A model generated the notes under the pieces. It saw only the letters and a list, made by a program, of their open reading frames with translations, had not been told where the DNA came from and ran no database searches. A stretch of 64,000 nucleotides of DNA from IMG/VR virus record IMGVR_UViG_3300028809_000010; one strand, written 5' to 3'. Position numbers and translations under genes: made by a program. Of this stretch, positions 1 to 64,000 are shown one piece after another. Positions within the stretch are counted from its first letter, which is position 1. The number at the start of each line of letters is the position of its first letter. This DNA comes from an uncultured virus (IMG/VR IMGVR_UViG_3300028809_000010) (lineage: Duplodnaviria; Heunggongvirae; Uroviricota; Caudoviricetes).

Positions 1-198
1 GCCTGGGTCACCGGAGCCCCCGCCGTCCAGTCGGCCCCGGCCGCTCAGGCGGCGGCTCCGGTGACCCAGGCGGCTCAGCCCGTCGACGTCACCAATCTCA
101 AGACCCTGGCACAGGCGATGTTCGACCAGGGTGTCCCGATCCAGGAATCGGTCAAGGCCCAGCTGCGGGCTGCCGGAGTAGCTGTCCCCGGCGAGTAG
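1..198 (+). CDS. 3' end of an upstream gene (Ala/Pro-rich C-terminus), partial
   Basis: Frame 1 is open from the window edge (AWVTGAPAVQSAPAAQAAAP...) to TAG at 196-198. Confidence 0.6.
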   Translation, partial: AWVTGAPAVQSAPAAQAAAPVTQAAQPVDVTNLKTLAQAMFDQGVPIQESVKAQLRAAGVAVPGE

Positions 199-288
199 CA
201 AGGTAGCCCCGGAATCGCTTGAGGCGACGCAGATTCGCGACCTGTCCGGGGCGCAACACATTCTCAACCAATCTTCTAGGAGGCCGAG

Positions 289-531
289 TTGCTGGCTGTC
301 TTGATCGTGCTCTTGATCGTGATCGTCCTTTTCGTCGGCCCGGCCCAATTCGATTCCGTTCTGGAGTCCTGGGACGGGCATCGGCAGCGCAAGACCAACC
401 GGGTGAAGGAGGAGGTCGAATTGGCCAGCAGTCACGGCGGATTCGGGTTCCAGTTCCCGAGCGAGGTCGAACTCGATCCCGAGGAAGAAGACGAAGAGGA
501 ATGGGAGGAAGAAGATGACAAGCGACGCTGA
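289..531 (+). CDS. Small membrane protein with acidic tail
   Basis: Hydrophobic N-terminus LAVLIVLLIVIVLFVG; AGGAGG RBS upstream. Confidence 0.6.
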   Translation: MLAVLIVLLIVIVLFVGPAQFDSVLESWDGHRQRKTNRVKEEVELASSHGGFGFQFPSEVELDPEEEDEEEWEEEDDKRR

Positions 532-748
532 TCTGGAACGGGCCGCCGCGAACACCCGCTGGCAAAAAGGCGATCTCCGCAACGGCTCATTCCGGAACAA
601 CCTGAACATCAACGACATCCAGGCCCCGGCAGTGACGGAAGAGCAAGTCCGGTCCGTCGGGGTGGCCGCTGCTCGATACGCCATCGACAGCCAGCTGGAG
701 CGCGACGAACTGGCCGAGCTGCTGAAGATGATCGGAGTCGGGTCGTGA
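515..748 (+). CDS. Hypothetical protein
   Basis: RBS present; overlaps its neighbours in the operon. Confidence 0.55.
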   Translation: MTSDADLERAAANTRWQKGDLRNGSFRNNLNINDIQAPAVTEEQVRSVGVAAARYAIDSQLERDELAELLKMIGVGS

Positions 749-1095
749 CGCCGGAAGAGCTGGCCGCCTACATCGTCGAGTGCCTCGAGGACCAAGGCGT
801 GTATGTCGAGGACGGCAATGGTCTTGACGAGGTTCAGATCTGCGGCTGGGTCGACCTGAAGCAAGTGGCCGTCGAGATCCTGGCACGAATCGACAAGGGC
901 CGATGAGAAAACTCGGCGGCGTCGTCTGCGATAACTGCCGGACTCTAACGCCCGTTCATAGAACCCCCGGTTGGATCTACCTACAAGTCAAGTCTGAATT
1001 GCCAAGCACCGACCTTGTATTCGACTTCTGCTCGTACTCCTGCCTCCGGGAATTCACCGCCCATTACCAGACACTGACCATCTGAAGGAAATGAC

Positions 1096-1656
1096 ATGCC
1101 TTTCGAATTCAAGCCCTGGCCGAAGACCCCCCGCCTGTTCCGCGAGGTCGTCATCACCGAGAAGATCGACGGGACCAACGGCGCCATCCACGTCTCCGAT
1201 GACGGCCTGGAAGTCGGCGCGCAATCCCGGAACCGGCTGATCACCCCCGACGACGACAACTTCGGCTTTGCCCGCTGGGTCTACGACAACGCCGGTGCTC
1301 TCGCCGACACTCTCGGCCCCGGAGTCCACTACGGCGAATGGTGGGGCTCGAAGATCGGTCGCGGTTACGGACTCACCAACGGCGAGCGACGGTTCAGCCT
1401 GTTCAACACCGCCCGCTGGGATGAGCTGTCCGTGGAGGGAGTGGACAGCCTCTCGGTGGTGCCGGTGATCTACGACCTCGCCAAGTTCGACAGGGCCTAC
1501 GTGAACCTGGCGATCGACGGCCTCCGCGAATACGGCTCGTTGGCAGCACCCGGATTCATGAACCCCGAGGGCATCATCGTCTACCACAAGGCGTCGCGGC
1601 AGGTCTTCAAGGCCACCCTCGACAACGACGGTCAGCCGAAGTCACTGGTGTCATGA
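1096..1656 (+). CDS. RNA ligase (Rnl2-like nucleotidyltransferase domain only)
   Basis: Motif I TEKIDGTN, plus QSRNR, YGEWWG and PEGIIV motifs. Confidence 0.85.
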   Translation: MPFEFKPWPKTPRLFREVVITEKIDGTNGAIHVSDDGLEVGAQSRNRLITPDDDNFGFARWVYDNAGALADTLGPGVHYGEWWGSKIGRGYGLTNGERRFSLFNTARWDELSVEGVDSLSVVPVIYDLAKFDRAYVNLAIDGLREYGSLAAPGFMNPEGIIVYHKASRQVFKATLDNDGQPKSLVS

Positions 1657-1880
1657 ATGCCGTCTGCCCGAAGTGCGGTGAGCCGGTGTCGACGGCGCTG
1701 CTGAAGGGGAACCAGCTGGTTCTGCTAAGCCCTGAATCGCGCACCGACGGAACAGTATTGGCCATCGACGGCCGCGCCACATTCCTCGACGGACCCCTTC
1801 TCGTAGAAGCCCGGCGTCGGAACATGCCCCTCTACACAAGACATGGAGTTACCTGCCGTGGATTCTGGATCACGCTCTGA
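1653..1880 (+). CDS. Small Zn-binding hypothetical protein
   Basis: CPKC...H...C; ATGA overlap with the ligase. Confidence 0.5.
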   Translation: MNAVCPKCGEPVSTALLKGNQLVLLSPESRTDGTVLAIDGRATFLDGPLLVEARRRNMPLYTRHGVTCRGFWITL

Positions 1881-2793
1881 CGAAGACATCTGGGAAGTCG
1901 CCGAGGAGATCTACAAGCGACTGAAGAAGGTCGAGGGCGGATGTTACACCCGGTACTGGGATCTGGTTGAACACCCGGTCCCCGCTCACTCGAGTCGACT
2001 CGTCCGGGATGCAGCCTGGAAGCTCTTGAGGGGGGAAGGCTACATCAAGCGGGGGGCGCGTGTACCCGGCGGCGAGGAGTACTTCGTCACGACCGGCAAG
2101 CCCCTCTCGAAGCCGCGTAAGTGCATCGTCAGGGGTTGCGTGAACCGAGAGGGCGATGGCCAGATGAGTGGCGCCCTGTGCAGCCCGTGCTATTCAATGC
2201 TGACGAAGGGCGAGATCGTCCAGACGACTTCGTTTCTCGGTGACATGCACGAGGAGCTGAAGAAGCTTCGCCACGAAGAAGCTGTCCGAGCGGCAAGGAA
2301 GGCTCGGGAGTTCCACGAAGGTCGCCCTGCTCGCAACCCTCCATCTGGTGGCGCGGGCGAGACGAAGGCCAGGGGTGCCGACTCGATCAGCCCCGAACGA
2401 CTCTCCTCTGGGGTAGGGCGCCTCCTTATTGACGCATACGACGCGGCAATCGAGCTCGGGGAGGTCCGCGAAACCAGCTCCACCGGCGGACAGAAAGGCC
2501 GAAAGCCGCAGCGGTACGCCTTGGTTCCGCCGGAGGCCGAGGACGTCATCGCCCGGGTCTACGGATGGGGTGCCCAGAAGTACTCGGAAGACAACTGGCG
2601 CAAAGGCTATGCGTGGTCGCTGTCGTACGAAGCACTGCGACGACACATCAACGCGTTCAAAGCCGGGGAAGAGCTTGACCCCCAATCCGGGCTACCCCAC
2701 CTCGGCCACGCGGCATTCCATATCAACACACTGCTCGTCTACTCGGGTGATCTCGAGAAGTACGGGCAATTCGACGACAGGCCGAAACTGTGA
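1843..2793 (+). CDS. dATP/dGTP diphosphohydrolase (DUF5664-like) C-terminal domain fused to unknown N-terminal domains
   Basis: GGQKGRK...GAQKYSEDNWRKG...RH...DPQSGLPHLGHAAF signature. Confidence 0.8.
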   Translation: MELPAVDSGSRSDEDIWEVAEEIYKRLKKVEGGCYTRYWDLVEHPVPAHSSRLVRDAAWKLLRGEGYIKRGARVPGGEEYFVTTGKPLSKPRKCIVRGCVNREGDGQMSGALCSPCYSMLTKGEIVQTTSFLGDMHEELKKLRHEEAVRAARKAREFHEGRPARNPPSGGAGETKARGADSISPERLSSGVGRLLIDAYDAAIELGEVRETSSTGGQKGRKPQRYALVPPEAEDVIARVYGWGAQKYSEDNWRKGYAWSLSYEALRRHINAFKAGEELDPQSGLPHLGHAAFHINTLLVYSGDLEKYGQFDDRPKL

Positions 2794-3125
2794 AGACAGC
2801 CAAGGAATATCTCATCGACGGACTGATCCGGCTCGATAACGGCGACCGCTGGATCAAGGGCGAACTGTCGCGGTACATCGACAGCAAGCGCTGCTGGTGT
2901 GCAATCGGCGCTCTGGTTGAGGGGGACGGGGGAGACAGCGAAGAGTACGACCAGCGCTGCCTCGCCAACGAAGCCCTGGGGCGTGCGGCCGAAGAACTGT
3001 TTCCGCATCGGACGCCGGGCGGGATGGTCGCCGCCGCCAACTTCAACGACCACGCAGACACCACCTTCGACGACGTGAAGAAGGTCTACGAGCTGGCGAT
3101 CAAGAGGGCAGGAGAAGATCAGTGA
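2790..3125 (+). CDS. DUF6197-like phage protein
   Basis: WIKG...CWCAIGAL...FND...DVKKVYELAI pattern. Confidence 0.65.
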   Translation: MKTAKEYLIDGLIRLDNGDRWIKGELSRYIDSKRCWCAIGALVEGDGGDSEEYDQRCLANEALGRAAEELFPHRTPGGMVAAANFNDHADTTFDDVKKVYELAIKRAGEDQ

Positions 3126-3433
3126 ACGAAGTACAGACCACGCTGAAGAAGGCCCTGGAGTTGCTGGGGCCGAATGGCGAGAACTGGATCAAAGGCCGCG
3201 CCTGGGAGTACAGGAAGGACAACTCCAAGGCGTACTGCTCGGACGGTGCGCTCAATGAGGCCGCGCGCAACACAGATCAGTATTTCAAGGCCGCGCACGC
3301 TTTGGAGAAGGCCATGCCGACGCACCCCCAGCAGGTGAACTATGTCTTTCTCAACGACAAAGCCGACACCGAATTCAGCCAGATCAAGCGCCTTTTCGAA
3401 ACAGCAATCGAGAAGGCGGCGGAGGAACAATGA
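3122..3433 (+). CDS. DUF6197-like phage protein (tandem paralogue)
   Basis: WIKG...YCSDGAL...ND...IKRLFETAI pattern. Confidence 0.65.
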   Translation: MNEVQTTLKKALELLGPNGENWIKGRAWEYRKDNSKAYCSDGALNEAARNTDQYFKAAHALEKAMPTHPQQVNYVFLNDKADTEFSQIKRLFETAIEKAAEEQ

Positions 3434-3666
3434 ATGACACCTGGTATGCGCTGGGCACCAATCCCTATCAGCAGAAGCACGAACCGCAACGACGGAAGCA
3501 GCTGCTGATCTTCCTGATCCTGCTGCTGGTGATGTCGGGGATTGCCGGGCTGACCGTCGTGTTCGCGGCCATCGCCTACTACGCGCCGTGGGTCCTCGTT
3601 GCTATCGGCGTCGGGGTGTTCCTGCGTTGGACGTGGCGACTGGCGGGGGAAGCGAGCAGGTCGTGA
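3430..3666 (+). CDS. Two-TM membrane protein
   Basis: Two long hydrophobic stretches; ATGA overlap. Confidence 0.6.
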   Translation: MNDTWYALGTNPYQQKHEPQRRKQLLIFLILLLVMSGIAGLTVVFAAIAYYAPWVLVAIGVGVFLRWTWRLAGEASRS

Positions 3667-4120
3667 ACGGGGCCGAGATCCTGATCTGCCGGGAGTGCGG
3701 TGCCTACGTCGACGACGCCGAGAAGCACGAGATGTGGCACCTGACGCTGACGGACCTGGTGAATCGCTCGTTGCCGTGGAAGCACAAGGGCGAGTGATGA
3801 ATCGACAAGCGCTCACCAGGTTGCTGATGCGGCACTTCCTGCTGCCCGACCTGTACCCCCGCCCCCATGAATGCGGTTGCGGCAGGCGGTTCTATTCGCT
3901 CCAGCAGTGGGCCGAGCACGTCACCGATGCCATCTACCCGAGGAGCTGAGATGTGCTGGGCGGAAATCCATTTCGTGCGGCTGGTGAAGATCACCCTCGA
4001 CGACGATCATCCGCTCGTTCCCCCGATCACCGTGGGCCGGTGCCAGCTCCACCAGAGTCACTGGCCGATGCAGCCGCATTTCCACTACGACGAAGAAGGC
4101 GAGCGATCCTACGAATGGGG

Positions 4121-4477
4121 ATGAAGAATTGGCTCCGGCGCCTCGGCCAGAAGCTGGGGCTGATGGAGGAACCTTACGCGGGGTGGTTTCCTCTTCACGG
4201 TCCACCCGAGCCCCCTGCCAGCCGGAAAACGGTCCTGCGCGACTGCTACATCTCGATCAACGGCGTCGACTTATCGGATCACATCAGCTCCGTCGAACTG
4301 ACAACGGCGCCGCCAGAAATCGACGAGGAGCCGCTGCGCTGGGCGGATAAGGAATACACCTGGACGACCGGCAGCTTTACCGTGCCCAGCTGGTGGTGGG
4401 ACGAGTTGTTCGCCGAGCCGCAACCCGACACCGACACCCAGCGTCTCGACACTGACTACGACAGGACATTCGAATGA
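4121..4477 (+). CDS. Protein containing a segment homologous to the major tail protein N-terminus
   Basis: KTVLRDCYISINGVDLSDHISSVEL matches KFVLRNCFIEINGVDLSDHISSVEV of 38741..39157 at 20 of 25 residues. Confidence 0.7.
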   Translation: MKNWLRRLGQKLGLMEEPYAGWFPLHGPPEPPASRKTVLRDCYISINGVDLSDHISSVELTTAPPEIDEEPLRWADKEYTWTTGSFTVPSWWWDELFAEPQPDTDTQRLDTDYDRTFE

Positions 4478-4789
4478 AAAAGCAGGTGGTCCACGCAGCG
4501 GTCTACGAGTTCGCCCTTCACCAAGACAGCACAGGGCACATTCCGGTGCGAGGGCATGGCCGGTACATCCAGTGCGAAGACTGCCGCTTTGTCGTCGATC
4601 TCAAAACCGGGCAGGCGGTCGAGGAATGAGCGGATTCTGGCTGACCCGAGACCACGTGAAAGTCCAGTGGTTCGAACGCGAAACCGACGCACTCAACAAC
4701 ATGAACGTCCGGAAACTCGGTGACTGGACGGCCAACCGGTTCCACTGGTGGGAAGTAGTCCCCGGCGGGCCACAAAGCGAGGAAAGCGA

Positions 4790-5299
4790 ATGAAGGTCTA
4801 CCTGACCGGTCGATACGACTACGAGGAATACACAAGAGGGCCGACCTTCCTGGAGGAGGAACACGCCCGGAAGTACTGCTCGGCCAACGACTTCTACGAT
4901 TACGAGGAAGTCGAAACCGAAGGCGACCCCGGGGATCTGTACACGCGGTACATCGCCGTCGCCAAGCTCTACCATCCCAACACGATGACGTACGAAAATG
5001 CCGACAGCGGATATCACTGGGGTCTGCAAGGGACGATCCACACCGACCTGACCAAGACCAAACAGGAACTGCTCGAGTATCAGCGCCACTCGTTCGAGCC
5101 GTACACCGTCGGAGACACCGAAGAGGTCCAGGAAGGTCAGGCTAGTGACAGCTACTACGGCATCGGCTTGGTTTACGAAGTCGGCCGCGTCCTCCGGGTC
5201 AAAACCGAGTCGAATTACGAAGAGCGAGCCCGGGTTCGGCGTGACGAACTCATCCGGCAGTGGCTGGCCGACCATCCCGAGATCGAGGTGACCGAATGA
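4790..5299 (+). CDS. Hypothetical protein
   Basis: RBS, coupled overlaps, typical codon usage. Confidence 0.6.
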   Translation: MKVYLTGRYDYEEYTRGPTFLEEEHARKYCSANDFYDYEEVETEGDPGDLYTRYIAVAKLYHPNTMTYENADSGYHWGLQGTIHTDLTKTKQELLEYQRHSFEPYTVGDTEEVQEGQASDSYYGIGLVYEVGRVLRVKTESNYEERARVRRDELIRQWLADHPEIEVTE

Positions 5300-5877
5300 A
5301 GAAGACTCTCACCATCGCCGGGCACGAGTTCGACGACTTCGAAGTGATCAGCGTCCGCGCCGCAGAGGGGCAGATGTGGCTGTGGCCCGACACGTCCATC
5401 TTCGACCTGACCCGGGCCAACGAACTTCTGCGCCCGCTCGACGACGCACCTGAGCCGTTCCGTGTGGTCACGCCCGCCGGTTACCGATACGACTGCAAGG
5501 TCCACAAATTCGGGTTGCCGTGGGGAGGGCCGCTCGGCGAACTGACGGCGATGGTCTTGGACGTTGTTGCCGAGTTGGGACCGGAGAGCTGATGCCGGGT
5601 CTGGTCTGCGGGGAATGCGGCGACAAGATCCGGCCCGACGACGACGCTGTGGAGCTCGCCTCGAATTGGTGGGTCCACGCGGAATGCTTTATCGAACAAG
5701 GAGATTAGGGATGGCGGAACAACTTGCTTTGAAGGTCACTCCCGATGAGGGGCTGAGCATAACCTTCGACGTTCGGGTGGAGACGTTGCTGGCCCTGGTT
5801 GGAGAGAACTGGGACGAAGGGACGCAGCTCCGGATCATCACACGGCCGGGCTGGATCGAAGTCCGGAAGGTGGACGA

Positions 5878-6189
5878 ATGAAGCTGAAGCTGGCGCTACT
5901 GGGCGCACTGTTCCTGGCGTTGGTCGGATGCTCTTCGGGGCCTCCGGCCGATTTCGTTTCGGGGACCGTCATCGGCAAGGACTACATCGCCGAGTCCTGG
6001 ATCTCCGTGCCGATCTCCTGCGGAACGAACTGCACCACCTACACCCAGATCTACAGCCCCGCCTCCTATCTGATCCATGTGGGGTGGTGCGACGACGGTT
6101 GCTCGACAGCGGACATTGCCGTCGAAGCAGTCGCCTACGAGCAGATCCAGATCGGCGACACCTACCCCCGGGAAGGACGTGCGGGGTGA
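5878..6189 (+). CDS. Lipoprotein
   Basis: Signal peptide MKLKLALLGALFLALVGC ending in a lipobox. Confidence 0.7.
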   Translation: MKLKLALLGALFLALVGCSSGPPADFVSGTVIGKDYIAESWISVPISCGTNCTTYTQIYSPASYLIHVGWCDDGCSTADIAVEAVAYEQIQIGDTYPREGRAG

Positions 6190-6661
6190 CTCTCTCGGAT
6201 CTTATGCAGGAGTGGCTGTTCCAGTCTTCGGACTCCATCAGGCTGACGGCTCAGATCGAATACAGCTACGGCCGCAAGGAAGGAAAGCTGGTCGACGTCA
6301 CCGGGCTTGATCTCTACAAATTCACCAGACTCGTCCGGGATCACTACATCCGGGAGGGGCGGTTGCCCGAATGAAGAAGCTCTTGGTGAAGATCATCGGC
6401 CCGATCGACGACTGGGGTCATCAGCACGGCTTCGTCCCCATCTGGGTCTGCTGGGTCCACGAGTGGCTCTGGTCGGGGCGGTGGAAGCGGTGAGCGGACC
6501 GGCCAAGTGGATCGGCAGCATAGAAGATGAGATTTGGGTCTGCGTCACCCACCGGCGCTTCCTGCCCTGCCGTCCCTGTCGGCGCATCGACATCGGCTCC
6601 CACTGGTCCTGCAACCCCCAGGAAGTCGAGAAGGTCCGGCAGTACCAGCAAGGGGGTGCCG

Positions 6662-7000
6662 ATGGATGATCTGCCCGTCTGGACGCGAACACCCGAGGCG
6701 GACAAGAGGATTCGCGAGTTGTCCCTGCCGCCTCGGCTGCGCATGAAGACCCAGAAGATGCGGGACCTGAGGGATGCCGTCGCCGGGTACAAAGCCCTCG
6801 ACGACTCCGCCCATGCCGGGATGTCCCCAGTCGGCGTCGACGCCCTCGCCTACCTCGAGCTGCTGCGCAAGCGGTCCAACGCTCGAGGTCAGCTGGCCCA
6901 GGTCATCGAAGAACTCGAATCGGATATGCCTTCAGCTCACGCCCAGGAGGCTCGACGCGCCGGGGAGGAGTTGTACCGGCTGCAAGTCAAGAAGAGGTGA
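6662..7000 (+). CDS. Hypothetical protein
   Basis: RBS present; in operon before WhiB. Confidence 0.55.
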   Translation: MDDLPVWTRTPEADKRIRELSLPPRLRMKTQKMRDLRDAVAGYKALDDSAHAGMSPVGVDALAYLELLRKRSNARGQLAQVIEELESDMPSAHAQEARRAGEELYRLQVKKR

Positions 7001-7006
7001 AAGTCA

Positions 7007-7534
7007 TTGAGTATCAACGATTCCTGGGAAGCGGGGGCGAAGTGCAGGGGCTGGGATGTCAACCTGTTCGACCCGGACACCTGGAAGCAGCAAGGCGACA
7101 ACCCCAACCAGGCCGCGCGAGCTCTGTGTGAGGGATGCCCGGTGATGCGACAGTGCGCGGAGCAGGCGATCAAGTCCAACGCCACCGGAGTGATCCGAGC
7201 CGGAGCCTGCCTGCACCAGTCCACCAGTAACCCCCGCAGGCACGACCGCTTGCACTTTCTGATCGAGCACGGACGTCACGCCGGACCCGGAGAACTGGCC
7301 GCCTACCGGCACAGCGCCGAGATGGCCCGCATCCAGCCGGACAGCAAGTTCGCCCCGGGGATGCACCTCGCTGGACCGGGGGTGGGACCGGGAGCGGAGG
7401 AAGAGGTGGTCGAGCAGCACCGCGAGCTGTCCCAGATGGGGTTGACCGGGCCGGAGATCGCAGTGAAGCTCAACGTCCCCCTCCACACCGTCCACTACCT
7501 GAACCGGCGGCTGAAGAAGCGTGAGGCGGCATGA
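7007..7534 (+). CDS. WhiB-family transcription factor with additional C-terminal HTH
   Basis: AKCRG...ARALCEGCPVMRQC...GVIRAG; C-terminal GLTGPEIAVKLNVPLHTV. Confidence 0.8.
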   Translation: MSINDSWEAGAKCRGWDVNLFDPDTWKQQGDNPNQAARALCEGCPVMRQCAEQAIKSNATGVIRAGACLHQSTSNPRRHDRLHFLIEHGRHAGPGELAAYRHSAEMARIQPDSKFAPGMHLAGPGVGPGAEEEVVEQHRELSQMGLTGPEIAVKLNVPLHTVHYLNRRLKKREAA

Positions 7535-9777
7535 GCGGATACGCATCGGCGGCCGGAGAGTACTGGGCCAAGTCCTGGCGGGGAGTGTTGCCGCTGCCTC
7601 CGTCGAAGAAGTTCCCCCCACCTGTCGGCACCACCGGCCACGACGGCTACTACCCGAGCTGGCCGGACATCCAGGCATGGTCGGAGCAGACGCCGGATGC
7701 CAACCTGGGCCTGCGCCTGCCGAACACCGTCGTAGGAGTGGACGTCGACGCCTACAACGGCAAGACCGGCGGCCAGACCCTCGCCGAAGCCGAACGACGC
7801 TGGGGCGAGCTACCCCCGACCTGGCGTTCCACCTCCCGCAATGACGGCGTCTCCGGTATCCGGCTCTACCGCGTCCAGGCCGGGCTCGAGTTCGACACGA
7901 AGATCGGGTTCCCGGAGCTGGGCCTGGGGCATATCGAGGTCTGCCAGTTCTTCCACCGGTATGTGGTCGCCTGGCCGTCCATCCACGACGAGACCGGCCG
8001 GACCTACCGCTGGCTCGACCACGCCGGGATGGAGTCGGACATCCCCAGAGAGGGACATCTGCCGTACCTGCCGCAGCAGTGGGTGCAGGCTCTCGCGCGG
8101 GAGTCGGCCGGGCCGTTGTCGTCGGCGGATGTGAAGGCGGCACTGGCGGGACTGACCCAGGGGCCGCTGTCGCCGTCGGTACAGAAGGTCTTGGCGAGGG
8201 CGCTGATGGATCTCACCGGCAACCCCGAGTCCCGGCACGACACCACCCTGCATCACGTCTTCGACCTCCTGCGCGAGTCGGAGAAGGGCGAGTCCGGGGT
8301 GCAGACGGCCCTGGAGCAACTGCGGGCGGCATTCGTCAGGGTCGTCGGCAAGGACCGGGGTGAGCAGGCTGCCGCTGCGGAGTTCGACCGGATGGTGGCG
8401 GGGCAGCGCGGGCACGATCTGATCGCCACGTACCCGTCCAACCAGGGTCTGCTCGGGGCGCCGCCGAAGTCCCGGGTGTCGGCCTACCTGCCGGAGGAGC
8501 ACGCCCAGACTCTCGAGGCGGTGAGGCCACAGGGCCCCGAGAGCTGGCAGGAGGACATCGGACAGGCATTCGACGCTTCACCTCCAATGCAGTCCTTTGT
8601 GGACGTCGAATACGACCCGATCTGGGACCTGATGGGGACGGAGCCGCCGAAGCCGTCGGGAGTGGACGAAGGGAACCGGACGTCGTGGGGACTGCTCGAC
8701 ATCGACCAGCTGCTGTCCGACGACACCGAGCCGGAGCTGCCGACCGTGCTGAGGATGGACGACGGCACCCCGCTGTTCTATCCCGGCCGGGTCAACGCAT
8801 TGGTCGGCGAACCGGAGTCGGCGAAGTCCTGGCTGGCCCAGCTGGCGTCGACTCAGGAGATCCGGGCTGCCTGCAAAGCCATCTACATCGACTTCGAGGA
8901 CATCGGCCGGAACATCGTGGCGCGACTCCGACTGCTGGGTGCCGACGACTCCGAGATCAGGGGTTCGTTCGGCGTCTCCAACCCGGACAGCCCCCTCGGC
9001 GCCGACGAGCAAGAGGAACTGTTCGCGGCGGTGGACGAGCTGATGCCGACGGTCATCGTGGTCGATGGAGTGAACGCGGCGATGGTTCTGCTCGGGCTGG
9101 ACCTGGAGAAGAACACCGATTGCACCCAGTTCCACCAGTTCCTGCTCAAGCCCCTCACTCGTCAGGGCGCGGCCGTCATCACCGTCGACCACGTCCCGAA
9201 GAACAAGATGGGCCGGGGTGGTTTCGCAATCGGCGCGCAGGCGAAGAAGGCGATGGTCGACGGGGCGATGCTCGGTGTCACCTGCAAGGTCCCGTTCGGC
9301 GAGGGGCGCCTGGGCGAGCTGGAGATCGTGGTCCTGAAAGACAAGATCGGCAAAGTAAGAAAGCTCGCCGAGAAGCGCGGGAACGACGATTACCTGGCGA
9401 CCGTGGAAATTGACGCCAGGCAGGAGGGCCGGGTCGTCATCTCCATTTGCAAGAAAGGTACCGGAAATGGCTCGGACGGAAATGGAATAAGCAAATCCGA
9501 CGCCAATCTGCTGTTCAAGATGGCCCGCGTCTCGGAATTCCTGGACCGCGCAGGACGAGAGGACGGACTTTCCTTCACCGCCATTTTCAAGGAGCTCAAA
9601 GGCGGGCGGGACGAGCTGGCGCGGGCGCTGACGGCACTGGAGGAGCGCGGGTCCATCGAGGTAGTGGACGGGCCTCGAGCGAGTCGTCTGCACCGCTTCG
9701 TCACGCGCTTCCAGCCGACCGATCTCGACCTCTTGGGTTCGCCGGAGAGCACGACTGATACGTCCGGTAGTGACTGA
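7531..9777 (+). CDS. Bifunctional DNA primase/polymerase fused to an AAA/RecA-like helicase
   Basis: Prim-pol motifs NLGLRL, VGVDVD and YVVAWPSIH; Walker A-like GEPESAKS, IYIDFED and IVVDG. Confidence 0.9.
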   Translation: MSGYASAAGEYWAKSWRGVLPLPPSKKFPPPVGTTGHDGYYPSWPDIQAWSEQTPDANLGLRLPNTVVGVDVDAYNGKTGGQTLAEAERRWGELPPTWRSTSRNDGVSGIRLYRVQAGLEFDTKIGFPELGLGHIEVCQFFHRYVVAWPSIHDETGRTYRWLDHAGMESDIPREGHLPYLPQQWVQALARESAGPLSSADVKAALAGLTQGPLSPSVQKVLARALMDLTGNPESRHDTTLHHVFDLLRESEKGESGVQTALEQLRAAFVRVVGKDRGEQAAAAEFDRMVAGQRGHDLIATYPSNQGLLGAPPKSRVSAYLPEEHAQTLEAVRPQGPESWQEDIGQAFDASPPMQSFVDVEYDPIWDLMGTEPPKPSGVDEGNRTSWGLLDIDQLLSDDTEPELPTVLRMDDGTPLFYPGRVNALVGEPESAKSWLAQLASTQEIRAACKAIYIDFEDIGRNIVARLRLLGADDSEIRGSFGVSNPDSPLGADEQEELFAAVDELMPTVIVVDGVNAAMVLLGLDLEKNTDCTQFHQFLLKPLTRQGAAVITVDHVPKNKMGRGGFAIGAQAKKAMVDGAMLGVTCKVPFGEGRLGELEIVVLKDKIGKVRKLAEKRGNDDYLATVEIDARQEGRVVISICKKGTGNGSDGNGISKSDANLLFKMARVSEFLDRAGREDGLSFTAIFKELKGGRDELARALTALEERGSIEVVDGPRASRLHRFVTRFQPTDLDLLGSPESTTDTSGSD

Positions 9778-9782
9778 TAAGG

Positions 9783-9925
9783 CCACCGATCCGATTCGAT
9801 CCGGATGGGTCAGTCGGATCGGTCGCAAAAGGTCCCATTTCCCGACCCGATATCCCCGAGCTGACTGAGCCGACCTACCCCCCCCTTTAGGGGGGTAGTC
9901 GGATCGGTCGGATCGGTCGGGTGGG
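9783..9925. repeat. Iteron-like GATCGG/CCGATC repeats with a central palindrome; candidate replication origin
   Basis: Several ggatcggtc/ccgatcc units and a CTACCCCC...GGGGGTAG palindrome directly after the prim-pol/helicase gene. Confidence 0.55.
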
Positions 9926-10342
9926 AGCCGCCTCGGATGACTGGATGAAAGGAGGCGGATTGAGCCCGGGTAAGCCGAAGCAATCCGGATCGGTCAGGAG
10001 GGTCAGCAATGCCCACAGGACGACCAAGCCGAAGCTCGCGTACTGCCACCACTGCAAGCGTCACGTACTGAGCGCTACCTACGACGCCCTCCCGCGAACC
10101 TTCGACCCGGTACCTCTGACTATGGAAGGTGAGCTGGCCTGCCTTCTGCGCGGAGAAGCAACGTGGTTTATCGCGGGCGGGCATTTATACAAAAGGAATT
10201 CCTGGGCGATCAAAACAAGTCCGCGCGGTCTCGGGGGAATGATCGTGCAACCCCACCACTGCGACCACCCCCAGCCGTCGGGCTCTCACGCGAATTGGCC
10301 GCAGCCGAAAAGCGACGACCCGGGATTCTAGAAAGGCCGAAT

Positions 10343-10543
10343 ATGTTTCAGGTTTCTACGGAAGACGGTCGGGTGTATCTCGATCAGGTTTCCCCCGCCC
10401 GCTCCATGAGTCCGTCCGAAGCGCGAAGTCTCGGCGAAGAGCTGATCGGATGGGCAGACGAGCTCGAGGTCCGCCAGCGCGTCCAGAGGATGGAAGAGCA
10501 GAGACGGATACGCGAGGAGAACAAGCTACGGAAGCGCCGATGA
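10343..10543 (+). CDS. Hypothetical protein
   Basis: GAAAGG RBS then MFQVSTEDG; ATGA overlap with Endo VII. Confidence 0.55.
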   Translation: MFQVSTEDGRVYLDQVSPARSMSPSEARSLGEELIGWADELEVRQRVQRMEEQRRIREENKLRKRR

Positions 10544-10965
10544 AAAGGTGCAAGGACTGCGTAGCGGAAGGGATCACCACACTCCGCGATGCATTCCACC
10601 CTGGCCCGAGGTGCGCTACCCACCATCGAATCTTCACCAAGACCCGCAAAGCCAACAACCACGAACTGATGGTCCAGCGCACCTACAAGCTCCAGCCAGG
10701 CGAATACGCCAAAGCCAAGGAGTTCCAAGAAGGCACGTGCGCTATCTGCCAATTGGCCACAGGTAAAAGCAAGAGGCTGGCAGTAGATCACGACCACGGG
10801 TGCTGCCCGGAAACTCCAACATGCGGTAACTGCAATCGAGGTCTTCTGTGCAGTGAATGCAACCAGCTCCTGGGCCGCGCCAAAGACCGCACCGACTTTT
10901 TCCACAGGGCTATCCGCTACCTGGATGACCCACCGATTCCCCGAATGAGAAGAGCAGAAAAATGA
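10540..10965 (+). CDS. Recombination endonuclease VII (Holliday junction resolvase)
   Basis: QEGTCAIC...LAVDHDH...RGLLCSECNQLLG. Confidence 0.9.
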   Translation: MKRCKDCVAEGITTLRDAFHPGPRCATHHRIFTKTRKANNHELMVQRTYKLQPGEYAKAKEFQEGTCAICQLATGKSKRLAVDHDHGCCPETPTCGNCNRGLLCSECNQLLGRAKDRTDFFHRAIRYLDDPPIPRMRRAEK

Positions 10966-11144
10966 ACCGCATCTCCACAGCCCTCGCCGACATCGCCTAC
11001 GAACTGCTCATCGTCTGGGCGTTCCTCGGCGCCATCCTCTTCACGTCCAGCGCACCGTCGTGGTGGAGCACCACCTTCACGGTCCTCGGCACGGTGTTCG
11101 TCGGCCTGGCCGTCTACCGCTTCTTCGCCGACCGGAAGGCATGA
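10962..11144 (+). CDS. Small membrane protein
   Basis: Two hydrophobic helices. Confidence 0.55.
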   Translation: MNRISTALADIAYELLIVWAFLGAILFTSSAPSWWSTTFTVLGTVFVGLAVYRFFADRKA

Positions 11145-11145
11145 C

Positions 11146-11406
11146 ATGTACGCGATGTGGATTGTTTTCATCATCCTCGGATTCGTAGTCGGGGCCGCCG
11201 CTGTCTTCGGTGCCGTGATCGCCTTCGCCGAGGACGAGTTCGGCCTGTGGCTGCTCGGGGTGGTGGCTGCCGTCGCCGCGTATGGCATGGCAGGTTTCGG
11301 CATTGCCCAGGTCACCTCGATCGAGCGCCAGCAATGCGAGGAAGCCGGTTACGAGTGGATCACCGGGACCTGCTTCGGCTCCAACGTGAATGTGAACCAG
11401 CCATGA
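11146..11406 (+). CDS. Membrane protein
   Basis: Two TM segments and C-terminal C-x3-G-x-W-x4-C. Confidence 0.6.
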   Translation: MYAMWIVFIILGFVVGAAAVFGAVIAFAEDEFGLWLLGVVAAVAAYGMAGFGIAQVTSIERQQCEEAGYEWITGTCFGSNVNVNQP

Positions 11407-11790
11407 GGCGGGCGAGTGTCCTGACCGAACAGGAGCGCCGAGACCACGAATGCAGGCGCCAGTGTCCACGAGGGCGCGGAGCCCGTGGCGACGTCAAGAT
11501 GTGCGACCACGGCCGGATCTGGGAGTGGCGCGCAAACACCGAGCGCTGGCGCCAGCTGAGTTGGCGCAACCCCTTCCAGCGCCGCCGCTACACCATCGCC
11601 CGCAAAGCCCTGCTCACCGAGGAGGAGTCATGAGCTGGATCAGGTGCGTCCCGGACAAGCACCACTGCCTGAAGCCGGTCTTCCCGAGGGGCTACGCCCG
11701 GGGGAGCCAGTGGCAGTGCGATGAGTGCGGGTCTGTCTGGACGCTGAAGCTGAACATCGACGACGGCCTGATCGTGAAGTGGAGTCGGTC

Positions 11791-12129
11791 ATGACGCTAC
11801 TCAGGGGCTGGCACGGCTGGGCGGCGGTGACGCTGGTGGTTGCGACCGTCGACGCCCTCGCCCCGGAAGGCCAGACGATGTCGGAAGCCCTCTACCGCGC
11901 CCGCCAGAAGCATCCATACCTGGTGGTGTGGCTGGTGACAACGACCGCTGTCCACTTGCTGGCCGGAGATCACCCGAGCATGGCCCGCATCGACGTGTTC
12001 AAGCTCTTCGGTGTCGGCCGTAGGAGGCTCCGAACCCTCCGGGGGTCACTCAGGTATGCCGAGGGCGGTTTCGTCAGCCCTAGGTCGTCCCATTGCAGCG
12101 GGAATGAGGTGCTGTGGCCAAGCCAGTGA
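11791..12129 (+). CDS. Actinophage membrane protein
   Basis: W...D..APEGQTMSEA..RAR..HP...HL pattern recalled from mycobacteriophage proteins. Confidence 0.55.
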   Translation: MTLLRGWHGWAAVTLVVATVDALAPEGQTMSEALYRARQKHPYLVVWLVTTTAVHLLAGDHPSMARIDVFKLFGVGRRRLRTLRGSLRYAEGGFVSPRSSHCSGNEVLWPSQ

Positions 12130-12294
12130 TCATGACCCAGTTCCGGCACTGGACGGACGCCTACCCCGAAGCCGTCTTCCGTGCCCACATCACGGGCCGC
12201 CGCTATCGGGTCTGGTACGACCCCGCCAACCGGTGGTGGAACGTCACCGAACTGACCCAGCGCCACCGGCTGCCGTACCCGGAGGAGGGTGGCC

Positions 12295-12588
12295 ATGCGT
12301 AAATCCGCCGAGCTGACCCGCGAAGAGGTGGCCTCGGGCCTGTGGAACGTCAACTGCTGCGACCAGAAGCTGTCCGGCACGATGACCGCCCACTGCACCG
12401 CCTGCCACGCCACGTTCACCCGCCCGGGTGGATTCGACCGTCACCGCCGCAACGGGAAGTGCCTGAACCCGGCGACGCTGCTGGACACCAACAAGCGACC
12501 GGTGTTCCAACGCGCCGACCGGAAGTACCCGTGCTGGCAGATGGCCGGACCCGACGACGACCGACCCGCATGGGAGACCTACGAATGA
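12295..12588 (+). CDS. FDXHR-type Zn-binding protein
   Basis: HCTACHATF...FDRHRRNGKCLNP. Confidence 0.7.
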   Translation: MRKSAELTREEVASGLWNVNCCDQKLSGTMTAHCTACHATFTRPGGFDRHRRNGKCLNPATLLDTNKRPVFQRADRKYPCWQMAGPDDDRPAWETYE

Positions 12589-13163
12589 GCGGCATCTGGT
12601 TCACATCCGATCTCCACCTGGGCCACAAGCTGGTCGCCTCGGAGCGCGGGTTCGACACCACCGAGGAACACGACGCCGCCCTAGCCGCCAACTGGGATGC
12701 GCTGGTCCGCCCGCAGGATCAGGTGTACGTCCTCGGCGATCTGTGCATGAGCCGGGGCAGCGGAGGTCTGACCAGGGCACTGGAGTGGATCTCCGAACGG
12801 CCCGGCATCAAGGACCTGATCTGGGGCAACCACGACTCCGGCCATCCGATGCACCGCGAAGCCCACAAGAACCAGGCCCGGTATCTCGGGGCGTTCCGGT
12901 CGGCCCAGCAGTCGGGCATCCGCAAGATCGGCGAACACCGGGTTCTGCTGAGCCACTTTCCCTATCAAGCCGACCACACCGCAGAGGTTCGCTATCCCCA
13001 GTGGCGTCCGCCGAACTACGGGGAATGGCTCATCCACGGGCACACCCATTCGAGTCGGCAGCGCTACGGCAGCAGGCAGCTCCACGTCGGCCTGGACGCG
13101 CATGGCCTGAAACCCGTGCCGTTGAAGTGGATCGAAGAGCAGATGAGGAAGGACTACCCATGA
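12585..13163 (+). CDS. Calcineurin-like metallophosphoesterase
   Basis: SDLHLGH, LGD, GNHD, HFP and HGHTH motifs. Confidence 0.9.
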   Translation: MSGIWFTSDLHLGHKLVASERGFDTTEEHDAALAANWDALVRPQDQVYVLGDLCMSRGSGGLTRALEWISERPGIKDLIWGNHDSGHPMHREAHKNQARYLGAFRSAQQSGIRKIGEHRVLLSHFPYQADHTAEVRYPQWRPPNYGEWLIHGHTHSSRQRYGSRQLHVGLDAHGLKPVPLKWIEEQMRKDYP

Positions 13164-13544
13164 GCTTGTTTCGTAATCGGTACGGGGGTAGGTCGCGGCT
13201 CGGTCGATGGGTAGACCGTCTGCGCGTGCTCATCCTTCCGCCGAGATGCGTGTGGTGCCGAACCAGGGGTGCCACTATCCACGCCAACGGCGGAACGTGG
13301 TGGCACGGCGACTGCTTCGACGAGAACATCACCCGGCAGTTCGAAGCGATGGGGCTTTACGAATGAGCTGCCAGCACACCTTTTCCGATCTGGACCCGGG
13401 GGAGTGCCTGCGTTGTGGCATCGCCCCTGGTCCCGAGTGGCTGTACGGCACCTGCGGCGGCTGCAAGCGAGAACTGAGCAGCGTGAATCTCTACCACGGC
13501 TGGTGCCCCCACTGTCATCACACATTCCCTCCGGAGGACGACGA

Positions 13545-13892
13545 ATGAAACTCTGGCGCATCAATCCCGCGTACTGGTGGGAGCTCCTGGACAGTCGAAC
13601 CAGAGCGCATGTCCGGTTCCACGCCATTCGCGCCGCACTGAATCCGCGACTGAGTGACCAGGCGGTGGAGGCGATGTACAACGTCTTCTACTTCCAATAC
13701 TCGATCGACCAGGCCAAGCAGGCGGGGCGAAAAGACGCGGCCGACTATGTCGAGGCTGAACTGCGCTACGTGTCGGCCGAGGAAGCCCTGGAAAGCCTTC
13801 GTCGCAGCGCCGACCGGGTGATCGAATACCAAGACGCGGCGTACAAGAACCAGACTGCGTTGTACTTCCCCTCGAGCCGGAGAGCCGGATGA
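13545..13892 (+). CDS. Hypothetical protein
   Basis: GGAGGA RBS; ATGA overlaps. Confidence 0.55.
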   Translation: MKLWRINPAYWWELLDSRTRAHVRFHAIRAALNPRLSDQAVEAMYNVFYFQYSIDQAKQAGRKDAADYVEAELRYVSAEEALESLRRSADRVIEYQDAAYKNQTALYFPSSRRAG

Positions 13893-14185
13893 GCACATTC
13901 CTGAATTCACTGAAGATCATCGACGAATGCGCGGTGTGCCAAGAAGACGTGAGGTTCTGGCGGCACCGGTGGTATCACGTCACACCGAACGCCCTGGGCC
14001 TGGAGCTGCACGGCGAGGACGGCCACAAAGCCTTCGGCGCCAACGATACCGAAGAGGGCGTGACGTTCTGGCGTGAGAAGTACAAGGGCCAGAAGGAGCT
14101 GTTCGAATTCCTCGGCATGACCCCGGGCGAGTTCAGGCGGTTCCAGGAGGCCAACCCGAAAATTACGGAGGGGGTAGGGGAGTGA
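13889..14185 (+). CDS. Hypothetical protein
   Basis: Coupled ORF; ELFEFLGMT motif. Confidence 0.55.
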   Translation: MSTFLNSLKIIDECAVCQEDVRFWRHRWYHVTPNALGLELHGEDGHKAFGANDTEEGVTFWREKYKGQKELFEFLGMTPGEFRRFQEANPKITEGVGE

Positions 14186-14394
14186 AGATCAAGAAGAAAG
14201 AGCTCCGCCGCCTGCTTCGTGAGGTGATCGGCCCGGACCACGAGTTCGAATTCGAGACCAATGTGTATCAGGTCCCCCCCGGCGTGAAGGAGCTGCACGT
14301 GCCGAGACTTATGGGGCTGGAGGCCAACAAACTCAAGGCCGTTCAGCGAGCACGGGCCGAGAAGCTGCTCCGGGAAATGCGGAAGGGGTAGGAG

Positions 14395-14913
14395 ATGTGT
14401 GAAGAGTTCCTGGATCAGCTCGAGACCGTTACCCGCGTCGATGTGATCTGCGACTTCAAGCGTGTGCGTCAGCTGAACGGAGTCAAGTTCGTCGCGATGG
14501 TCTTGCAGGACGACAACCGGACGATGAAGCTGTTCCTGGTCTCCCGCGACGACAACGGCAAGTCCGTCGAGGAGTACCACGCGAATCTTGCCCGATCTTT
14601 CCAACAGCAGGATTTCGCGGGTCCGGTCGATGCAACCCTCCATGTTGAAACCGGCGAGGAACCAGAGGAGAGCTTGGCGAGTCAGCTGGCCGAGGAAGAG
14701 CTCACGCTGAAGGAAAAGCTGGTCGCCGCTCGCAAGGCTGCTGGGATGTCCAAGGCCGACATCACGAAAGCCCTCGGCTGGAAAGAGAAGGAGGTCAGTC
14801 GATTCGAGCGGCTGGACTCCAACCCGACGCTGGCTCAGATCCGCTACTACGCCCATGCTATCGGTGCCCTGGTGACCTTCGGCGTCGAAAATGGTAAGGG
14901 GGTAGGCGGGTGA
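14395..14913 (+). CDS. XRE-family HTH protein with extra N-terminal domain
   Basis: LVAARKAAGMSKADITKALG...VSRFERLDSNPTLAQIRYYAHAIG. Confidence 0.8.
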   Translation: MCEEFLDQLETVTRVDVICDFKRVRQLNGVKFVAMVLQDDNRTMKLFLVSRDDNGKSVEEYHANLARSFQQQDFAGPVDATLHVETGEEPEESLASQLAEEELTLKEKLVAARKAAGMSKADITKALGWKEKEVSRFERLDSNPTLAQIRYYAHAIGALVTFGVENGKGVGG

Positions 14914-15336
14914 TCCAAAGTCAGATGCGGTATCGGGTCAGCTGCGACAGCTGCCATTCCATTTATCATCACGCCGGACAACTCAGCTGGTTGAGTGATC
15001 TGGACACCGCCCTAGCCCTGGCCCGTGAGGGTGGATGGCGAGCAAGCCCCGCCAGAGCTACTTGCCCGACCTGCCTGGGCCTGAAAATGGGAAGGGGGTA
15101 GACGGGGTGAGGGTCTACAAGGAGCCGTACGCCGAGGTGCGCAAAGGCCGCAACAACCGGGGTGAGGGCTGGTTCATCTACGTCAACGTCAGCCCGACCC
15201 GGTTTGTCACCTTCGGCCCGTATGCCCGGCAAGACAAGGCATTCGAGATCGCCTTCACGGAAGCATCCTTTGCTCGCGGTCGTGGGCATCTTCTGTCGGG
15301 GTTTCGTGAACGGGGCGGTGATTGGAGCTGGATCAT

Positions 15337-16086
15337 ATGAACTGTCCGAAGTGTGGCGCGGACTCCGTCGAGGGTCACCTCTGCTGGTCGTGCGTGAAGC
15401 TCCTGCGGAAAATCCTCGAGGGGTTGGAGGAGGGCGTGGATGAGCTGGAGACGCAGCTGACGAAGCAGTCCGTGGACGTGAAGCAGCCCGGCAAGACCGA
15501 CGAGGTTCCGCTGCTGTTCGACGAGGCCGCGTCGGATGTGCTCGAGCTGCTGCGGGGAACTCTCGCCGAGTGGTCCGGGGAAAATGCAGGAGGGGTAGGC
15601 AAGCTCGGTGAGTGCCGCCGCCACCTGGCCTGGCTGATCACCCACGTGGTGGACCTGCGGTCCGAGCCGGATATCGACAGGATGTTCCGGAAGTTGATCT
15701 ACGTTCGGAGCCGGATCTACTCGGTGATCGACCGGCGTCAAGAGAAGGTGGCTCTGGGGCGCTGCGCTTGCGGTCTGGATGTGTGGAGCTTCCCGGATCG
15801 TGAGGTCTGGGTGTGCAAGTGCGGGGAGCGGTTCAACGTTCAGACCACCCGCGAGCGCTTCCGCAACATCGGCCGGGAGCAGAAGGTCACCGCCAAGCAG
15901 GCCGAGGCGCTGGGGGAGGTGTACGGCCGGGTCATCCGTGCCCGCACCGTCCACCAATGGCATCGCCGTCGTCACCTGTCCGATCACGGCAAGAATGAGG
16001 AGGGGCTCTGGGTGTTCCGGTTCGGTGATCTCCTAGAGCTCGCCGGTGAGGGCGTGGTGCAGCAGCTCGAGGTGAACGATACCTAG
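15337..16086 (+). CDS. Zn-finger/HTH DNA-binding protein (candidate late transcription regulator)
   Basis: CPKC..CWSC, LGRCAC, CKC and C-terminal RTVHQWHRRRHL...FRFGDL HTH; last gene of the rightward operon. Confidence 0.65.
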   Translation: MNCPKCGADSVEGHLCWSCVKLLRKILEGLEEGVDELETQLTKQSVDVKQPGKTDEVPLLFDEAASDVLELLRGTLAEWSGENAGGVGKLGECRRHLAWLITHVVDLRSEPDIDRMFRKLIYVRSRIYSVIDRRQEKVALGRCACGLDVWSFPDREVWVCKCGERFNVQTTRERFRNIGREQKVTAKQAEALGEVYGRVIRARTVHQWHRRRHLSDHGKNEEGLWVFRFGDLLELAGEGVVQQLEVNDT

Positions 16087-16389
16087 GTCGGCGGGGCCGG
16101 GCTCGATTTGATCGGGTACGTCAGCCCGGCCCGTCACCACTACGTCACCCCAGAGGATCGGAAGTCCGCACGGTCCGCGTAGCTGCTGCATCGCCCACAT
16201 CGCCGAGACGTTGAAGACGGGCCGGGACACCAGAGCCGCGCCGACATCGACCCAGAACACCAGTGGGCCCAGCCATTCCGCGTACACCGAATCGGCCCGG
16301 ATGGTGTTGGCGATCAGTCCCAGCGTGTTGGTCCGGCTGAGAGACACGAGACTAACTACACCTGTTGTGGTGATGAGCAATCCATGCAT
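16083..16389 (-). CDS. DUF3846-like protein (ORF track extends the 3' end to 16033)
   Basis: FWVD...N..A...ILWGDVVVTG resembles 54883..55278. Confidence 0.5.
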
Positions 16390-16628
16390 GGGGCAACCGC
16401 TTCGGTGAATGGGTGGGTGGTTAGGGGAACGAACGGACTCCGGGTCTAAATCGGTGGTTTGAGGTGGTTTGTTACCGGGTATGGTTGCCCGGTCAACAGC
16501 AGCGTAGACCGCTCTACCGACAGTGAACGCCGGTGTTCTGGACGTCTATCCAACTGTGACCATCGGCCCTAGGTAAGGCTTCACTTCGGGAAAATGCGAA
16601 CGGGTTCCGTTCCACCCGGAAGCAAAAG

Positions 16629-16904
16629 TTACCGAGACCGCACCAGCCAGGCCAGACGCTGCAAGTGCCGTACGGCCGCCTCCTTGCCCTGCACCCACGC
16701 GGCATGGGCACTCGGGGCCGGGTGCAGGGACACGAACCATTGCGAGGGTATGCCGGACAGCTCGCCCGTGACCAAACAGATACCCGTATCGGTGGAGTAA
16801 GCAGCCATCCGGCCGGGAGAGAAGCGGACCAGTATCTGTCGGCCCACCTCGCCCCCCGGCCCGATGCAGCGTAATCGCAGCTCTCCGCTCGCCGGGATGT
16901 TCAT
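16629..16904 (-). CDS. Hypothetical protein
   Basis: ATG overlaps the stop of the upstream gene (ATGA). Confidence 0.5.
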   Translation of the reverse strand: MNIPASGELRLRCIGPGGEVGRQILVRFSPGRMAAYSTDTGICLVTGELSGIPSQWFVSLHPAPSAHAAWVQGKEAAVRHLQRLAWLVRSR

Positions 16905-17080
16905 AGCCGCTGTGTGTTGGTCAGCTCCCCCGGCCGGAGGTGACTCAGCCCCGCATTCACCAGAGCCTCTATCGCCTCGGCGGGTGTCAGCCCGTGCGCA
17001 TCGGCGTAGGTCGAGACTTCCACCACCCGCGACCACCCGGACAGCTGCGCATAGGTGATGACGGCCGGACTGTCTTCCAT
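16901..17080 (-). CDS. Small possible ribbon-helix-helix protein
   Basis: VSTYADAHGLTPAEAIEALVNAGL; AAAGGA RBS. Confidence 0.45.
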   Translation of the reverse strand: MEDSPAVITYAQLSGWSRVVEVSTYADAHGLTPAEAIEALVNAGLSHLRPGELTNTQRL

Positions 17081-17499
17081 TACTGAATCCTTTCCAGCTC
17101 GGCGATTGTCGGCCCGGCGTACCCGTACTCCCACACAGACGATCCGTCGTTGAACAGGGTCGAGGCGGGCACACGGGCAACGTATACCGGCCAATCCAGC
17201 ACGGAGTCCGATTTGTGCATCCCGTGCTCGGCGGCATAGCTGGGCGCGGTCGTGACCCAATCACCGGAATTGATCACGGGCTCCACGTCCGGCGGCATCG
17301 CGCGACAGACAAGGATCATTCGGTCGGGGTTGTCTCTCGCATCTACGGTCTGAAACCACGCGGAGGCATACTTGCGCATCTCCTCGTCAGTCAGCGTGCG
17401 TCGTGGATGGTCGTAGATGTCCTGCCCCCACATCGGCCGCAGATCGGTTATGCACGTGCCAGACGTCGGCGCGGTGTGCTGGAGGCGGTAGTCGTTCAT
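17080..17499 (-). CDS. Possible ADP-ribosyltransferase-like domain protein
   Basis: VCRAMP...INSGDWVT...YAAEHG...V.A..L..DG.S.WEYGY pattern recalled from phage polyvalent-protein domains. Confidence 0.5.
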   Translation of the reverse strand: MNDYRLQHTAPTSGTCITDLRPMWGQDIYDHPRRTLTDEEMRKYASAWFQTVDARDNPDRMILVCRAMPPDVEPVINSGDWVTTAPSYAAEHGMHKSDSVLDWPVYVARVPASTLFNDGSSVWEYGYAGPTIAELERIQ

Positions 17500-17530
17500 T
17501 GCTCGACTTCTTTCGGGGGTTGGGGTATGG

Positions 17531-17803
17531 CTAGTCGATCGCCTCGATATTGATAACCACGTCTTCATTGCGGTAGAACTCGACAACTACCCGCTTGCCG
17601 TCGAACTTTCTCGAGCCTGTCCGCACAGCGTTAGCTCCCTTGCCAATCGTTCCACCGCCGCCCAATCCGCCCGACAGCTCAAGCGCGAGCATGTCATCGA
17701 GCCGAAAGTCTCCGTCTGTCGTTCGGGCGACTACTACACCGCCATCGCGGCCCGTTCCTCGCTGAAGGTATTTGATGGTGGTTTCAATCTTCTTGTTCGC
17801 CAT
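17531..17803 (-). CDS. Hypothetical early protein
   Basis: Start preceded by the start-associated repeat. Confidence 0.6.
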   Translation of the reverse strand: MANKKIETTIKYLQRGTGRDGGVVVARTTDGDFRLDDMLALELSGGLGGGGTIGKGANAVRTGSRKFDGKRVVVEFYRNEDVVINIEAID

Positions 17804-17841
17804 TGCCCTAATCCTCTGCTCGGTAATCGGTTCGGTCGTGG

Positions 17842-18006
17842 TTAGTTGCGCTCCGGCTGAATGTCTCGAACTGAGATCCACCTGCGCCCGTGCTCTTCGT
17901 TGTCCCACGAGACCAGGGCTTCGGAGTGGTCGCGAGAAGTGCTAACTACTAGACCGACCCCAAGGTATCGGTTGGTCACTCGGTCGCCTGTCATGATGTC
18001 GGCCAT
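17842..18006 (-). CDS. Small SH3-like hypothetical protein
   Basis: MADIMTGDRVTNRYLGVGLVV...VSWD; start-associated repeat. Confidence 0.55.
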   Translation of the reverse strand: MADIMTGDRVTNRYLGVGLVVSTSRDHSEALVSWDNEEHGRRWISVRDIQPERN

Positions 18007-18098
18007 GATGTCTATTCCTTTGCTCGGTAATCTGTTCGGGGGTCGCGTGCCCGGTGACCTATGACGGTCGTACGCCTGTAGCGTCCTGGCACTCTTTG

Positions 18099-18314
18099 CT
18101 AGTCAGTCATGAATGCCCAGTCACCCACGGTGTTCCCGTTGTGGTCGCGCAAGATCCCCTGTTCGCCATCTCGGGGGCTCCGCTCGGACAACAGTTCACT
18201 TGCCAGCTCTCGCAGAATGCGGCCGACCTCTTCGGCGCGCTCGCTGTAGTACTCGGATGAATCGGCGTCTCCGAATGCAGCGTTGCCGGTCTCGATTTTC
18301 AGCGTGAATGCCAT
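18099..18314 (-). CDS. Small phage protein
   Basis: FTLKIETGNAAF...RILRELA...RDHNGNTVG.W; start-associated repeat. Confidence 0.65.
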   Translation of the reverse strand: MAFTLKIETGNAAFGDADSSEYYSERAEEVGRILRELASELLSERSPRDGEQGILRDHNGNTVGDWAFMTD

Positions 18315-18349
18315 TGCTCTAATCCTTTGTCCGGTAAATGGTTTGGGGG

Positions 18350-18499
18350 TCACTGCGCGTCGGGTATGGGTGACAGGATGGCGGCGATCCAGAGGTCGAA
18401 TGATCGCTCTGGATCTGAGTCGACGGCCACGGCATTTGTATTCACAAAATCTCGGTATTCCATGCCATCGTTATGGGTCATTCCGTCGGTGATAATCAT
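18350..18499 (-). CDS. Small hypothetical protein
   Basis: 49-aa ORF preceded by the start-associated repeat. Confidence 0.5.
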   Translation of the reverse strand: MIITDGMTHNDGMEYRDFVNTNAVAVDSDPERSFDLWIAAILSPIPDAQ

Positions 18500-18503
18500 T
18501 GCT

Positions 18504-18854
18504 CTAATCCTTTGCTCCGTCGGTGATCCACTCGGACAGCCCCGCGAGACGGTCGCGCTTGTCCTGCAAATTGGTTTCCTGCAAGACGTCGGTCACGATT
18601 TCGACCCAGTCCACGGAATTCAAATCGGCGTCCCGGATCTCACCGTATGCACCTTCATCGCCACCGCCCAGCTCGGAAACGTACGCTTTTACGCGATCGG
18701 CGGCCTTCTCTACGTCGTTCCACGTACTGTCTTCCTCGTCGAACCATGCCGTACGTTCGATGATGCCCATGTAGGTTTTGTAGGCGTCGTAATCGTTGTC
18801 CAGGTCGAGCCGGACGGCGGCGGTATCTCCGTGGGCTACGTTGTATCCGGTCAC
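18504..18854 (-). CDS. Acidic hypothetical early protein
   Basis: Strongly Asp/Glu-rich; start-associated repeat. Confidence 0.6.
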   Translation of the reverse strand: MTGYNVAHGDTAAVRLDLDNDYDAYKTYMGIIERTAWFDEEDSTWNDVEKAADRVKAYVSELGGGDEGAYGEIRDADLNSVDWVEIVTDVLQETNLQDKRDRLAGLSEWITDGAKD

Positions 18855-19105
18855 TGTTCTAATCCTTTGCTCGGGTGGTTATTTGGTGGTGGGTTGGTGG
18901 GTAGCCTAGTCGCGTGGTCCGACAGTCGTCACGGAGTCCAACGTATCCCGGCCAGCACTTCCCGTAGCTCTTCGGACAGCCCGGGGAGTGCTCCGAGATG
19001 AGCTAGGGCTATGCCGATCGCGAGCAGAGACGCCCAGACGGCCATTGCAGGCAGCCACAGGACTAGAAGCAGTGGGTGGCTCTGCTGCTTGCGGTAGTCC
19101 ATGGG

Positions 19106-19285
19106 TCACCTCCGCCCGCGCCATCGGTACCACGGTTCTAGGCTGTCCCAGTAGGGAACTCCGTCCGGTGTGTGATACGTCGGTTCGGGTAGGTTGCGCT
19201 TGCGGGTGAGCCAGTTGTGCACGACAGCCCGGGTGACCCCCAGAGCTCGCGCAACGTCAGACTGCCCGTAGATGGTGTCTTCCAC
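19106..19285 (-). CDS. Small HTH DNA-binding protein
   Basis: YGQSDVARALGVTRAVVHNW...LPEP. Confidence 0.7.
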   Translation of the reverse strand: MEDTIYGQSDVARALGVTRAVVHNWLTRKRNLPEPTYHTPDGVPYWDSLEPWYRWRGRR

Positions 19286-19471
19286 GGCGTCACCCCCGGA
19301 GATGCTGGAACGCCACGACAAGCGCGTGAGGGTCGTTGATGGTGAGTCCGTAGAAGACTTTGCGCGCGTAGTGAACGCTGCCCAATGCGATGGTGAGGGC
19401 TGCTAGCGTCTCGATATTCGCCAGCGTCTCACCGGGGTACGTGCTTTCCTGTGCTGCTGTGATCATTATCT

Positions 19472-19651
19472 TCAATTCCAATCGTTTTCGTCGTAGTTGT
19501 TCCAGTCGTACGCGTCGTACTCGCGCTTGTTCGCGTACAGATTCCACACAGTCGCCGAGAATTGTTCGACGCCATAACCACACGCCCTTGCCCAATGTTC
19601 GTTGGAAGTCATGCCCGTGCGTTCGTAAATCTTCGGTGCGTTCATGATCAT
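19472..19651 (-). CDS. Hypothetical protein
   Basis: Type-2 start-associated repeat. Confidence 0.55.
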   Translation of the reverse strand: MIMNAPKIYERTGMTSNEHWARACGYGVEQFSATVWNLYANKREYDAYDWNNYDENDWN

Positions 19652-19656
19652 TTGCC

Positions 19657-19944
19657 CTACTCGCTTTCTCGATACCATGTAGCCATCGAATTACCTTGGA
19701 TTGTCCAGCGATGGTCCACGGCCTGTTGTGTGATGAACGCGGCAAGACTGTTCGCGACGTGCCCGGCCGTGTCCCTTCGCGCTTGCCGCTTGAGCTCTAG
19801 CCAATTCTCGATATGCGCATCGGTGCTGTATACATCCGCCTCGGGGTTGTGCAAGATATCCCGGTCAACGCGGAGCGCCATCCCGTAATGGTGAACCACG
19901 TCACCGGTACGCAATTGGTCGGTTGTCACCCGCTCAGTAGCCAT
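19657..19944 (-). CDS. Hypothetical protein
   Basis: Type-2 repeat; ends in ESE-stop. Confidence 0.6.
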   Translation of the reverse strand: MATERVTTDQLRTGDVVHHYGMALRVDRDILHNPEADVYSTDAHIENWLELKRQARRDTAGHVANSLAAFITQQAVDHRWTIQGNSMATWYRESE

Positions 19945-19958
19945 TGCCTCACTCGCTT

Positions 19959-20279
19959 TCAGTAGTCGTGATCGGTGCCGCGTACGAACATTTCAAAGTA
20001 GCGATCCAATACACGCGCGACGTACAGCAAGCCATCGGCACCATTCCGGCGGTACTCCTCTACAATCATGTTCGTCTGCCAGTTCTCGTGAAACTCCAGA
20101 TACGCGCCCAGGTCGCCATCCGGCCGGAGCATAGGCGCGCTGAATTCCCATTCATCCGGGATGCTCTCGCCTGCCACGTACAACACTTCGGCAATGGGAT
20201 ACAGCCAGCCGACTACCCAGCCCTTTAAGTCGCGGCCGTCGAAATCGTCCGCAATCGGGAGATAGTCACGTGTCTTCAT
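19959..20279 (-). CDS. Hypothetical protein
   Basis: Type-2 repeat before the ATG at 20279. Confidence 0.6.
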   Translation of the reverse strand: MKTRDYLPIADDFDGRDLKGWVVGWLYPIAEVLYVAGESIPDEWEFSAPMLRPDGDLGAYLEFHENWQTNMIVEEYRRNGADGLLYVARVLDRYFEMFVRGTDHDY

Positions 20280-20283
20280 TGCC

Positions 20284-20490
20284 CTACTCGCTTTCGGTGA
20301 GGTAGTACCGCGACCCGTCCGGCAACGGCACGACAATGGCCGACGCTGGCACGCTGGGCGGTTCGATTCCAGGGCCGCAAATGTGGTTGCCCATGGTCGC
20401 GCAGTTCCAGCCCGCGTCATCCTCGGCGATGGCGTTTGCGGTGCCCGGTGCGATGAACAGCATTGCCAGCAGGAACAGAATGGTGTGCAT
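20284..20490 (-). CDS. Small secreted protein
   Basis: Signal peptide, then EDDAGWNCATMGNHICG. Confidence 0.6.
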   Translation of the reverse strand: MHTILFLLAMLFIAPGTANAIAEDDAGWNCATMGNHICGPGIEPPSVPASAIVVPLPDGSRYYLTESE

Positions 20491-20898
20491 GACGGCCTCC
20501 AATCGGTGGTAAGTGAAGGGGATACGCGGGACCGCGCCATTGAGGTCCCTAGCCGCGCCATTGAGGTTGTATCCCTTGCGCCCTTAGTGACCTATGACGG
20601 TCGTACGCCTGTAGCGTCTAAGGGCCTTCTAGCTATGAGTTGGCGACGATCGAATAAGTGACCGTTCGGACTACCTCGCGTCGCCAATCGCCGGACGGAA
20701 CGATGATTTCGTGGTAAGCGATGACGCAAGTCCCTGCCGCGATCGCAGAGCCGGGATTGGTCGACCGGTACCACGTGGACGCGGCCACCAGTGCGGCGTG
20801 CGCGCCGGGCAGGGTGTCATGGGCCGACAGGCGGAACACAACCGGTTCGTGGTGCCGCGCGTACTCGGAGATTTGCTCGGTTCGAATGACTGTCCAGC

Positions 20899-21216
20899 TC
20901 ATCGCGCACCACCGAGAATGCGGAAAGCGTCGGCCAGCCCCTGGGGATCGTTCCTTCGCAGCAAGTTTGCCGCCATGTGGTGGCCGGACAGTCCCAGGTG
21001 GACGTCTACCGGGTTGCTCCCCACACGGAACAGCAGAGCCAGCGCTACAGGGTCGTTCCTGCGAAGCATCTCGCCGACGTTCGCGCGGATGGTGGATTGG
21101 GCGTAGCCCTTCAACGCGCGTTCGGAGTAGGCCCAGTCGAGGTTTGTGCGGGAATCCTCGGCCGTCAGATTCCATTCGTGGTCGGTGGTGTCGCTGGCCT
21201 TATCGAGAGTGATCAT
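20899..21216 (-). CDS. Hypothetical protein (probably first gene of the leftward operon)
   Basis: AGGAGGAAAG RBS. Confidence 0.6.
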   Translation of the reverse strand: MITLDKASDTTDHEWNLTAEDSRTNLDWAYSERALKGYAQSTIRANVGEMLRRNDPVALALLFRVGSNPVDVHLGLSGHHMAANLLRRNDPQGLADAFRILGGAR

Positions 21217-21504
21217 GGTTCTTTCCTCCTGGGTGTTGGTGTACGCAAATACGTGCTTTGAGCGACGCGGAGTGGAATCGAACCACTCTTTGATTGCCTG
21301 GTGCCCTAAGGCCGCGTCGAAAGTGTGAGTTGGATGGTTGGGTGGCTAGTCCAGCTTGCGACTCGCGTATGTGGCACATAGGGCCGATTAAGCCCACTTA
21401 GAGTTTCTGCGATCGCTGCCTATTGAGTTTGCCGATGTACGTGCGGAGTAAGCGTTAGGGAAGGGTGGAAATCGTCCGGCCCGCTAACCCGCCGTGAACT
21501 TCAT

Positions 21505-21602
21505 GTACACATAGTGCTCTTTAGGCGGATACGGTGTCAACACCCTTGCAAGTCACGGTACGGTAACGATCGCCTGTATGCCTAAGTCGCTGGTTTTGTC
21601 AA
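21505..21602 (-). promoter_or_regulatory. Two tandem SigA-like promoters facing the leftward small-gene array
   Basis: Two TTGACA hexamers on the minus strand (tgtcaa ending at 21540 and 21602) with weak -10 candidates about 18 bp away. Confidence 0.5.
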
Positions 21603-21779
21603 TACTTTTGCAGAAATTTCTAGTCTTTAACGTAGGAAAGTATGGGTCGTGACCTGCGGATATTCGCCAGAATCGACGAACGCAACCTAGTTGGTGTGGC
21701 TGTACCGGAGAAGCCCTTTCGTGGCTTAGGAGGCCATATAGGGCCCTTTGTGTACGTCACTGATTGGGCTGTATCCGCT

Positions 21780-22095
21780 GTATGTGGCTACCTGTGTGCA
21801 CCATGCATACACGCACCCCCGTATACGCATACCTATGTGTACATACTACCTATGTGTATGCATAGTATGTACATACACACACAGTATGCATACACATACA
21901 TTGCATAGTTCAACTATCTAGAACACACACTATCTACATGAACACAATCTATTAGATCACTATCACACACCATGATCATCTGCATATGAACCATTGTATA
22001 TGCATAGTATGTATGCGCATACAGCCAAGCGATGTGCAGAGTACACACGCCGCATCGCACCCCGATCACTCGCGCAGACATGCACACACACCACC
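21780..22095. repeat. AT-richer alternating purine/pyrimidine tract (ATGCATA, CACACA, TATGTG units)
   Basis: Directly visible low-complexity non-coding sequence that contrasts with the GC-rich coding DNA. Confidence 0.8.
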
Positions 22096-22536
22096 CGATG
22101 TCAAGAGTGAGGTTGCGCCGGTGCTCGTGCGAGCTTGCCAGCCTCTGCACTCCGGCGAGATCTCGATGTGTGCCTGCCACGGATTGGCCATCGACGCTCG
22201 CACGCGCTCGCCGAAGCCACCTCGAGCCTTGCTGATCTCACAGCCGAGAAATGTCTGGCAATCGGACGCCGAGTGTCACACCAAGATCGTCCCCAAATAG
22301 CCTACCCCCCTAGGGTTTACGGGTATGGGGGGGTATACCCGGTATGGGTAATCGTCAAGAAAGGTTGACGCCGCCTCGCGCCTTTTCCCTCTCTATTCAA
22401 AAAAGTGCTCTGACCTGCGGTTTTGCGAGGAATTTCGCGGATGTCGACTCGTTTTTCGCCGAGTGCGCCTTCGAAATTGATGCCCGGCCGCGCATACCCC
22501 CCCGGAAAATTCACGCGGCCGGACATACCCCCCCAA

Positions 22537-23997
22537 TTATCGCTTGGCGACCGAGTCGAGAATGGAGGTGGTGAGGGCCTGGCGGTCGGGGGCAATGGAC
22601 ACCACGTCGATCGCGACTTTGCCGGGAGTGCGCTTTCCTGCCCCGAGCCTCTGCATGGTGATCTTCACGCTGAGCCGGAGGAGCGCTCGTTTGTCGACGA
22701 GTTCCATGTCACCCCAGATCAGGAGCGCGTCCCGAGCCAGGACATCCAACAGCGGCGAGATGAGTGCGGCCTTGCGCTGGGTTTCCAGGTCGGCGATCTG
22801 GGGGAGGAGTTCGGCCTCGGCGTCGACGAGAGAGGCCACCGACAGTTTCCCCTGCTTGGCGTACGTCCTGTATTCCTCGAGCCGCTTCTTCAGGGCGTTG
22901 AGCTCGGTCTCGATAAGAACCAGCCCGGCGTCCGGCGGCGGCACATCTTCGTCGATATCGAACAGAACCGTATCGGCTTTCCAACCAGCGATGATCTCCC
23001 GGACGCGGTCGGTGACGTATTTGTCGGAGTCGTCGGCCCGGCGCGTGAGGCATCCGTTGGTGCGGCAGACGTAGCGCCCCCCTCGGCCACGGTTCTGCCA
23101 GCAGACAGGCTCGCCGCACACTCCGCAGACCATGATGTTCGTCAGTAGGTGCTCGGGATGCTTGCCCCGGGGCTCCGCCAGTTTGTTTCCCTCGATCCTC
23201 GCGACGAGCTGCTGGTGCTGGTCCTCGGTGATGATGGCAGGCCAGGTCCCCTTAGACACGACCTCTCCGTAAAGAGTGCGGAGCCCGGCGATCTTCGGTC
23301 GGATCAGGACTTGCCGGATCGTGGTGATCGTCCAGGACCCTTCCTTCTGCGCGCGGGGGACTCCTCTCGCCGTCCACTCCCGCTGCACCGCCCGCAACCG
23401 CCCACCGGCAAGGATGTGATCGACGGCCCAGCGGATCGCGTCGGCGGCAATCGGGTCCTCCTGCCACGTCCAGGTGCCGTCGGGCTCGTAGACCTTCTGG
23501 TAGCCGAATCCGAGCTTGGCGTGGGGGTTGCCAGAGAGGGCGCGCTTGCGGATGTCTCGCTTGATCCGGTCGGAGAGCTGGTCGCTTTCGTGTTCGTTGA
23601 CGACGGCCTTGATGCCGGTGGACAGCCGCGCGTTCGTGTCGGTGAGGTCCAGGAGCTCGCCACCGGAGCACAGCAGCACCCCCCGCTCGACACAGAGGTC
23701 CCGGAGTTCGACCCACTCCTTCAGGCGGCGGGAGGTGCGGGACTGCTCCCAGATGACCAGGACGTCACCGGGCTGGAGTACGGTCAGCAGCCGCTTGTAG
23801 CCGGGGCGGTCCTTCGCGGCGAATCGGCTGGCGCTGGTGTCGTCGGTGATCTCCGGTCCGGGGGTCCAGCCGTTGGTGGCGATGACGTCACGCCCGACCT
23901 CGAGCTGCTGGGGGACCGAGCACTTCTTGCCGCCCTTGCTGTCGCTGACTCGGGCGTAGAGGACAGCGCGGCGGGTGCGGGCAGTGGTGGGCTTCAT
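22537..23997 (-). CDS. int: Large serine recombinase (integrase)
   Basis: YARVS catalytic Ser, SRTSR, FGY recombinase domain, Zn ribbon CGVC...C...C, coiled coil. Confidence 0.95.
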   Translation of the reverse strand: MKPTTARTRRAVLYARVSDSKGGKKCSVPQQLEVGRDVIATNGWTPGPEITDDTSASRFAAKDRPGYKRLLTVLQPGDVLVIWEQSRTSRRLKEWVELRDLCVERGVLLCSGGELLDLTDTNARLSTGIKAVVNEHESDQLSDRIKRDIRKRALSGNPHAKLGFGYQKVYEPDGTWTWQEDPIAADAIRWAVDHILAGGRLRAVQREWTARGVPRAQKEGSWTITTIRQVLIRPKIAGLRTLYGEVVSKGTWPAIITEDQHQQLVARIEGNKLAEPRGKHPEHLLTNIMVCGVCGEPVCWQNRGRGGRYVCRTNGCLTRRADDSDKYVTDRVREIIAGWKADTVLFDIDEDVPPPDAGLVLIETELNALKKRLEEYRTYAKQGKLSVASLVDAEAELLPQIADLETQRKAALISPLLDVLARDALLIWGDMELVDKRALLRLSVKITMQRLGAGKRTPGKVAIDVVSIAPDRQALTTSILDSVAKR

Positions 23998-24011
23998 GGG
24001 TGGCCTCCGTG

Positions 24012-24061
24012 GGGTACGTATTAAAAATGCTAGTGCAGATGAAGGTAATTAATACGTACCC
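24012..24061. other. Candidate attP
   Basis: Perfect 13-bp inverted arms GGGTACGTATTAA / TTAATACGTACCC around a 24-bp spacer (50 bp total, central CA), next to the integrase start. Confidence 0.75.
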
Positions 24062-24222
24062 TTGCCCACTCACGTCAACGATTCTTCCACCCGGCCTCGA
24101 TCACGGGGGCGCCCGGGGGGATCGGGAGGGCTGTGACCTGGGGAAACGTCTGCGGCGTCTAGCCGGGTCGACAAGGGGAGGGGTACTGTACATCTACCCG
24201 CTGAGCCCCGAGGAGCCCCGAG

Positions 24223-25008
24223 TTGAGCCGACTGCTGTACGGATACCGCCGGACGGAGACTGGTGTCGAACCGGTCCCGGAGGAGGCGCGTGTCGTGCAG
24301 GAGATCTTCGAGGAGTTCCTGGCTGGGACGAAGGTGCAGCGGATCGCTCAGTCCTTGGCGAAGCGCGATCTGCGGGGCCGCCGGGGAGGACTGTTCACCA
24401 GCCCGCAGGTGCACCGCATCCTCCGCCAAGCGACGTACGCCGGTGCCGACGAGGGGTGCCCCGCTCTGGTCTCGCAGGCCGTCTTCGATGCCGCCCAGGA
24501 GAAGCTGGACAGTCCGGAGCGACAGAGCTTCGAGAGGGGGCAGCCTCCGGCGCATCTGCTGACGGGGATTGCCCGGTGCGGGGTGTGCGGCGCGGGGATG
24601 AAACGCTCGAGCCGGGGCAGCAGACAGCCCGACACCTACGCCTGCCCGAGCCTGGATCGCAGCACCCCCCACCCCGCGCGAGAGATGGCCTTCGTCGACG
24701 AGCTGGTGACGGAGACGCTGTTCTACATGATCAATACGGATCACTTCGCCGAGGTGCTGGGGGCGGCCGTGGAGAAGCGGGCCCGACAGAAAGCGCTGCT
24801 GGGCCGGGCCCCCGATTCGCCGCTGATCGACCTGGCCGAAGCGACAGACCCGCGCCAGGCATGGGAGGACCGTCCGCTGGAGTGGAAGCGGAGCCTCCTC
24901 AAGGACACCTTCCGCATCACGATCCTGACGGTGCCGAAGGAGAAGAAAGGTCGACACAACGGGCTCGATCCGCAGTTCGTGGACATCAGGTGGGCGGAAG
25001 GTGTGTAG
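24223..25008 (+). CDS. Serine recombinase DNA-binding domains only (recombinase plus Zn ribbon; no catalytic domain)
   Basis: YGY...EEARVVQEIF...YAG...ALVS...HLLTGIARCGVCG...YAC; GAGGAG RBS; no YxRxS N-terminal domain. Confidence 0.85.
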   Translation: MSRLLYGYRRTETGVEPVPEEARVVQEIFEEFLAGTKVQRIAQSLAKRDLRGRRGGLFTSPQVHRILRQATYAGADEGCPALVSQAVFDAAQEKLDSPERQSFERGQPPAHLLTGIARCGVCGAGMKRSSRGSRQPDTYACPSLDRSTPHPAREMAFVDELVTETLFYMINTDHFAEVLGAAVEKRARQKALLGRAPDSPLIDLAEATDPRQAWEDRPLEWKRSLLKDTFRITILTVPKEKKGRHNGLDPQFVDIRWAEGV

Positions 25009-25010
25009 CG

Positions 25011-25364
25011 ATGTACAAGACCGAGAAGGCGATGTGGGCGTGGCTGAGCAACTACTGGCGCGCCCTGGCGGAGATGTTTTCGACGTACCGGGAGCGGCGG
25101 GCCGGTAGGTTCCTGAAGGCGGCCCCCAAGCGCTTGGAGGGGGAGGGCGTCATCGGCTACGGAGCTGCATGGCCGAAGCGGGTGGCGCAGCGTCAGGGCG
25201 TTTCTATCGGAATGGAGCTTGGCATGTTGCTGCGCGTTTTGATCGGTCTGGTCGCCGCCGTCGGCATTGCGGTCGCCATCGTCGGCCTGTCTTCGTACCA
25301 CTGGGCGTCGTACCGATTCCGGCCGAAGCAGCGCGACGAGGACTGGCCGACAACCGTAGTGTGA
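25011..25364 (+). CDS. Membrane protein
   Basis: Long C-terminal hydrophobic helix. Confidence 0.55.
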   Translation: MYKTEKAMWAWLSNYWRALAEMFSTYRERRAGRFLKAAPKRLEGEGVIGYGAAWPKRVAQRQGVSIGMELGMLLRVLIGLVAAVGIAVAIVGLSSYHWASYRFRPKQRDEDWPTTVV

Positions 25365-25454
25365 CGATTTGCACTTTCAGGTTGAAGCCTGATCTCGAGT
25401 AGGCTCGCGCCGGAGGCACTTCTACGCCAATTAATGGACGCCTCCGGAATCTAA

Positions 25455-25492
25455 CTCCCCGCCGTCATCCGTGACTGGCGGGGATTTCTTTT
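25455..25492 (+). terminator. Intrinsic terminator
   Basis: tccccgcc...ggcgggga followed by tttctttt. Confidence 0.6.
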
Positions 25493-25663
25493 GGTCGTGT
25501 CGGCCCGCCTGCACTGGCGATCGGCTGACACAAGCAGCCCCGGTTGGGTAATTCCTCGCCCCGCGCTTTCATGGGTGGTTTCGCGGTCGAGCTTGAGGTA
25601 CCAACCGGGGCTTTGTCGTGCCCGGATGCCATGAGTCCGGGATGAGTAAAAGCAGGTCCCGCA

Positions 25664-26629
25664 ATGCGAAAGATCTCAGTAGTTCTACTGTGCGCCGCCG
25701 CAATTCCCGTCACCGCCCTCACCGGCACCGCCCACGCCGAGGAAGCTCCCGATTGCCGGGACGTGGTCATCGGGGTCGGCGGCAATGGCCAGCGCTACGC
25801 CGAAAGCAAGGGCGCACGCACGATCATCACCGACATTCTGGCGGACAAGGACGCCGAGGGTTACCGGACCGAGAATGTCGATTACACGAGCTCTGTCTGG
25901 CCGACCGGTCCGTACACCAAGGACTACTCGGTCGAAGAGGGCCGGGCCGAACTGGATCGGGAGATCGCCGAATACCGGGCCGAGTGCCCGAACGGCGAGG
26001 TAACCGTCATCGGCCATTCCCTCGGCGCGGAAGTGGTGGAGACACCCGACGCCGAGCACACCATTCTCCTGGGCGACCCGAGGGACCAGCAAGGTATATA
26101 CAACGCGCTCCCCGGCGTATTCCCAGGTGCCTCCAATCCCGGCTCGCGAGATGCCGAAGCGGAAGGGGCGGTGAGTGTCTGCCGCGAGTTCGACGGCATT
26201 TGCGACACCGCCGCCCCCTGGAGTGACCCGGCCAAGTTCGTGCAGGGCACCGCAGGCTATCTGATGGGCTGGCACGGCTACTCCCCGGAGGAAGTCGACC
26301 AGTATCAGGGTGCAGCGCCGGGTGAATACCTGATCGACGCACCCAAGCCGATCGAGTGGCTGCCGGAGTCGACGCCGACGGGAATCCCGGCAGCGCCGGA
26401 GCTGAGCCTGCCGGAAATCGCCCCGCCGGTCCCACTGCCGTCTGCTCAGGATTTCTACCCGCTCGAGCAGCTGGGCCAGCCGTACACGCCGACGCCGCTG
26501 GAGGAATACATCCCCGAGTGGGTCGAGCCGGTGCTGCCGCAGGAAGTCCTGAACTACGTGCCTCCGGCGCCCGAGCAGGTTTTCGTTCTGCCGCCCGCGC
26601 CGGAGTTCCACATCCCGGGGCTGTTCTGA
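25664..26629 (+). CDS. Secreted cutinase/PE-PPE-like serine esterase with Pro-rich tail
   Basis: Signal peptide (AHA), GHSLG nucleophile, LLGDP, C..FDGICD and WHGY. Confidence 0.85.
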   Translation: MRKISVVLLCAAAIPVTALTGTAHAEEAPDCRDVVIGVGGNGQRYAESKGARTIITDILADKDAEGYRTENVDYTSSVWPTGPYTKDYSVEEGRAELDREIAEYRAECPNGEVTVIGHSLGAEVVETPDAEHTILLGDPRDQQGIYNALPGVFPGASNPGSRDAEAEGAVSVCREFDGICDTAAPWSDPAKFVQGTAGYLMGWHGYSPEEVDQYQGAAPGEYLIDAPKPIEWLPESTPTGIPAAPELSLPEIAPPVPLPSAQDFYPLEQLGQPYTPTPLEEYIPEWVEPVLPQEVLNYVPPAPEQVFVLPPAPEFHIPGLF

Positions 26630-26994
26630 TGTTCGACTTGAGCAGTCCGGTCTCTCACATGTGCTTTGATGCCGTCGACGGACTCCGGGTGATAGTCGTG
26701 CTGCCCAGTTTCAGCTCGGAGGAAGCGACGCTCGGATCACTCAAGGAAATGATCGAGCAGGTTCGGGAGCTTTCCCCTAATGCGATCGAGTCGGTGAGCT
26801 GCTCGTACCCGAGGCGGTACGTGAAGTTCACGTCGGGTGGCGAGATCATATTCCTGAGCGAGCAGAGCAGAGGGAGTGGACGCGGGCTCTCTGGGGATCG
26901 CCTGTACATCCGCCACGGCGTATCGGAAGAGACTCGCCGGTCCATGCTCCCCGTGGTCTGCGCGCGCCCAGGTGGCATGATCACCTACTTCTAG
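26629..26994 (+). CDS. Mini-protein resembling a degenerate terminase ATPase core
   Basis: Colinear by eye with TerL from GERLII to ARPNPQMIY (IEQ, VS.S, SG..I.F, G.GRG..D, P.V.ARP); no Walker A and no Walker B DE. Confidence 0.65.
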   Translation: MFDLSSPVSHMCFDAVDGLRVIVVLPSFSSEEATLGSLKEMIEQVRELSPNAIESVSCSYPRRYVKFTSGGEIIFLSEQSRGSGRGLSGDRLYIRHGVSEETRRSMLPVVCARPGGMITYF

Positions 26995-27138
26995 ATTTGC
27001 CGGAACATCGAGGGGCCAGACAGTCCTAGGAACTCGAGAACCGGAAGTCGGGAGCGGTACTGCCAGGCGGACAGCGGGGGTTGGCCCCGTGTAGTCACCT
27101 GAATGCAGCATTGCCCCGGCGGTACAACTGAATAGGTC

Positions 27139-27210
27139 GTCTCACAGCAAAAGGGGCCAAGCGTCCGTTGATCGCGGTGCGCAGGCGGGGTTCAAGTCCC
27201 CGGTGAGACA
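27139..27210 (+). ncRNA. tRNA-like element (degenerate; possible GAT anticodon)
   Basis: Acceptor GTCTCAC/GTGAGAC and T arm CGGGG-TTCAAGT-CCCCG; weak D and anticodon arms. Confidence 0.55.
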
Positions 27211-27434
27211 CAAAGCGTGGGGTAGCTCCCTGCGCTGGTGATGACAGAGTGTGCAGGCTGATGCGCGACCGGGCCTGCAATGTGCGCGATATCAGGACCC
27301 TGACAGCCCTGTGGGTGTTTACGGGATGGCTTAGCGGCCGGAAACTGATGCCTCAGCGGGCAAAGTCGCGGCGCCGGGTACATAGCCTTACGGTCCATGC
27401 CCCGGTCGGAGCCTAGGAAACTCCTCACCACCCT

Positions 27435-27507
27435 TGGTCTGTAGCTCAGAGGACAGAGCACCGGTCTACGAAGCCGGGTGTCGCAGGTTCGACTCCTGCC
27501 AGATCAG
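27435..27507 (+). tRNA. tRNA-Arg(ACG)
   Basis: Canonical cloverleaf; CCGGT-CTACGAA-GCCGG. Confidence 0.9.
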
Positions 27508-27595
27508 CAAACGAACCCTCGGAATGTGCGCACGACCTCCGGGGTAGTAGGGATCAGCCCACGCCTCTCGAAGAAGCGAACCTCGGGCTGGATTC

Positions 27596-27681
27596 GGAAG
27601 GTGCCGCTGAATGGTCGGCAACCGGTGTCGAATACCGGGGTGGGGTAAAACCCAGGGGTTCGATCCCTCCACCTTCCTCCA
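27596..27681 (+). tRNA. tRNA-Ser(CGA)
   Basis: GGAAGGT/ACCTTCC acceptor, long variable arm, loop GTCGAAT, encoded CCA. Confidence 0.85.
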
Positions 27682-27682
27682 C

Positions 27683-27747
27683 GCCCCAACGGGTTGCTAG
27701 CGGCCACTTGATCAACGGCCGTGCTCGGGTTCGAATCCCGAGGGGGC
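27683..27747 (+). ncRNA. Truncated tRNA-like element
   Basis: GCCCC/GGGGC stem, T arm TCGGG-TTCGAAT-CCCGA, 11-nt anticodon-like loop, no D arm. Confidence 0.45.
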
Positions 27748-27750
27748 TCT

Positions 27751-27834
27751 GGAAGACAAATCGGCCGGGGGCCGAGCCGCGTTGCTAGCGCGTACGGGCA
27801 CTTGATGTCTGGGGTTCGAGACCTCTGTCTTCCG
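27751..27834 (+). tRNA. tRNA-Ser(GCT)
   Basis: GGAAGAC/GTCTTCC-G acceptor, loop TTGCTAG, long variable arm. Confidence 0.8.
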
Positions 27835-27837
27835 CAA

Positions 27838-27917
27838 CGGGGTGACCTCTTGGTAGAGGGAGCGGCCTGTAAAGCCGTGGCCGTAGTGCATTGGTGGTTC
27901 GACTCCATCCGCCCTGA
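27838..27917 (+). tRNA. tRNA-Tyr(GTA)
   Basis: GCGGC-CTGTAAA-GCCGT, long variable arm, discriminator A. Confidence 0.8.
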
Positions 27918-27919
27918 CT

Positions 27920-27995
27920 GTGGCCGAAGCTGAAGCGGATAAGCGCCCGGTTGTGGTCCGGGTAGTAGTGGGTTCGAGTCCCACCGGCCACCCCA
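27920..27995 (+). tRNA. tRNA-His(GTG)
   Basis: CCCGG-TTGTGGT-CCGGG, discriminator C, encoded CCA. Confidence 0.85.
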
Positions 27996-28046
27996 TCTCG
28001 CTTGTCCAATACATGCAGTTATCGCTATGAATGCATGGGAGGCCGA

Positions 28047-28325
28047 ATGTCGATCCCCGGCCGGAACACCCCGGAATGGCGAGCGCTGTGTAAGCGGCTC
28101 AAGCGGGAGCTCCCGAACATCTGCTGGGTCTGCGGCAACGAGATCGACCTCTCCCTGTCCGGCCGCGACAAGTGGGGCTGGAGCCTCGACCACGTCCGGA
28201 AGCTGTCCCTGCACCCGGAGCTCGCCGAAGACGAATCCAATCTCCGCCCGGCTCATATGTGGTGCAACGCAACCCGAGGTGAGGGCGTACACGGCTACGT
28301 CAACGGCTCACAGAAGTGGGGATAG
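28047..28325 (+). CDS. HNH endonuclease (packaging-associated type)
   Basis: CWVCG...LDH...NLRPAHMWCN. Confidence 0.9.
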   Translation: MSIPGRNTPEWRALCKRLKRELPNICWVCGNEIDLSLSGRDKWGWSLDHVRKLSLHPELAEDESNLRPAHMWCNATRGEGVHGYVNGSQKWG

Positions 28326-28640
28326 ATGTCGCGCGACGAATACACCAAGCACCCCGATGACGTTCTCGACTACGTATTCGACTGGGCCGACTGGCTTTCG
28401 ACGGATGCGGACACGATTGTCGACTCCGACATAACCGTCACTCCGGCCACCTCACCCGCGCTGGCTATCGACGACCCGGTCCCGCACATCACCCTGCCGA
28501 CGAATGTTCGGGTCTGGTGCTCCAGCGGCCTCGACGGGCAGCGCTACATCGTGCGCAACCGAATCACAACTGCCGGTGGCAGGACAAAAACCAGTTCCAT
28601 CACCATCTCGGTGACAAGCAAAGTTCAGCAGGTGATGTAA
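28326..28640 (+). CDS. Putative tail-fibre adaptor / virion protein
   Basis: KHPDDVLDYVFDW..WL...VWCSSG..G..Y..RNRITT.GGRT pattern. Confidence 0.65.
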   Translation: MSRDEYTKHPDDVLDYVFDWADWLSTDADTIVDSDITVTPATSPALAIDDPVPHITLPTNVRVWCSSGLDGQRYIVRNRITTAGGRTKTSSITISVTSKVQQVM

Positions 28641-29210
28641 ATGGCCGAGGAAGTTTACAACTGGAATATGCGAGCCAAGGTGCTCAAGTATGACGGTGAG
28701 CTGGTCCGGAATTTCGTGGCTACCCACGGATTCGAGCCGAAGCAGGCTGATTTCGAGGCGTACGGGATTCTTCCGACGGACGAAGTCGAGATCGACGGCA
28801 ATGGCCTGCTGAACGGCGGCAAGCAGCGCATCAGCGATCTGATCACCGGCACCGGCTCCCCCCAGGCGTTCAACCTGGCTCGGGGCGTGGCAGGCGTCGG
28901 CAACGGCACTGGTGGCTTCTCGGCGGCCCATACGTCGCTCCAGGGCGCCAGCCAGTATTACCTGGGTCTCGACGCCGCCCCCACCAGCGTGACCGGCGTG
29001 ATCACCGCCTCGGCAACGTTCGGTGCGGGCATCGCGGAGTTCACCTGGGAGGAATGGGGCTGGGCCATCGCCACGGCCGCCCCGGTCCCCAACGCGAGCT
29101 TCGCCACCGCGACCACTTCCGGCGTGATGCTGAACCGCAAGCTCCAGACCCTCGGCGGCAAGTCGGGTGGCGCGGTGTGGGTTCTCCAGGCCACCGCAAC
29201 CCAGAGCTGA
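28641..29210 (+). CDS. Putative virion/minor tail protein
   Basis: ATFGAGIAEFTWEEWG...MLNRK...LGGK...W. Confidence 0.6.
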   Translation: MAEEVYNWNMRAKVLKYDGELVRNFVATHGFEPKQADFEAYGILPTDEVEIDGNGLLNGGKQRISDLITGTGSPQAFNLARGVAGVGNGTGGFSAAHTSLQGASQYYLGLDAAPTSVTGVITASATFGAGIAEFTWEEWGWAIATAAPVPNASFATATTSGVMLNRKLQTLGGKSGGAVWVLQATATQS

Positions 29211-29211
29211 T

Positions 29212-29634
29212 ATGCCCTGGCAGCAGTCCGGAGGTGCACAGTCCGCCGGGCTCAGCTTCCGGTCGGCTGGCACCTACAACATCCCCCTCAACGCCGCGCT
29301 TTCGGGATGGCGGGCTCAGATCTCCGGCAACGGCATCCGTGTCACCGGTAGCGGTCCTTTCCGGGTCACCATCCGAATCGACGCCGCCGCGAACATCCAG
29401 GCCCTGGTCCGGGTCAGCGGCTCGGTAACCAACCTGCTGACCGCCTCTCTGTCCGATCCATCGACGACGTCGGGCCAGCTGCACCTCGCCGACGGATCAG
29501 TCCTCGAGCTCTGGTGCACCTGGCCGTCGGGCACCAACTCCGTCGCGGCAGGGGCCAACAGCTACGTCACGTTCGAGCCCGTCGGCCCCACCACGTCCGG
29601 CGGCCTGACCATCCCGCGCTCGGCGCTCTACTAG
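29212..29634 (+). CDS. Putative virion protein (beta-rich)
   Basis: Gly/Ser/Thr-rich; within the structural operon. Confidence 0.5.
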   Translation: MPWQQSGGAQSAGLSFRSAGTYNIPLNAALSGWRAQISGNGIRVTGSGPFRVTIRIDAAANIQALVRVSGSVTNLLTASLSDPSTTSGQLHLADGSVLELWCTWPSGTNSVAAGANSYVTFEPVGPTTSGGLTIPRSALY

Positions 29635-29642
29635 GAGGTCTC

Positions 29643-30149
29643 ATGGCCGCCCCATGCTTCATCGCCTACAACGCAGCCATGCCGACTTCGGCACCTCCGG
29701 CTCATGCGAATGTCGGAACTTCCCTGACTCGCGTTGTGCTCCAGATCGTTCCGAGCACCACGAAGAAGATCCGCATCGTCGAGTGGGGGTACACCTTCGC
29801 GGTCGCTCCCGCCAACAACGTGCGGATGGAGCTGCTGGACGCCGGGGCAACTTACGCGACCGGCCTGACAGCGCACGTGAGCTCGGGCGTGGCCCCGTAC
29901 AACGACGCGAACGGCGGAACCTCGACGGTGCAGCTGGGGACGGCCCTGACGGGGCACGGCGTGATCAACGCTTCGGCGCCCTCAGCGGTTCGGCCCCTGG
30001 CCTACCAGTACGAGAACGGCCTGTACTTCAAGCAGCAATTCCCTCTCGGGCGGGAGCCGGAGATCGCCGCCGGTAACGCCTGCTGGGTGCGGGTGACCAC
30101 GGCTGCTTCGGCCGTCGACGTCTCCACGTACGTGATCTGGGAAGAGTGA
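29643..30149 (+). CDS. Putative virion protein
   Basis: AGGAGG RBS; QFPLGREPE...WEE C-terminus. Confidence 0.55.
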   Translation: MAAPCFIAYNAAMPTSAPPAHANVGTSLTRVVLQIVPSTTKKIRIVEWGYTFAVAPANNVRMELLDAGATYATGLTAHVSSGVAPYNDANGGTSTVQLGTALTGHGVINASAPSAVRPLAYQYENGLYFKQQFPLGREPEIAAGNACWVRVTTAASAVDVSTYVIWEE

Positions 30150-30163
30150 CCCGGAGGTAATTC

Positions 30164-30889
30164 ATGGCCAGGCTGGGTAGATCTCGCCCGGCGTCCGCCT
30201 ACCTGGTCAAGTCCAAGGCAGCGGCTGGCGCTGAAGTAACCGTTCCCGTCACCGACACGATCACCTGGACCGACGACGCCACTGTCTCGGCCACAGCCCC
30301 GGGTGTCGACACAATCACGTGGGGCTCGGAGGACGCCCAGGTTCGCACGGTCGGCTCCGACACACTCACCCTCACCGAGTCTGCCCAGATCGCGGCGAAG
30401 GCAACGGAATCCATCACCTGGGCCGACGACGCCCGCGTGATCGTTCTGGGTCAGGACAATCTCACCTGGACCGACAACGGCGGCTTCGCCGAACTGGTCG
30501 GACCCTCGGGCGAGCAGCTGTTCTGGTCTGACGACGCCCGCGTGATCGTGCTGGCCTCCGAAGACATGGGCTTCACCGACACGGCCGCACCGAACATCGG
30601 CATCCCCAAAGCCGCGTCCGAGGACATCACCTGGACCGAGTCCGCGTCGGTCGCGTCGAGCATCTTCTCCGCCGAGACCATCACGTGGGCCGAGACGGCG
30701 AAGGTGATCGTCCTGGCCGCCGACAGCGTGACCTGGTTCGAAAAGGCCGACCTGATCGTCAACGGGCATATCCGGGCCGACCGGGTTCGCCTGGCCGACA
30801 AGGAACGCCGCCGCCAGAGGGTCCGGCCGCTCGAGCGCCGAATCGTCATCCAGGCCGAGGACCGCACCCGGAGAGCGAGGCCCGAATGA
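30164..30889 (+). CDS. Fibre-like protein with repeated D/E-x-I-T-W-x-D/E units
   Basis: About 11 repeats of roughly 17 aa; Arg-rich C-terminus. Confidence 0.6.
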   Translation: MARLGRSRPASAYLVKSKAAAGAEVTVPVTDTITWTDDATVSATAPGVDTITWGSEDAQVRTVGSDTLTLTESAQIAAKATESITWADDARVIVLGQDNLTWTDNGGFAELVGPSGEQLFWSDDARVIVLASEDMGFTDTAAPNIGIPKAASEDITWTESASVASSIFSAETITWAETAKVIVLAADSVTWFEKADLIVNGHIRADRVRLADKERRRQRVRPLERRIVIQAEDRTRRARPE

Positions 30890-31302
30890 CCGATCCGGAA
30901 ATCGACGCCTACCTGGACAAGCTCGACCAGGAGTCGGGTGAAGACGGCCCACTGTCGGCGGCGGCCAAGTCCGGCTCGACCCGCAGGGCCCTTGTCGCAC
31001 TGAGGGACATTCTCGCCCACGAGATCGAGGGCAACCGCTGCAAGACCTGCCGGATGACGCAGATGCGCACCGGCGAACTCTCCGCGCTGGCTCTGCGCTT
31101 CCAGAAGGTCATCGAAGACCTCGAGGCGCTGCCCGACGACGAACAGCCGGACAAGCCGGTACCCGAGGGGGTGACGAGTCTTGCCTCCATTCGCAATCGA
31201 CGACCATCCAATGGGGTGGCAACGTCCCCCGATCCTGCACGTCCCAACCTCGGCACAAAGTCTGCACCTCGACGACAAGGCGGCCGTAAGAGGTCTGGGT
31301 GA
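30886..31302 (+). CDS. Terminase small subunit
   Basis: Directly before TerL; ALVALRDILAHEI...LSALALRF...LEAL. Confidence 0.75.
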   Translation: MTDPEIDAYLDKLDQESGEDGPLSAAAKSGSTRRALVALRDILAHEIEGNRCKTCRMTQMRTGELSALALRFQKVIEDLEALPDDEQPDKPVPEGVTSLASIRNRRPSNGVATSPDPARPNLGTKSAPRRQGGRKRSG

Positions 31303-32761
31303 CGAAGCGATCGACCTGGCCACCTTCGCCGGGCTCGAGCTCGATGAGTGGCAGCGGTTCGTCATCCGACAGATGGCCGCCACGACCACCGAGGAATTCT
31401 GGAACCCGTACACCGAGCGCGTCGAAAACAAATGGGCCGCAAGCGAATACGGGCTCATGGTCAGTCGTCAGAACGGCAAGGGCAGCATCCTCGAAGCGCG
31501 TGAACTGGCGGGCCTTTTCATCTTCGGTGAGCGCCTGATCATCCACTCCGCGCACCAGGCCGACACCAGCTTCGAAGCCTTCAACCGCATCATGCAGTTG
31601 ATCGAGCAGACCCCGGACCTCGAGCGCGAGGTAGCCCGGGTTTCCCGCTCCCACGGCACCGAGGGCATCGAGCTCAAGTCGGGCCAGCGCCTGCGTTTCC
31701 GAACCAGGACCAAAGGCGGCGGCCGAGGCTTCACAGCGGACTGCATCATCTTCGACGAGGCGATGCTGGAGCTGACCTCCACGCAGATCGCCGCCATCAT
31801 GCCGACCGTCTCCGCGCGCCCGAACCCGCAGATGATCTACACCGGCTCGGCAGGCACCAAGGAAGCCGAGCACTTCGGTCGCGTCCGGGCTCGAGCCCTC
31901 AAAGGCGGCGACCCCCACATGGGCTGGTCGGAATGGTCGATCACCCCCTGCAACTACTTCTGCCCGATCGACTGCGACGAGCACGACTCGCCCGACGATC
32001 CCGCCAGCCACGCAAAAGCCAATCCCGCTATGGGAATTCGGATTACCGCCGAGCACATCATGAAGGAGCGCCGGGCCATGTCGCTCGAGACCTTCCTTCA
32101 GGAGCGCTGCGGCGTGGGTGACTGGCCTTCCGACGGCGACGGCTGGTCCGTGATCGACCGCGACGCCTGGGAAGGCCGGGAGAACCAGCTTTCGAGTCTG
32201 GTCGGCAAGTTCGCTATTGCCATCGACACGGCCCCGAAGGCGAGCTATTCCTGCATCTCCGCCGTCGGCCTGAACGAATTCGGTGACTTCCATTGCGAAA
32301 TCACCAAGGAGGGCGACGAGAACGGTGAGGGCCTGTTCGATTACCGGCAGGGCATTCGCTGGGTCGTTCCTCGCGTGCTGGCGATCTGGAAGGCCAACCG
32401 GCCCGCGTTCGTCGTCATCGACAAGGCATCTCCGGCGGGCACGCTGATCGAAGAGCTTGAAAGCCACGGCGTGAAAGTCGTGTCGCCGACGATCCGCGAG
32501 TTCGCGCAGGCGTGTGGCGACGTGAAAGACGGCTTCGCCCCGCGTGATCCGAGAAATGCAACCCACATTCACCTGAACCAGGCTCCGCTGAATCTGGCCG
32601 TGGCGAACGCGGAAATGCTGCCTCTCCAAGATCTCTGGCGCTTCTCCAAGTCTGCGAGCTCCGCCGACGTAACTCCACTGACATGTGTGACCTTGGCCCA
32701 CTGGGGCTTCAAGCAGCACATCTACAAAAAGGCTTCGAAGCCTTGGGTGATTAGGCGGTGA
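31181..32761 (+). CDS. Terminase large subunit
   Basis: LDEWQ, SRQNGKG Walker A, IIFDEA Walker B, GSAG, ANPAMG, nuclease AIDT; start may be the ATG at 31211. Confidence 0.95.
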   Translation: MPPFAIDDHPMGWQRPPILHVPTSAQSLHLDDKAAVRGLGDEAIDLATFAGLELDEWQRFVIRQMAATTTEEFWNPYTERVENKWAASEYGLMVSRQNGKGSILEARELAGLFIFGERLIIHSAHQADTSFEAFNRIMQLIEQTPDLEREVARVSRSHGTEGIELKSGQRLRFRTRTKGGGRGFTADCIIFDEAMLELTSTQIAAIMPTVSARPNPQMIYTGSAGTKEAEHFGRVRARALKGGDPHMGWSEWSITPCNYFCPIDCDEHDSPDDPASHAKANPAMGIRITAEHIMKERRAMSLETFLQERCGVGDWPSDGDGWSVIDRDAWEGRENQLSSLVGKFAIAIDTAPKASYSCISAVGLNEFGDFHCEITKEGDENGEGLFDYRQGIRWVVPRVLAIWKANRPAFVVIDKASPAGTLIEELESHGVKVVSPTIREFAQACGDVKDGFAPRDPRNATHIHLNQAPLNLAVANAEMLPLQDLWRFSKSASSADVTPLTCVTLAHWGFKQHIYKKASKPWVIRR

Positions 32762-32765
32762 GCGA

Positions 32766-32912
32766 ATGCTCGTCAAAAAGGAAGAACTCGCTGTCGCCGG
32801 AACCGGCCTCGCACTCATAACCGCTGGGGCCGTGTGGCTCTGGGGTCCTATTCCGCTGATCGTGGCCGGTGTCATCGTCGTCTTCGCTGCCTTCGCACTC
32901 GACTTTCTGTGA
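32766..32912 (+). CDS. Small membrane protein between TerL and portal
   Basis: Two hydrophobic segments. Confidence 0.6.
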   Translation: MLVKKEELAVAGTGLALITAGAVWLWGPIPLIVAGVIVVFAAFALDFL

Positions 32913-32923
32913 GGTGGTGACGG

Positions 32924-34480
32924 ATGGCTAGCTTCTGGTCCCGCCTGCGTAAGAAGGACGAACCCGAGACCCGCGACCTGTCGATCAACGACTGGATCTC
33001 GCAGATGAAGTCCCAGCAGACCTTCGGGTATCGGGGCAATCGCGAGACAGCCAAGCAAGAGTCCATCGGCGACCAATTCATCGAATACGTCCACGGCGCC
33101 TATCGCTCGAGCGGTGTGGTTTTCGCCTGCTGCCAGGCCCGCCAAATCATCTTCTCCGAGGCGCGGTTCGCGTTCCAGGACATCAGCAACTACCGCCCCG
33201 GCGACCTGGCTGACGGCCCGGAGCTGGATCTGCTCGACGTTCCCTGGGAGGGCGGCACTACCGGCGAGCTGCTGGCGCGGGCCATCCAGGACGTCGACTT
33301 GTCGGGCAACCACTACGTCGTCAAGGAGTACAAGGGCGAGGGCAAGTGGCAGCTACGCAGGCTCCGGCCCGACTGGGTCGACATCGTCCTGACGGCGGAC
33401 CCGAAGATGGCTCGCCAGGCCGACATCGACGGCTACCTCTACCGGCCGGACCGGACCGAGGACAAGAGGCTGTGGGAGTACTTCCCGGTCGACGGCTCCA
33501 ACGGCCGCATCGCGCACTGGGCACCCATTCCTGACCCCGAGGCCATGTTCCGGGGCATGTCGTGGCTGACGCCGGTTGTCCGGGAAATCATGGGCGACAA
33601 AGCCATTTCCGACCACAAGCTCAAGTTCTTCGAGAACGCCGCGACGCCGAATCTGTCGGTCAGCCTGAAAGAGACCGTTTCGAAAGAGGACTTCGAGGAG
33701 TTCGTCGAGGCGATGGATGCCACGAAGGTCGGTGTCGAACATGCCTACGAAACGCTCTATCTCGGCGGCGGCGCGGATGTTCAGGTCATCGGCGCGAACG
33801 TCCAGCAGATGGATTTCAAGGTTGTCACTGCGATCGGTGAGACCCGAATTGCCGCCGCTGCCCGAGTGCCTGCAAGTGTTGCCGGTATCTCGGAAGGATT
33901 AGGCGGCTCGAGCCTCAACGAAGGCAACTTCAACGCCGCCAAGGACCAATTCGCTTCCGGCACACTCCGTCCACTCTGGCGTTCCATTTGCGCCGCCTAC
34001 GCCCCACTGATCCAGGTGCCGAAGGGCAAGCGCCTCTGGTTCGACGACAGGGACATCAGTTTCCTGCGAGAGGACCAGCTCAAGGTCGCCCAGCGGTTCC
34101 AGATCGACGTCACCTCGGTTACCCGACTGGTGATGAACGGCTGGAAACCGGATGAGTCGGTTCGGGCCGTCCAGGAACGCAACCTGGGTCTGCTCGTCGG
34201 CGCGCATTCGGGCCTGTACTCGGTGCAGCTGCTTCCGCCGGAGGTCAGCAAGCCAGATCTCGCTGCGGCGAAAAAGGCCGAGGCGGATGCAGAACAAGCC
34301 AAGGGCGACAAGAAGAAAGACCCGCCCGCGAACCAACAAGGAACAGGCTCGAAGCGTCGACCCGGCCCCGGCAGGCCATCGAAGTCCGAAACCAAATCCG
34401 ACGAATGGCTAGACGCCGTCCGGGATGGCGAGGACTGGCGCGAGGACTGGGAGGACGAAGATGACCAAACTGACCCGTGA
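32924..34480 (+). CDS. Portal protein (HK97-like)
   Basis: VFAC, GNHY, LRPDWV, RGMSWL, FFENAATP, IAAAARVP. Confidence 0.92.
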   Translation: MASFWSRLRKKDEPETRDLSINDWISQMKSQQTFGYRGNRETAKQESIGDQFIEYVHGAYRSSGVVFACCQARQIIFSEARFAFQDISNYRPGDLADGPELDLLDVPWEGGTTGELLARAIQDVDLSGNHYVVKEYKGEGKWQLRRLRPDWVDIVLTADPKMARQADIDGYLYRPDRTEDKRLWEYFPVDGSNGRIAHWAPIPDPEAMFRGMSWLTPVVREIMGDKAISDHKLKFFENAATPNLSVSLKETVSKEDFEEFVEAMDATKVGVEHAYETLYLGGGADVQVIGANVQQMDFKVVTAIGETRIAAAARVPASVAGISEGLGGSSLNEGNFNAAKDQFASGTLRPLWRSICAAYAPLIQVPKGKRLWFDDRDISFLREDQLKVAQRFQIDVTSVTRLVMNGWKPDESVRAVQERNLGLLVGAHSGLYSVQLLPPEVSKPDLAAAKKAEADAEQAKGDKKKDPPANQQGTGSKRRPGPGRPSKSETKSDEWLDAVRDGEDWREDWEDEDDQTDP

Positions 34481-36779
34481 TTTCGAATTCCGGAGCGGCG
34501 GCGGGGACGGTGACGACGGTTTCACGCTGACTGGCTATGCGGCGGTGTTCAACCAGGACACCCAAATCCGCAGCTGGGAAGGAACATTTACCGAGCGCAT
34601 CGCCCCCGGGGCTTTCCGAAAGACGCTGCGCGAGAACCCGAACGTGATGATGCAGTTCAATCACGGGCACGACGTTCGGGTGGGCACGGTCCCGATCGGC
34701 CGCTTCACTGAAATGCGCGAAGACGAGCAGGGCCTCTTCGTCCAGGGACGACTGAACGACAACGACGTTGTGGAGCCGATCCGCCAGGCGCTGGTCGACA
34801 AGCAGATTCCCGGTATGTCGTTCCGGTTCATCGTCGTTCGCGATGAGTGGGCCGATAAGGACGGCAAGAAGATCCGCTCCGCTAACGAACTTGCCGAGAT
34901 GCTGTACAACCCGGACCACGAACGCGGGCCCCTTCAGCGCACGATCAAGGAACTCCGGATCTCCGAGGCGGGACCGGTCACTTCCCCGGCTTATCCACAG
35001 ACCTCGGTAGGCGTGCGCAGCGCGGAGGATCTTGGCGAGGCCGAGCGGGCTGACATTGCCGCCAGCTACGTCCGAACCGCGCAGCTGGAGTCCGAAGAGC
35101 GCAGCGACGATCACAGCGACCACGTTCACTTCCGTTCCGACGACGTCGAAGCCTGGCTCGAAGCCGAACGTGCCTTCAACTGGCTCGAAGCCGAACGTGC
35201 CTTCAACTGGCTCGAAGCCGAGCGCACACATCAATGGCTGGAAGCCGAAAAGGCCCATGCCGCAAAGACCCCGAGTGACGCCGACCGCCAGGTCACCTCG
35301 CTCGATACCCCGAAGTCCGACGCCGCCAAAAGCACCTCGGAGAAGCGGGACATCCCCACGAAATCCAAGAAGAAAGAGGCACGGGTTATGACCCTCGCTG
35401 AACTTCGCGAGCACCTGGCGGTCCTTCAGGGCCAGCGTGACGCACTGAACGACGAATACGGCGAACGCGCCATGTCCGACGAGGACCAGGCGACCTTCGA
35501 CAAGCTGACCTCCGACGCCGAGCGCACCGAGCGTCAGATCAAGGCCATCGAGAAGCGCCTGGCCGAGGCCAAGGGCAATGTCTCCGAGCGCACCATCGAC
35601 GGCGCCCCGGGCTTCCGCAAGAGCGTGGACGAGGACGAGCTCCACGACATGGACGCCATCCGCGCCAGCGCCCGGTCCCTCGACGACCTCGTGGTCAAGA
35701 AGACCGACGCGGCCAAGCGGATCGCCGAGCGCATGAACTGGGCCACCACGGAGCGGACCGAGTCCAAGGATCACGCGATCTACCTGCTGGACAAGGACTA
35801 CACCGGCGAGCTGGCCGAGCGCATGATCAACGCGGGCTCCAAGGCGTACGAGCGTGCCTGGTCGAAGTACGCGGCAGGCAAGGCGATCGGCGGCCTGACC
35901 TTCGAGGAGCAGCGCGCCCTCCAGCTGGGTAGCGATCCCGACGGTGGCTTCGCCGTCCCCGTTCAGCTCGACCCCACGGTCATCTGGACCTCGGCGGGTG
36001 TCGTCAACCCGATCCGCTCGCTGGCGACGGTCAAGACGATCACCGGCAAGGAATACCAGGGTGTGACCTCGGGTGGCACCACGGTCTCGCGTTCGCTGGA
36101 AGGCGCCGAGTTCGCGGAGAACACCTGGACCCTGGGCCAGCCGACCATCCGCACCGAGCGCGTGACCGGCTACACCACGTTCACCTACGAGGCCGAGGCA
36201 TGGAACGCCATCCGCGAGGAGATCGTCTTCGCGCTGCGCGACGCCAAGGACCGTGAGGAGGCCGAATCCTACACCAACGGCAACGGCACCTCGCCTGCTC
36301 CGTTCGGCCTGGTTTCGACCCACGCGGCCCCGAACCTGGTCGACACCGCCGTCACTGCCGCGTTCTCGGACGTCGACCTGTACGCGGTGAAGGAGGCTCT
36401 CGATCCTCGCTACCGTGCGGGCGCCGTCTGGATGATGGACGAGGGCATCGTTCACCAGATCCGCATGTGGGCGCAGAACGACGGCCCGGACCTGATCCAG
36501 CGCATCGACGGCCCCAACCCGGATCGCCTGCTGGGCTTCTCGGTTCACGAGAACTTCAACATGTCCTCGGCCCTGACCGCCGGTACGAAGATCGCGGTCT
36601 TCGGTGACCTGAAGGGTTACTACATCGTCGACCGCGTCGGCATGTCCATCGAGGTCAACCAGATGGTCCTCGGCCCGAACCGTCGTCCGACCGGCCAGCG
36701 TGGCATCGCCGCCTACTGGATGAACAACGCCAAGTGGTGGGTTCCCGGTTCGGCGAAGACCCTGAAGATCAAGGCGTGA
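34461..36779 (+). CDS. Prohead protease-major capsid protein fusion (internal capsid start probably at 35388)
   Basis: HK97 protease motifs GYAAVFN, FNHG, MSFRF, EAGPVTSPAY; then DGGFAVP...FGDLKGYYIVDR capsid; RBS before MTLAEL. Confidence 0.9.
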   Translation: MTKLTRDFEFRSGGGDGDDGFTLTGYAAVFNQDTQIRSWEGTFTERIAPGAFRKTLRENPNVMMQFNHGHDVRVGTVPIGRFTEMREDEQGLFVQGRLNDNDVVEPIRQALVDKQIPGMSFRFIVVRDEWADKDGKKIRSANELAEMLYNPDHERGPLQRTIKELRISEAGPVTSPAYPQTSVGVRSAEDLGEAERADIAASYVRTAQLESEERSDDHSDHVHFRSDDVEAWLEAERAFNWLEAERAFNWLEAERTHQWLEAEKAHAAKTPSDADRQVTSLDTPKSDAAKSTSEKRDIPTKSKKKEARVMTLAELREHLAVLQGQRDALNDEYGERAMSDEDQATFDKLTSDAERTERQIKAIEKRLAEAKGNVSERTIDGAPGFRKSVDEDELHDMDAIRASARSLDDLVVKKTDAAKRIAERMNWATTERTESKDHAIYLLDKDYTGELAERMINAGSKAYERAWSKYAAGKAIGGLTFEEQRALQLGSDPDGGFAVPVQLDPTVIWTSAGVVNPIRSLATVKTITGKEYQGVTSGGTTVSRSLEGAEFAENTWTLGQPTIRTERVTGYTTFTYEAEAWNAIREEIVFALRDAKDREEAESYTNGNGTSPAPFGLVSTHAAPNLVDTAVTAAFSDVDLYAVKEALDPRYRAGAVWMMDEGIVHQIRMWAQNDGPDLIQRIDGPNPDRLLGFSVHENFNMSSALTAGTKIAVFGDLKGYYIVDRVGMSIEVNQMVLGPNRRPTGQRGIAAYWMNNAKWWVPGSAKTLKIKA
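35154..35256 (+). repeat. 27-bp tandem repeat (about 4 units) encoding WLEAERAFN-like peptides
   Basis: TGGCTCGAAGCCGAACGTGCCTTCAAC twice exactly, plus two diverged copies. Confidence 0.9.
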
Positions 36780-36872
36780 CTTAAAGCCGGGCAATCGCAA
36801 CGCATTCCGACCCTGAGGGGTCCTTTTTTATGCCTGCGGTTGCCCGGCTTTGTCGGCCCGAAAGGAATTCTC

Positions 36873-37058
36873 ATGGCTGAAGTCAAAGCCACGAAGTCAT
36901 TTTCGTATCACGACGAGAGCTCCGGGCGCGCGGCAGTGGTCCGGGTCGGCCAGGTTCTCGACGAATCGCATCCCGCTGTGGCTGGCCGTGAGGCTTACTT
37001 CGAGGTCGTCGTGCCCCCCAAGCGCGGACCGGGCCGTCCCCCGAAGAACAGGGACTGA
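36873..37058 (+). CDS. Small head-associated protein
   Basis: Post-capsid position; VRVGQVLDESHPAV...KRGPGRPPK. Confidence 0.6.
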   Translation: MAEVKATKSFSYHDESSGRAAVVRVGQVLDESHPAVAGREAYFEVVVPPKRGPGRPPKNRD

Positions 37059-37060
37059 CC

Positions 37061-37678
37061 ATGGCTCTGGGTGATCCGTACGCGACGAAAGATCAGCTGT
37101 CGGCCTACCTGGAGCTCCAATCGGCCGCAGCCACCAGCAAGCAGGCCCTGCTCGAGCAGGCGGTGCTGGCGGCGTCCAAAGAGGTCGAGAACTTCTGCGG
37201 GCGCCAGTTCAACAAGGCCGACACCGCCTCTGCGCGTCTCTACCGTCCCTCCAGCTGCCGGTCCACCACGGTCGACGACTTCTGGAGCACCGACGGCCTG
37301 ATCATCCGAGTCGCTTATGCCAGTGGCACTTTCGGCTCGGAGTGGCTGGCCTCGGACTACCGGCTGTACCCGCTCAACGGCGTGGTCGACGGGGTCCCGG
37401 GGCGCCCGTATCGCCGCATCCACCTCAACAACCTGATCTGGTCGTTCACCAACGGCGAGCTGGTCGAGGTCACGGCGAAGTGGGGCTGGGCGACGGTTCC
37501 GGCAGACGTCCATCAGGCGACTCTGCTGCTGGCGGCCAAGCACTTCCACCAGAGGAAGTCCCCCGTCGGCGACAAGGCCGGGTTCTCCGAGTCCGGTGGC
37601 GTCGTCAAGGTCGGTGCGTCGGCGCAGGCGTGCAAGCTCCTCAAGGAGTACGCGATCGGTAAGGCGATGGTCGCATGA
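37061..37678 (+). CDS. Head-to-tail adaptor
   Basis: YAT...AASKEVENFCGRQF...VTAKWGWATVPADVHQATL. Confidence 0.85.
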   Translation: MALGDPYATKDQLSAYLELQSAAATSKQALLEQAVLAASKEVENFCGRQFNKADTASARLYRPSSCRSTTVDDFWSTDGLIIRVAYASGTFGSEWLASDYRLYPLNGVVDGVPGRPYRRIHLNNLIWSFTNGELVEVTAKWGWATVPADVHQATLLLAAKHFHQRKSPVGDKAGFSESGGVVKVGASAQACKLLKEYAIGKAMVA

Positions 37679-38097
37679 GCCGACCGACTCTCTGGGAGCT
37701 GCGGAAAGCCGTCAAGACGACGATCGCCAACTACTGCACGGTCCCGCTGAATCAGTACGGCGTCGTCGAGGACATGGGGGAGACCCCGGCCGTCATCGTC
37801 GAGCCCCGGAGTGCCGACTACGAAGGCGCTTTCGGTGGCCGCAGCGACGTGTGGAGTTTCAACCTGTTCGTCGTCGTCGCCCGCACAGACGCCGATTCGA
37901 ATTACGCCGAACTCGACGAGCTGATCTCCGGTTCCGGCGACGGCTCGATCGTCACTGCCCTGCGGGATCACTCGGATCTCGGAATCGACGGCGTGACAGC
38001 AACAGTCAAATCCATGACCGGATACGGCGGCTCTTTCCAGTGGTACGGCGAGCCCCATACCGGCGCAATTCTGCGCGTCGAAATCCTGGTCGACTAA
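37675..38097 (+). CDS. Tail terminator / completion protein
   Basis: Gene position; LDELISGSGDGSIVTAL...LG. Confidence 0.7.
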   Translation: MSRPTLWELRKAVKTTIANYCTVPLNQYGVVEDMGETPAVIVEPRSADYEGAFGGRSDVWSFNLFVVVARTDADSNYAELDELISGSGDGSIVTALRDHSDLGIDGVTATVKSMTGYGGSFQWYGEPHTGAILRVEILVD

Positions 38098-38109
38098 CAA
38101 AGAATAGAG

Positions 38110-38454
38110 GTGGGTGCAGTGGCTGCACTTGCTACTCAAAACCTTGTCAATGCGGGCACGGCACCTACCTTCGGTCCTGCGTCCGCTTCCGATACGGCTG
38201 CCGTCGGCAATGGCGGAAATACGTTCCTGGTCTACAAGAACACGAACGCCTCCTCCCGGACGGTCACGGTAGTCGTCAACGGGAATCTCGAATACGGGCT
38301 GCCCAAGCCTGATCCCACTTTCACCCTGGCTGCCACCAACGGCGAGGTCTGGATTCCCCTGCGTAAGGACTACGACAACGGCACCGGCCGCGCGGATATC
38401 ACCGTGACCCCCGCCGTTGCCGATGTAACTGTCGCGGTCGTGCGGGTGTCCTGA
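38110..38454 (+). CDS. Virion structural protein
   Basis: Gene position; beta-rich Ala/Thr composition. Confidence 0.6.
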   Translation: MGAVAALATQNLVNAGTAPTFGPASASDTAAVGNGGNTFLVYKNTNASSRTVTVVVNGNLEYGLPKPDPTFTLAATNGEVWIPLRKDYDNGTGRADITVTPAVADVTVAVVRVS

Positions 38455-38732
38455 TGCCCCGCCGCTTCGAGGAGCCCAAGGACTGGGCAGATATCCGTAA
38501 GTCGCACCGAGAGCCGTATCTGACTACGCGCAAATACCGGGTGACGGGCGGACACGCAATTCAGGGGGCAGCCCCGGGTTCCGTCGTGGAGCTCGAGCTG
38601 ACCCGTGACCAGGCGGACGCACTGATTCTCGCCGGTCACATCCAGGAGGTCCACGCACCAGTGCCTCCCGTAAACGAGGCAGCGGATGGGGCTGTCGAGA
38701 ACAAGGGCAACAAGCCCCTTCCCAAGAAATGA
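38454..38732 (+). CDS. Hypothetical structural-region protein
   Basis: Coupled ORF; QADALILAGHIQEV. Confidence 0.55.
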   Translation: MPRRFEEPKDWADIRKSHREPYLTTRKYRVTGGHAIQGAAPGSVVELELTRDQADALILAGHIQEVHAPVPPVNEAADGAVENKGNKPLPKK

Positions 38733-38740
38733 GTTAGAAG

Positions 38741-39157
38741 ATGGCAAAGTTCGTTCTTCGCAACTGCTTCATCGAAATCAATGGCGTGGACCTGAGTGAC
38801 CACATCTCGTCGGTGGAGGTCTCGCTGAAGAAGCAGGCCGTGGACACCACCAACTTCTCCGGCGGCGGCAAGGAACAGATCGCCGGTCTGAAGGACGATG
38901 AGTTCACCGTCACGCTTCAGCAGGACTTCGCGGCGGCCGAGGTGGATGCGACCCTGTACCCGCTGTACGACCTGGAGACCGAATTCGAGGTCCGGGTCCG
39001 TCCGACTAGCGCTGCGGTCTCGGCGACCAATCCCGAGTACACCGGCACCTGCATTCTGCTCGAGTACCAGGCCCTGACAGGCAAGGTCGGCGACCTGAGC
39101 GAGATCAAGGTCAAGTTCCCGAGCCAGCGGTCCGGCATCGCGCGGGCTACCGCGTAA
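38741..39157 (+). CDS. Major tail (tube) protein
   Basis: INGVDLSDHISSVE...IAGLKD...QDF...ATNPEYTGT...GKVGDL. Confidence 0.85.
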   Translation: MAKFVLRNCFIEINGVDLSDHISSVEVSLKKQAVDTTNFSGGGKEQIAGLKDDEFTVTLQQDFAAAEVDATLYPLYDLETEFEVRVRPTSAAVSATNPEYTGTCILLEYQALTGKVGDLSEIKVKFPSQRSGIARATA

Positions 39158-39160
39158 CAC

Positions 39161-39661
39161 ATGCCTGAACTCGAATTCGAGGTCGCGGGCGTACAGGACT
39201 TTCGGAATGTCGCCCGCGTCCTCGGTCGAGAGAATCGCAGACTCCCGAAGGAGATCTACAACACGATCTTTCGGGAGTCGAAAGTCCTCGCCAAGGAAGC
39301 CGCCGCGAAGGTGCGGGCCATTCCTGTCGAGGGCACCAAGCACACCGGTCTTCGCAAAGAGATCGCCGAGGGTATCCAGATCGCCGGAGTCGTCGACAAA
39401 GACGGCGGGCGAGGTGTCCGGGTCATCACGACGATGGCCGAGGACGACGAGGTATACCTGCCCCGGGGATTCGACTCGCGAAAGGGTTGGCAGCACCCGA
39501 CTTTCGGCAATCGAGAGAAGTGGGTCCGCCAGTACAACCCCGGCAACTACAGCTGGTTCATGGAGACGATGTCGGACGGGCAGCTGCCTATCGCGCTGAA
39601 GATCCACCAGCACATCCAAGACGCTATCGACGAGATCGACAAAGCCGGTAGCGCCGGATAA
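39161..39661 (+). CDS. HK97 gp10-like tail completion/neck protein
   Basis: TGLRKEIA...GWQHPTFGNREKWVRQ. Confidence 0.65.
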   Translation: MPELEFEVAGVQDFRNVARVLGRENRRLPKEIYNTIFRESKVLAKEAAAKVRAIPVEGTKHTGLRKEIAEGIQIAGVVDKDGGRGVRVITTMAEDDEVYLPRGFDSRKGWQHPTFGNREKWVRQYNPGNYSWFMETMSDGQLPIALKIHQHIQDAIDEIDKAGSAG

Positions 39662-39746
39662 CCACCCCCTAGACGGACCGGCAGAGGGAATGCGGGCCAC
39701 TCTGCCGGTCCTTAAACCTGCCCGCACAATTCGAAGGAGCCCGCAA

Positions 39747-40148
39747 ATGGCTTTTCTCAACAAGGAACAGATCAAGGCCGCCGACGACCGCGAAACCCGC
39801 GTGGTGGAGGTCCCCGAATGGAACGGCGAAGTCCTGGTCAAGACCCTGTCCGGCCGGGAGCGCAACAAGTTCCAGGGCTCGACGGTGAAGATGAACAAGT
39901 CGGGCCAGCCGGAGACCAACTGGGAGAACATGACCGCCCGGTTCGTATCTCTGGTGATGGTCGACGAGAACGGTAACCGCCTGTTCGGTTCCGAGGCCGA
40001 CGTCATCGCGCTCGGTGAGAAGTCGGCTGCCGCCCTCGAGCGTGTGTACGACGCCGCCTGGGAGCTCAACGGTATGGGCGAGCAGCAGGTGGAGGACAAG
40101 GCCGAGGATTTCGGCGAAACCCCGAGCGAGAGTTCTACTTCCGACTAG
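39747..40148 (+). CDS. Tail assembly chaperone (G)
   Basis: VEVPEWNGEVLVKTLSGRER...VDENGNRLF. Confidence 0.85.
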   Translation: MAFLNKEQIKAADDRETRVVEVPEWNGEVLVKTLSGRERNKFQGSTVKMNKSGQPETNWENMTARFVSLVMVDENGNRLFGSEADVIALGEKSAAALERVYDAAWELNGMGEQQVEDKAEDFGETPSESSTSD

Positions 40149-40477
40149 CTCTTCGCTTGGGAATGACGGTGGAGGAGCTGCTCGATCGAATCAGTTCGCC
40201 GGAGCTGGCCGAATGGATGGCCTACCAGAAGCTCAACGGCCCGATCGACAGCACCTACTCCGATGACGCGCTCGCTCAGATCCATGAAGTCCTGCAATAC
40301 CTGCTGAGACTGACGGGCGCGCAATACGAGGACAACCCCGCTCCGAATCCACGGCACTTCCCCCGGTCTTACGAATTCTACGACCCGATCGTCCGCGCCA
40401 AACTCAAAGCGGCGCATGACGAAGAGGAACAGATCATGTCTCGGGAAGAGGTCGACCGGATTCACTTCGGGGCCTGA
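40106..40477 (+). CDS. Tail assembly chaperone GT extension via -1 frameshift (candidate site G GAT TTC, 40106-40112)
   Basis: The -1 frame is open from this site: FRRNPEREFYFRLALRLGMTVEELL...EWMAY. Confidence 0.7.
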   Translation, partial: GFRRNPEREFYFRLALRLGMTVEELLDRISSPELAEWMAYQKLNGPIDSTYSDDALAQIHEVLQYLLRLTGAQYEDNPAPNPRHFPRSYEFYDPIVRAKLKAAHDEEEQIMSREEVDRIHFGA

Positions 40478-40503
40478 ACACCAAGTCCTCCTTCGGGGGG
40501 CAC

Positions 40504-40576
40504 GCGGGCGTAGCTCAACTGGAAGAGCAGCGGTCTCCAAAGCCGCCGGTTGCAGGTTCGACTCCTGTCGCCCGCG
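40504..40576 (+). tRNA. tRNA-Trp(CCA)
   Basis: Canonical cloverleaf; GCGGT-CTCCAAA-GCCGC. Confidence 0.92.
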
Positions 40577-40602
40577 CATTCAGCTGAACCCGAGGGGGAT
40601 TC

Positions 40603-43600
40603 ATGGCAACGACCTCACTCGGCTTCAACATCACCAGCAAGTACGACGGCAAGGGTCTGGCTGCGGCTCGGTCGGACCTGACGGCTTTCGCCACCCAGCT
40701 GAACAAGCTGGCGTCGAAGACCATTCGCATCAACGCCAACCTGAACGTCGACTCGGCCAAGGCAAAAGCCGACCTGGATGCCATCGCCGCGCGCCAGCTG
40801 AAGATCGACGCCGACCTCTATGTCCACGACGCCAAAGCGCGCGCCCAGGTGGCTGCGTGGGAGGCGAAGAAGGTCGAAGTCGAGATCGGTGTCCGGCTGG
40901 ACGAAGCTCAGGCCAAGGCGAAGCTCCACACGATGGCCAACTCCATCAAGAAGATGGACCTGGACCTCAAGCTGGATACGGCTGTGGCCGAGGCGAAGAT
41001 GGCCAAGCTGGCGTCGCAGACCCGGCTGATGACGATCCGCGCCGACGTCGACGCCCTGGCCGCTGAAGTCGAGCTCGAGCGGTTGAAGTCGGAATACAAC
41101 GTCATCGACATGTACGCCGATCTCAACGTCGAGATGGCCGAGGCCAAACTGCGCAACGTCCAGCTGCGGAATCAGCGCGTCCAGCTGGGCATGGACCTCG
41201 ACACCAAGATCGCCGATGCGAAGATCGCGCTGCTCGAGGCCAAGACCCGCAAGGTCGAGATGCGCGTCGACGCGGACACCAGTGTTGCCGCAGCACGGAT
41301 TCAGGCTCTCCAGCGCAATCGCTTCGTCCGGCTGTTCGTCAATGTCGACCAGGCCAATGCCGTCGCGCACCTGGCCAAGATCACCCACTTCGCCCGATAC
41401 GCCGCTCTGGGTGTCGCTGGCATCACCGCCGCCTTCTTCCTGATGGGCCAGGCCGTGGTGATGGTGGCCGCGCTGATCCAGACCGCGCTGATCGGTGGCT
41501 TGATCGCTGCCGGTATCGCCGCCGCCGTCATGGGCAAGAAGATGACCGACGAGCACACCAAGGCGACTCAGGCTGCTCAGCGTCAGGCTGCGTCGGCCGA
41601 GCGGGGACTCTCCTCGGCGTACCGCAATGCCGCATCCACCGCCCAGCAGGGCCTGCGCCAGATCGCCTCGGCGGAGAAGACCCTCGAGCAGGCACGCAAG
41701 GCATCGGTGACCACGGCCGCTCAGGGGCAGAAGTCTGTCCAGAAGGCGTACAAGGATCTCGAGTCGGCGACCAAGCAGGCAGCTCAGACCGCAGCGTCGG
41801 GGGCCCGGTCGGTCGTCACCGCCGAGAACCGCCACCGCGACGCCGTCACTCAGGCCATCCGTGTGCGGGCCAAGCTCAACGACGCCTACAAGGACAGCCA
41901 GCGCGAACTCGACAACCTGAAGATGCGCCTCCAGGGTGCGGCGGGTGACGAGAAGGGCGCTGTCATCGCGGTCCAGCGGGCCATGGAGGCGATGCACAAC
42001 CTCGGCAAGGACGGGGAGCCGGTCACGCTGCTCGACCGCGAGGAAGCGCAGAACAACATCGACCAGGCCCTCCAGAACCTCGACGAGATCCGCCTGGGCA
42101 ACCAGCAGCTCCGTGAGGATGTGGCCGAGGCCGACGCGAAGGGTGTCGAAGGCTCGGACAAGGTCGTGGCCGCCAAGGAAGCCATCCGCGACGCCGACCG
42201 AGAGGTTGCCGAGTCGGAACAGGCTGTCTCGCAGGCACGCCAGGACGCGGCTGATGCGAACGTCGCTGCCCTCGAGCGTGTGGCCGAGGCGCAGACCGGC
42301 ATCGCCGAAGCGCAGCAGGCCGCCGCCGAAGCCAACGCCGCCGCCGCCGACCGGATCATCGAGGCCGAGCAGGGTGTGGCCGAAGCCAAGCAGCAGGCCG
42401 CCGAAGCCAATGCCCAAGCGGCAGAGCAGATCATCGCTGCGCAGGAAGCTGTCACGGCCGCGCAGACCGAGCTGAACGAGGCGTACAACAAGCAGAACGG
42501 CGCCCTCGCCCAGACCATGCGCTGGTTCCAGACGATCACTCAGCCGATGCAGGGTGCTCTCCGCGCGGCGATGGAACAGCTGAAGCAGAAGGCGATCGAG
42601 CTGACCCCGGCCCTCCAGGGCATGTTCGCTCAGGTCTCCCCGCTGGTGAAGCCGTTCGCCGAGGGCCTGAGTGGTCTGGCCGAGCGGGCTATCCCCGGCG
42701 TGACCGATTCGCTGCGCCAGTCGATGCCGATGATGAACGGCTTCCGCGACGGCATGGGAACCCTCGGCGCCAAGACCGGCGAGATGTTCCGGGGCTTCGG
42801 TCAGGGCTCGGAAGGGCTCGGGCAGACCTGGCGCGTCGTCGGTGGGCAGTTCGGTACGTTCCTGGCCAGCATCGGCGGGTTCGTGGGGAAGTTCTCCAGC
42901 GAGTCCGCGACCAGCCTGGACAAGACCCTCCAGGGCGTAAACAACCTCACCTCGGGGATGCTCAACGGCCTGGGCCCGGCGCTTCAGGCGATGGCCGGTG
43001 GCAACTCGATCTGGTTCAGCCTGTTCACCGCGATCGGTTCGTTCTTCGAGAAGATCGGCCCGAGCCTGGGTGCCTTCACGGAAGCCCTGGGCGGCGCGCT
43101 GGGTCCGACGATCGAGAAGCTGGGTGGGTCGCTCGGCATTCTGGTCGCGGCCGGACTCCAGGGCATGTCGGTCATGCTGCCGGTGGTCACTCCGCTGATT
43201 GTCGGTGCGGCCCAAGCGATCCTGTCGTTCGTCCAGTTCCTCGAAGGGCTGGGCCCGGTGCTGCCGATCGTCATGGGCGTCATCATGGGGATGCGGTTGC
43301 TCAGCCTGGCGACCACGGTCCTGGCTGGCTCGAAGATGGTCGTCACGGCCGCCACGGTCGCCTGGAAGATCGCCATGATCGCCGTCCGGGCTGTCATCTT
43401 CGTGGTGAGGGCTGCGGCGTTCGCTCTGCATCTGACCTACCTGCTGCTCACCTCGAGCGCGATGGCTCAGACCGTGGCGACGAAGGCTGTTGCGGCGGCA
43501 ACGATTATCGGCGCCAACGCGATGAAGGTTCTCCGGATCGCGATGTTCGCTCTGTCGTCTCACCCGCTGGTGGCGCTGTTCGTGGCCCTCGGCGCGGTGA

Positions 43601-46095
43601 TCATGATCCTGGTCGCGCGTGCGGGTGGACTCTCGGGTATCTGGGAGAAGATCAAGGCTGGCTGGAACGGTCTGGTCAACTTCTTTCAGCCGACGATCGA
43701 CTTTTTCAAGACACTGATCGGCGGAATCATCCATTGGTTCCAACACCTTTGGGATGTTCTGCTCGGACATTCGATCATTCCCGACATCGTCAACGGAGCC
43801 AAGAAGTGGTTCGGGATGATCTGGGACATCGTCGGGATTATCGTCCGGATCGTCGGCGCGGTGATCGCGAAGTGGGTCGAGTTCTTCACCTTCATGGTCA
43901 AGATCTTCAAGCTCTACCTCGACGTCGTATTCGCTGTGTGGGGCTGGATCTGGGACAACATCCTGTCGAAGGTCGTCGCCGTCATCGGGTGGGTGCTCGG
44001 CAAGATCGGTGACTTCTTCCCGCTGATCGTCGCGGCGTTCAACCTCTACAAGGACATCGTCTTCGCTGTCTGGAGCTGGCTGTGGGACAACATCTTCTCG
44101 AAGGTGTTCGACGTCCTCGGCTGGATCAAGAACAAGTGGGATGAATGGTGGCCGGTCTTCAAGCTGTCCTTCGAGATCCTGCGCGACACCGTCATGGATA
44201 TCTGGAATTGGCTGTGGGACAACGTTCTTACCAAGATCGGGGACGCTCTCGGCTGGGTCAAGGACCGATTCGATCTCTGGTGGGAAGCCTTCAAGTTCGG
44301 TTTCGAGCTCCTGCGTGACACGCTCATGGGGATCTGGAATTGGCTGTGGGACAACATCCTCACCAAGATCGGTGACGCGATCGGCAAGGCCCAGGAGAAG
44401 TTCACCGCTTTCAAGGACAAGTTCGGCGAAATCCTCGAGAACCTGCGGTCGAAAGCCGAAGAGGTCTGGAACAAGATCAAGGAGACTTTCGCCCGGCCGA
44501 TCAACGTGATCATCGGATTCATCAACGACAAGATCCTCGACAACATCGGCATGGGCGACAAGAAGATCCCCAAGATCGAGGGCTACGCCGACGGTGGCAC
44601 CATCCCCGGTGCAGGCCACGGCAGGGCAGACGATCGGCTGGCTCGAGTCTCTTCGGGCGAGTACATCGTCAATGCCCGCGCTGCCGAAGTGAATCGTCCT
44701 CTGCTGGACCAGATCAACTACCGGGGCTTCATTCCGAAGTTCGCCGACGGTGGTCCGGTCGAATGGATGTCCAACTGGGTCCGTGGCGTGGAGCCGTCGA
44801 TGACAATGACCTCGGGTCTGCGTTTCACCGACAACGGCTACCACTCCAGGGGCATGGCTGCGGACTTCTCCAACGGCACCGCGACCACGCCGGAAATGCA
44901 GAACCTCGCCAAGCGGATCAATGAAACCTGGGGCGCCCAAACGCTCGAGCTGATCCACACCGGCCCCTACAACATCAAGGACGGCGCGAACGTCGGCGAT
45001 GGTATGGGGGTCTACGGCGCGGCGACAATGGCCGGTCACGACAACCACGTCCACTGGGCAGTTCCTGGGCCGCTGGACGATTCGCAGTCCGGGCCGAGTC
45101 TGCTGGGCAAGGTCGGCAACTTCCTCGGCGGTGTGTTCAACAAGGGCCGCGAGCTGATGTCGGCGCTGTTCCAGCGGCTGAGTCAGCCTGTCCTGGATGG
45201 AATTCCCGATCCCTTCACACCCGGTATGGGCGACAAGATGGGGCGGGCTCCCAAGGGGCTGGCAACGATGGTCCGCGACCGCATGGCCGAAATGATCCGA
45301 GGCAAAGAGAACACCGGCGGAATGCTCGGCGGTGATATCGGAGGACTCGTCCCTGACGGCGAGCGGCTGAAGATCATCGAAGAGGCCATGCGCATCACCG
45401 GCACTCCTCCTCCTGATGGCGCGGAGGACTGGGTCAGGGGCATGAACACCCTGATCACGCGTGAGTCCGGCTGGAACGCAGGGATTATCAACAACTGGGA
45501 CAGCAACGCCGCTGCGGGAATGCCGTCGCAGGGTCTGGCCCAGGTGATCCCGCCGACGTTCAACGCGCACAAGGTCCCGGGGCACGACAACATCCTCGAT
45601 CCGGTGTCGAACGTGGCGGCGAGTATCAACTACATCAAGTCGCAGTACGGCTCGATCAAGAATGTCCAGCAGGCCAACGCCAACATGCCTCCCAAGGGCT
45701 ACAAGGACGGCACGGAGAACGCCACTCCAGGCTGGGCGATGGTCGGCGAAGAGGGTCCGGAAATGGTCAAGTTCCGGGGCGGCGAGGAAGTTGTGCCGCT
45801 CCAGGATTTCACCTCGAAGCTCTCTTCGGCAGCGGAATCCACGGGTCTGCGGACCAAGGCGGAGACGGCTCTGACAGATGCGGGCAAGTCGATGTTCGAC
45901 ACCTTCTTCCAAGACCTGACCGGCGGCGGCTACGAAAGTGGCTTCCTCGGTCAGCTGGTGAAGCAAGGCATCGACTACGGCGGCAAGGTCGCGTCCCAGA
46001 GCGTCACCAACAACTGGAACGTGGTCGACGTCGACGAGGCAATGCGCAAATACAAGCAGCAGCAAAAGGAACAGGCGATCGGCTACGATTACTGA
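40603..46095 (+). CDS. Tape measure protein with C-terminal peptidase-like and lytic transglycosylase domains
   Basis: 1830 aa, Ala-rich, WxWLWDN repeats; HSRGMAADF...HDNHVH; RESGWN...GLAQVIPPTF. Confidence 0.95.
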   Translation: MATTSLGFNITSKYDGKGLAAARSDLTAFATQLNKLASKTIRINANLNVDSAKAKADLDAIAARQLKIDADLYVHDAKARAQVAAWEAKKVEVEIGVRLDEAQAKAKLHTMANSIKKMDLDLKLDTAVAEAKMAKLASQTRLMTIRADVDALAAEVELERLKSEYNVIDMYADLNVEMAEAKLRNVQLRNQRVQLGMDLDTKIADAKIALLEAKTRKVEMRVDADTSVAAARIQALQRNRFVRLFVNVDQANAVAHLAKITHFARYAALGVAGITAAFFLMGQAVVMVAALIQTALIGGLIAAGIAAAVMGKKMTDEHTKATQAAQRQAASAERGLSSAYRNAASTAQQGLRQIASAEKTLEQARKASVTTAAQGQKSVQKAYKDLESATKQAAQTAASGARSVVTAENRHRDAVTQAIRVRAKLNDAYKDSQRELDNLKMRLQGAAGDEKGAVIAVQRAMEAMHNLGKDGEPVTLLDREEAQNNIDQALQNLDEIRLGNQQLREDVAEADAKGVEGSDKVVAAKEAIRDADREVAESEQAVSQARQDAADANVAALERVAEAQTGIAEAQQAAAEANAAAADRIIEAEQGVAEAKQQAAEANAQAAEQIIAAQEAVTAAQTELNEAYNKQNGALAQTMRWFQTITQPMQGALRAAMEQLKQKAIELTPALQGMFAQVSPLVKPFAEGLSGLAERAIPGVTDSLRQSMPMMNGFRDGMGTLGAKTGEMFRGFGQGSEGLGQTWRVVGGQFGTFLASIGGFVGKFSSESATSLDKTLQGVNNLTSGMLNGLGPALQAMAGGNSIWFSLFTAIGSFFEKIGPSLGAFTEALGGALGPTIEKLGGSLGILVAAGLQGMSVMLPVVTPLIVGAAQAILSFVQFLEGLGPVLPIVMGVIMGMRLLSLATTVLAGSKMVVTAATVAWKIAMIAVRAVIFVVRAAAFALHLTYLLLTSSAMAQTVATKAVAAATIIGANAMKVLRIAMFALSSHPLVALFVALGAVIMILVARAGGLSGIWEKIKAGWNGLVNFFQPTIDFFKTLIGGIIHWFQHLWDVLLGHSIIPDIVNGAKKWFGMIWDIVGIIVRIVGAVIAKWVEFFTFMVKIFKLYLDVVFAVWGWIWDNILSKVVAVIGWVLGKIGDFFPLIVAAFNLYKDIVFAVWSWLWDNIFSKVFDVLGWIKNKWDEWWPVFKLSFEILRDTVMDIWNWLWDNVLTKIGDALGWVKDRFDLWWEAFKFGFELLRDTLMGIWNWLWDNILTKIGDAIGKAQEKFTAFKDKFGEILENLRSKAEEVWNKIKETFARPINVIIGFINDKILDNIGMGDKKIPKIEGYADGGTIPGAGHGRADDRLARVSSGEYIVNARAAEVNRPLLDQINYRGFIPKFADGGPVEWMSNWVRGVEPSMTMTSGLRFTDNGYHSRGMAADFSNGTATTPEMQNLAKRINETWGAQTLELIHTGPYNIKDGANVGDGMGVYGAATMAGHDNHVHWAVPGPLDDSQSGPSLLGKVGNFLGGVFNKGRELMSALFQRLSQPVLDGIPDPFTPGMGDKMGRAPKGLATMVRDRMAEMIRGKENTGGMLGGDIGGLVPDGERLKIIEEAMRITGTPPPDGAEDWVRGMNTLITRESGWNAGIINNWDSNAAAGMPSQGLAQVIPPTFNAHKVPGHDNILDPVSNVAASINYIKSQYGSIKNVQQANANMPPKGYKDGTENATPGWAMVGEEGPEMVKFRGGEEVVPLQDFTSKLSSAAESTGLRTKAETALTDAGKSMFDTFFQDLTGGGYESGFLGQLVKQGIDYGGKVASQSVTNNWNVVDVDEAMRKYKQQQKEQAIGYDY

Positions 46096-46105
46096 TTCCT
46101 ACGAC

Positions 46106-46145
46106 AAGCGGGAGCTTTCGACTTCGGTTGAGGGCTCCCGCTTTT
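46106..46145 (+). terminator. Intrinsic terminator after the tape measure gene
   Basis: AAGCGGGAGC...GCTCCCGCTTTT. Confidence 0.7.
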
Positions 46146-46161
46146 GCGTTTGGAGGTCTTT

Positions 46162-47115
46162 GTGGAACTCGAGCTTCCCGAAGAGATGGAGATCATCTAC
46201 GAAGGCTGGAACGGCAGAACGTTTCACTGGTCCGGTGGTGAACTCGCTGGCAAAGAAGGCGTGAGCCTGGCGCTGCCGGAAGCTGGCGTCGATTTCGAGG
46301 ATATGTACGAATCGCCTTTCGAGACGATCTACAACTCCACGGCATTCGAGGTCGGCGGAAGGTACGGCGGCGTCCGCGAGAACATGATGGAGTTCACCCT
46401 CGCGTTCCATATCCGGCCGACCGTGAACACACCCTGGCGGATCATCGAGTCCCGATTCCGCAAGGCCCTGCATCACAAGAACACCGGCGGCAAGATCCGG
46501 GTGAAGATCGTCGGCGAATCCGAGCGCTGGCTCAACGTTCGACTCCGCTCCCAGCCGAAGCTGAAGCTGAAGCGTGATCCGATCGTGGGGCGGTACGGCC
46601 TGCTGATCGTGACCTTCGTTGCCAACTTCCCCCGCTGGGTCGAAGACGATTACACCGCCGAGTACGTCACCACCACGGACACAACCGCTGGTGGCGACGA
46701 GCTGGCGATGCTGTGGATCTCGAATCCGACGAACAACGAAGCCTGGCCGAAGTGGGTCTGCCAAGCCGGTAACGCCGACATCGTCTGGACCCTGCCGGAC
46801 TTCTCCTGGGGCGATGACCGCTTCGAGATGGCCGAGGCCCACGACGACCGGATGCTCGACCTGCCCGAGCTGATCCTGGGCGAGCACGTGGTTGTCGACA
46901 CCGACGAGATGACGATGGCAGGACAGGTTGTCTCCAGCCTCGACACCCAGGTCTACCTGCGCATGGATGGCCGCGAGTTCTTATATCCGCTTCCCGCTTA
47001 CCTCGATCCCGTGCAGGTGCCCATCTCGGTGACCGGCGCGCAGATCGGCAATCTGATCCAGGTTCGCATTCCCCGGACTTGGTCGCGCCCGTGGGGGCTG
47101 GAGGGGGGTGACTGA
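46162..47115 (+). CDS. Minor tail protein (distal tail, Dit-like)
   Basis: First gene after the tape measure; RWLNVRL...SNPTNNEAWPKW...WTLPDFSW...WSRPWG. Confidence 0.85.
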   Translation: MELELPEEMEIIYEGWNGRTFHWSGGELAGKEGVSLALPEAGVDFEDMYESPFETIYNSTAFEVGGRYGGVRENMMEFTLAFHIRPTVNTPWRIIESRFRKALHHKNTGGKIRVKIVGESERWLNVRLRSQPKLKLKRDPIVGRYGLLIVTFVANFPRWVEDDYTAEYVTTTDTTAGGDELAMLWISNPTNNEAWPKWVCQAGNADIVWTLPDFSWGDDRFEMAEAHDDRMLDLPELILGEHVVVDTDEMTMAGQVVSSLDTQVYLRMDGREFLYPLPAYLDPVQVPISVTGAQIGNLIQVRIPRTWSRPWGLEGGD

Positions 47116-48818
47116 TGTCTGTCACCGCTATCGACCCGGACCAGGTATTCGACGAGATCATCAACCGCGAGTTCGGTCGGCGCGAAAGGCGTGTGGGCCA
47201 GCCCGCTGTGAAGTTGATGGACGGCAACATGGTCCTGCGGGGCCGCGCCACCCAGATCATCCGCGCCGACTTCAAAGAGATCGAGTGGGACGTCGGTATC
47301 GGCACGCTGGAGATGCCGGAGGAGTACTACCTCTCGAAATGGGTTGCCGCCCACGATGAGCGCACCACCCAGAACATCCACGTCGCTGTCGAAAAGGACG
47401 GCATCAGGTGGACCGGGCGCATGGAGCGCTACGAGATCGAGACCAACAAGGACGGCCTGACAATCGTCCGGTGCATCTTCAAGCACGATTTCGCCGAGCT
47501 CCAGAACATCCTCTGCTGGGCCAATCCGTTTTTGCCCGCCGAGGTGCAATTTCCGAAGGTGTTTCTACTTTTCGGGAGCGCGAAATTCTGCCTCAAGGCC
47601 GCCCTTTTTTGTAACATCCTTCGCCTCGAGAACAACCTCTGGAGTCTGCCCGACAACCCCCTCGATCCCGACGAGTGGAACGACTACCTGAACCCGTTGG
47701 ATCAAAGTCAGTGGACCATCGCGGTGCATCCGGATTTGGCCGATGATGCTAGTCCGCTAGCGCTGTTCTACAGCCGGTTCAAGGACTTCGTCTCGGCCTC
47801 CAAGGACATCGGCCAGGACGCTCAGCTGACCCCGGTCCTGCGGCGCTGGTTCGAAGGTGACGATCCGCCGTGGCCGGGCGCCAACTTACGTCATGGCTGC
47901 CTGGTCGTGGATTTCGAAGACAACTCGGGCTGGACGACCGGAACTGCCTTCGAGGGAAGCCTTTTCACGGGTCTGATTCACGCGCTGGTCAACATCGGCA
48001 GTGACGGCATGACCGAGGGCATCGACATCATGGATGACCCGATCACGTACCCGCCGGAGTACTTCCAGTCGGGTTACAAGGGTTCGTTCCCGTCGGCTCC
48101 GTCGCTGATCTTCCGTGCGGCCGAGGGTTCGGCGATCCAGTCCAGCAATTTCACTAACCGCGCCGCTGGAGCACTTCAGCACGTCACCGGTGGACATTCG
48201 ATGCCGGGGGTCGTCGGTGCCCTGCTCTGAATAAGGGTGGGGCACCGGCGATCTCGCCATTTCAACGAAATGATCTCGGCCGCAATCCAAATGGCCGGTG
48301 ACCTGATCGCAGCAATGATCGGCGTTCCCCCCGTTGGCGGTGCTGCGGACGCAATTCTGAAACCCCTTTATACAGACGTCTTTTTAGCATTTATGCACTG
48401 GAAAGACTTGGGGCGCAAGGCAACTCTCGGCGACTTCTGCTACCAGGAGCGCTGGGCCGAAGGTAGCGACAGGGCCTATACGTTATCCGCCATTGTCGCA
48501 CTCAGGACGTCTATCTGGGCGACCAGGCAGACTTTCACGCATCGACTGGAAGTGGCAGACGGTGCGCCGTGGCTGGTGGGTCAGCGCGGGCGCGGCCATT
48601 TCTACCTCGGCCACCGCGTCGGCTCCGTCCCCAAGGGCACGCCCAAGGGGAAGATCTACGTCGACCGCGTCACCGAAATCGGCCTCACCTGGGACCGGCA
48701 GACAACGCCTACGTGGCAGGTAATTATCGGCGAGCGCGTCATGGAAGATCCAATCCTCAAGGCGCTCAAGAAGGTCAAGGAAATCGCGGGTATCGCCCGT
48801 GACCTCGGCGTGCTCTGA
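47115..48818 (+). CDS. Minor tail/baseplate hub protein interrupted by a 51-nt in-frame hairpin insertion containing TGA (two ORFs in the track: 47115-48230 and 48237-48818)
   Basis: WANPFLPAEVQFPK...GGHSMPGV | NEMISAAIQMAGD...LYTDVFLAF...GHFYLGHRVG; both ORFs are in the same frame. Confidence 0.85.
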
Positions 48819-48833
48819 CGAAGGAGGCCCGCA

Positions 48834-49328
48834 ATGCCCAAGAAGAACTTCGCCCGGCAAGAGGATTGTGATCCGGCGAATCCGGACGAGCATTTCCTGT
48901 GGGCGCTGATGACGATTCCATACGGCCCGAAGCAGACTCAGCCGATTCAGCAGAACATCGCGCGCACCATGAGTCGGCATCTGCACGAGCTCGGGTTTCG
49001 TCATCACCCCAAACTCCAGACCAAGACGCTCCAGATGCCCCTGCGGGGTGACAAGACCAACCTCAACGGCTCGGCCATCTGGGTGCCCATCGGTACCGAG
49101 GTGCCGGAGCCGATCGAGGATTCGCTGCCCAACGTCGATTCGATGACCCCGCAGGAGCGCGAACACCTGGACAGGGAGCTCGACAAGTACCGCAAGATCC
49201 AGTCGAACCCTGTGCCGGAGCACGCCCGCGCGAGGGAGACCAGCTGGAAAGAGGTCCGCTCGAGGCACGTGAAGAAGGCGAGCGAGGTGATCAATGGGAC
49301 TGACACCGGGACAGGACCAGCCGAGTAA
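48834..49328 (+). CDS. Minor tail protein (DUF2744-like)
   Basis: QEDCDPANPDEHFLWAL...SRHLHELGFRHHP. Confidence 0.8.
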   Translation: MPKKNFARQEDCDPANPDEHFLWALMTIPYGPKQTQPIQQNIARTMSRHLHELGFRHHPKLQTKTLQMPLRGDKTNLNGSAIWVPIGTEVPEPIEDSLPNVDSMTPQEREHLDRELDKYRKIQSNPVPEHARARETSWKEVRSRHVKKASEVINGTDTGTGPAE

Positions 49329-50025
49329 TTCCTACGGCACCAACAACTTCAACACCGCCGACAACTGGACCGAAGCCAGTATCCGTAGTTTCGGCAAGGC
49401 CGACGTACTCGACTCCTACGAGGGTGGCGAGACCGAGCTGGACATCCAGATCAAGCAGCCTATCCAGGACTTGATTGATGACGTCGACCTGCTCAACGGT
49501 GTTTCCGCTTACGGCGCCGCCTACATGAGCGCGAATATCTGGAACATCAACAACGAGCCGATCCTGCCCTACTCCACGCAGATCGGCCCGAACAAGCTGG
49601 TGGATATCGCTCCCGACAGCCCGGGGTCACTGACCTACGGAGAGCTTCGTGGCTACGACCCGGGTCTGTGGCAGGTGCATTTCGCGACCCGCGCCGAGGG
49701 GACTCCGTACTCCGGGGACGACTGGGCCGGGGTCAACATGTACATCGACATCTACGACAGCCCGAGCCACATCCTCTTCTCGTACAACCCGAAAACGGTA
49801 CAGAGTCCGGGCACTTCCGAGGCCACGCTCTGCAATACGTACTCCTTCGTGGTGCCGGAGGTCGTGGACCACTTCGACGTGTGGATGACCTGCTTCTCCC
49901 ACAAGTGGAGGAAATTCACCGGCGGGGCGGCCTGGTCGATTCTCGCGCTGCGGCGCATTTCCATCGACGTAGATCACGACGACGACCCCGACGACACCGT
50001 CCCAGATGGGAATGATCCGCCGTGA
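49294..50025 (+). CDS. Minor tail protein
   Basis: Gene position; DLLNGVSAYGAAYMS...QIGP...GG...S.L. Confidence 0.65.
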   Translation: MGLTPGQDQPSNSYGTNNFNTADNWTEASIRSFGKADVLDSYEGGETELDIQIKQPIQDLIDDVDLLNGVSAYGAAYMSANIWNINNEPILPYSTQIGPNKLVDIAPDSPGSLTYGELRGYDPGLWQVHFATRAEGTPYSGDDWAGVNMYIDIYDSPSHILFSYNPKTVQSPGTSEATLCNTYSFVVPEVVDHFDVWMTCFSHKWRKFTGGAAWSILALRRISIDVDHDDDPDDTVPDGNDPP

Positions 50026-50645
50026 CACCTATCGAGGAATGCCGCGCGCTGCCGGAGAACGACTGGCTGGGGGAGCAGGAGGGGCGTGAGTATCCGCGTG
50101 ACCGTGGTGGCAGCTTCGCCAGGTACGTCCACGGCGACATCTACTTTCATCCCGAGTACGGCACGCAGACCATCGGCGACCCGTTTCGTCTGGTCTGGGC
50201 ACAGCACGGGTACGAAAAGGGCTGGCTCGGATACCCGCTCACCGGCCACAACTTCTACAGCAACTCCGGCCGCCGACTGCAAGAGTTCGAACACGGCTGG
50301 CTTACCCAGATCAGTGAGGGCGCACCGGTTTACGCGACCTGGATCGACCCTGAGCTGTACGGCTGGCCTACGGAGACGGCGGTGGGGCTGACGGGTGGCC
50401 ACATCATCCAGCGGACCACCGAGGGCAAGATGCTCCGTTCGCCGGACGGCACCGTCACCCGATACGAGCTCGACGAGCTGACCCCGCCGGAGATCGCCTA
50501 CCGAGAGCGGCCGAAGCACTTCCCGACCTACGCCCAGCGCGAGGAGCAGTGGCTACATCCGGCGCTTCCCGAGGGGTGGGAGCCGGAGCCGGAATTCCCG
50601 GACGGCCTCGACTACGACCCGGACGAGATTCCGGAATACGACTGA
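50022..50645 (+). CDS. Stand-alone LGFP-repeat protein
   Basis: WLG...GDIYFHP...GYEKGWLGYPLT...QEFEHG; resembles the endolysin C-terminus. Confidence 0.8.
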   Translation: MTPIEECRALPENDWLGEQEGREYPRDRGGSFARYVHGDIYFHPEYGTQTIGDPFRLVWAQHGYEKGWLGYPLTGHNFYSNSGRRLQEFEHGWLTQISEGAPVYATWIDPELYGWPTETAVGLTGGHIIQRTTEGKMLRSPDGTVTRYELDELTPPEIAYRERPKHFPTYAQREEQWLHPALPEGWEPEPEFPDGLDYDPDEIPEYD

Positions 50646-50661
50646 AAACGAAAGGCCCGCA

Positions 50662-50982
50662 ATGGCAAAGAAGGTAGCGCGCAGCGCACGAATCGAGATC
50701 CGAGAGTCCACCGAACACGAGTGGGTCGACATCTCCGACCACGTCACCGGATGGGATTGGATTGTCCGCGCGGGGGCTCTGTACGTCCTCAAGCTGCATC
50801 TGACATACGACCCGGCCGAGCACGACCTGAACAACAAGAAGGTCACCATCTCCAGCGTCCGGATTTCCGACTACCTCCAGGCGTACCAGTTCGATGCGTC
50901 CGATCACCTGACCCTAGACCTGTACTGCGACGCAGACCGTCTCCGCATCAACGGCACAGCGCCTTGGGAGGAGCCGAGGTGA
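50662..50982 (+). CDS. Hypothetical protein
   Basis: GAAAGG RBS. Confidence 0.6.
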   Translation: MAKKVARSARIEIRESTEHEWVDISDHVTGWDWIVRAGALYVLKLHLTYDPAEHDLNNKKVTISSVRISDYLQAYQFDASDHLTLDLYCDADRLRINGTAPWEEPR

Positions 50983-51139
50983 ACGAATGTGAATGCCCGC
51001 ATCCGGACCTCTGCACTCACCCGAGTCACGACCTGCTCCGCTTCCGGAACGACAAGGTCACCCTGGAGCGAGTGCTGGATTCCATCGAGTCGGACTACGA
51101 GAAGCTCCGGCAGATCGAGAAGATCGTGGAGGCCATGCC

Positions 51140-52861
51140 ATGACCCGCACCACAGTAGATTTCGCTGCCAAGCTGATATCGCCGCAAGCCATCAAGGACG
51201 CCGGGCACGAGGGCGTGATGGTCTACGTCTCGCCGAGTCGGCCCGGGTCGAACTTCGCGGCCAAGCCGATCCAGCGGGCGTTCACTAATGAGTGCCGTTC
51301 AATCGGATTGAACATCGTCTCGATCTGGCAGTTCGGCAAGCCCGGCAACGCCCAGGCCCCGAGCGACTGGACCACCGGTTTCGAGGGCGGCCAGCGGATG
51401 GCGACCGAAGCTCAGGCCCGGCACCTCCAGGCAGGCGGACCCGATCACGCACCGATCTTCTTCGCCGTCGACGAGGACTTGAGCATCGACAACTGGAACC
51501 GGACGGCCGTCGAGTTCTTCCGGGGCGTCAACAGCGTCCTGGGCGTGCAGCGGACCGGCGTCTACGGATCGTCGAAGGTGTGCTCCTGGGCGGTGGAGGA
51601 CGGCGTCATCGGACGTAGCCGTACCCACGGGCGCTTCTGGGCGTGGCAGACGCGGGCGTGGTCCGGAGGGGAGCTCTCGCCCGAGGCCGTCCTGTTCCAG
51701 CGCGTCATCGACACACCCTCCAACCCCGGCCCCTTGATCGACGGCGCCTCCGTGGACGTCAACGACATCTGGGCCGACGACTACGGACAGTGGAGCGACA
51801 AGGCTCCGGAAGGCCCTTCCATGGCACAGAAACCCGACTTCCAAGAGATCGACCGCTTCGGCAATTCCCGCTCCAACCGCTTCAACGCACGCGTCACCAA
51901 CTGGCTGATCCACACCCAGGAGGGCAACGGCACTGCGGAGTCGCTGGCGGGCTACCTCAACAACCAGGCCAACGGCGTCTCCTACCACTACACGGTCCGC
52001 GACGGCGTGGTTGTGAATGTGGTCGACACCGACTACGCCAGCTGGTCCGTCCTGGACGCCAACAGCTACACGATCAACCTCTGTTTCGCGGGCAGCTACG
52101 CCAGCTGGACTCGGGAGCAGTGGCTCGAGCGTGAACACGACATCCGGATCGCGGCGTGGCTGGCGGTGCAGGACGCGAAGAAGTACGGCTTCTCCGTCGA
52201 GGTCATCGCGCCCCCGTACCACCAGGCGCCGGGCATCTCCGATCACCGCTACGTCACCGAGGAGCTGGGGATCGGCACGCACACCGACGTCGGCCGCAAC
52301 TTCCCGTGGGATGTGCTGGCGCGGTTCGTCGCGGAGTACACCGAGGCCGGTCCGATCCGGGTTCCGAACGCGATCAACGACTGCGAGGCCGCCAACGCCT
52401 GGCTGGGGGAGCGGTTCACCAAGGAGGAGCTGCGCACGCCCGACGGCAAGGGCCGCTTCGTCCAGTACGACAACGGCTTCATCTACTGGTCTCCGGACTC
52501 GGGCGCGCACCCCATCCCGAAGGATCTGTTCCCGAAGTTCGGTGATCTCGGCTGGGAGGTCGGTCCGCTGGGTTACCCGACGACCGATCCGACGAAGCTC
52601 ACCGATGGTTGGGTCCAGGGCTTCCAGGGCGGCGCGCTCTACAAGAAGCTCGACCAGCCCGCCCGGTGGGTGCACGGCGAGATCCGCAACCGCTGGAACC
52701 GGACCGGCTTCGAGAACGGCCCGCTGGGTTGGCCCACCTCCGACGAGTTCCCCTTCGGCGACGGTGCCGCGCAGGACTTCGAGAAGGGCCGCATCTACTG
52801 GGCCCCGAAGCCGACTGTCGTGGTCCTGGCCGACGGCTCGGGGCTCAAGGACGCGGCATGA
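51140..52861 (+). CDS. Endolysin (LysA): DUF1906/GH25-like muramidase, Amidase_2 and LGFP repeats
   Basis: PIFFAVD, GVYG, WQT.AWS, VDVN; IHTQEG, VSYHY, DH, HTDVG; LGYP/LGWP repeats. Confidence 0.92.
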   Translation: MTRTTVDFAAKLISPQAIKDAGHEGVMVYVSPSRPGSNFAAKPIQRAFTNECRSIGLNIVSIWQFGKPGNAQAPSDWTTGFEGGQRMATEAQARHLQAGGPDHAPIFFAVDEDLSIDNWNRTAVEFFRGVNSVLGVQRTGVYGSSKVCSWAVEDGVIGRSRTHGRFWAWQTRAWSGGELSPEAVLFQRVIDTPSNPGPLIDGASVDVNDIWADDYGQWSDKAPEGPSMAQKPDFQEIDRFGNSRSNRFNARVTNWLIHTQEGNGTAESLAGYLNNQANGVSYHYTVRDGVVVNVVDTDYASWSVLDANSYTINLCFAGSYASWTREQWLEREHDIRIAAWLAVQDAKKYGFSVEVIAPPYHQAPGISDHRYVTEELGIGTHTDVGRNFPWDVLARFVAEYTEAGPIRVPNAINDCEAANAWLGERFTKEELRTPDGKGRFVQYDNGFIYWSPDSGAHPIPKDLFPKFGDLGWEVGPLGYPTTDPTKLTDGWVQGFQGGALYKKLDQPARWVHGEIRNRWNRTGFENGPLGWPTSDEFPFGDGAAQDFEKGRIYWAPKPTVVVLADGSGLKDAA

Positions 52862-52927
52862 ACTTCTCGGCCGAAACCCTGGCCCTGATGAACACCTGGC
52901 TCGCAAATCACAAGAAGGACAACGAAA

Positions 52928-53143
52928 ATGAAGCATCTCCGTAATCTCGGCGCCTACAACAAGGCTCTGGCGGCCGGTGTCGGCTCGCTGGCAACCGTGC
53001 TCTCGGCCAACGAGGTATTTCTGCCGGGCGGCTGGGTGACCACTGCTCTCGGCGTCGCCACCGTCATCGCGACCTTCCTGGTGACCAACCAGGACCGGGT
53101 CGACGCTTTCGGTGACGATCTGGCCGACGCGCTGGAGAAGTAG
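52928..53143 (+). CDS. Holin
   Basis: KALAAGVG...ATFLVTN; two TM segments, downstream of the lysin. Confidence 0.75.
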   Translation: MKHLRNLGAYNKALAAGVGSLATVLSANEVFLPGGWVTTALGVATVIATFLVTNQDRVDAFGDDLADALEK

Positions 53144-53146
53144 ACC

Positions 53147-53434
53147 ATGGCCTGGCCCGAGCTGATCATGACGGCGCTCGGCTCGGGCGTGGCGGTCCAG
53201 GGCATGAACTGGTTGGCCAACCGAGGCAAGAACAAGGCCGATGCCAGTGCGACACAGGTGGATTCGATGCTCAAGCAGCTCGAACGACTCCAGAAAGAGC
53301 ACGACGACCTCAAGGACGAACTGAAAGCGTTCCGCAAGGCCCTCTACCCTCACCAGAGGTGGGACTTGCTGGCCTGGAAGCGAATCCTCGAGGTCGATCC
53401 CGAGTTCCCTCCGCCCCCCGATCTCTACATCTGA
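53147..53434 (+). CDS. Lysis-cassette membrane/coiled-coil protein
   Basis: N-terminal TM, coiled coil, PPPP end. Confidence 0.65.
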   Translation: MAWPELIMTALGSGVAVQGMNWLANRGKNKADASATQVDSMLKQLERLQKEHDDLKDELKAFRKALYPHQRWDLLAWKRILEVDPEFPPPPDLYI

Positions 53435-53482
53435 AGACCCCCCTGCTCGATGGCTCCGGCTGTCGGGTGGGGGTCTTTTTTG
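53434..53482 (+). terminator. Terminator ending the late operon
   Basis: AGACCCCC...GGGGGTCTTTTTT. Confidence 0.75.
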
Positions 53483-53486
53483 TGCC

Positions 53487-53539
53487 TTGACCGTTTAAAC
53501 GCTGTCCCGTACTGTGGCTCCTGTCACCGTTTAAACGCT
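53487..53539 (+). promoter_or_regulatory. SigA-like promoter with two identical palindromic operator candidates
   Basis: TTGACC-17 bp-TACTGT; ACCGTTTAAACGCT at 53490 and 53526. Confidence 0.75.
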
Positions 53540-53558
53540 ACCGACGAAGGCAGGGCCG

Positions 53559-54071
53559 ATGACCGCGTTCGCCCCCCGGGTTTCCGCAGTACTCAGGTCC
53601 GCTGGCCTGCCCGTCATCCGCTACGGCACGCACCCCGGCAACTGGCTGGGCATCCGCGTCGGCAACGAAGGCAATGTCGGGGGCCGGGCTCAATGTTCCG
53701 TGCACTTCCACATGGACGGCGAGCTGGAGTGGTCGGACCAGGCGATGGCTGTCCTGCTGGCGAAGGGGTTTCAGGTCGAGCGACTGCCGGGGATGTCCAT
53801 GCTCACCGTCCGCGCCAGCAGCCCCGGTCAGCAGGAGGACATCGCCGGGGTGGTCGCCGCCAGTGGTCTCGACATGGTCCAGCCGACCCGCAGCGAGTGG
53901 TTGGTCAATCTCCCTGGTCGACGCGGCGCCTACTCGATCCGACAGGCCGGGCAGGGTGACAGGGCCCGCTTCTCCGTCCAGGGCCATCCGGCGCGAGCCC
54001 TCGGCAAGAATCTACGGACCATGCGCTCGGCCATCGACATCATCGAAAACGACATCAAGGAGCAATCATGA
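53559..54071 (+). CDS. Hypothetical protein
   Basis: First ORF after the promoter; RBS present. Confidence 0.6.
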   Translation: MTAFAPRVSAVLRSAGLPVIRYGTHPGNWLGIRVGNEGNVGGRAQCSVHFHMDGELEWSDQAMAVLLAKGFQVERLPGMSMLTVRASSPGQQEDIAGVVAASGLDMVQPTRSEWLVNLPGRRGAYSIRQAGQGDRARFSVQGHPARALGKNLRTMRSAIDIIENDIKEQS

Positions 54072-54882
54072 TCGCTGTCATCCTGCGCCCGCACAGCAAC
54101 ACCAACCCGTCGGAGAAGTTCCGCGTCGTCGATTCGGAGGTGTGGATCAAAAAGCAGGCTGCCACCCCCATTCTCGGCGAGTGCGACACCTTCTTCGACG
54201 CCATCACCCTGCGCGATCAGCTCAACGCAGCGGAGGCGTAAATGGCCCAGCAACTGACTGACGACGAGAAGAACATCCACCCCGACTCGGACCTGGTCGA
54301 AGGGCGCTGCATCACCTGTGGCGACTACTCCGGCATCGACGAGTTCTGCCCCGACTGCGAGGAATGACATGACCGCACCGATCGCCCGCTACCGACAGTT
54401 CCATGAGATCGCCGCGTCCCAGCCCGACAACCCACTGTCCCCGGTCCTCCAGGAGGCTCTGCGCACGCTCGACATCATCCAAAACGGCCGCGCGACAGGC
54501 GAAGAGGAGGATTGGAGCGGCGATGCGATGCGCAGGATGATCGACTGGGCCGTCGGGGGAATGGCCGACTTCGCCGACGAGAAGGTGGCACGGAAGTGAT
54601 CAGGATGCATAGCGAGGCTCTGGACGCGGTCGTCCGCGAGAAGCTGGGCGCCACGTGGACCCGGCTCACTCCCCGGGGAATCGTCATCTCCGAACTCCAC
54701 GATCTGGCCGGGATGATCGAGGCGGTGTCGGAACTGGCCGCGCAGTGGTGCTTCGACGAATACGGCGGCGTCCAGGCCGAGGAGCTCCAGGACGCCATCA
54801 CGAAGGTATCGGCGGATATTCAGCTGCTGGACAGTGCCGCCGGTGTATCGGTACGGCTGCCCGAGCTGAAGGCGGTGGCGGG

Positions 54883-55278
54883 ATGAGTGCCATGCTGATC
54901 CGCCCCGACGGCACCCGCGAGATCGTCCAGATCCCCAAGGGCACTCTCGGCCAGGAGCTCCTGGGCTGCCGCATGACCGAGATCGTCCCTGTCGGCGCCT
55001 CTCTCGAAATGTGGTGCGACGAGGAGGGGTTGATGACGGCGGACCCCCAGCTCAACATCGTCGCGACCATGATGCGCTGGGAACTCTCCGGCGGCCCCGA
55101 GAACAAGCTGGACCCCAACGACTTCACCGTGGTCGGCAACGCTCTGTTTGTGGACACGGTCATCGACGGGGACGGCCACATGGTCCACCGGCAGACGATG
55201 GAAGGCTCGGTGCTGCTGGACCGGCTGAACCGCGCTGCCGACCGTGGCCTCCGCGTCAAGGAGAGGATGGGCCGATGA
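54883..55278 (+). CDS. DUF3846-like protein
   Basis: LIRPDG...MWCDEEGL...N..AT...VVGNALF. Confidence 0.7.
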   Translation: MSAMLIRPDGTREIVQIPKGTLGQELLGCRMTEIVPVGASLEMWCDEEGLMTADPQLNIVATMMRWELSGGPENKLDPNDFTVVGNALFVDTVIDGDGHMVHRQTMEGSVLLDRLNRAADRGLRVKERMGR

Positions 55279-55612
55279 GCTATCTGGAGATGACCACCGA
55301 GGACGGCCTGCACATCCAGATCCCGGGGACAACCGCCGACGGCAGGGTTGCCATGGACGTGCACTTCGACGACGGCTCCATCGGGGAGATCCTGCTGACG
55401 AACGAGGAGGTGCTTCGACTCCAGAAGGGACTGTCGGAGGCACGAGCAGGGGCCAAGCGTCATGGCAACTAGGACGACGCGGCTGCTGAAGCTGGAGTGC
55501 GCCTGCCCGAGAATCATCCGCGCCAGCCAGTTGGTGAGCGAGACCGGCGCCATTGTCTGCGAGGTGTGCGGGCAGAGGTTCGAACTGTCGGAGGCCGAGG
55601 AAGAGGTACGGG

Positions 55613-55930
55613 ATGCCTGAGAAGAGCGTGCGAGCCAGCAAGACCCAGGAGGCACTGACGGTCTGGCTCGCGCTGGAAGATGCCCCCGTCTTCGATCTCC
55701 CGTATACCTCGCCGCAGCAGCAACTCGTCCCCTCCGGGGTTACCGTCTTGTACGAACGCTCCGGCGGCGAGGTCGGGTGGGGCCTGCGGAAATTCGATGT
55801 GATAGGCAACCGGGTCAACAAGAACGGGTCGCCCAGCCGGGTGGAGTCGTACTACCCCTTCACCGACATCGACCTGGCGCCCGGCTGGCTACAGGAATTG
55901 ATCGAGGAGAACCGGCCACCGGTGGGATAG
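55613..55930 (+). CDS. Hypothetical protein
   Basis: V.G.RVNKNG...APGWLQELIEENRP. Confidence 0.55.
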   Translation: MPEKSVRASKTQEALTVWLALEDAPVFDLPYTSPQQQLVPSGVTVLYERSGGEVGWGLRKFDVIGNRVNKNGSPSRVESYYPFTDIDLAPGWLQELIEENRPPVG

Positions 55931-55982
55931 AGTCCTTCTCGGCAAGATAAACCGAAGTCGAGCCACGGATACCCATCCATAG

Positions 55983-56030
55983 AAAAGCCCCCGGACCCTC
56001 TCGCCAAGGAGGTCACTCCGGGGGCTTTCC
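55983..56030. terminator. Bidirectional terminator
   Basis: AAAGCCCCCGGA...TCCGGGGGCTTT between convergent genes. Confidence 0.7.
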
Positions 56031-56044
56031 TGTTCCCGGGCCTC

Positions 56045-56269
56045 TCAACCGGGAAGCATCTCAGGCGCTATCTGCGCGAATTTCAGTCCGTGCCTGCGCA
56101 TGTGGGACTTCAGCAACTCCAGGGACTGCTTCCGGGGGCATTCACCGACCCGGCAAAGACCGTGCAGCGTCTGGTACGTCAGCGACCGCAGCACCTCTTC
56201 CCATTCGTAGGTGGTGCCGACCTCGGGGGCTGCGTGGCTCACTTGTAGAGCGGGGACGGGGCTTGCCAT
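56045..56269 (-). CDS. Small His/Cys hypothetical protein
   Basis: HGLCRVGECPRK; GAAAGG RBS. Confidence 0.55.
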   Translation of the reverse strand: MASPVPALQVSHAAPEVGTTYEWEEVLRSLTYQTLHGLCRVGECPRKQSLELLKSHMRRHGLKFAQIAPEMLPG

Positions 56270-56520
56270 TCCACGGCCTTCCTTTCACTGTCCGGGGGTG
56301 GAATCGGGAAGTCCCATCCCTTGTCGCGGCAGATCTCCAGTAGCTGCCAGCGGCGCAGACACGAGCTGCGGCAGTTACCAGGCCCGGCCTCGCAGTTTCG
56401 ATGCGACCACAGCCAAGTCCGGACCTGCTCTGGCCACTCGGCGAGGTAGTGCATCGACTCGGGCAGCGCATCGTGCTCCAGAACGGAGGGGTTGTACGCG
56501 CGGGGGGTGCGGTCCTTCAT
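56239..56520 (-). CDS. Small His/Cys hypothetical protein
   Basis: HRNC...CRSSCLRR; AAGGA RBS. Confidence 0.55.
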   Translation of the reverse strand: MKDRTPRAYNPSVLEHDALPESMHYLAEWPEQVRTWLWSHRNCEAGPGNCRSSCLRRWQLLEICRDKGWDFPIPPPDSERKAVEWQAPSPLYK

Positions 56521-56666
56521 GACAGATCCTTGAGGTGGAGACCCGTCGCGCCGGAGAGCGCATCATCCGGCACGACGGGGGTTTCGGGGGCGCCGGGGAG
56601 CAGTAGGCACAGCGCGATCACGGCCAGGCTCGGCGACAGGGGTACCAGCAGTGAGACAGTCCACAT
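56517..56666 (-). CDS. Small membrane peptide
   Basis: MWTVSLLVPLSPSLAVIALCLLLPG; AAGGGAG RBS. Confidence 0.45.
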   Translation of the reverse strand: MWTVSLLVPLSPSLAVIALCLLLPGAPETPVVPDDALSGATGLHLKDLS

Positions 56667-56770
56667 CGCTCTCCCTTTCGATGAGGCAGACTAGTAAGTC
56701 CGGTCACCAGACCATCCCACCCGGCCTAGAATTTTGTCCAGAGGGACACGCCAGAGGAGATGGACAACCC

Positions 56771-57376
56771 ATGCCGACCGTTGGACAGATCATTGCCTCG
56801 CGCCGCAAGCAACTCGGATTGAGTCAACCGGAGCTCGCCAAGCTGGTCGGCATATCAGAACGCCAGGTCAGCCGCTACGAGACCGACGATCAGAAGCTCA
56901 GCTTCGAAGGCGCGATAGCCATGTCCGACGCCTTGCAGATCAGCCTCGGAGAGCTCGCTGGACAGCTGGCAATGGGGGTTGACCTCGGAGGGCCCTGGCA
57001 CGCGTGCTGGCAGACAACTCGCGAGGGTCTGGAGCAGATCAACCGCCATCAGGTCTCGGTGACGCACACAACGGATTTCGTGACGCTGCGCGCTGGTGGC
57101 GACTACTCGTGGGCTGCGGAATTCCGGGTGGTAGACGACACGATGGGCGGCAGGTACTCAGCCCTCGAGCGCAACGAAAGGTCCTTGGGGCAGATGTTCT
57201 TCCACATACACCCCAACGGCGACGCCGCGATCGGGCGCTGGACAGGCCGCTGGGTGGACGGGATCGTCGGTGACGGTTGGGGAACTCTTGCCCGCACAGC
57301 TAGTCGGGCGGATAGACTCATGGGACTGGTACGCGATCTGCCCTATCTGACTGCCTGGCCCCTGGAGGACTCGTGA
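56771..57376 (+). CDS. XRE HTH regulator with C-terminal beta-rich domain
   Basis: RRKQLGLSQPELAKLVGISERQVSRYE; DLGGPWHACWQ...GRWTG. Confidence 0.8.
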   Translation: MPTVGQIIASRRKQLGLSQPELAKLVGISERQVSRYETDDQKLSFEGAIAMSDALQISLGELAGQLAMGVDLGGPWHACWQTTREGLEQINRHQVSVTHTTDFVTLRAGGDYSWAAEFRVVDDTMGGRYSALERNERSLGQMFFHIHPNGDAAIGRWTGRWVDGIVGDGWGTLARTASRADRLMGLVRDLPYLTAWPLEDS

Positions 57377-57660
57377 GGATCTACGCACCGTTCGATCGCG
57401 AAGAGACTTGGCACAGGACTAGTGCTGACGGCGTCGATGTCACCTGGAAGATAGCCGGTGGGGAAGCTCGGGTGATGTTCGTCCAGCCCGGCGATCACTG
57501 CTTCCCCGCCGACGCCTACCCCACCCTGACCGAGGCGAGGGAGCGCTTACCCGAGTTCGGTCACCACTGGGACCTGATTCACCAGGAGCTCGTCGACAAT
57601 CTCGGCTCCCCGTCGTCGGCGACACGCCAGCACGCGGAGTTCTTCAGCCTGCCGCACTGA
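57373..57660 (+). CDS. Hypothetical protein coupled to the XRE regulator
   Basis: GTGA overlap; GGAGGA RBS. Confidence 0.6.
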   Translation: MRIYAPFDREETWHRTSADGVDVTWKIAGGEARVMFVQPGDHCFPADAYPTLTEARERLPEFGHHWDLIHQELVDNLGSPSSATRQHAEFFSLPH

Positions 57661-57672
57661 CCCCCCCACGAG

Positions 57673-57714
57673 AGAAGCCCCCACCTGGAGTCGCATCCGG
57701 GTCGGGGGCTTCTG
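57673..57714. terminator. Bidirectional terminator
   Basis: AGAAGCCCCC...GGGGGCTTCT. Confidence 0.65.
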
Positions 57715-57781
57715 TGCTCTGCTAGGGCCTTAGGTCACCTACTGTTGAGTACATCCTAAATTGAAGGACAAGAGTTCCGGT

Positions 57782-58204
57782 TTAGTCGCGCATCCCTTCG
57801 ATCAGGCGGAGCTGCATGTCGGCGGCCTGATCGGTGAGCTCGGTGAGGGCTTCGTGGACGTCGGGAGGTAGTTCCACGGGTCGGGTGAGGCGTCGCAGCA
57901 GCTCGATCTGGGTGAGCATGGCCTTGACTTCGCTGGGGAGTCCCTGGCCGGGCTTCGGTGTACTGGGTGGCTCAAAGCCCTGTGCCAGGCGTTCCACAGT
58001 CCCTTCGGGCCACTTGAGCCCCTTGTCGAGTTTGCGCAGCGTGCCGGTCTGGGTCTTCTCGCTCAGGCGCCCGGCCTCGATGTTGATGATCGTGGGCTCA
58101 CTAGCCTCCCCACGCTCCGCGACCTCTTTCTGGGTTAGCCCGAGCTCATCCCGACGAGCGCGCACATGACGTGCGACATGGTCTGCGTACGGGTGCGAGT
58201 TCAT
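57782..58204 (-). CDS. Immunity repressor (XRE HTH)
   Basis: VRARRDELGLTQKEVAE...TIINIEAG...LDKGLKWPEG; divergent from Cro. Confidence 0.85.
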   Translation of the reverse strand: MNSHPYADHVARHVRARRDELGLTQKEVAERGEASEPTIINIEAGRLSEKTQTGTLRKLDKGLKWPEGTVERLAQGFEPPSTPKPGQGLPSEVKAMLTQIELLRRLTRPVELPPDVHEALTELTDQAADMQLRLIEGMRD

Positions 58205-58376
58205 ACACAGATCATGCCGTGTATAACTTTTTGAGGCAAGAGGCGATGCCCATGTCCGCCGGATGTCCCCTCTGACCTGGGAGTTTGCGACTTCTTAGCT
58301 GCGACTAAAAAGTTCCTAAAAAATACATGCCCGCTAGGTCTTGGCAACTAAAGACTGCTTGTGATGTAGTTCATAT
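58205..58376. promoter_or_regulatory. Divergent repressor/Cro promoters, probably leaderless
   Basis: Minus strand TTGCCT-17-CATGAT-6-ATG; plus strand TTGGCA-18-TGTAGT-6-ATG; AAAAAGTT/CTAAA-type boxes. Confidence 0.6.
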
Positions 58377-58613
58377 ATGCAACGACCGATTCGCACCAAT
58401 GGCACACAGATTCCTGTACCGATTGAGTGGGTACGGAAGCACATGAATCTCACCCAGAAGGAGCTATACGACCTGCTCCAACAGATGGGGGTCGAGTGTT
58501 CGCTATCGACGTTGTCCCACGTAGAGACCGGCAAGAGAGACTTCTCCGCTGAGATGGCCCGCAACGTCGGCACCGCGATCTCCAGGATCATCGCCCAGCG
58601 GGAGCAGTCGTGA
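58377..58613 (+). CDS. Cro-like HTH protein
   Basis: RKHMNLTQKEL...STLSHVETGKR. Confidence 0.8.
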   Translation: MQRPIRTNGTQIPVPIEWVRKHMNLTQKELYDLLQQMGVECSLSTLSHVETGKRDFSAEMARNVGTAISRIIAQREQS

Positions 58614-58806
58614 TCACCCCCGAAGTAGTAGCCGACAAGGCTCGCAAGCTGGGTCCGATGCCAGCCCATATCGAGCACCTTCTGCTCTCTCGCTTCTCAG
58701 AAGCTATCTGCCAGCAATTCGAAGCTGGAGAATCCGTCAATACCCCTGCCGCATAAGCGGTTTCGCCTCCACGGCTGGTCCGTCGAGCCACCCTGTACCC
58801 GTCTTT

Positions 58807-58863
58807 GCCTCCAGCGGCTATGCAGCGGTGATCGCGCCTGGGTTCGAGTCCCGGGGGAGGCCC
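58807..58863 (+). ncRNA. Mini tRNA-like element (acceptor plus T arm)
   Basis: GCCTCC/GGAGGC closing CTGGG-TTCGAGT-CCCGG. Confidence 0.5.
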
Positions 58864-59105
58864 TAAATCCAACGGCTACGGCTGGTTGGCGTGCGCAAGC
58901 ACGGGTTCGGCAGCACCTTGGCAGCTGCACGGTTCGACCCACACCTACAAACGCGAGCTCCGGTTCGTGGAAGTGGGTCACCTTAACGTGCATGTATGCG
59001 AATACGTGCATGAGATGTGGGCGTATACGGGAGGCCCGACAGTCCCGGTAAGACCAACGGCCACCTACACCTTCGTGACGCGAAGAGGTAAGGCCCACAT
59101 CCCCT
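58864..59105 (+). ncRNA. Structured non-coding RNA of unknown class
   Basis: Consecutive hairpins with two UNCG and two GNRA tetraloops, plus a 9-bp long-range stem. Confidence 0.6.
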
Positions 59106-59188
59106 GGACCGGTAGCTCAACGGAAGAGCACTGCCGCGCGGATCAACAGGTACAGAAGACGCAGGTTCGAATCCTGCCCGGTCCCCCA
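59106..59188 (+). ncRNA. tRNA-like RNA with canonical acceptor, D and T arms and CCA but an enlarged anticodon loop
   Basis: GGACCGG/CCGGTCC-C-CCA, TAGCTCAACGGAAGAGC, GCAGG-TTCGAAT-CCTGC; about 13-nt loop. Confidence 0.75.
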
Positions 59189-59343
59189 ATCCGATTCCAC
59201 CCCAACATCTTTCAAGGAGGCATCATGCCCAGACTCACCAGCCAACAGGTCGCCGACGTTCTGATGCGGCACAGCCGGTACTTCTCCCACTCCGGCTACG
59301 GCCAGGACCCCAATGTCAGCGCCCAGCTCGTCGAGGTTCTGCC

Positions 59344-59643
59344 GTGACGGCGTCGGTGGAGGACTTCGAGATGACCCGCCACGCCCTCGAGCGAGTTCAG
59401 GACATGCTGGTCACCCCGGAGGAGATCCGGCAGGCGATGCTGAACCCCATCAAGATCAAGCCTCACTACAGCCAGAAGCACGGCCTCGGTGAGTACTACT
59501 TCAGCGGGCGGATAGCACTGGTAGTCGTCACCGACGCCGAGACCCGTAAGCGCCGCGTCATCACCGTCGTCTGGCGGCGAGACCGGATGTGGGCCAAGGA
59601 CTTCCGGCAGTTCGGACCGTACGGCGACAGGGCCCCCCGATGA
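59344..59643 (+). CDS. DUF4258-like (RelE/BECR-fold) protein
   Basis: MTRHALERV...EIRQAMLNP...IALVV...VITV. Confidence 0.65.
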   Translation: MTASVEDFEMTRHALERVQDMLVTPEEIRQAMLNPIKIKPHYSQKHGLGEYYFSGRIALVVVTDAETRKRRVITVVWRRDRMWAKDFRQFGPYGDRAPR

Positions 59644-59945
59644 ACGAGGTCCGAGAGCTGCTCGAAAGCCTGCTGACGCATGAAGGCTGGATGACCCACG
59701 GTAAATGCCGGGGAGCCAATCCGGACCGTTACCTCTCCGACAAGCTCCCGCCGTTCCCCCCGGCCGCTCGCGAAGCCCGGCTGGAGGAGCTGTGCGGCGG
59801 CTGTCCGGTGAGGCGGCAATGCGCCGGATACGCCCTCCGCGTCGAACTGACCCAGGTCATCGTCTGCGGAATCCCCCTCACCGCACACCCCGACAAGGCC
59901 CAAAAGGATGCACTCAGGGCCATCAAGGACGGAAAGAAGCCTTGA
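59640..59945 (+). CDS. WhiB-family protein
   Basis: WMTHGKCRG...LCGGCPVRRQC...VIVCG. Confidence 0.85.
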   Translation: MNEVRELLESLLTHEGWMTHGKCRGANPDRYLSDKLPPFPPAAREARLEELCGGCPVRRQCAGYALRVELTQVIVCGIPLTAHPDKAQKDALRAIKDGKKP

Positions 59946-60355
59946 GTACAGACCCCGAAATCCACACCGAATCGGTCGAGCATCTGGACTTCGAAGTGAC
60001 GTGCTGCGGATGCGATAAGCCCGCCTCGGCATTGCTGTGCTGGCACGGCCACAACCCCGAATTCATCTGCCCGACCCATCACCGAATGGTCCGCGACAAG
60101 GGCGAAGGGGTTCTGGAACAGCTCGGCTCCATCTCCTGCGCGTGGTGCGGAAAGACCTTCCCGACTGTCGACGGATTCACAGAACCGAGGTACCTGAAAT
60201 GAACTTCAACCCCTACGAGCAGGTCGAATCACCGGCCGACGCTCGAGTATTCGCCAAGACGGTCCGGAGTCACTGGGTCGCTCTGGTCCAGGAGGGGTTC
60301 ACCGAGGACGAGGCGTTCCGCATCATTCGGGACCTGTTCGCCGCTAACCGAGGGG

Positions 60356-60874
60356 GTGAGTGAGGTGCTAGTGGCCTCCGGTTTCGTTGTCGGCGTCGGT
60401 CTCTGCTTCATCGCTGTAGCCATCTTCGGGTGGAAAGAGTCGCGAGCCGAGAAGAAGAAGCCCGACAACTTCGGTCGCCCTATCGCCGTCAAGCTCGACG
60501 CAAACCCGCATGACCGCCGCGCCGACGAACTCCGCCGAAAAGGTCTCGAGGCCGAGAACAAGGAACTCGAGGAAGAGGCCAGGCGGACCGCCTTGGAAAA
60601 GCTGGCGGAAGTGCCCGCATTCAAAAGCACTCGCTATTGCCCGAAGTGCGACAGTGAGGATCTGAATCGCCGCCATGACAAAGACTTCCGGCTCGGCTAC
60701 TTCAAGCGCGTCGAGGACCCAGCGACGCGGAGCGAATTCTTCATCTCTTCCCGCTACATCAAACTGCGCGGTGAAGTACTCGCCGTCAGCTGCAACGGCT
60801 GTGGTTTCGCGATCGGCCCCGAACGCACGGCCGACTTTAGCGACAAGATCCGGCTGGTCCGCGAGGGCTGGTGA
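60356..60874 (+). CDS. Membrane-anchored Zn-ribbon protein
   Basis: N-terminal TM; CPKC...CNGC. Confidence 0.6.
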   Translation: MSEVLVASGFVVGVGLCFIAVAIFGWKESRAEKKKPDNFGRPIAVKLDANPHDRRADELRRKGLEAENKELEEEARRTALEKLAEVPAFKSTRYCPKCDSEDLNRRHDKDFRLGYFKRVEDPATRSEFFISSRYIKLRGEVLAVSCNGCGFAIGPERTADFSDKIRLVREGW

Positions 60875-60885
60875 AAGGAATACCC

Positions 60886-61176
60886 ATGAACAGCAAAGAA
60901 GAACTGATCCGTCATCAATACAAGGTGCTGGCTCACGTGAAGTCCGAACGCAACCGTCTGAAAGAGATGGAGGCGGCAGCAAAGGAAGCCCTACTCGATC
61001 TGATCGGCGACGACTACACCGGTGTCTACGTGGCCCCTGACGGCGAGCTCCTGTTCCGTCGAGACTACTACGCCTCCAGCAACTTCGACATCAAAGCCTT
61101 CCGCGAGAAGCACCCGGAGCTGGCCGAGGAGTTCACCCGCCGCAGCTCCGCGTACAAGCTGACGATCGGGGAGTGA
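60886..61176 (+). CDS. Coiled-coil protein resembling the C-terminus of YqaJ-type proteins
   Basis: FDIKAFREKHPELAEEFTRRS. Confidence 0.55.
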   Translation: MNSKEELIRHQYKVLAHVKSERNRLKEMEAAAKEALLDLIGDDYTGVYVAPDGELLFRRDYYASSNFDIKAFREKHPELAEEFTRRSSAYKLTIGE

Positions 61177-61177
61177 C

Positions 61178-61546
61178 ATGGGCGACGTACTCGTGCTGAA
61201 AGCGGCGATCGACTACCAGATCACGATGTCCCTCGGTCAGATCGCGGGATTCACCTCGTCCACCCCGATGCTGGCAAAAGCGCGCACTGTCTATCTCGCG
61301 CTGCTGTCGGAGCTGTCGTCGATGGCCGAGATGGACGACCCCGCAACGCATCTCCAAGGAATGATCCGGCGCACCCGAGATGACCTGGAGGGCGTGGACA
61401 TCCCCAGCGAGGCCGAAATCGTCAGCCGGGGTACCGCCGCCGACTGGAACGACCTGCCTCGCTTCATCGCCGCCATCAAGGACACCTACGTCAAGTCGAT
61501 GGGCGCGATGCTCGTTTACGCCGGATACGAAGTCGAAACCGAATGA
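61178..61546 (+). CDS. Hypothetical protein
   Basis: GGGAG RBS; coupled ORF. Confidence 0.55.
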   Translation: MGDVLVLKAAIDYQITMSLGQIAGFTSSTPMLAKARTVYLALLSELSSMAEMDDPATHLQGMIRRTRDDLEGVDIPSEAEIVSRGTAADWNDLPRFIAAIKDTYVKSMGAMLVYAGYEVETE

Positions 61547-61757
61547 AGAACTACGCCGGTGTTTTTTGGAAGACCCGAAGTGGCATAGGCGTCTACATTC
61601 CCGAGCTTCATGCCTACACGGAAGTCCCGGCGAACGGCAATGTCGATGCCCGCGTCCGCGATCTGATCGTCCTGAACTGCCCGAAAGATTCGTGGTGGTC
61701 CTGGAATTCGACTTTCACCCTCCAGCGTCTCAACGAGCCCCCGAAAGGATTCATGCG

Positions 61758-62174
61758 ATGACCGACATCAACTGGCCGCTCATGACGGAAACCCTCGACC
61801 ACATCCACAAGAACCCGCACCTCTGGAACCAGGGGCTGTGGGCGTGTGGCACCCAGCGCTGCATCGCAGGCCACGCCGCCGAGCTGTCCGGCAAGATCCC
61901 AGCGGACCATGTCGTCGCGAGCGGCGGAATGATTCTCGAGCCCCGATGGCTGCACCGCATCGGCGAGGGGCTGTATCCGTCCGGCGCCGCTCACTCAGCC
62001 ATTGACAGCGGTGAGCTGAAGCGGCTGCACGTCGCCGAGGTCGCCCGCGAGGCTCTGGGCCTGCCCGACGAAGAGCTCTTCAACGGCGAGAACACCTGGG
62101 AAGACGTCATGGCCACGGTGTCGGAGTGGGCCGCCGAGGACGGAATCGACCTGCCGAAGGAGTGGTTCGCATGA
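61758..62174 (+). CDS. Actinophage hypothetical protein
   Basis: HI..NP..WNQ..W.CGT..CIAGHA...VAREALGL...LF. Confidence 0.6.
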   Translation: MTDINWPLMTETLDHIHKNPHLWNQGLWACGTQRCIAGHAAELSGKIPADHVVASGGMILEPRWLHRIGEGLYPSGAAHSAIDSGELKRLHVAEVAREALGLPDEELFNGENTWEDVMATVSEWAAEDGIDLPKEWFA

Positions 62175-62458
62175 CCCCGCTCGAGCAGCTGGTGGGGGCC
62201 CGGGAGCTTATCGCCGAGCACGGCTGGGTCAGGGGAAACTACGGGGACCGGAACGTCGGCTTCTGCGCGCTCGGAGCACTCCACGTGGCGAGCAAGAGCT
62301 GGACCAGCTGGGGCGCCCAGAACCTCCTGGTCAAGGCGGGTGGCGCTGGAGCTCTTGGCGTGATCAGCCACAACGACATCCACATCCAGTCCAAGCAGGA
62401 AGCCCTGGAGTGGTTCGACAAGGCGATCCGGCTGGCCCAGGCGGAGGTGGCGGCATGA
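62171..62458 (+). CDS. DUF6197-like protein (third paralogue)
   Basis: GWVRG...FCALGAL...HND...FDKAI. Confidence 0.65.
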   Translation: MTPLEQLVGARELIAEHGWVRGNYGDRNVGFCALGALHVASKSWTSWGAQNLLVKAGGAGALGVISHNDIHIQSKQEALEWFDKAIRLAQAEVAA

Positions 62459-62846
62459 GCGGGCGGATCAAGATCGTCAACGACCGCGTTCTTCTCGGCG
62501 GCGAGGAGCTGACCGAAACCGACGCCAGAGACCTGATTGCCGAGCTCGAGGTCACGCTCAGCCTTCTCGAGCAGTGGCGCTACGACAAGTGGCGGCGGGA
62601 GGTCCGGGAGCGCTACGGGCCGAAGGAGGTGACTGATGGCGCGTAAACGCAACGACCGCAAAGGAACCCGCCAGACCGAGGCACGGGAGCGGCAGCTGGC
62701 CAGGGATCTCCGTACCACCGAGGAGCAGCTGGACGAGCTCAATGTCCGCTCCGGCCTGGACCGCGATGCCTGCCGCGAACGTGCCCGCCTCTACCTGCGT
62801 TCGGAGCTGGAGGAGCTGCACTTCGAAGCATGGGAGGGAGCCCTCG

Positions 62847-63293
62847 ATGTCCATTCCTGACATGTCCTGGATGGATCGGGCCAGCTGCATCGGCCGGGCA
62901 GGGGAATTCGACGCAGAACGGCTCAACGATCTCGGCATCCGCAGCCGCCGGTATCAGGCTCAGCTCCTCTGCAATGGCTGCCCGGTCATGCGGCAATGCA
63001 ACCTCCAGGCCCAAGAGCAAGGCGCGCGAGGAGTGGTCCGGGGCGGTCGCACATACACCGACGACCGGGTCAGGCCCAAGGATGATCGCTGGACGTATCC
63101 GGTGCCGACGGCCAAGGTGCTCGACGACCGCCGGACCGAGCAGTACGAAGCCCGCTACACCCGGATCTCCTCGGCGAAGTGGGAAGTCGACGGCGAGGAG
63201 ATCCGGGCGGAGGAAGCGTTGGCAGCTGCCAGTCGGCGTCGCCCGTACAGCAGCCAAGCCGCTATCTACCGATACGCATTGGAGCAGCGATGA
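62847..63293 (+). CDS. WhiB-family protein
   Basis: WMDRASC...LCNGCPVMRQC...GVVRGG. Confidence 0.85.
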   Translation: MSIPDMSWMDRASCIGRAGEFDAERLNDLGIRSRRYQAQLLCNGCPVMRQCNLQAQEQGARGVVRGGRTYTDDRVRPKDDRWTYPVPTAKVLDDRRTEQYEARYTRISSAKWEVDGEEIRAEEALAAASRRRPYSSQAAIYRYALEQR

Positions 63294-63306
63294 GGGGCCT
63301 TCTCCG

Positions 63307-63720
63307 GTGAGGTATCAGGCCCTGTCCGGCGAGTGGCTGGAAGGGTCTCCGGTCGGCCCCGGTCCGAAAGCCAGGACTGTCTGGGTGATGCGGCCGGATC
63401 AGACCTTCGCTGTGGTACAGCCTGCGACCGGCGCCAACCACGGAACCGAAGTCGAGTGGGATCAGCCGCAGTTCCTCGAGCCGGTGCCCAGGCAGGTGGA
63501 GGACTTCGCCCGGGAGATCGTCGACCGCCACCGCGAACTGGTGCTGACCTTCCGGCAATGCGGCATCGAGACCACCCCGGCCGGACCGGAATACGAAGCG
63601 GCCGTAGCCATTCTGAAGCAAGCCGAAGCCGCCAGGGCCAGCCGGACCCCGTTCATCAACGCCCACGGCGGCAACAAAGCCATATCCGACAAACGATTCA
63701 AAGAGCTATCAGGAGAGTGA
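63307..63720 (+). CDS. Hypothetical protein
   Basis: ORF follows WhiB; start uncertain. Confidence 0.5.
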   Translation: MRYQALSGEWLEGSPVGPGPKARTVWVMRPDQTFAVVQPATGANHGTEVEWDQPQFLEPVPRQVEDFAREIVDRHRELVLTFRQCGIETTPAGPEYEAAVAILKQAEAARASRTPFINAHGGNKAISDKRFKELSGE

Positions 63721-63721
63721 C

Positions 63722-63979
63722 ATGAGCAAATTCGAACTCGTCGCCGAACTTCCCTCGAAGGGTCCGCGCGGCCGTAAGCCCGATCCGCTGCTGCTGGAGT
63801 TCGCCGACTTCCTCCGCGAGAACAAGGGCCAGTGGGGCAAGTGGCCGATCGACCACAAACCGTCGACACTGGCGACCCGGGTCAACCGCATCAACAAAGG
63901 TCGAGATCCGATCTTCTACGCCGAGGAGTTCGAAGCGACCGTGCGTAACGGCGTGCTGTACGTGAGGACGCTGGCGTGA
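63722..63979 (+). CDS. Small putative DNA-binding protein
   Basis: AGGAG RBS; LP..GRK...LRENKGQW...FEATVR...YVR. Confidence 0.6.
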   Translation: MSKFELVAELPSKGPRGRKPDPLLLEFADFLRENKGQWGKWPIDHKPSTLATRVNRINKGRDPIFYAEEFEATVRNGVLYVRTLA

Positions 63980-64000
63980 GCGAGACACTGCGGAACCTGC

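Follow-up and report, generated by a model that had tools for sequence, protein, structure and literature searches.

Genomic context of the locus

The window analyzed here is the whole stretch of 64,000 nt that is assigned to an uncultured virus (IMG/VR record IMGVR_UViG_3300028809_000010). It represents a temperate siphophage which is found in soil metagenomes and which encodes a serine integrase, repressor-like genes, and a fused protease-capsid gene. The nearest isolates are Rhodococcus phages of Cluster CF, and the accessible part of a report on these phages describes the same three traits (PMC13313380). Identity in the primase-polymerase is about 50%, and on the basis of sequence comparison the phage can be considered a distant relative of Cluster CF. 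The fused gene for protease and major capsid (34425-36779) codes for 784 aa. The large serine integrase gene (22537-23997, minus strand) adjoins a shorter serine-recombinase-like gene (24223-25008, plus strand); the two are divergently oriented and their products share 26% identity over 146 aa.

The gene under study is an orphan of 118 aa at 4121-4477 (plus strand), which extends from an ATG at 4121 to a TGA at 4477. It is found in a plus-strand early/replication operon, where its neighbors code for an RNA ligase, a MazG-like protein, a WhiB protein, and a primase-polymerase. By position, it is thus non-structural, as stated in the original prediction, and it is placed among early/replication genes instead of the tail operon. 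The tail tube gene is 34.3 kb away in window coordinates, which agrees with the distance given previously. A divergent pair of repressor-like genes (56.6-58.2 kb) is located upstream of this region. No promoter-like or terminator-like site was detected near the orphan gene, and among the nine listed sequencing runs that contain window sequence there are no RNA runs; it is only the position of the gene which suggests that it is expressed early.

The early region, in which orphan ORFs without family matches abound, also carries three WhiB-like paralogs (7007-7534, 59589-59945, and 62742-63293) and two adjoining paralogs that belong to phrog_762 (2790-3125 and 3122-3433).

Coding potential of the orphan ORF

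A second in-frame ATG is present at 4115, upstream of that at 4121, and has been adopted by one public gene call. The ORF is linked to its neighbors by ATGA overlaps on both sides: its start overlaps with the stop of the upstream ORF (3867-4124) and its stop with the start of the downstream ORF (4474-4629). In frame, GC3 is 0.79. Codon usage was scored as a log-ratio trained on 11 long genes of the phage. On this scale, real genes reach 0.44 +/- 0.18, compared with -0.79 +/- 0.16 for off-frame sequence. The complete ORF scores 0.22 in frame, with values of -0.08, 0.38, and 0.33 for the N-terminal part, the tube-like block, and the C-terminal part, respectively (for this subdivision see below), and in each of the three parts its frame scores best of all six. 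Having these in-frame coding statistics, the ORF is taken as a real, lineage-specific gene.

It is very improbable that the ORF is not a gene but a frame which is open by chance in a GC-rich genome. Such an accident would fit with the weak score of the N-terminal part and with an ORF that has no homologs. It does not fit with a frame that is superior in all three parts, that has a high GC3, and that is bounded at both ends by ATGA overlaps. In addition, the alternative long frame, which begins at 3953, has lost its coding signal (GC3) upstream of about 4100.

Leu51 of the orphan product is encoded by TTA (4271-4273), which accounts for 4 of the 578 leucine codons (0.7%) in confident genes of the phage. 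The phage encodes no tRNA-Leu.

The ORF did not show a match in Pfam, PHROG, NCBIfam, PADLOC, or PDB; the PADLOC search was made with the profiles of PADLOC-DB 2.0.0 (2023). Its sequence is contained in the ESM Atlas, from which no usable feature match was retrieved. The AF2 model, which was computed from the single sequence, has a pLDDT of 45, which is too low for a fold to be assigned; for the complete tube fold (beta-sandwich, long hairpin, and helix), the ORF is moreover too short. Prediction of a complex between the tube protein and the orphan product gave a score of 0.00 in two runs, a result which speaks neither way. Contigs from four sequencing runs cover only short stretches of the window, with full identity (3993-4202 and 4752-4980 in one run, 4553-4802 in another), and no variants were present.

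The tail tube protein of the phage

The tail tube (major tail) protein consists of 138 aa and is encoded at 38741-39157 (plus strand). It matches phrog_4574 ("major tail protein") with an E-value of 3.8e-36. When its AF2 model (pLDDT 82) was submitted to Foldseek, solved tail tubes were retrieved, including those of monocin (8qhs), lambda gpV (8k36), and 80alpha (6v8i). The gene is flanked by a terminator-like gene (37675) on one side and by an assembly chaperone gene (39690) on the other side. The protein is a genuine tail tube, and 1469 clusters of homologs are listed for it. In the model, strand 1 comprises residues 2-13, followed by a loop (residues 14-21) and strand 2 (residues 22-29).

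Two cysteines, C9 and C104, occur together in 118 of 120 tube homologs, and exactly two cysteines are found in 107 of the 120. This pair may form a disulfide. In another tube family, inter-ring disulfides between two conserved cysteines are described in the accessible part of the respective report (PMC13576161).

Directly upstream of the tube gene is a gene for 92 aa without a family match (38454-38732). The beginning of its product (...EEPKDWAD) resembles residues 69-76 of the orphan product (EEPLRWAD), a similarity which is probably due to chance (pairwise E-value of 0.11).

A tube-like block within the orphan gene

Residues 36-62 of the orphan product (4226-4306, plus strand) form a tube-like block, which was delineated by codon alignment, BLASTP, and a tube-family profile. 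Its counterpart in the tube protein is residues 3-29 (38747-38827, plus strand), which according to codon alignment and the AF2 model represent strand 1, the loop, and strand 2. The codon-by-codon alignment reproduces the similarity originally claimed, with 20 of 25 residues being identical between ORF residues 36-60 (4226-4300) and tube residues 3-27 (38747-38821). The 14-mer INGVDLSDHISSVE is shared by the two proteins, and 9 of its 14 codons differ. Two of its serines are encoded by codons from different families (TCG/AGT and AGC/TCG), just as had been noticed for the first of these switches, and its leucine is encoded by TTA in the ORF and by CTG in the tube gene.

Pairwise BLASTP of the two proteins returned 23 identities over 43 positions (E-value of 1e-14). 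Among the ORFs of the window, this is the strongest of five intragenomic protein pairs (E-value of 2.9e-12). A tube-family profile, built from 37 tube homologs, was run against the 1472 six-frame segments of the window and matched only the tube and the orphan ORF (E-value of 3e-10). The match to the ORF (37 bits) is restricted to tube positions 3-36 (of 138), which are aligned to ORF residues 36-69, so that the remaining tube fold is absent, in line with the original prediction. A profile match over the whole length (about 138 residues), as is expected for the tube family, was not obtained, nor was a match to any PHROG. The single cysteine of the ORF, C42, is the counterpart of the family-invariant C9 of the tube; an equivalent of C104, which completes the pair in the tube family, does not exist.

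Weak similarity had been proposed to continue up to the motif FTV. This was not confirmed: the profile alignment reaches no further than tube position 36 (ORF residue 69), and past residue 62 identities in register are as frequent as expected by chance. Similarity sets in at tube codon 3 and is lost by codon 28-30. All 24 of ORF residues 36-59 represent states that are seen in tube homologs. Residues 60-62 are atypical for tubes, and the breakpoint is therefore probably found there; because no match exists beyond these residues, the edge of the block is sharp. As judged from these alignments, the block is a bona fide N-terminus from the tube family, for which both the homology and its limits are evident.

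The N-terminal part of the orphan product (residues 1-35; 4121-4225, plus strand) is basic and is predicted to form a short helix, followed by a Pro-rich linker. The C-terminal part (residues 63-118; 4307-4474, plus strand) is acidic, with a pI of 4.05, and contains five tryptophans. No relatives of these two parts were detected in the window or in any collection searched. They do not correspond to frame-shifted tube sequence either, as the profile was blank in the other frames near the ORF, and alternative-frame translations of 75 tube genes produced chance matches only. The ORF can thus be described as a chimera in which a 5' block from a tube gene is fused in frame with N- and C-terminal sequences that are unrelated to it. 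We regard it as solid, as a sequence observation, that this is a real and unusual chimera.

The sequence VPSWWWDELF in the C-terminal part weakly resembles a repeat motif of the tape measure protein. The corresponding gene (40603-46095) contains four tandem repeats of 132 nt (44 aa) at 43937-44401, with the motif W-x-W-[LI]-W-D-N-[IV]. Within the window, E-values for the similarity to WWWDELF are 0.05-0.26, and it is probably due to chance.

Small early phage effectors are often acidic and Trp-bearing, as is the C-terminal part. It is conceivable that the orphan is a functional gene in which the hairpin has been reused as a stable beta-hairpin scaffold, and that its job, such as host takeover or the binding of DNA or protein via the acidic, Trp-rich tail, is unrelated to the tail. 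The coding signal across all parts of the ORF, the acidic pI and five tryptophans of the C-terminal part, and the lack of every other tube element are consistent with such a role. For a generic scaffold, however, it is unexpected that 24 of 24 residues are within the tube repertoire and that rare states of the phage's own tube are shared (see below). We thus consider a reused scaffold to be rather improbable.

Conservation at the protein level

The tube-like block and the tube of the phage have the same residue at 20 of 27 positions, although their DNA differs at 31 of 81 bases. The corresponding values are 0.81-0.85 for pS and 0.20-0.25 for pN. Synonymous sites are thus saturated, and the block is a copy of the tube N-terminus at the protein level, not at the nucleotide level, as had been recognized in the original prediction. 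Because of this saturation, the capture is considered to be old. When an equal number of changes was placed randomly, 8.9 identities were retained on average and 16 at maximum; as none of 20000 trials reached 20, neutral drift of the block is excluded.

Recent gene conversion with the tube gene of the phage was rejected, with 50 of 81 bases being shared and the longest identical run being about 9 bases, as determined by eye. Also rejected was an ancient duplicate of the whole tube gene of which the most conserved part has survived. Within the family, the N-terminal 25 residues of the tube are averagely conserved (rank 55 of 114 windows), and tube constraint therefore does not explain why they alone have survived.

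Several observations connect the block to the tube of this very phage. Among 157 distinct tube N-termini, INGVDLSDHISSVE occurs only in the phage's own tube, and the combination I/L/I at tube positions 13/18/22 occurs in 2 of the 157. The closest relative of the tube (84% identical) has the consensus V/F/V at these positions. With respect to amino acids, the phage's own tube is joint best match to the block (20 of 27), and two other tubes tie with it. With respect to nucleotides, it is average (50 of 81), as other tubes have a mean of 49.8 and a maximum of 58. All three of the rare states in common are conservative changes, so that their coincidence could be accidental. The TTA codon of Leu51 is one step away from the TTC/TTT codons of the phenylalanine which is the family majority, and none of 60 distinct tube DNAs has TTA at this site, which hints at an independent Phe-to-Leu change in the ORF.

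Other comparisons set the pair among ordinary pairs of tubes. Tube-tube pairs with 20 amino acid identities have 48-64 nucleotide identities (n = 234), and the ORF and the phage's own tube (20 amino acid and 50 nucleotide identities) are within this range. Switches between serine codon families at the sites of the block are seen among true tubes, too. Saturation at synonymous sites would likewise be expected if the block had been captured recently from a tube lineage that is not sampled. That the ORF copy itself is under selection is inferred from indirect evidence, which is mixed.

Search for homologs and for a donor

The lack of homologs, which the original prediction had named as an outcome that would speak against it, is what we observed: only identical copies of the ORF were found among 5.8 billion clustered proteins and 1.84 billion representatives. 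As a check, the original prediction had asked whether truncated tube-like ORFs recur outside tail operons. Such a recurrence was not detected, with none of 23 related phage records having a second match to the tube profile; each has exactly one, and 11 of the records are at least 90% complete. An exhaustive protein search revealed only two short tube-like proteins (80 and 64 aa), which look like cut or frameshifted tubes. The nearest related record (45 kb) contains the tube but nothing that corresponds to window positions 1-12000. No relative carries the orphan gene, and the finding rests on a single genome.

A nucleotide donor was not found in any collection searched. The exact 27-mer of the block is absent from IMG/VR. 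A degenerate pattern of the 14-mer retrieved only two contigs, both with a tube gene identical to the phage's own type. BLASTn against 50,697 phage records returned chance matches only. A homolog search limited to residues 30-72 retrieved a single candidate, which is the ORF itself; as its word filter missed the phage's own tube as well, this search has no bearing on donors. Protein-guided scans with the peptide DCYISING retrieved only full-length and more distant tubes (four viral loci, one metagenome locus, and no genome locus). The comparison of tubes covered 120 of the 1469 listed clusters and 74 IMG/VR loci; given the large size of the tube family, an unsampled donor is plausible.

Chimeric orphan genes that arise via illegitimate recombination are a general concept in mosaic phage genomes. 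The ORF has in common with such genes a sharp-edged foreign block, the orphan status, and the location in a variable early region. It differs from them in that the block derives from a structural gene whose family includes the phage's own tube; in addition, the block is conserved at the protein level and has saturated synonymous sites. The main alternative to a selected mimic is a by-product of recombination, in which illegitimate recombination with a co-infecting or resident relative inserted a short 5' portion of its tube gene into an early region with fast turnover, whereby an orphan ORF was created or altered. The conservation would then be inherited from the donor lineage, and the ORF would have no role connected to the tube and perhaps none at all. 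This would account for the restriction of the ORF to this phage, for the sharp edges (from tube codon 3 to the collapse by codon 28-30), for a divergence from the phage's own tube that is typical for pairs of distinct tube lineages, and for the abundance of orphan ORFs in the region, and the size of the tube family provides room for a donor that has not been sampled. It is at odds with the unsuccessful search for a donor, with the rare I/L/I states (2 of 157 tubes) and the exact 14-mer (1 of 157, being the phage's own tube), and with an ORF which over its whole length, including the C-terminal part, has in-frame codon usage and tight overlaps on both sides. We regard a by-product of recombination as quite possible, though on balance doubtful.

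Possible function as a tube mimic

The reading which we prefer, with less than even confidence, is that of an old captured tube fragment which is kept by selection as a hairpin mimic towards a partner. About 24-27 codons would have been captured from the 5' end of a tail tube gene of a phrog_4574-like family. They encode strand 1, the loop, and strand 2, including the family-invariant cysteine, and would after their capture have been kept at the protein level, with the phage's own tube being the best match. The product would be made early from the long rightward operon and would display a tube-like hairpin, the rest of the chain being acidic, rich in tryptophan, and probably disordered. It might then compete with tube monomers for whatever reads the hairpin. 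If the partner is a neighboring tube subunit, the consequence may be capping or delayed polymerization; if it is a host sensor of the tube protein, this could be occupied before the late genes fire. Binding of the product to any such partner is an inference.

The interpretation as a tube copy, as put forward in the original prediction, is upheld with regard to the protein-level copy, the missing donor, the absence of the remaining fold, and the non-structural position, while the role as a decoy or polymerization inhibitor is a proposal. We consider such a mimic function to be plausible.

A more specific variant, which we consider unlikely, is a self-matched mimic that co-evolves with the tube of the same phage, is made early, and either occupies a DSR2-like or Avs-like sensor or caps tube subunits. 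Parallel V-to-I, F-to-L, and V-to-I changes would in that case have kept the 14-mer identical, and capping might proceed via the hairpin and the C9-equivalent cysteine, without the conserved partner C104.

Relation to known systems

With the tubes of phrog_4574, which share the fold of monocin (8qhs), lambda gpV (8k36), and 80alpha (6v8i), the ORF has in common residues 36-59/62, the succession of strand 1, loop, and strand 2, and the invariant cysteine. In contrast to these tubes, it shows no match to the long hairpin, the helix, or the strands at the C-terminus, it has only the first of the two conserved cysteines, it has 35 extra N-terminal residues, and it is located in the early region instead of the tail operon.

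The defense protein DSR2 is reported to sense monomeric tube protein, and DSAD1 to bind to the open C-terminal domain of DSR2, thereby allosterically blocking the binding of the tube; DSR2-DSAD1 complexes have been deposited in the PDB (PMC10981675). DSAD1 resembles the proposed mimic only in its way of working, as a small phage protein directed against a tube-triggered defense, and the accessible part of that report does not describe it as a copy of the tube. Similarity to DSAD1 was not detected: a phmmer search of the ORF against all PDB chains returned only two noise matches (ribosomal protein L22, E-value of 1 or more). Avs proteins are reported to bind the tail tube protein among other phage proteins (PMC13728456). 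Tai proteins block tail assembly (PMC11364771), and Tab is a tail-assembly inhibitor of mobile elements (PMC10884400), as far as described in the accessible parts of these reports. Tai and Tab, which are encoded by prophages and satellites, are likewise comparable only in their way of working, as small mobile-element proteins that block tail assembly, and this likeness is drawn from their descriptions. They are defenses of resident elements against other phages and are not described as tube fragments in the accessible text, whereas the ORF is located in a lytic early operon.

In the literature searched, we did not encounter a phage gene that redeploys part of its own tube as a mimic, nor a captured block of a structural gene such as that of the orphan ORF. 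Defenses which sense the tube or block tail assembly are already documented. A functional hairpin would mark which part of the tube is read by a partner or sensor, and it would provide a rule for finding similar decoys, namely to search early regions for short copies of structural proteins at the protein level. Should a self-matched mimic be confirmed, it would represent a new class of phage proteins, in which a fragment of a structural protein is redeployed as a decoy or assembly regulator. If the block is only a scar of recombination, it would neatly illustrate how phages build orphan genes out of pieces of older ones.

Additional features of the window

Seven tRNA genes are present in the window. 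Five of these (Arg, Ser, Ser, Tyr, and His) form a cluster at 27435-27995, ahead of the packaging genes. A tRNA-Trp gene (40504-40577) separates the tail chaperone genes from the tape measure gene, which is Trp-rich, and a tRNA-Pro gene (59106-59188) is found in the early region.

An element of about 39 nt (CATTGCTCTAATCCTTTGCTCGGTAA...) occurs in five copies at 17801-18890, spaced by 185-355 nt, in a region of small genes on the minus strand. These repeats may be repeated translation-start or regulatory sites. An exact direct repeat of 32 nt (18054-18085 and 20587-20618), the copies of which are 2.5 kb apart, flanks part of the low-GC minus-strand region.

Follow-up and report, generated by a model that had tools for sequence, protein, structure and literature searches.

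The window (the whole stretch of DNA that was analyzed, 64,000 nucleotides of the uncultured Caudoviricetes virus IMGVR_UViG_3300028809_000010) contains a full-length large serine integrase gene, int, and a shorter, integrase-derived gene that faces away from it across a 50-bp inverted repeat (Table 1). In int, Pfam detects the Resolvase domain with 83.8 bits, the Recombinase domain with 41.4 bits and a sub-threshold zinc ribbon with 19.0 bits, and the PHROG match is to the integrase family phrog_95 (E 4.7e-77). The arms of the repeat (24012-24024 and 24049-24061) are 13 nt each, are 100% complementary and enclose an A+T-rich center of 24 nt. The divergent arrangement around a repeat described in the first-pass annotation is thereby borne out, both in the coordinates and in the perfect 13+24+13 bp structure. 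A search of the whole window for inverted repeats with an arm length of at least 12 and a distance of at most 60 gave 11, this one included, and no further copies of the arm of this repeat were found in the window above chance. A promoter scan scored no sigma-70-like promoter in 23800-25500, Rfam gave merely sub-threshold chance matches in 21000-25500, located within a CA-rich tract, and megablast of 21000-27000 against isolated phages gave no matches.

Table 1. Features of the integrase locus and related features in the window.
Feature	Position	Strand	Basis
Calcineurin-like phosphoesterase, enzyme family of the Bxb1 RDF gp47	12342..13163	+	phrog_547, Metallophos_2
Non-coding block common to the window and the Nocardia prophage	22370..22450		Sequence comparison
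int, full-length large serine integrase, 486 aa, ATG start	22537..23997	-	Resolvase, Recombinase, phrog_95
GGAGG ribosome-binding site of int, 7 nt 5' of the ATG, abuts the repeat	24004..24008	-	Read from the sequence
50-bp inverted repeat, candidate attP of int and/or operator	24012..24061		Repeat search and Nocardia analogy
Leader of the cut-down gene, 161 nt, with in-frame stops and GAGGAG at 24210-24215	24062..24222	+	Sequence
Cut-down integrase-derived gene, 261 aa, TTG start	24223..25008	+	Pfam, alignment, model, structure search
117-aa protein with C-terminal membrane segment, start 2 nt past the stop of the cut-down gene	25011..25364	+

The cut-down gene has a ribosome-binding site of its own, as was noted earlier: the GAGGAG in its leader lies 7 nt ahead of the TTG start, and an in-frame TGA is found at 24202-24204. 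There is no relic of a catalytic domain upstream, because only 161 nt with in-frame stops separate the gene from the repeat. A single open frame spans all homologous parts, with no frameshifts or internal stops. The openness of the frame says little by itself, since this G+C-rich DNA has many long open frames. The G+C content at the three codon positions (0.69/0.48/0.85) is similar to that of int and the structural genes and unlike that of the overlapping frames, and is the signature of a live gene. The gene is identical in 7 of 7 contigs on record, and one low-depth Logan contig carries a second-position difference, A213V.

The protein contains the Recombinase domain (PF07508, residues 19-96, score 51.1 bits, threshold 21.1) and the zinc ribbon Zn_ribbon_recom (PF13408, residues 112-143, score 26.7 bits, threshold 25.3). 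The Resolvase domain with the serine nucleophile (PF00239) is absent at E<=0.1 in Pfam, which agrees with the domain content initially assigned to this gene. Also, the match to the PHROG integrase profile begins only at position 245 of 651, and the N-terminal boundary of the protein is the exact start of the recombinase domain. In an alignment of relatives with 63 rows (52 full-length and 11 that lack the catalytic domain), every invariant or near-invariant column is retained, namely C119, C122, C141, G7, G35, G74, L112, G115, Y139 and R223. The zinc ligands are C119, C122, C141 and H150 (CCCH), of which the three cysteines are invariant in all 63 rows. The fourth Cys, which the first-pass annotation reported as missing, is indeed missing by letter, but this is not the loss of a ligand, as histidine is the commoner residue in the H150 column (His in 35/63 rows, Cys in 9/63). 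A CCCH ribbon is normal in this subfamily, because a Cys or His occurs between the third Cys and R153 in each of the 63 rows.

The coiled coil had also been described as much shorter, and this is confirmed by the alignment, with 51 residues between V162 and W214 compared to a median of 96 in the full-length relatives (59-107, n=52). The remaining stub (about residues 166-210) is followed by the conserved C-terminal strands, and in the predicted model, which has a mean pLDDT of 91.8, the coiled-coil region consists of helices 155-170 and 173-193 alone. Structure comparison aligned residues 1-261 of this model with integrase residues ~155-590 in integrase-DNA complexes with Z scores of 12-15 (up to 15.4). 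The recombinase domain of the phiC31 family (4bqq) was matched over 99 residues (Z 11.9, rmsd 2.5), and Foldseek returned 26 chains at E 7e-9 to 1e-5. A PDB sequence search gave nothing at E<=0.01. The fold is thus the same, over the whole protein, as that of the C-terminal DNA-binding region of large serine integrases (the Listeria A118-type attP half-site crystal 4KIS and the cryo-EM structures of Bxb1, phiC31 and further integrases on DNA), with which the Recombinase and zinc-ribbon domains are also shared. Unlike large serine integrases, the protein lacks the resolvase domain and the alpha-E dimer helix, its coiled coil is a stub, and it has a gene of its own, next to that of another, complete integrase. 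The cut-down gene is a real, intact gene with a confidently predicted recombinase and zinc-ribbon module.

A copy of the neighboring int was considered as its origin and ruled out, as the two proteins share 26% identity and fall in separate clades. The cut-down protein forms one clade with two other cut-down forms (P0011, and P0012, known from a 1,284-bp contig) and three full-length integrases (SH-aLRT 94). A tree in which the three cut-down forms are kept together is not rejected (p-AU 0.84) and has a better likelihood than a short free search. By sequence, a full-length integrase of 519 aa encoded on a 57,185-bp contig (P0009, 37% identity) is the closest relative, and the tree is compatible with a position nearer to P0009 or nearer to P0011. 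Loss of the coiled coil was observed in 4 of the 11 rows that lack the catalytic domain and in none of the 52 full-length rows, which is the pattern to be expected once control of synapsis is no longer of use. The four short proteins are all basic (pI 8.7-11.6).

By sequence searches, the family appears to be rare, with three members in one clade and similar cut-down forms elsewhere. Among 80 kept loci on genome contigs, one is cut down (L005, which is P0011) and one further locus is cut by a contig end. The 52 other loci on viral contigs include one closed short frame (L114) and two cut by contig ends. L114 is a frameshifted full-length second integrase, split into three frames. Metagenome contigs contributed 80 kept loci, 11 of them N-terminally short, 9 of these through contig ends; the coiled coil is retained in L187 (306 aa), and 88 residues lie ahead in L218. 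In 401 Mycobacteriales genomes, a tally that takes in one genome flagged as unpublished (G150, with an ordinary 522-aa frame), a whole-profile match in a 256-aa frame was found solely in the Nocardia genome that carries P0011. Another full-length clade member, P0028, whose cluster (P0167/P0028) includes WP_305781509.1 on a 66,662-bp contig of Nocardia nova, was not found in the 267 Nocardia genomes searched and had no close relative in viral contigs, and its best match in isolated phages was 34%.

P0011 is the syntenic ortholog of the cut-down gene in a ~66-kb prophage of Nocardia sp. NPDC057440, which is collinear with the window at 30-70% protein identity over ~70 tblastn rows. It encodes 255 aa (annotated in RefSeq as 'recombinase family protein'), lacks the catalytic domain and has a coiled-coil span of 29 residues. 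Its identity to the window protein, 31-37%, is at the low end among the orthologous pairs of the two phages. As in the window, it is followed by a gene for a 117-aa membrane protein of the same layout, here with a 4-nt overlap; no sequence similarity was detected between the two 117-aa proteins. The non-coding block lies ~60 nt 5' of the P0011 start, and in the window int and the repeat intervene before the cut-down gene. In both phages, the cut-down gene lies within ~1.2 kb of attP (in the window, of the candidate attP). The integrase of the Nocardia prophage is also of the serine type, shares 23% identity with int and has another position and orientation, in tandem instead of divergent. P0011 itself is ~23% identical to this integrase. 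In the circular form of the Nocardia phage, no gene lies between attP and the pair of P0011 and its partner; in the prophage, the two are found at the very end, reading outward, with the integrase at the opposite end. This is the separation to opposite prophage ends that had been predicted for the window. It appears from these comparisons that the cut-down gene was kept while the integration modules changed, because the resident integrases are of unrelated lineages and lie in different places.

This retention bears directly on the possibility that the gene is an inert relic, what is left of an older integrase after loss of the 5' part and is still present without function. The integration modules of phages are mosaic, the clade also holds full-length relatives, broken second integrases are found beside intact ones (L114), and the family is very small. 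In addition, rearrangement at this spot is indicated, since the cassette of int and the repeat between the conserved block and the gene is found in the window only. Insertion of this cassette as the cause of the truncation was rejected, as P0011 is cut down with no such cassette upstream. A recent truncation, raised in the first-pass annotation as a counter-explanation, is argued against by P0011, which shows the same two losses in the same place in a diverged phage. The frame and composition of a live gene, the complete set of conserved positions and zinc ligands, the confident model, the clean N-terminal boundary, the start codon with its ribosome-binding site, and the close coupling to the 117-aa gene likewise speak against a relic, which is considered unlikely. 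The gene looks like a retained DNA-binding factor and not a fresh wreck.

The role proposed in the first-pass annotation is service to the neighboring int, in which the product is a directionality factor or a guard on attP, attL or attR that blocks re-integration or tunes excision. The repeat is a candidate attP that fits by size and location. The proven attP of the Nocardia prophage, reconstructed from a split host gene, likewise adjoins the integrase start, ending 4 nt before the ATG; on this point, the earlier assignment stands by analogy. No attL, attR or attB of int was found in the Mycobacteriales genomes and viral contigs scanned; the best int homolog in the 401 genomes has only 38% identity. 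An exact scan of viral contigs with each repeat half returned the phage's own record alone. In Logan contigs of four soil-metagenome runs, one contig bridges the repeat unchanged and contig breaks occur near the repeat, and no attL/attR junction was found. The gene is 161 nt from this candidate attP and divergent from int, and the location of the Nocardia pair next to attP and away from its integrase would also suit such a role. Like the directionality factors (RDFs) Bxb1 gp47, phiC31 gp3 and SPbeta SprB, it is an accessory gene near the integration module of a serine-integrase phage. In PMC11795197, the RDFs of serine integrases are described as coming from unrelated protein families, which makes an unusual RDF conceivable, and gp47 as a calcineurin-like phosphoesterase.

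However, the known RDFs are not integrase paralogs, whereas this product is integrase-derived. According to PMC1470463, known RDFs of serine integrases bind the integrase and not DNA, and it is on the integrase that gp47, itself no DNA binder, exerts its effect. The part of an integrase that makes coiled-coil contacts is absent from the cut-down protein. The product is not expected to recognize the resident att sites, because the DNA-binding module has diverged, as seen from the low identities and different clades in both phages. The ortholog pair was kept while the integrases were swapped, which is the opposite of the co-variation expected from a cognate factor. In addition, both phages encode a phosphoesterase of the gp47 family. 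The one in the window matches phrog_547 (E 9.6e-52) and Metallophos_2 (25.5 bits, slightly under the cut-off of 27), and is an alternative candidate directionality factor by sequence. The statement that no small RDF is recognizable nearby therefore needs to be qualified. The best match of this phosphoesterase is in Nocardia phage NTR1, in which a homolog of the cut-down gene is absent. A role tied to int thus appears improbable, and a product adapted to the resident integrase is unlikely.

The second gene of the pair raises another possibility, an exclusion or defense cassette in which the DNA-binding module senses or occupies the DNA of rival phages and the 117-aa membrane protein is the partner or effector. 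The coupled pairing in both phages, the outward-reading pair at the very end of the Nocardia prophage, and the position adjoining att and int are consistent with this. Next to att and int, actinophage prophages often carry lysogen-expressed genes. Against it, PADLOC-DB 2.0 (5,027 models) gave no families at E<=0.01 for the cut-down protein, P0011 or either 117-aa protein, and the two 117-aa proteins lack detectable similarity. An Atlas search with the 117-aa protein led to nothing usable. Such a cassette is regarded as doubtful. Equally doubtful is a broader version, in which derivatives that lack the catalytic domain and coiled coil would be recurrent, independently evolved site-specific DNA 'readers' that phages keep beside the attachment site, each paired with a small membrane protein. 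By sitting on att-like sites of an ancestral or rival integrase type, they would serve in exclusion or competition, either blocking the integration of related phages or marking their DNA on entry, and would not regulate the phage's own integrase.

The preferred reading, to which a probability of about 0.5 is given, is that the product is a domesticated protein that binds DNA sequence-specifically without recombining it and works either through regulation or by occupying a site. It would be half of a large serine recombinase, with its two DNA-binding domains (the recombinase domain and the CCCH zinc ribbon) kept, the catalytic and dimerizing N-terminal domain gone and the synapsis-mediating coiled coil present only as a stub. 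From the domains kept and lost, we infer that the product would not cut DNA, exchange strands or synapse sites, and specific binding is expected. The protein would bind a specific half-site-like sequence of ~20-25 bp, as integrase subunits do on att sites, and would act by occupancy, with the DNA under it repressed or shielded. The most likely target would be its own regulatory neighborhood, either the repeat-containing intergenic region between int and the cut-down gene or the non-coding block common to both phages. G-run repeats are also present at 22327-22342 and 22488-22535. The one motif common to the window and the Nocardia block showed no enrichment. The tiny size of the family, the lack of a target found and the low identity to P0011 count against this reading.

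Catalytically dead, shortened recombinases of mobile elements are also found as regulators in other systems. Tn5 Inh and P-element KP are N-terminally truncated transposase inhibitors that come from the active enzyme's own gene and act on that enzyme. The cut-down protein would resemble them as a dead recombinase kept as a regulator, but it is encoded by a separate, distantly related gene. A possible working model is provided by phage Mu, in which the c repressor is homologous to the N-terminus of MuA, so that a regulator with the DNA-binding domain of a recombinase acts on recombinase-type sites. In PMC3145075, the MuA-binding enhancer is reported to overlap O1-O3, the operator to which the c repressor binds. 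Mu differs from the present case in recombinase superfamily and fold, and repression by the cut-down protein is a proposal. A full-text search of the open-access literature found no description of such a stand-alone protein. Serine integrases are major tools in genome engineering, and work to reprogram the half of them that binds DNA is under way. A natural half that folds stably and stands alone could serve directly as a site-specific DNA binder. The regulation or protection of attachment sites by phages could be approached in a new way through such a protein, which would also add a serine-recombinase case to the few examples in which the DNA-binding part of a mobile element's recombinase was turned into a regulator.

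The 261-aa ORF that starts beyond the integrase gene int has a codon-position G+C (0.69/0.48/0.85) similar to that of int, the terminase, the portal and other genes, whereas overlapping long frames differ, and an in-frame TGA is found seven codons upstream of its start. The first-pass annotation had described a second ORF with its own ribosome-binding site, retaining the recombinase and zinc-ribbon regions and missing the catalytic domain. This is borne out by the GAGGAG motif and by a Pfam search, in which Recombinase (residues 19-96) and Zn_ribbon_recom (residues 112-143) both score above cut-offs and no Resolvase domain is found. The match to the PHROG integrase profile begins only at profile position 245. 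The much shorter coiled coil is also real: the coiled-coil-forming stretch has 51 residues, whereas 52 full-length rows have 59-107 with 96 as the median. However, the fourth zinc ligand, which had seemed to be lacking, is present as His150. Histidine occurs there more often than Cys (in 35 against 9 of the 63 aligned relatives), and all 63 have Cys or His in the fourth-ligand stretch. An AlphaFold2 model (63 relatives in the alignment; mean pLDDT 91.8, no segment below 50) matches, along residues 1-261, the C-terminal halves of serine integrases in solved DNA-bound structures (Z 12-15; Foldseek E as low as 7e-9), with only a short helical hairpin in the place of the coiled coil. Every invariant and nearly invariant alignment column is retained.

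Features of the window and of the related Nocardia prophage
Feature	Position	Strand	Details
Inverted repeat at very start of window	1-71		24-nt arms, 96% complementary, 23 nt apart
Calcineurin-like phosphoesterase	12342-13163		phrog_547, E 9.6e-52; Metallophos_2 just below cut-off
ParB-C-terminal-like protein	17083-17586	minus	168 aa; phrog_2579, E 9e-29
Low-G+C non-coding stretch	21250-22530		1.3 kb; G+C 0.52 in 21001-22000; e.g. 20-nt arms 21851-21870 / 21879-21898
G-run motif copies	22327-22342; 22488-22503; 22519-22535		16-17 nt
Conserved block	22370-22450		non-coding
int	22537-23997	minus	486 aa; stop codon 22537-22539; Pfam Resolvase, Recombinase, weak zinc-ribbon match
int ribosome-binding site	24004-24008		GGAGG; adjoins inverted repeat
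50-bp inverted repeat (candidate attP)	24012-24061		13-nt perfect arms 24012-24024 and 24049-24061; A+T-rich 24-nt centre
261-aa ORF	24223-25008	plus	TTG start, 161 nt beyond repeat; GAGGAG 7 nt ahead of start
Cutinase-like gene	25664-26629		321 aa
Five-tRNA cluster (Arg, Ser, Ser, Tyr, His)	27435-27995		just ahead of HNH/structural module
tRNA-Trp; tRNA-Pro	40504-40577; 59106-59188		beyond the five-tRNA cluster
Nocardia prophage	G002:C2 about 469,229-535,178		loci L005, L085-L091
Collinear segment	window 25664-63720		contig 532,749 down to 498,261
Collinear segment	window 1653-17586		contig 493,539 down to 473,675
Collinear segment	ORF		contig 470,319 down to 469,639

The ORF is only 26% identical to int over 123 residues and the two fall in separate clades of a tree, so on sequence grounds the ORF is not a copy of its neighbour. 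A search against 1.84 billion cluster representatives gave 3,452 matches at E<=0.001. The top match was P0009, a full-length 519-aa integrase (37% identity, E 3e-30), followed by P0010 (629 aa) and then by the short proteins P0011 (255 aa) and P0012 (273 aa). In four of the 18 short matches inspected, the catalytic domain is absent and the coiled coil is largely missing. Coiled-coil spans of 29, 32 and 35 residues were measured in P0011, P0012 and P0156, respectively, and P0154, a chromosomally encoded protein of 216 aa from the alphaproteobacterium Kordiimonas pumila, was assigned to this class on visual inspection and on a pairwise alignment that stops at the zinc ribbon. In several other short matches (about 283-318 aa), only the catalytic domain is missing. 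Integrase-like genes of ~290-335 aa beginning at the recombinase domain also recur (loci L157, L158, L159 and L187, protein P0005 and the P0136 cluster), and the full-length coiled coil is kept in P0005, P0136 and L187, which were inspected. L157, L158 and L159 are 335-aa frames, each in one of three unrelated Mycobacteriales genomes, with no resolvase-like sequence within the flanks examined. Five contigs, the longest ~61.9 kb and three of them ~61.5 kb, carry the same P0136 sequence.

The RefSeq protein P0011 comes from Nocardia sp. NPDC057440, where it is encoded on a 710-kb contig that carries a ~66-kb prophage (G+C 0.55-0.60 versus 0.66-0.69 in the host). This prophage is collinear with the window, with protein identities of 30-70%. 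Its insertion splits a host YkcB/PMT-type mannosyltransferase gene, with PMT_2 and YkcB_C left on opposite sides, and once the prophage is taken out the reading frame runs intact across both junctions. The junctions share a 10-nt identity. On the phage side, the junction sequences make up an imperfect inverted repeat, whose outer 7-nt and inner 6-nt blocks, read by eye, are symmetric about a central dinucleotide. The repeat stops 4 nt ahead of the ATG of the 503-aa serine integrase that the prophage itself encodes, and the proven attP of the relative is therefore placed exactly as the window repeat is relative to int. By analogy only, this supports the 50-bp repeat, one of 11 inverted repeats of its size class in the window, as the candidate attP of int; a search for attB, attL and attR of the window's phage found none. 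The geometry had led to the prediction that the two genes would lie at opposite prophage ends, and in the integrated Nocardia prophage the cut-down gene and the integrase do so.

In the Nocardia phage circle, the conserved block, P0011, a 117-aa membrane-protein gene (overlapping the P0011 gene by 4 nt), attP, the integrase, a cutinase-like gene and HNH follow in a single direction. The window order is the block, int (on the other strand), the repeat, the ORF, a 117-aa membrane-protein gene starting 2 nt past the ORF stop, and the cutinase-like gene. The product of the latter has a signal-peptide-like N-terminus and a Cutinase/PE-PPE match (LysB-like esterase), and its Nocardia counterpart, after the integrase, is shorter. 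The two integrases share 23% identity, as do, approximately, P0011 and the integrase of its own prophage. The 117-aa proteins are alike in size, coupling and layout, with a soluble N-terminal and a hydrophobic C-terminal half, and no sequence similarity is detectable between them. The synteny with differing integrases indicates that the position of the cut-down gene and of its small partner has been preserved through an exchange or relocation of the integration module. The boldest reading compatible with the data, that the ORF and its membrane partner form a defence or exclusion cassette, is improbable, and no PADLOC model matched.

The tree (68 rows, 225 columns, coiled-coil columns removed) left out P0010, P0019, P0024, P0025, P0038, P0052 and P0068 as repetitive or fragmentary. 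The ORF, P0009, P0028, P0048, P0011 and P0012 form a clade (SH-aLRT 94) within which the position of the ORF is not settled; P0011 and P0012 are sisters (SH-aLRT 90). A constraint holding the three cut-down forms together was not rejected (p-AU 0.84), and its likelihood was 42.7 units better than that of a short free search, which was therefore incomplete. Based on this test and the synteny, a single old truncation would be the simplest reading. Since P0156 is placed in another starred clade and P0154 belongs to another phylum, the same reduction seems to have arisen more than once, each of these two being a single gene call.

Such genes are rare. Among the 80 best loci in species-representative genomes, 78 have an open frame that extends upstream of the match for 159 codons or more; the other two are P0011, without a frame of that length, and a locus cut by a contig end. 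No ORF-type gene was found among the 80 best metagenome loci or among 52 other viral loci, where L114, the only short frame that is closed, belongs to a second integrase of full length disrupted by frameshifts. In this IMG/VR prophage record (2420-5821), an intact 512-aa serine integrase lies 320 nt from the second, which is split into three frames on the opposite strand; it illustrates decay, in a divergent two-integrase layout like that of the window. Relatives at E<=1e-15 occur in 117 of 401 Mycobacteriales genomes (including G150, flagged unpublished), and only the Nocardia genome holds the whole profile in a 256-aa frame. The ORF sequence is identical in all seven recorded contigs. That the ORF is an inert relic is unlikely and hard to reconcile with its conserved, twice-reduced, otherwise intact architecture.

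The window is an actinophage-like genome (G+C ~63%) with seven tRNA genes and, beyond about 28 kb, a structural module; a near-identical 45-kb viral record, G001, has the same genes. The first-pass annotation recognised no small directionality factor (RDF) nearby, but a candidate of a known kind exists elsewhere in the window. The phosphoesterase, 62% identical to its Nocardia counterpart, shares the enzyme family of the Bxb1 RDF gp47, as described in a passage of PMC11795197, and is thus a candidate RDF or replication protein. It is no more than a candidate since such enzymes are also common in phages without serine integrases, both in a passage of PMC1470463 and in the present analysis. The ParB-C-terminal-like protein, matching that domain only, has a Nocardia counterpart (39% identity). 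The low-G+C stretch between the leftward genes and the int end contains many CA/TG-rich direct and inverted repeats, and is possibly an origin, partition site or regulatory region; a comparable CA-rich tract and the conserved block are found at the equivalent place of the Nocardia prophage. G-run copies, two of them inverted, bracket this block, the last stopping just short of the int stop codon. These repeats also break assemblies, as G001 and a Logan contig both start at them.

Serine integrases recognise an att half-site through the recombinase and zinc-ribbon domains, each of which reads a part of it. Dimerisation and cleavage are functions of the N-terminal domain, and synapsis and direction are governed by the coiled coil. 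These roles are established for the family (abstracts of PMC3783163 and PMC5499577). The ORF, having the two reading domains only, is predicted to have sequence-specific binding as its sole activity, and would therefore work by occupancy of DNA. Because it is distant from the resident int and its orthologue lives with a different integrase, the favoured reading, at a confidence of about 0.5, is that it reads its own sites and acts as a regulator or shield in its own neighbourhood. The same two observations argue against a cofactor or guard of int, which is improbable and ranks below the own-site role. The Mu c repressor is homologous to MuA. This repressor, described in part of PMC3145075 as occupying an operator that overlaps the MuA-binding enhancer, is the closest functional analogy to the ORF. 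No description of a conserved, stand-alone integrase DNA-binding half lacking the catalytic domain and coiled coil, beside attP, was found in open-access full text. The ORF shares the fold and family of the serine integrases, which are already known, but it is a stand-alone gene without the catalytic domain and coiled coil.

Follow-up and report, generated by a model that had tools for sequence, protein, structure and literature searches.

All tailed phages depend on the terminase as their motor, which is also a main target of the immune sensors of bacteria. Why would a phage with a complete large terminase subunit (TerL) carry a second, stand-alone gene for a piece of the same ATPase? This question is raised by a gene at nucleotides 26629–26994 (plus strand) of a 64,000-nucleotide stretch of DNA from an uncultured virus, hereafter called the window. 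Its product of 121 amino acids, the mini protein, covers that part of the terminase ATPase core which begins with the helix behind the P-loop and ends with strand beta4. The window itself represents one soil phage of actinobacteria, of the Rhodococcus REQ1/Shagrat type.

The gene and its surroundings

The mini gene is an intact open frame, coupled to the gene upstream as had been noted in the original prediction: the TGA of an upstream serine-hydrolase (esterase) gene and the ATG of the mini gene overlap by one base (TGATG). The GC content at codon positions 1/2/3 is 0.56/0.47/0.78, the same pattern as in the hydrolase, HNH and TerL genes, in which the third-position value is 0.80–0.81. From base 22342 on, the window is matched at 99.98% identity by a second virus record (G001), in which the copy of the mini gene is identical. 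A protein collection holds a version (P0003) that is 98% identical, and soil-metagenome contigs are identical across the mini gene, with no variant inside it. No match for the ORF was found in Pfam, NCBIfam or PADLOC. Judged from its sequence, this is a real gene, and very probably an accessory one.

The gene directly upstream (25664–26629, plus strand) specifies a cutinase-like serine hydrolase of 321 amino acids (PF01083, E=1.3e-6). Inspection of the sequence suggests to us a signal-peptide-like N-terminus and a Pro-rich tail for this hydrolase; it lies far from the endolysin gene (50993–52861), and its relatives in Gordonia and Rhodococcus phages are annotated as "serine hydrolase" or "lysin B". 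An equation with lysin B of Gordonia phage Octobien14 was considered and dropped, the similarity not being significant (E=0.22). Also upstream of the mini gene is a small ORF whose product, by eye, looks membrane-spanning. Between the mini gene and that for an HNH endonuclease (28002–28325, plus strand; phrog_338, E=7e-18), which stands at the head of the region leading to the terminase genes, ARAGORN located five tRNA genes (Arg, Ser, Ser, Tyr and His; 27435–27995, plus strand), two of which are confirmed by Rfam at the gathering score. Across the whole window ARAGORN found seven tRNAs, those beyond the cluster lying at 40504–40577 and 59106–59188; a tRNA Trp is situated 26 bases ahead of the tape-measure gene and a tRNA Pro inside the early region. 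In the right arm of Shagrat the corresponding order is serine hydrolase, serine protease and HNH, as against serine hydrolase, mini gene, five tRNAs and HNH here, so that the mini gene takes up a variable position immediately before the packaging region.

The resident TerL gene (31181–32761, plus strand; phrog_9, E=2.2e-69) encodes an intact SRQNGKGS Walker A motif, RG loop, FDE Walker B motif and TGSAG C-motif. Its product is 51% identical to the TerLs of REQ1, Jflix2, Shagrat and Madraxi, and the closest TerLs in the protein collection include, by their source names, proteins of Nocardia, Rhodococcus and Streptomyces. The N-terminal 330 residues of the primase/polymerase (7531–9777) are 50% identical to Madraxi gp95. 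Four of the TerL relatives (P0043, P0086, P0101 and P0117; 831–882 amino acids) are 300–350 residues longer than the rest, and three of these carry precomputed Pfam matches to PF05204 and PF14528, which we take to be families of homing endonucleases or inteins, and TerLs of this phage's lineage may accordingly contain inteins.

A full-length serine integrase is encoded on the minus strand at 22537–23997, approximately 2.6 kb from the mini gene. Head-to-head with it, and 1.6 kb upstream of the mini gene, lies a serine-recombinase fragment of 261 amino acids (24223–25008, plus strand) that matches positions 245–445 of the 651 in phrog_95. It covers the middle of serine integrases only, lacks the catalytic N-terminal domain, and is probably the remnant of a second integrase. 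The stretch from 17000 to 23000 has a GC content of 0.56–0.60 as against about 0.62–0.67 elsewhere and contains minus-strand genes (for a ParB C-terminal-domain protein, among others) before the integrase; it is probably an acquired lysogeny or accessory module. Further along the window, the 784 amino acid product of 34425–36779 (plus strand) matches both a head maturation protease (residues 8–303) and a major head protein (residues 17–745), which makes it a fusion of protease and capsid like the one annotated for Rhodococcus phage Jflix2. The 1830 amino acid tape measure protein (40603–46095, plus strand) matches the endolysin family phrog_971 over residues 1155–1488 (whole-protein E=2.1e-42).

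Relationship to the terminase ATPase

BLASTP analysis aligned residues 38–120 of the mini protein with residues 137–220 of the resident TerL (34.3 bits, E=5e-7, 23/86 identical). When a four-sequence profile of the mini family was compared with a 38-sequence TerL alignment using hhalign, residues 16–120 of the mini protein matched residues 114–220 of TerL with a probability of 96.3% and an E-value of 1.6e-9. Both results uphold the colinear alignment with TerL that had been drawn by eye, and the structural comparison, like that of the profiles, gave the expected likeness to terminase ATPases. Against Terminase_6N domains, the ESM Atlas model of the mini protein reaches a query-normalised TM of 0.80; it retains helix alpha1, the parallel strands beta2, beta3 and beta4 with their helices, and a three-stranded hairpin insert; the ASCE core fold of the TerL ATPase is present. 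Sequence searches of the PDB returned nothing meaningful with the mini profile and chance matches only with TerL alone.

As a control, six TerL queries were run by tblastn against the window between 24000 and 28100. Four of them matched the mini ORF (E=1.5e-7 to 1e-3), while the phage's own TerL and P0008 gave no match on it. Outside the mini ORF nothing in this stretch was better than E=0.038, and there are thus no flanking terminase remnants.

Motifs lost and retained

It had been claimed that the ORF starts after the Walker A region and has IRH in place of the Walker B FDE, and both observations were borne out. The alignment begins beyond the SRQNGKGS of TerL, the mini protein starting at the post-P-loop helix, and no GxxxxGK[ST] occurs anywhere in the 121 amino acids. 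LYIRHG stands opposite IIFDEA of TerL, with Arg95-His96 (codons at 26911–26916, plus strand) at the position of the Walker B Asp192-Glu193. At the C-terminus MITYF sits opposite MIYTGSAG of TerL; the C-motif, the lid and the RNase-H-like nuclease are absent, and the tblastn control revealed no terminase-like sequence 3' of the mini stop. On the evidence of these motifs, the usual binding and hydrolysis of ATP are impossible for the mini protein, and it cannot be a motor.

What has been kept is an Arg-Gly pair, Arg85-Gly86 (codons at 26881–26886, plus strand), which aligns with R182-G183 of TerL and with the LRG loop of P74-26 TerL. Together with the start Met, these are the only invariant residues in all ten aligned sequences (nine small proteins and the TerL core); four more columns of the same alignment, among them that of Asp90, are nearly invariant. 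Among 38 TerLs of the phage's lineage, R182-G183, the P-loop, D192-E193 and R213 are all invariant.

According to PMC5727402, the trans-acting arginine finger of P74-26, confirmed by mutation, is R139, between alpha2 and beta3, and those of D6E and phi29 are placed between alpha3 and beta4. The TerL profile aligns with P74-26 weakly (E=0.091), gggRGftaD..ilDEa....PtlsaRpn being paired with dnlRGatlDfvilDEa....PtlsvRdg. The residue number is taken from that paper and from the title of entry 4znj, and equating R139 with the aligned Arg requires an inferred offset of five residues in the crystallised construct. Within the limits of this weak alignment and numbering, the position of the arginine-finger loop appears to be kept in the mini protein. 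The mini protein has an arginine at both finger places, namely R85 and R113 (in "CARP"), of which only R85 is family-wide.

The small proteins differ in how much of the ATP site they have lost. Walker A is absent in eight of the nine that were aligned, the exception being the 154 amino acid gp117 of Octobien14 (GDRQSGKT). MadKillah and Stromboli still show DE as their Walker B pair, and Elva the D only; the pair is lost in the mini protein (RH), P0004 (PH) and P0005 (AG), and also in Zucker and Eesa. These graded states point to a stepwise loss of the ATP site with the RG loop retained.

A family of small actinophage proteins

The mini protein matches phrog_6910 (PHROGs v4, "unknown function", 125 positions) with an E-value of 4.6e-13 (50 bits; protein residues 14–116, profile positions 22–116), and the identical copy in G001 does so at E=1.6e-14. 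The match of the resident TerL is weaker (E=3.4e-7). phrog_6910 comprises proteins of 105–125 residues in Mycobacterium, Microbacterium and Arthrobacter phages, and the mini protein, stand-alone, 121 amino acids long and without a P-loop, belongs to the same size class. Several members come from phages that were isolated on laboratory strains (Mycobacterium smegmatis, Arthrobacter globiformis and Microbacterium foliorum). Also matching this profile are MadKillah gp4, annotated as "ASCE ATPase" (E=3.4e-56), Elva gp30 (E=7e-35), Zucker gp1 (E=2.1e-17), Eesa gp1 (E=5.4e-13) and Octobien14 gp117 (E=2.4e-9). Compared directly, the mini profile and MadKillah gp4 gave a probability of 95.1% (E=3.1e-8).

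A phmmer scan of 1.84 billion representatives returned four matches at E ≤ 0.001: the near-identical P0003, P0004 (119 amino acids, 34% identical), P0005 (105 amino acids, 43% identical) and P0006. The last of these (605 amino acids, E=2.7e-4) is a low-complexity repeat protein and was judged spurious from its sequence. Since no terminase was among the matches, the mini ORF is not a fresh piece of another phage's TerL, and this origin was rejected. Word-index searches found only P0003, P0004 and P0005. A search with P0005 led to 30 Mycobacterium (Cluster O), two Microbacterium and two Arthrobacter records, and one with Elva gp30 to six Microbacterium, five Arthrobacter and two Gordonia records; Pseudomonas and "Bacteriophage sp." matches of the P0005 search (E of 5 to 7) were attributed to chance. 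tblastn with the mini ORF against 50,697 phage records gave nothing at E ≤ 0.01. Scans for the locus in genome contigs and metagenome contigs also gave nothing, and those of viral contigs only the window's own lineage and one contig end with the first 40 residues of P0005.

The structural searches led to the same kind of protein. Eight of the top 12 matches in BFVD are proteins of 108–155 amino acids from named Mycobacterium, Gordonia and Arthrobacter phages, and two further ones are small proteins (112 and 111 amino acids) without a name. The look-alike clusters in the ESM Atlas have 59 to 351 members of 112–125 amino acids, mostly from Actinomycetota and their viruses. Homologues at 23–34% identity share the start, end and length of the mini protein, and phages of at least five host genera carry homologues with this length and these boundaries. 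The original prediction that the gene is old is supported.

The same prediction had called the gene a mini-copy of the terminase ATPase core and compared it with the phage's own TerL, but a diverged duplicate of that TerL it is not. In an all-against-all comparison with other small proteins the mini protein scored 54, 50, 44 and 30 bits, as against 20–40 bits with eight TerL cores, and its own TerL, at 33 bits, was not the best TerL match. As the best of the small proteins (44–54 bits) score higher than the TerLs, the family, of which the mini protein is a member, seems to have branched off the terminase ATPase once and long ago, as far as pairwise scores of short sequences tell, rather than by repeated copying of resident TerLs. 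We are confident that the mini gene is a real accessory gene, and that phrog_6910 descends from the terminase ATPase core as an old family of stand-alone proteins, having lost beta1 with the P-loop and the part after beta4 and, in the sub-branch of the mini protein, the Walker B acids as well. Full-text searches on mycobacteriophage ASCE ATPases and truncated terminases brought up no account of the family. The mini protein is a new member of an existing, unnamed and uncharacterised actinophage family.

Gene position and selection in relatives

In Arthrobacter phages Zucker and Eesa the family gene is gene 1, directly ahead of TerS-TerL-portal. In Octobien14, gp117 is located two genes after lysin B, in a stretch of the right arm ending with an HNH gene. 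In Microbacterium phages Elva, Stromboli, SanaSana and BabyYoda (four of the four seen) it follows the gene for a Cas4-family exonuclease with overlapping stop and start. The Cluster O copies adjoin DNA methyltransferase genes in the early, leftward operon at the left end, whose genes are mostly of unknown function according to a comparative paper of 2015 (PMC4351075). On the contig of P0005, genes for a primase-helicase and a lipoprotein come before it. No neighbour is conserved across these lineages. For this reason, and because the gene upstream of the mini gene specifies a secreted hydrolase, the idea of a split ATPase completed by a neighbour was rejected.

In REQ1, Jflix2 and Madraxi, which have the closest TerLs, TerL is the only match to phrog_6910. 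Shagrat has an additional weak match (E=2.8e-4) at positions 49335–49520 of its own record, in a frame of 199 amino acids away from TerL; from its sequence, this may be another ASCE-type small protein.

Analysis of nucleotide substitutions among the homologues gave a mixed answer. In one Microbacterium pair, Stromboli and SanaSana, there are six synonymous and no non-synonymous changes. In Cluster O, four copies (gene 4 or 6) differ by 5–9 non-synonymous and 0–2 synonymous changes per pair, a ratio of 1.6–2.5, all these counts being tiny, the Cluster O pairs non-independent, and the family gene alone having been counted. The changes cluster near the N-terminus. The Cluster O copies appear to be under either relaxed or diversifying selection. 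Over the long range, frame, length and RG loop have all been retained.

Possible functions

A protein that neither binds nor hydrolyses ATP must work by contact. This, together with the single conserved loop and the frequent adjacency to packaging genes, leads us to favour, tentatively and at less than even odds, the view that the mini protein could be a non-catalytic terminase mimic that docks on the subunit interface of the motor and tunes or blocks the phage's own packaging. The homology, the fold, the lost motifs, the invariant RG and the spread of the family are established, whereas TerL binding and the direction of its effect are inferred. The Arg-Gly loop before the Walker B strand, kept by every member, would correspond to the P74-26 loop whose trans-acting arginine finger reaches the ATP site of the neighbouring subunit. 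On the most economical view, the mini protein would dock on the ATP-bearing face of a TerL subunit. Once there, it could offer an arginine finger yet be unable to pass the cycle on, or it could cap the subunit such that the ring cannot close. In either case the phage's own packaging motor would be tuned or held back.

The position of the gene near packaging genes in several lineages (Zucker and Eesa, Octobien14 with its HNH gene, and the present phage, in which it lies upstream of the tRNAs and HNH and, further on, TerL) is consistent with docking on TerL, whereas the Microbacterium and Cluster O copies lie away from them. The gene is also dispensable, since the four phages with the closest TerLs, REQ1, Jflix2, Shagrat and Madraxi, package their DNA without such a gene. 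The matching of RG to R139 depends on the weak alignment and the numbering offset given above, and the neutral-or-faster change of the Cluster O copies over the short range is unusual for a motor subunit. A complex prediction for the mini protein with residues 1–260 of TerL gave scores of 0.10 and 0.00 (mark, 0.32), which we count neither for nor against docking.

Perhaps the whole of phrog_6910 consists of "arginine-finger-only" terminase subunits, that is, terminase ATPases stripped to the half that touches the neighbour. These would be a new class of trans-acting regulators that plug into the TerL ring and gate the firing of the motor or poison the motors of rivals. We regard this as possible but rather doubtful; if it is true, the terminase of actinobacterial phages has a third associated component that had not been seen before.

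Immune sensors of TerL (Avs-type STAND proteins, Upx) might instead be shown a terminase-like surface by the mini protein, which would then be a decoy or other anti-defence protein, or simply a trigger. The patchy distribution of the gene, its changing place in the genome and its rapid short-range change in Cluster O fit a gene of conflict. Moreover, vs.8 and Ksap2, small proteins resembling the terminase ATPase, are bound by or activate Avs2, and the authors suggest a possible anti-defence role (PMC13601566, PMC11564622). However, nothing in the present data speaks in favour of a decoy. Activation of the sensor is the opposite of what a decoy does, and these published look-alikes argue against a decoy since they trigger the sensor rather than blunt it. 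EcAvs2 contacts the terminase-bound ATP (PMC13601566), and the mini protein has no P-loop. Upx has been modelled gripping beta1, beta4, beta5 and beta6, two or three of which are absent in the mini protein, and no PADLOC-DB family matched the mini ORF or its three upstream neighbours at E ≤ 0.1. We consider an immune interface unlikely.

Equally, the fold alone may have been kept to serve outside packaging, as a non-catalytic partner, in replication or recombination, of a nuclease or of another ATPase of the ASCE/RecA type. The Cas4-family exonuclease gene directly upstream in the four Microbacterium phages, the early leftward operon of Cluster O (PMC4351075), the primase-helicase gene preceding P0005's copy, and a BFVD look-alike labelled as replication-associated all agree with such a role. 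Nevertheless, none of these neighbours is conserved across lineages, and the closest relatives in sequence and fold are always terminases, never helicases or recombinases, which makes this an improbable explanation.

A weapon between phages, in which a lysogen expresses the mini protein and thereby poisons the terminase ring of superinfecting phages, had been put forward in the original prediction. An arginine-finger loop without an ATP site is what a ring poison requires, and the mini gene lies close to the serine integrase gene, within a stretch that is variable and also encodes a secreted hydrolase. However, in the examined stretches of the Cluster O, Microbacterium and Arthrobacter relatives there is no integrase and the gene is found among packaging or early genes, and a prophage-only role does not fit the family there. 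In addition, no promoter-like site was found in 23900–28400, and the mini protein is not usefully closer to foreign TerLs than to its own. We would give this proposal little credence.

That the gene is a functionless, decaying relic of a captured terminase gene is scarcely credible and already largely refuted: although the recombinase fragment at 24223–25008 indicates that the region does hold gene debris, and the Cluster O ratio is 1 or more, the frame is intact with gene-like codon bias, no terminase debris lies on either side, the small homologues had no full-length TerL ahead of them in the scan of 1.84 billion representatives, length and boundaries are the same in at least five phage host genera, and the Microbacterium pair has synonymous differences only.

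Comparison with known systems

The mini protein agrees with members of phrog_6910 such as MadKillah gp4, Catdawg gp4, Elva gp30 and Zucker gp1 in its start after the P-loop, its end at beta4 and its invariant RG. It differs from the family members of isolated phages in being only 23–29% identical to them, in having Arg-His for the Walker B acids of MadKillah and Stromboli, and in its genomic slot. One relative in phrog_6910, gp117 of Gordonia phage Octobien14 ("AAA-ATPase", 154 amino acids), resembles it in position, since its gene follows closely on that of an esterase (lysin B) in the right arm. Unlike the mini protein, gp117 keeps both the Walker A motif and an acidic Walker B motif, and may for this reason still bind nucleotide.

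With the ATPase of HK97-type TerLs (D6E, 5oe8; Sf6 gp2, 4iee; P74-26, 4znl; HK97, 6z6d) the mini protein shares the ASCE core and the RG loop, and also the ARP arginine before beta4. It is without beta1 and Walker A, the catalytic Asp-Glu, the C-motif, the lid subdomain and the nuclease domain of those enzymes.

Small look-alikes of the terminase are newcomers to the literature, in which they figure as activators of Avs2 without an explanation. According to Evans et al. 2026 (PMC13601566), vs.8 of T4 is also a small stand-alone homologue of the terminase ATPase beside a normal TerL. Compared by that description, vs.8 belongs to T4-like phages, is toxic with EcAvs2 and keeps Walker A and Walker B, whereas both motifs are absent in the mini protein. 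Ksap2 of phage Bas60, another small protein of unknown function, has a fold similar to the terminase ATPase (Bechon et al. 2024, PMC11564622). Beside these, phrog_6910 is a cleaner case, for in this family the ATP site is gone and the loop that reaches the neighbouring subunit is the one part that has been kept everywhere.

Follow-up and report, generated by a model that had tools for sequence, protein, structure and literature searches.

A 51-nt hairpin interrupts the baseplate hub gene of an uncultured virus, and it is best explained as one copy of a family of mobile hairpin coding gaps in the hub genes of Nocardia/Rhodococcus-type siphophages. As far as a full-text literature search of main texts goes, which returned no earlier description of such elements, the family is previously undescribed. 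Twenty-six elements occupy six insertion sites in 24 homologous genes, and 16 of the 26 gaps are not a multiple of three nucleotides in length, such that the conserved protein is obtainable only by skipping or removal of the gap. The elements share one anatomy, recur across the family, covary in their stems with a strand bias, are mobile and leave both exons under continued selection; the skipping of the gap at translation, and its efficiency, we infer. Judging from sequence comparison, we favour, at about even confidence, a reading in which these gaps are mobile elements decoded by programmed translational bypassing.

A hairpin insert splits the hub gene of the window phage

The window is the whole stretch of 64,000 nucleotides analysed here (IMG/VR record IMGVR_UViG_3300028809_000010). 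Within it, TMP (40603-46095) and one further gene (46144-47115) are followed by two ORFs in a single frame, 47115-48230 (371 aa) and 48237-48818 (193 aa). These are parted only by a TGA, as the earlier note had stated and as the ORF list and translation confirm. A Pfam search matches PF14594 (Sipho_Gp37) to both halves, with E values of 1.6e-52 and 1.1e-29. An AF2 model of the contiguous homologue P0006 (pLDDT 75.6) matched the Bxb1 tail tip in Foldseek (9d93_Oa, E 1.4e-57), with further matches to the Douge baseplate, Mu gp44, T4 gp27 and VgrG. Pfam match, fold and gene position identify the interrupted gene as that of a baseplate hub, or tail-associated (Tal), protein.

Inspection of tblastn alignments to minor tail proteins reveals that the exon-1 ORF is alignable up to residue 366 and that the alignment of the 193-aa ORF begins at its residue N10. 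Homologues encoded as one CDS have no gap at this point (GGQSMPGV-NEAIS in phage Blue, GGNSMPMV-NETIG in REQ3, GGHSMPGV-NEAIS in Fryberger), and the window therefore holds exactly 17 extra codons (Table 1), whose removal joins one contiguous motif just as the earlier note had stated. Among 120 database homologues, eight terminate at ...GGHSMPGVV. A megablast of the window gene against 50,697 phage records gave no match.

Table 1. Coordinates of the interrupted hub gene and of its hairpin element in the window.
Feature	Position	Strand	Evidence
Exon 1 of baseplate-hub (Tal, Gp37-like) gene, end ...GGHSMPGV	47115..48212	+	ORF list and translation; PF14594 model positions 2-249; tblastn
22-bp hairpin with 6 G.U pairs, loop GAAUA	48207..48255	+	-44.8 kcal/mol, z -6.4
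GTC (Val366), final exon-1 codon, putative take-off codon	48210..48212	+	Paired in stem base with GAT 48250-48252; folds, covariation
51-nt coding gap, mobile hairpin element proper	48213..48263	+	Without counterpart in contiguous homologues; covariance model 47.7 bits, E 2e-7
In-frame UGA across last stem pair and apical loop, terminating the 371-aa ORF	48228..48230	+	ORF list, translation
TTC, triplet immediately 5' of exon 2, putative landing triplet	48261..48263	+	2/3 positions equal to take-off codon
Exon 2 (NEMISAAIQMAGD..., 184 aa and stop)	48264..48818	+	PF14594 model positions 249-370; tblastn; dN/dS 0.12-0.28 between element-bearing relatives

The window stem is uninterrupted and closed by a 5-nt loop, with the stop at its apex as previously drawn, and an equally good fold arose in 0 of 200 shuffles. 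Folded by strand, the hairpin reaches -42.7 kcal/mol in the sense and -23.9 kcal/mol in the antisense orientation. The gap boundary can be moved left by 1-2 nt because 'TC' is shared. The window element is 80-87% identical to the elements of two relatives, L066 and L073, whose flanks are merely 57-60% identical to those of the window. No second copy was found in the window, either with a pattern allowing up to 3 mismatches or with the covariance model.

The insert-bearing sequence is matched at 100% along 1704 nt by an IMG/VR contig and is also present in a soil-metagenome contig at a k-mer depth of 141, which may be the source sample. Among four DNA sequencing runs compared, the window junction is covered by X2 alone, a possible source sample. 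Sequencing error is unlikely, mainly because 25 related elements occur in independent assemblies.

The element belongs to a family confined to the hub gene

Carriers of the family are Nocardia/Rhodococcus prophages and soil viral contigs, and every element lies in the hub gene. The expectation that variable hairpin insertions would recur at the PGV/NE junction with covarying stems was borne out there by 16 elements and extended to five further sites, namely NPF/LP (five elements), (V/I)W/IL (two), LLF/GP, WCL/KT and LCW/SN. Gap lengths are 48-56 nt, plus one of 72 nt. Two genes (L065 and L152) hold two elements apiece, with every exon piece open.

Carriers on genome contigs were found with an alignment-based scan; a single-protein scan of these contigs gave none. 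A degenerate 17-nt pattern proved too loose, matching at least 119 stretches each in viral and metagenome contigs, and the genuine elements among its listed matches were L158, L224, L256 and L258. All covariance-model hits fall inside the hub gene across 647 kb of loci, and in 41 Mb of host genomes, with 150 candidates scored per genome, the model returned known copies only. Its sole new hit (L404) was rejected, being a terminator-like hairpin that follows a stop codon in intergenic sequence.

The distribution of elements on the gene tree is patchy and involves at least 12 gains or losses, and elements resemble one another more than their flanks do. No element was found in cultured phages by blastn of four element types against 50,697 records, and the viability of carrier phages is thus judged from selection only. 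A partial blastn match in phage Syra333 (H76) was taken as chance. In a tblastn search with P0008, each of the 1,698 records aligned over 80% or more of the query, and the best 60 of the 1,698 are single-piece.

A Pfam search of 26 flanking ORFs at 11 element-bearing loci (+/-2.5 kb) found no homing endonuclease next to an element, whether HNH, GIY-YIG or VSR; the domains present were Phage_gene29, lysin and similar only. Because there is no linked nuclease or transposase, the elements probably spread by recombination between homologous genes. Identity in the first 10 codons beside the junction is 87-97% and 77-87% for element-bearing pairs versus 67-83% and 53-87% for empty sites, a contrast too weak to be used as a sign of co-conversion tracts.

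Stem pairing points to selection on RNA

Elements follow a common layout. Their stems span 20-25 bp, are rich in C on the 5' arm and in G on the 3' arm, and hold the last exon-1 codon at the base. An A-rich loop, a 5-12 nt spacer and a triplet resembling the exon-1 codon at 2-3 positions complete the element ahead of exon 2. The two junctions are asymmetric, with the 5' junction 3-7 bp within the stem and the 3' junction 8-15 nt past it. Summed over all stems, there are 424 Watson-Crick pairs, 55 G.U pairs and only 4 A.C mismatches, and the family mean fold is -46.5 kcal/mol for the sense and -39.8 kcal/mol for the antisense strand. The excess of G.U over A.C and the stronger sense fold point to selection on the sense single strand, that is to say on mRNA, which the G-U pairs of the window stem had suggested at the outset.

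Compensatory changes occur in 13 of 15 alifold pairs. In the family alignment the take-off codon (columns 1-3) covaries with its partner (columns 43-45) as GTC:GAT, GTT:AAC, GTG:CAC, TTT:AAA and TGG:CCA, and the stem foot pairs this codon in all folds, with the third base unpaired at site 2a of L152. Taken with the conserved landing triplet, the covarying stems imply that the element is itself under selection.

Purifying selection acts on both exons

Exon 2 is intact (182-186 aa) at all 12 site-1 loci with enough sequence and at all three new loci, and none of these 15 ORFs shows a frame break beyond the elements themselves. In six of seven pairs, dN/dS in exon 2 (0.12-0.28) equals that in exon 1 (0.13-0.32) at dS 0.5-2.1, the seventh pair being saturated in dS. 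Four pairs, drawn from L013/L086/L020 and L022/L065, carry elements that have diverged about as far as their flanks, with dN/dS 0.12-0.24 at dS 0.5-1.0. As read from these sequences, exon 2 is without a usable start codon: at seven of 13 loci (L013, L020, L065, L066, L073, L086 and L224) the stretch from the last stop to the Asn codon contains no ATG, GTG or TTG, and in L013 and L086 this stretch is only 3 sense codons long.

Site 1 coincides with a helix N-cap within the most conserved motif, and sites 2b-2d lie inside a beta-strand and a helix. Such positions in conserved, structured parts of an essential hub protein imply that exact restoration is needed. The claim that the hairpin must be skipped or removed to yield one conserved protein is supported by this comparative evidence.

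Matching or near-matching triplets flank the gap

The triplet 5' of exon 2 equals the take-off codon at two or more of three positions in 14 of 15 independent groups, whereas the same match at 12 other offsets is reached in only 0-3 of the 15. The GTC take-off and near-matched TTC landing proposed earlier for the window agree with this family-wide pattern, the window pair differing at the first position. Synonymous same-tRNA pairs (GTT to GTC, TTT to TTC, CTT to CTC) account for about 10 of 21 elements and the rest are near-cognate. The conserved residue is always encoded by the 5' copy; the 3' copy often does not encode it (TTC, TGA, GCG). Alternatively, the triplet match could reflect the duplication of a 3-bp target site.

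The codon after take-off is a sense codon, GUC, GUU, GUG, GCC or GGC, in all elements, and neither a stop nor a very rare codon stands directly there. An in-frame stop lies within the gap in 16 of 21 elements and is lacking in five, and the 52-nt element of L086 has none; where present, the nearest is 2-22 codons beyond take-off, and the close relative L066 has two. At site 1, no consistent Shine-Dalgarno-like patch was found 5-9 nt upstream of the landing triplet.

Under programmed bypassing, ribosomes would read exon 1 up to its final GUC in the hairpin foot, where the peptidyl-tRNA would detach and the ribosome would pass the ~50-nt hairpin and short A-rich spacer undecoded. The tRNA would then re-pair with the matching or near-matching triplet before exon 2 (UUC in the window), and translation would restart at AAC (Asn). 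Ribosomes that do not hop would enter the gap, terminate at the loop UGA and release the 371-aa fragment. The predicted product across the gap, by bypass or by splicing, is one contiguous protein with the junction AAGALQHVTGGHSMPGVNEMISAAIQMAGD... Take-off from the codon preceding the loop stop was rejected, as it has no matching in-frame landing site. Since a 20-25 bp stem must largely melt for the take-off codon to enter the P site, the A-site hairpin picture of T4 is not directly transferable, and bypass may proceed here by a new mechanism, with a hop over a 20-25 bp hairpin and neither a stop nor a hungry codon at take-off. Nothing was found in support of the earlier suggestion of a post-transcriptional switch on tail assembly.

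Alternative readings of the gap

We consider it unlikely that the gap goes unrestored, with separate polypeptides assembling (two here, three in L065 and L152), or that it is excised precisely from DNA in some genome copies. Purifying selection on both exons demands expression and not joining, and an in-frame GTG is present at 48237 in the window, but exon 2 has neither a conserved start codon nor a ribosome-binding site, and the insertion sites lie at a helix N-cap in the most conserved motif or within a beta-strand and helix. Short direct repeats around a hairpin are classic substrates for slippage deletion; the G.U bias nevertheless favours RNA over duplex DNA, the element is not multicopy (known copies only in the 41 Mb of host genomes), and a Y1 (IS200/IS605) transposase (PF01797) was found in none of 5 host genomes and none of 5 viral records. 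The lack of PF01797 there, and the return of known copies only in 41 Mb, also dismiss an IS200/IS605-derived hairpin MITE or REP. A precedent for a working split protein is the T4 topoisomerase divided by MobA, which functions as separate subunits (10.1101/2022.08.31.505936).

Removal at the RNA level is a quite improbable reading, in which the hairpin is a tiny non-self-splicing intron that an endonuclease and a ligase, cellular or phage, excise, with the exons rejoined exactly after the last exon-1 codon. Selection on sense-strand RNA structure is in its favour, frame-independent gap lengths with intact exons suit splicing as well as bypass, and the sites lie in conserved motifs as those of homing introns do. 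Against it, gaps of 48-56 nt are below the size of a group I or II core, and the asymmetric junctions suit neither RNase III nor a bulge-helix-bulge endonuclease. Splicing also gives no account of why the final triplet of the gap should match the final exon-1 codon. An Rfam cmscan of 47900-48600 with E up to 10 returned only chance miRNA-like hairpin hits below 18 bits, with no ribozyme match. The earlier judgement that the element could not accommodate a group I or II core thus holds, and a self-splicing intron is dismissed on the lack of a core in covariance models and a length of 51 nt where more than ~200 nt is expected. A role for the phage RNA ligase, raised in the same context, fell away, with PF09414 in 0 of 9 element-bearing versus 3 of 5 element-free viral records. 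Excision of the hairpin by an RNase III-type cut and its skipping by RNA polymerase, worked by hand on the window sequence, each leave the remainder out of frame. We know of no comparable mRNA splicing in bacteria, and there is only a slim chance that these are the first bacterial tiny introns free of both protein and ribozyme, 50-nt hairpins excised by host enzymes that spread among hub genes in the manner of homing introns.

A reading in which the carriers are defective prophages and the insertions have killed the hub gene in every one of them is very unlikely. The carriers are prophages and metagenomic contigs, with no cultured phage among them, and the patchy distribution on the tree means that many insertions may be recent. 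Decay downstream of the elements is, however, not seen in any of the 15 exon-2 ORFs, dN/dS is low in those very pairs in which elements and flanks have diverged together, and the covarying stems and conserved landing triplet are at odds with a dead gene. One carrier genome (G003) has direct terminal repeats and a completeness of 100%, and the window phage itself reaches a k-mer depth of 141-187 in the soil metagenome.

Readthrough of the UGA, confined to the window copy and possibly aided by the phage tRNA-Trp(CCA), would yield a hub protein with a 17-residue insert (peptide ...VGALLWIRVGHR...), and we regard it as highly improbable. The window gap is in frame with a single UGA and the tRNA gene is present (40504-40577), but a suppressor anticodon is absent, L066, among the nearest relatives, carries two stops in frame, lengths of 49, 52, 53 and 56 nt put related elements out of frame, and the insert would occupy the first turn of the helix in the most conserved motif. 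As a general answer, readthrough, which had been offered earlier, fails on the out-of-frame gaps and on the five of 21 elements without an in-frame stop. Selenocysteine recoding falls with it, the UGA lying in the loop and not 5' of the hairpin.

Comparison with known systems and significance

To our knowledge, efficient programmed bypass of long gaps is limited to a handful of cases, namely T4 gene 60 with its relatives and the yeast mitochondrial byps, with the short gaps of phiHau3 as a candidate. The byps of Magnusiomyces capitatus mitochondria, said to have been described by Lang et al. 2014 and Nosek et al. 2015, are reportedly short G+C-rich hairpins of tens of nucleotides, several per gene, for which an origin from mobile GC clusters is proposed and whose gaps begin with unassigned codons in an altered mitochondrial code. 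Hub-gene elements resemble them as hairpin inserts at many coding positions, with matching or, here, often near-matching take-off and landing triplets and lengths free of any multiple of three. They differ in residing in bacterial viruses with the standard code, in being confined to one gene and in starting with an ordinary sense codon. Cluster J mycobacteriophages are said to carry homing group I introns and inteins in structural genes, hundreds of nucleotides long, with a ribozyme core or protein-splicing domain. Both these and the hub-gene elements are selfish inserts in conserved parts of capsid or tail genes that leave, or in the hub gene would leave, the protein unchanged and are patchy among relatives, but the hub-gene elements have neither a ribozyme match nor coding capacity.

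T4 gene 60 homologues lie in topoisomerase genes of Myoviridae, as set out by Manning & Atkins (10.1101/2022.08.31.505936), and the comparison below is with the system as presented there. In both, one protein gene holds a gap of ~50 nt (50 nt in T4), placed where an essential gene is highly conserved (10.1101/2022.08.31.505936). The take-off codon is within a stem-loop and related to the landing triplet, a stop is often inside the gap with a truncated product expected from non-hopping ribosomes, and the insert is mobile DNA with patchy and apparently recent insertions. In contrast to gene 60, hub-gene elements share no sequence homology with it, interrupt a tail hub instead of a topoisomerase and belong to siphophages of Actinomycetota. 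Their stem is 20-25 bp versus a short stem-loop in T4, no stop or hungry codon directly follows take-off where T4 and its relatives have a stop or rare codon, and the landing triplet is often just 2/3 matched. No MobA-like homing endonuclease is linked within 2.5 kb, there are six insertion sites versus one, and bypass here is putative.

In the Streptomyces phage phiHau3, Antonov et al. 2023 (PMC10732093) propose UUA-linked bypass in the terminase, partly backed by mass spectrometry in E. coli. This, too, is an actinophage with non-coding blocks in an essential, highly conserved gene whose homologues are contiguous; as described there, however, its gaps are 7-10 nt with a rare UUA as trigger, are not 50-nt hairpins and are not evidently mobile (PMC10732093).

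Hub genes split by these elements are annotated as truncated or split 'minor tail proteins', and gene callers and prophage-integrity tools will consequently score intact phages as defective. Should the gaps be spliced instead of bypassed, they would represent a new kind of bacterial mRNA processing. If programmed bypass is true, the hub gene would offer at least 26 diverged gaps of ~50 nt, a family of natural variants spread over six sites of a single gene of bacterial viruses. They would amount to a comparative mutagenesis already carried out by nature, in which stems, loops, spacers and take-off/landing pairs vary and from which one could learn what makes a ribosome hop. It would also mean that elements of this kind need no linked nuclease in order to spread.

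An interrupted baseplate hub gene

The window, at 63% G+C an actinophage genome or prophage, carries a serine integrase gene and a tape-measure gene followed by a 323-aa gene and then by two ORFs. RNA folding of the junction between these ORFs reveals a continuous 22-bp stem at 48207-48255 that is closed by a 5-nt loop and includes six G·U pairs; at -44.8 kcal/mol (z = -6.4), its folding is equalled by no sequence among 200 shuffles. In tblastn searches, the first ORF matches 2,489 cultured-phage records with alignments ending at residue 366-370, and the second matches 1,984 with alignments beginning at its residue 10. Phages Blue, REQ3 and Fryberger each have the hub gene as a single annotated CDS that reads GG(Q/N/H)SMP(G/M)V-NE(A/T)I. 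Because these homologues are contiguous, the window holds exactly 17 extra codons, 48213-48263, between what are termed here exon 1 and exon 2. The earlier note's description of a gene split in frame by a TGA within a 22-bp stem, with contiguous homologues, is upheld in all details.

Both ORFs match Pfam PF14594 (Sipho_Gp37), the first at model positions 2-249 and the second at 249-370. For the contiguous homologue P0006, an AlphaFold model (pLDDT 75.6) has structural matches to chain 9d93_Oa of the Bxb1 tail tip (E 1.4e-57), the Douge baseplate, Mu gp44, T4 gp27 and VgrG. These matches identify the interrupted gene as that of the baseplate hub (Tal), a tail-tip protein that is essential.

Features of the window
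Feature	Position	Strand	Description
Inverted repeat	1-71		very start of window; 24-nt arms at 96%, 23-nt spacer
RNA_ligase ORF	1096-1656	+	186 aa; PF09414, Pfam E 1.8e-13
AT-rich palindrome	21851-21898		20-nt arms, near integrase
tRNA genes, seven in all	27435-27995, 40504-40577, 59106-59188	+	cluster Arg(acg), Ser(cga), Ser(gct), Tyr(gta), His(gtg); lone Trp(cca) directly upstream of tape-measure gene; Pro(cgg)
Protease-capsid fusion	34425-36779	+	single 784-aa ORF; prohead serine protease Peptidase_S78 (residues 29-198), major capsid Phage_capsid (residues 507-744)
Tape-measure gene	40603-46095
Terminator-like hairpin	46106-46143	+	17 bp with T-rich tail, between tape-measure gene and next tail gene
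First ORF	47115-48230		371 aa
TGA	48228-48230		between the two ORFs
Second ORF	48237-48818		193 aa, same frame as first ORF
Lysin gene	50993-52861
Inverted repeat	63155-63212		22-nt arms, within ORF 62830-63720

A family of hairpin elements at six sites

Of the 120 top-ranking homologues that the first ORF has in the database, nine (the window's own and eight others) are 363-371 aa long, and all nine end in GGHSMPGVV plus 0-5 residues. Junctions were inspected at 68 loci from species-representative genomes, at 80 from IMG/VR and at pattern-scan matches; with the pattern-scan additions, the family totals at least 26 elements. The earlier note raised the possibility that hairpin inserts with covarying stems recur at the PGV-NE junction, and they do so in 16 distinct genes. 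Frame breaks in tblastn alignments locate the same hairpin type at five further sites of the hub gene. Two genes carry two elements each (L065 and L152), and two prophages of one Nocardia sp. genome, on two contigs (L006 and L057), carry elements at PGV-NE and LLF-GP. In unbiased samples, at least one element is present in 9/68 genome loci and 9/80 viral loci, the latter including the window's twin and one duplicate of L009.

Insertion sites in the hub gene (hyphen, insertion point)
Site	Loci	Remark
PGV-NE (site 1)	window, L006, L013, L020, L022, L065, L066, L073, L081, L086, L121, L224, L258, L407, L408, L409	PGV-DE in three
NPF-LP	L065, L133, L152, L419, L426
(V/I)W-IL	L139, L149
LLF-GP	L057
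WCL-KT	L152
LCW-SN	L009	72 nt

Four metagenomic viral contigs (L412, L416, L418 and L421) share an identical ~70-nt structured sequence, starting CCTTTGCCTGC, at about 900-980 of each locus. It lies outside the hub gene, is unrelated to the element and represents a chance match of the pattern for site 2a, one of the other insertion points.

A common architecture maintained on the sense strand

All 26 elements share one plan. The putative take-off codon, the last of exon 1, encodes Val (GTN), Phe (TTT), Trp (TGG) or Leu (CTT) and is situated in the foot of a stem of 20-29 bp, whose 5' arm is rich in C (GCCCC) and whose 3' arm is rich in G (GGGGC); the gap itself begins with G. The A-rich loop measures 3-9 nt, with the exception of L009 (31 nt with a side stem), and 3' of the stem come a mostly A-rich spacer of 5-12 nt, one triplet and exon 2. 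Gap lengths are 48 (two elements), 49 (three), 51 (six), 52 (seven), 53 (five), 54, 56 and 72 nt, such that 16 of 26 are not divisible by three. A frame-0 stop lies within the gap in 16 of 21 elements examined and in none of three later additions (L407, L408, L409); an apical stop is therefore common, not universal. In the reading frame of exon 1, Pro-Pro motifs (CPPG, APPG, YPPA, WPPT), which are EF-P-dependent stalling sequences, are often encoded by the C-rich 5' arm.

Folding energies of the elements range from -38 to -58 kcal/mol. In a plain MAFFT alignment of 19 elements, compensatory double changes occur in 13 of 15 consensus pairs, including the three pairs of the take-off codon (GTC:GAT, GTT:AAC, GTG:CAC, TTT:AAA, TGG:CCA). 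Across the stems of 21 elements there are 424 Watson-Crick pairs, 55 G·U, 4 A·C and one other single mismatch, and the same 21 fold better in sense than in antisense (mean -46.5 versus -39.8 kcal/mol; window element, -42.7 versus -23.9). A decaying DNA palindrome would give G·T and A·C at equal frequency. The G·U bias thus indicates that selection acts on the sense single strand, most simply mRNA, as previously proposed from the G-U pairs of the window alone.

The triplet before exon 2 is similar to the last codon of exon 1. Observed combinations are GTT>GTC (4 of the first 21 elements, plus L409), GTC>GTC, GTC>GTG, GTC>TTC (five elements, the window among them), GTG>TTG, GTG>GCG, GTT>GCC and GTC>GCC (added elements L407 and L408), TTT>TTC (three), TTT>TTA, TTT>CTC (two), CTT>CTC, TGG>TGT, TGG>TGA and TGG>TGC. 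When the first 21 elements are collapsed to 15 sequence groups, the two triplets agree at two or more of three positions in 14 groups (mean 2.0), versus 0-3 groups (means 0.09-0.96) at control offsets, twelve in the gap and nine in exon 2. This likeness is kept between groups despite spacers and stems that have diverged beyond recognition. The 5' copy always codes the conserved residue; the 3' copy often specifies Phe, Ala, Cys, Leu or stop where Val, Trp or Phe is expected, and is therefore not translated.

Mobility within the hub gene

At least 12 gains or losses are needed to explain the 16 element-bearing rows in a maximum-likelihood phylogeny of 128 homologues. Sister genes L133/L084 and L086/L088 (86-87% DNA identity) differ only by element presence. 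Identity of the window element reaches 87% with the L073 element and 80% with the L066 element, versus just 57-60% for the 300-nt flanks and 34-46% for the proteins. A covariance model built from 19 elements returns 36 matches at E <=1 over 647 kb (whole window and 99 loci), all within the hub gene; 21 correspond to the elements known by that point and 15 to echoes of these hairpins on the opposite strand. The two inverted repeats and the AT-rich palindrome of the window do not match it. Five whole host genomes (41 Mb; 150 of 1,255-2,114 candidates scored per genome) yield seven known elements with echoes and no others, and 151 genomes of the family, scanned under stricter filters with 37 scored candidates each, yield the two known carriers and one false match, a terminator. 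Among 26 flanking ORFs (up to 2.5 kb away) from 11 element-bearing loci, Pfam detects neither HNH nor another homing nuclease, and Y1 transposase is absent from five of five host genomes and five of five viral records. The simplest guess is that the element spread by recombination between homologous genes.

Probable continued function of interrupted genes

All 12 site-1 loci with sufficient sequence have an exon 2 that stays open for 182-186 codons, and in each of the three later-added loci it does so for 184. Among element-bearing pairs (dS 0.5-2.1), dN/dS is 0.13-0.32 for the last 220 codons of exon 1 in seven of seven and 0.12-0.28 for exon 2 in six of seven, the seventh (L006/L121) giving no ratio for exon 2 owing to saturated dS. 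In L013/L086/L020 and L022/L065, element identity (73-89%) follows flank identity (76-85%). Given this parallel, element and gene have co-diverged, with both exons under purifying selection throughout. By comparison, a Nocardia cyriacigeorgica strain (L064:2501-3573) has a fragmentary hub gene, with residues 2-181, 208-264 and 129-184 of the two parts falling in different frames; this is a truly decayed copy, in contrast to the element-bearing genes.

When 7-codon segments of the gene are ranked by conservation, site 1 falls in the second most conserved (SMPGVNE, rank 6/544), and NPF-LP and LCW-SN both lie in the fifth (ranks 11-15); the remaining three show average conservation (ranks 84-250). 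In the P0006 model, site 1 occupies the first turn of helix 368-386, whereas strand 150-155 contains two other sites and helix 156-172 a further one. A translated insert or chain break at these modelled positions would be disruptive.

Decoding of the gap

Translational skipping, a novel RNA excision, DNA excision, or pieces that are never joined are left as explanations. We favour translational bypassing, giving it an even chance. The ribosome would leave the take-off codon in the stem foot and skip the gap without decoding it, and the departing peptidyl-tRNA would re-pair with the triplet exactly before exon 2. Bypassing is the sole explanation for a kept non-coding, tRNA-pairable triplet at that position, and also accounts for the take-off codon kept in the stem foot. 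However, an ordinary sense codon follows the take-off codon, most of the long stem would have to melt before that codon could enter the P site, the landing triplet is just near-cognate in half, the triplet repeat could represent a 3-bp target duplication, and the element occurs in no cultured phage (blastn of four element types against 50,697 records; best 60 of 1,698 tblastn matches).

Were the pieces never joined, exon 2 would need its own start. No ATG, GTG or TTG lies between the last exon-2-frame stop and the Asn codon in 7 of 13 site-1 loci (L013, L020, L065, L066, L073, L086, L224), with only three codons available in L013 and L086, so independent initiation is not an option. As for RNA excision, an Rfam search returns no family for the element, and RNase III-type or hairpin-symmetric cuts, worked out on the sequence, leave the wrong frame. 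Splicing by the phage RNA ligase, suggested in the earlier note, is rejected: PF09414 is missing from nine of nine element-bearing viral records (five at least 94% complete) and present in three of five element-free ones, so the RNA_ligase ORF is unrelated to the element. UGA readthrough, also suggested, fails as a general mechanism because 16 of 26 gaps are out of frame and the L066 element, a close relative of the window's, has two in-frame stops; none of the window's seven tRNA genes has a suppressor anticodon.

In gap size, in-gap stop, mobility and location at conserved sites, the elements resemble T4 gene 60 and its relatives (10.1101/2022.08.31.505936). Among actinophages, phiHau3 provides a precedent for bypass (PMC10732093), and for the tape-measure gene of Corndog bypass has been raised speculatively (PMC4351075). 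In the full-text literature searched, bypass appears only in T4-like topoisomerase genes, the phiHau3 terminase, mitochondrial byps and the Corndog remark, and hairpin gaps in the hub gene are not mentioned. We rate the family as putative mobile coding-gap elements of bypass type, with a smaller chance that they represent something categorically new, enzyme-mediated mini-intron splicing in bacteria.
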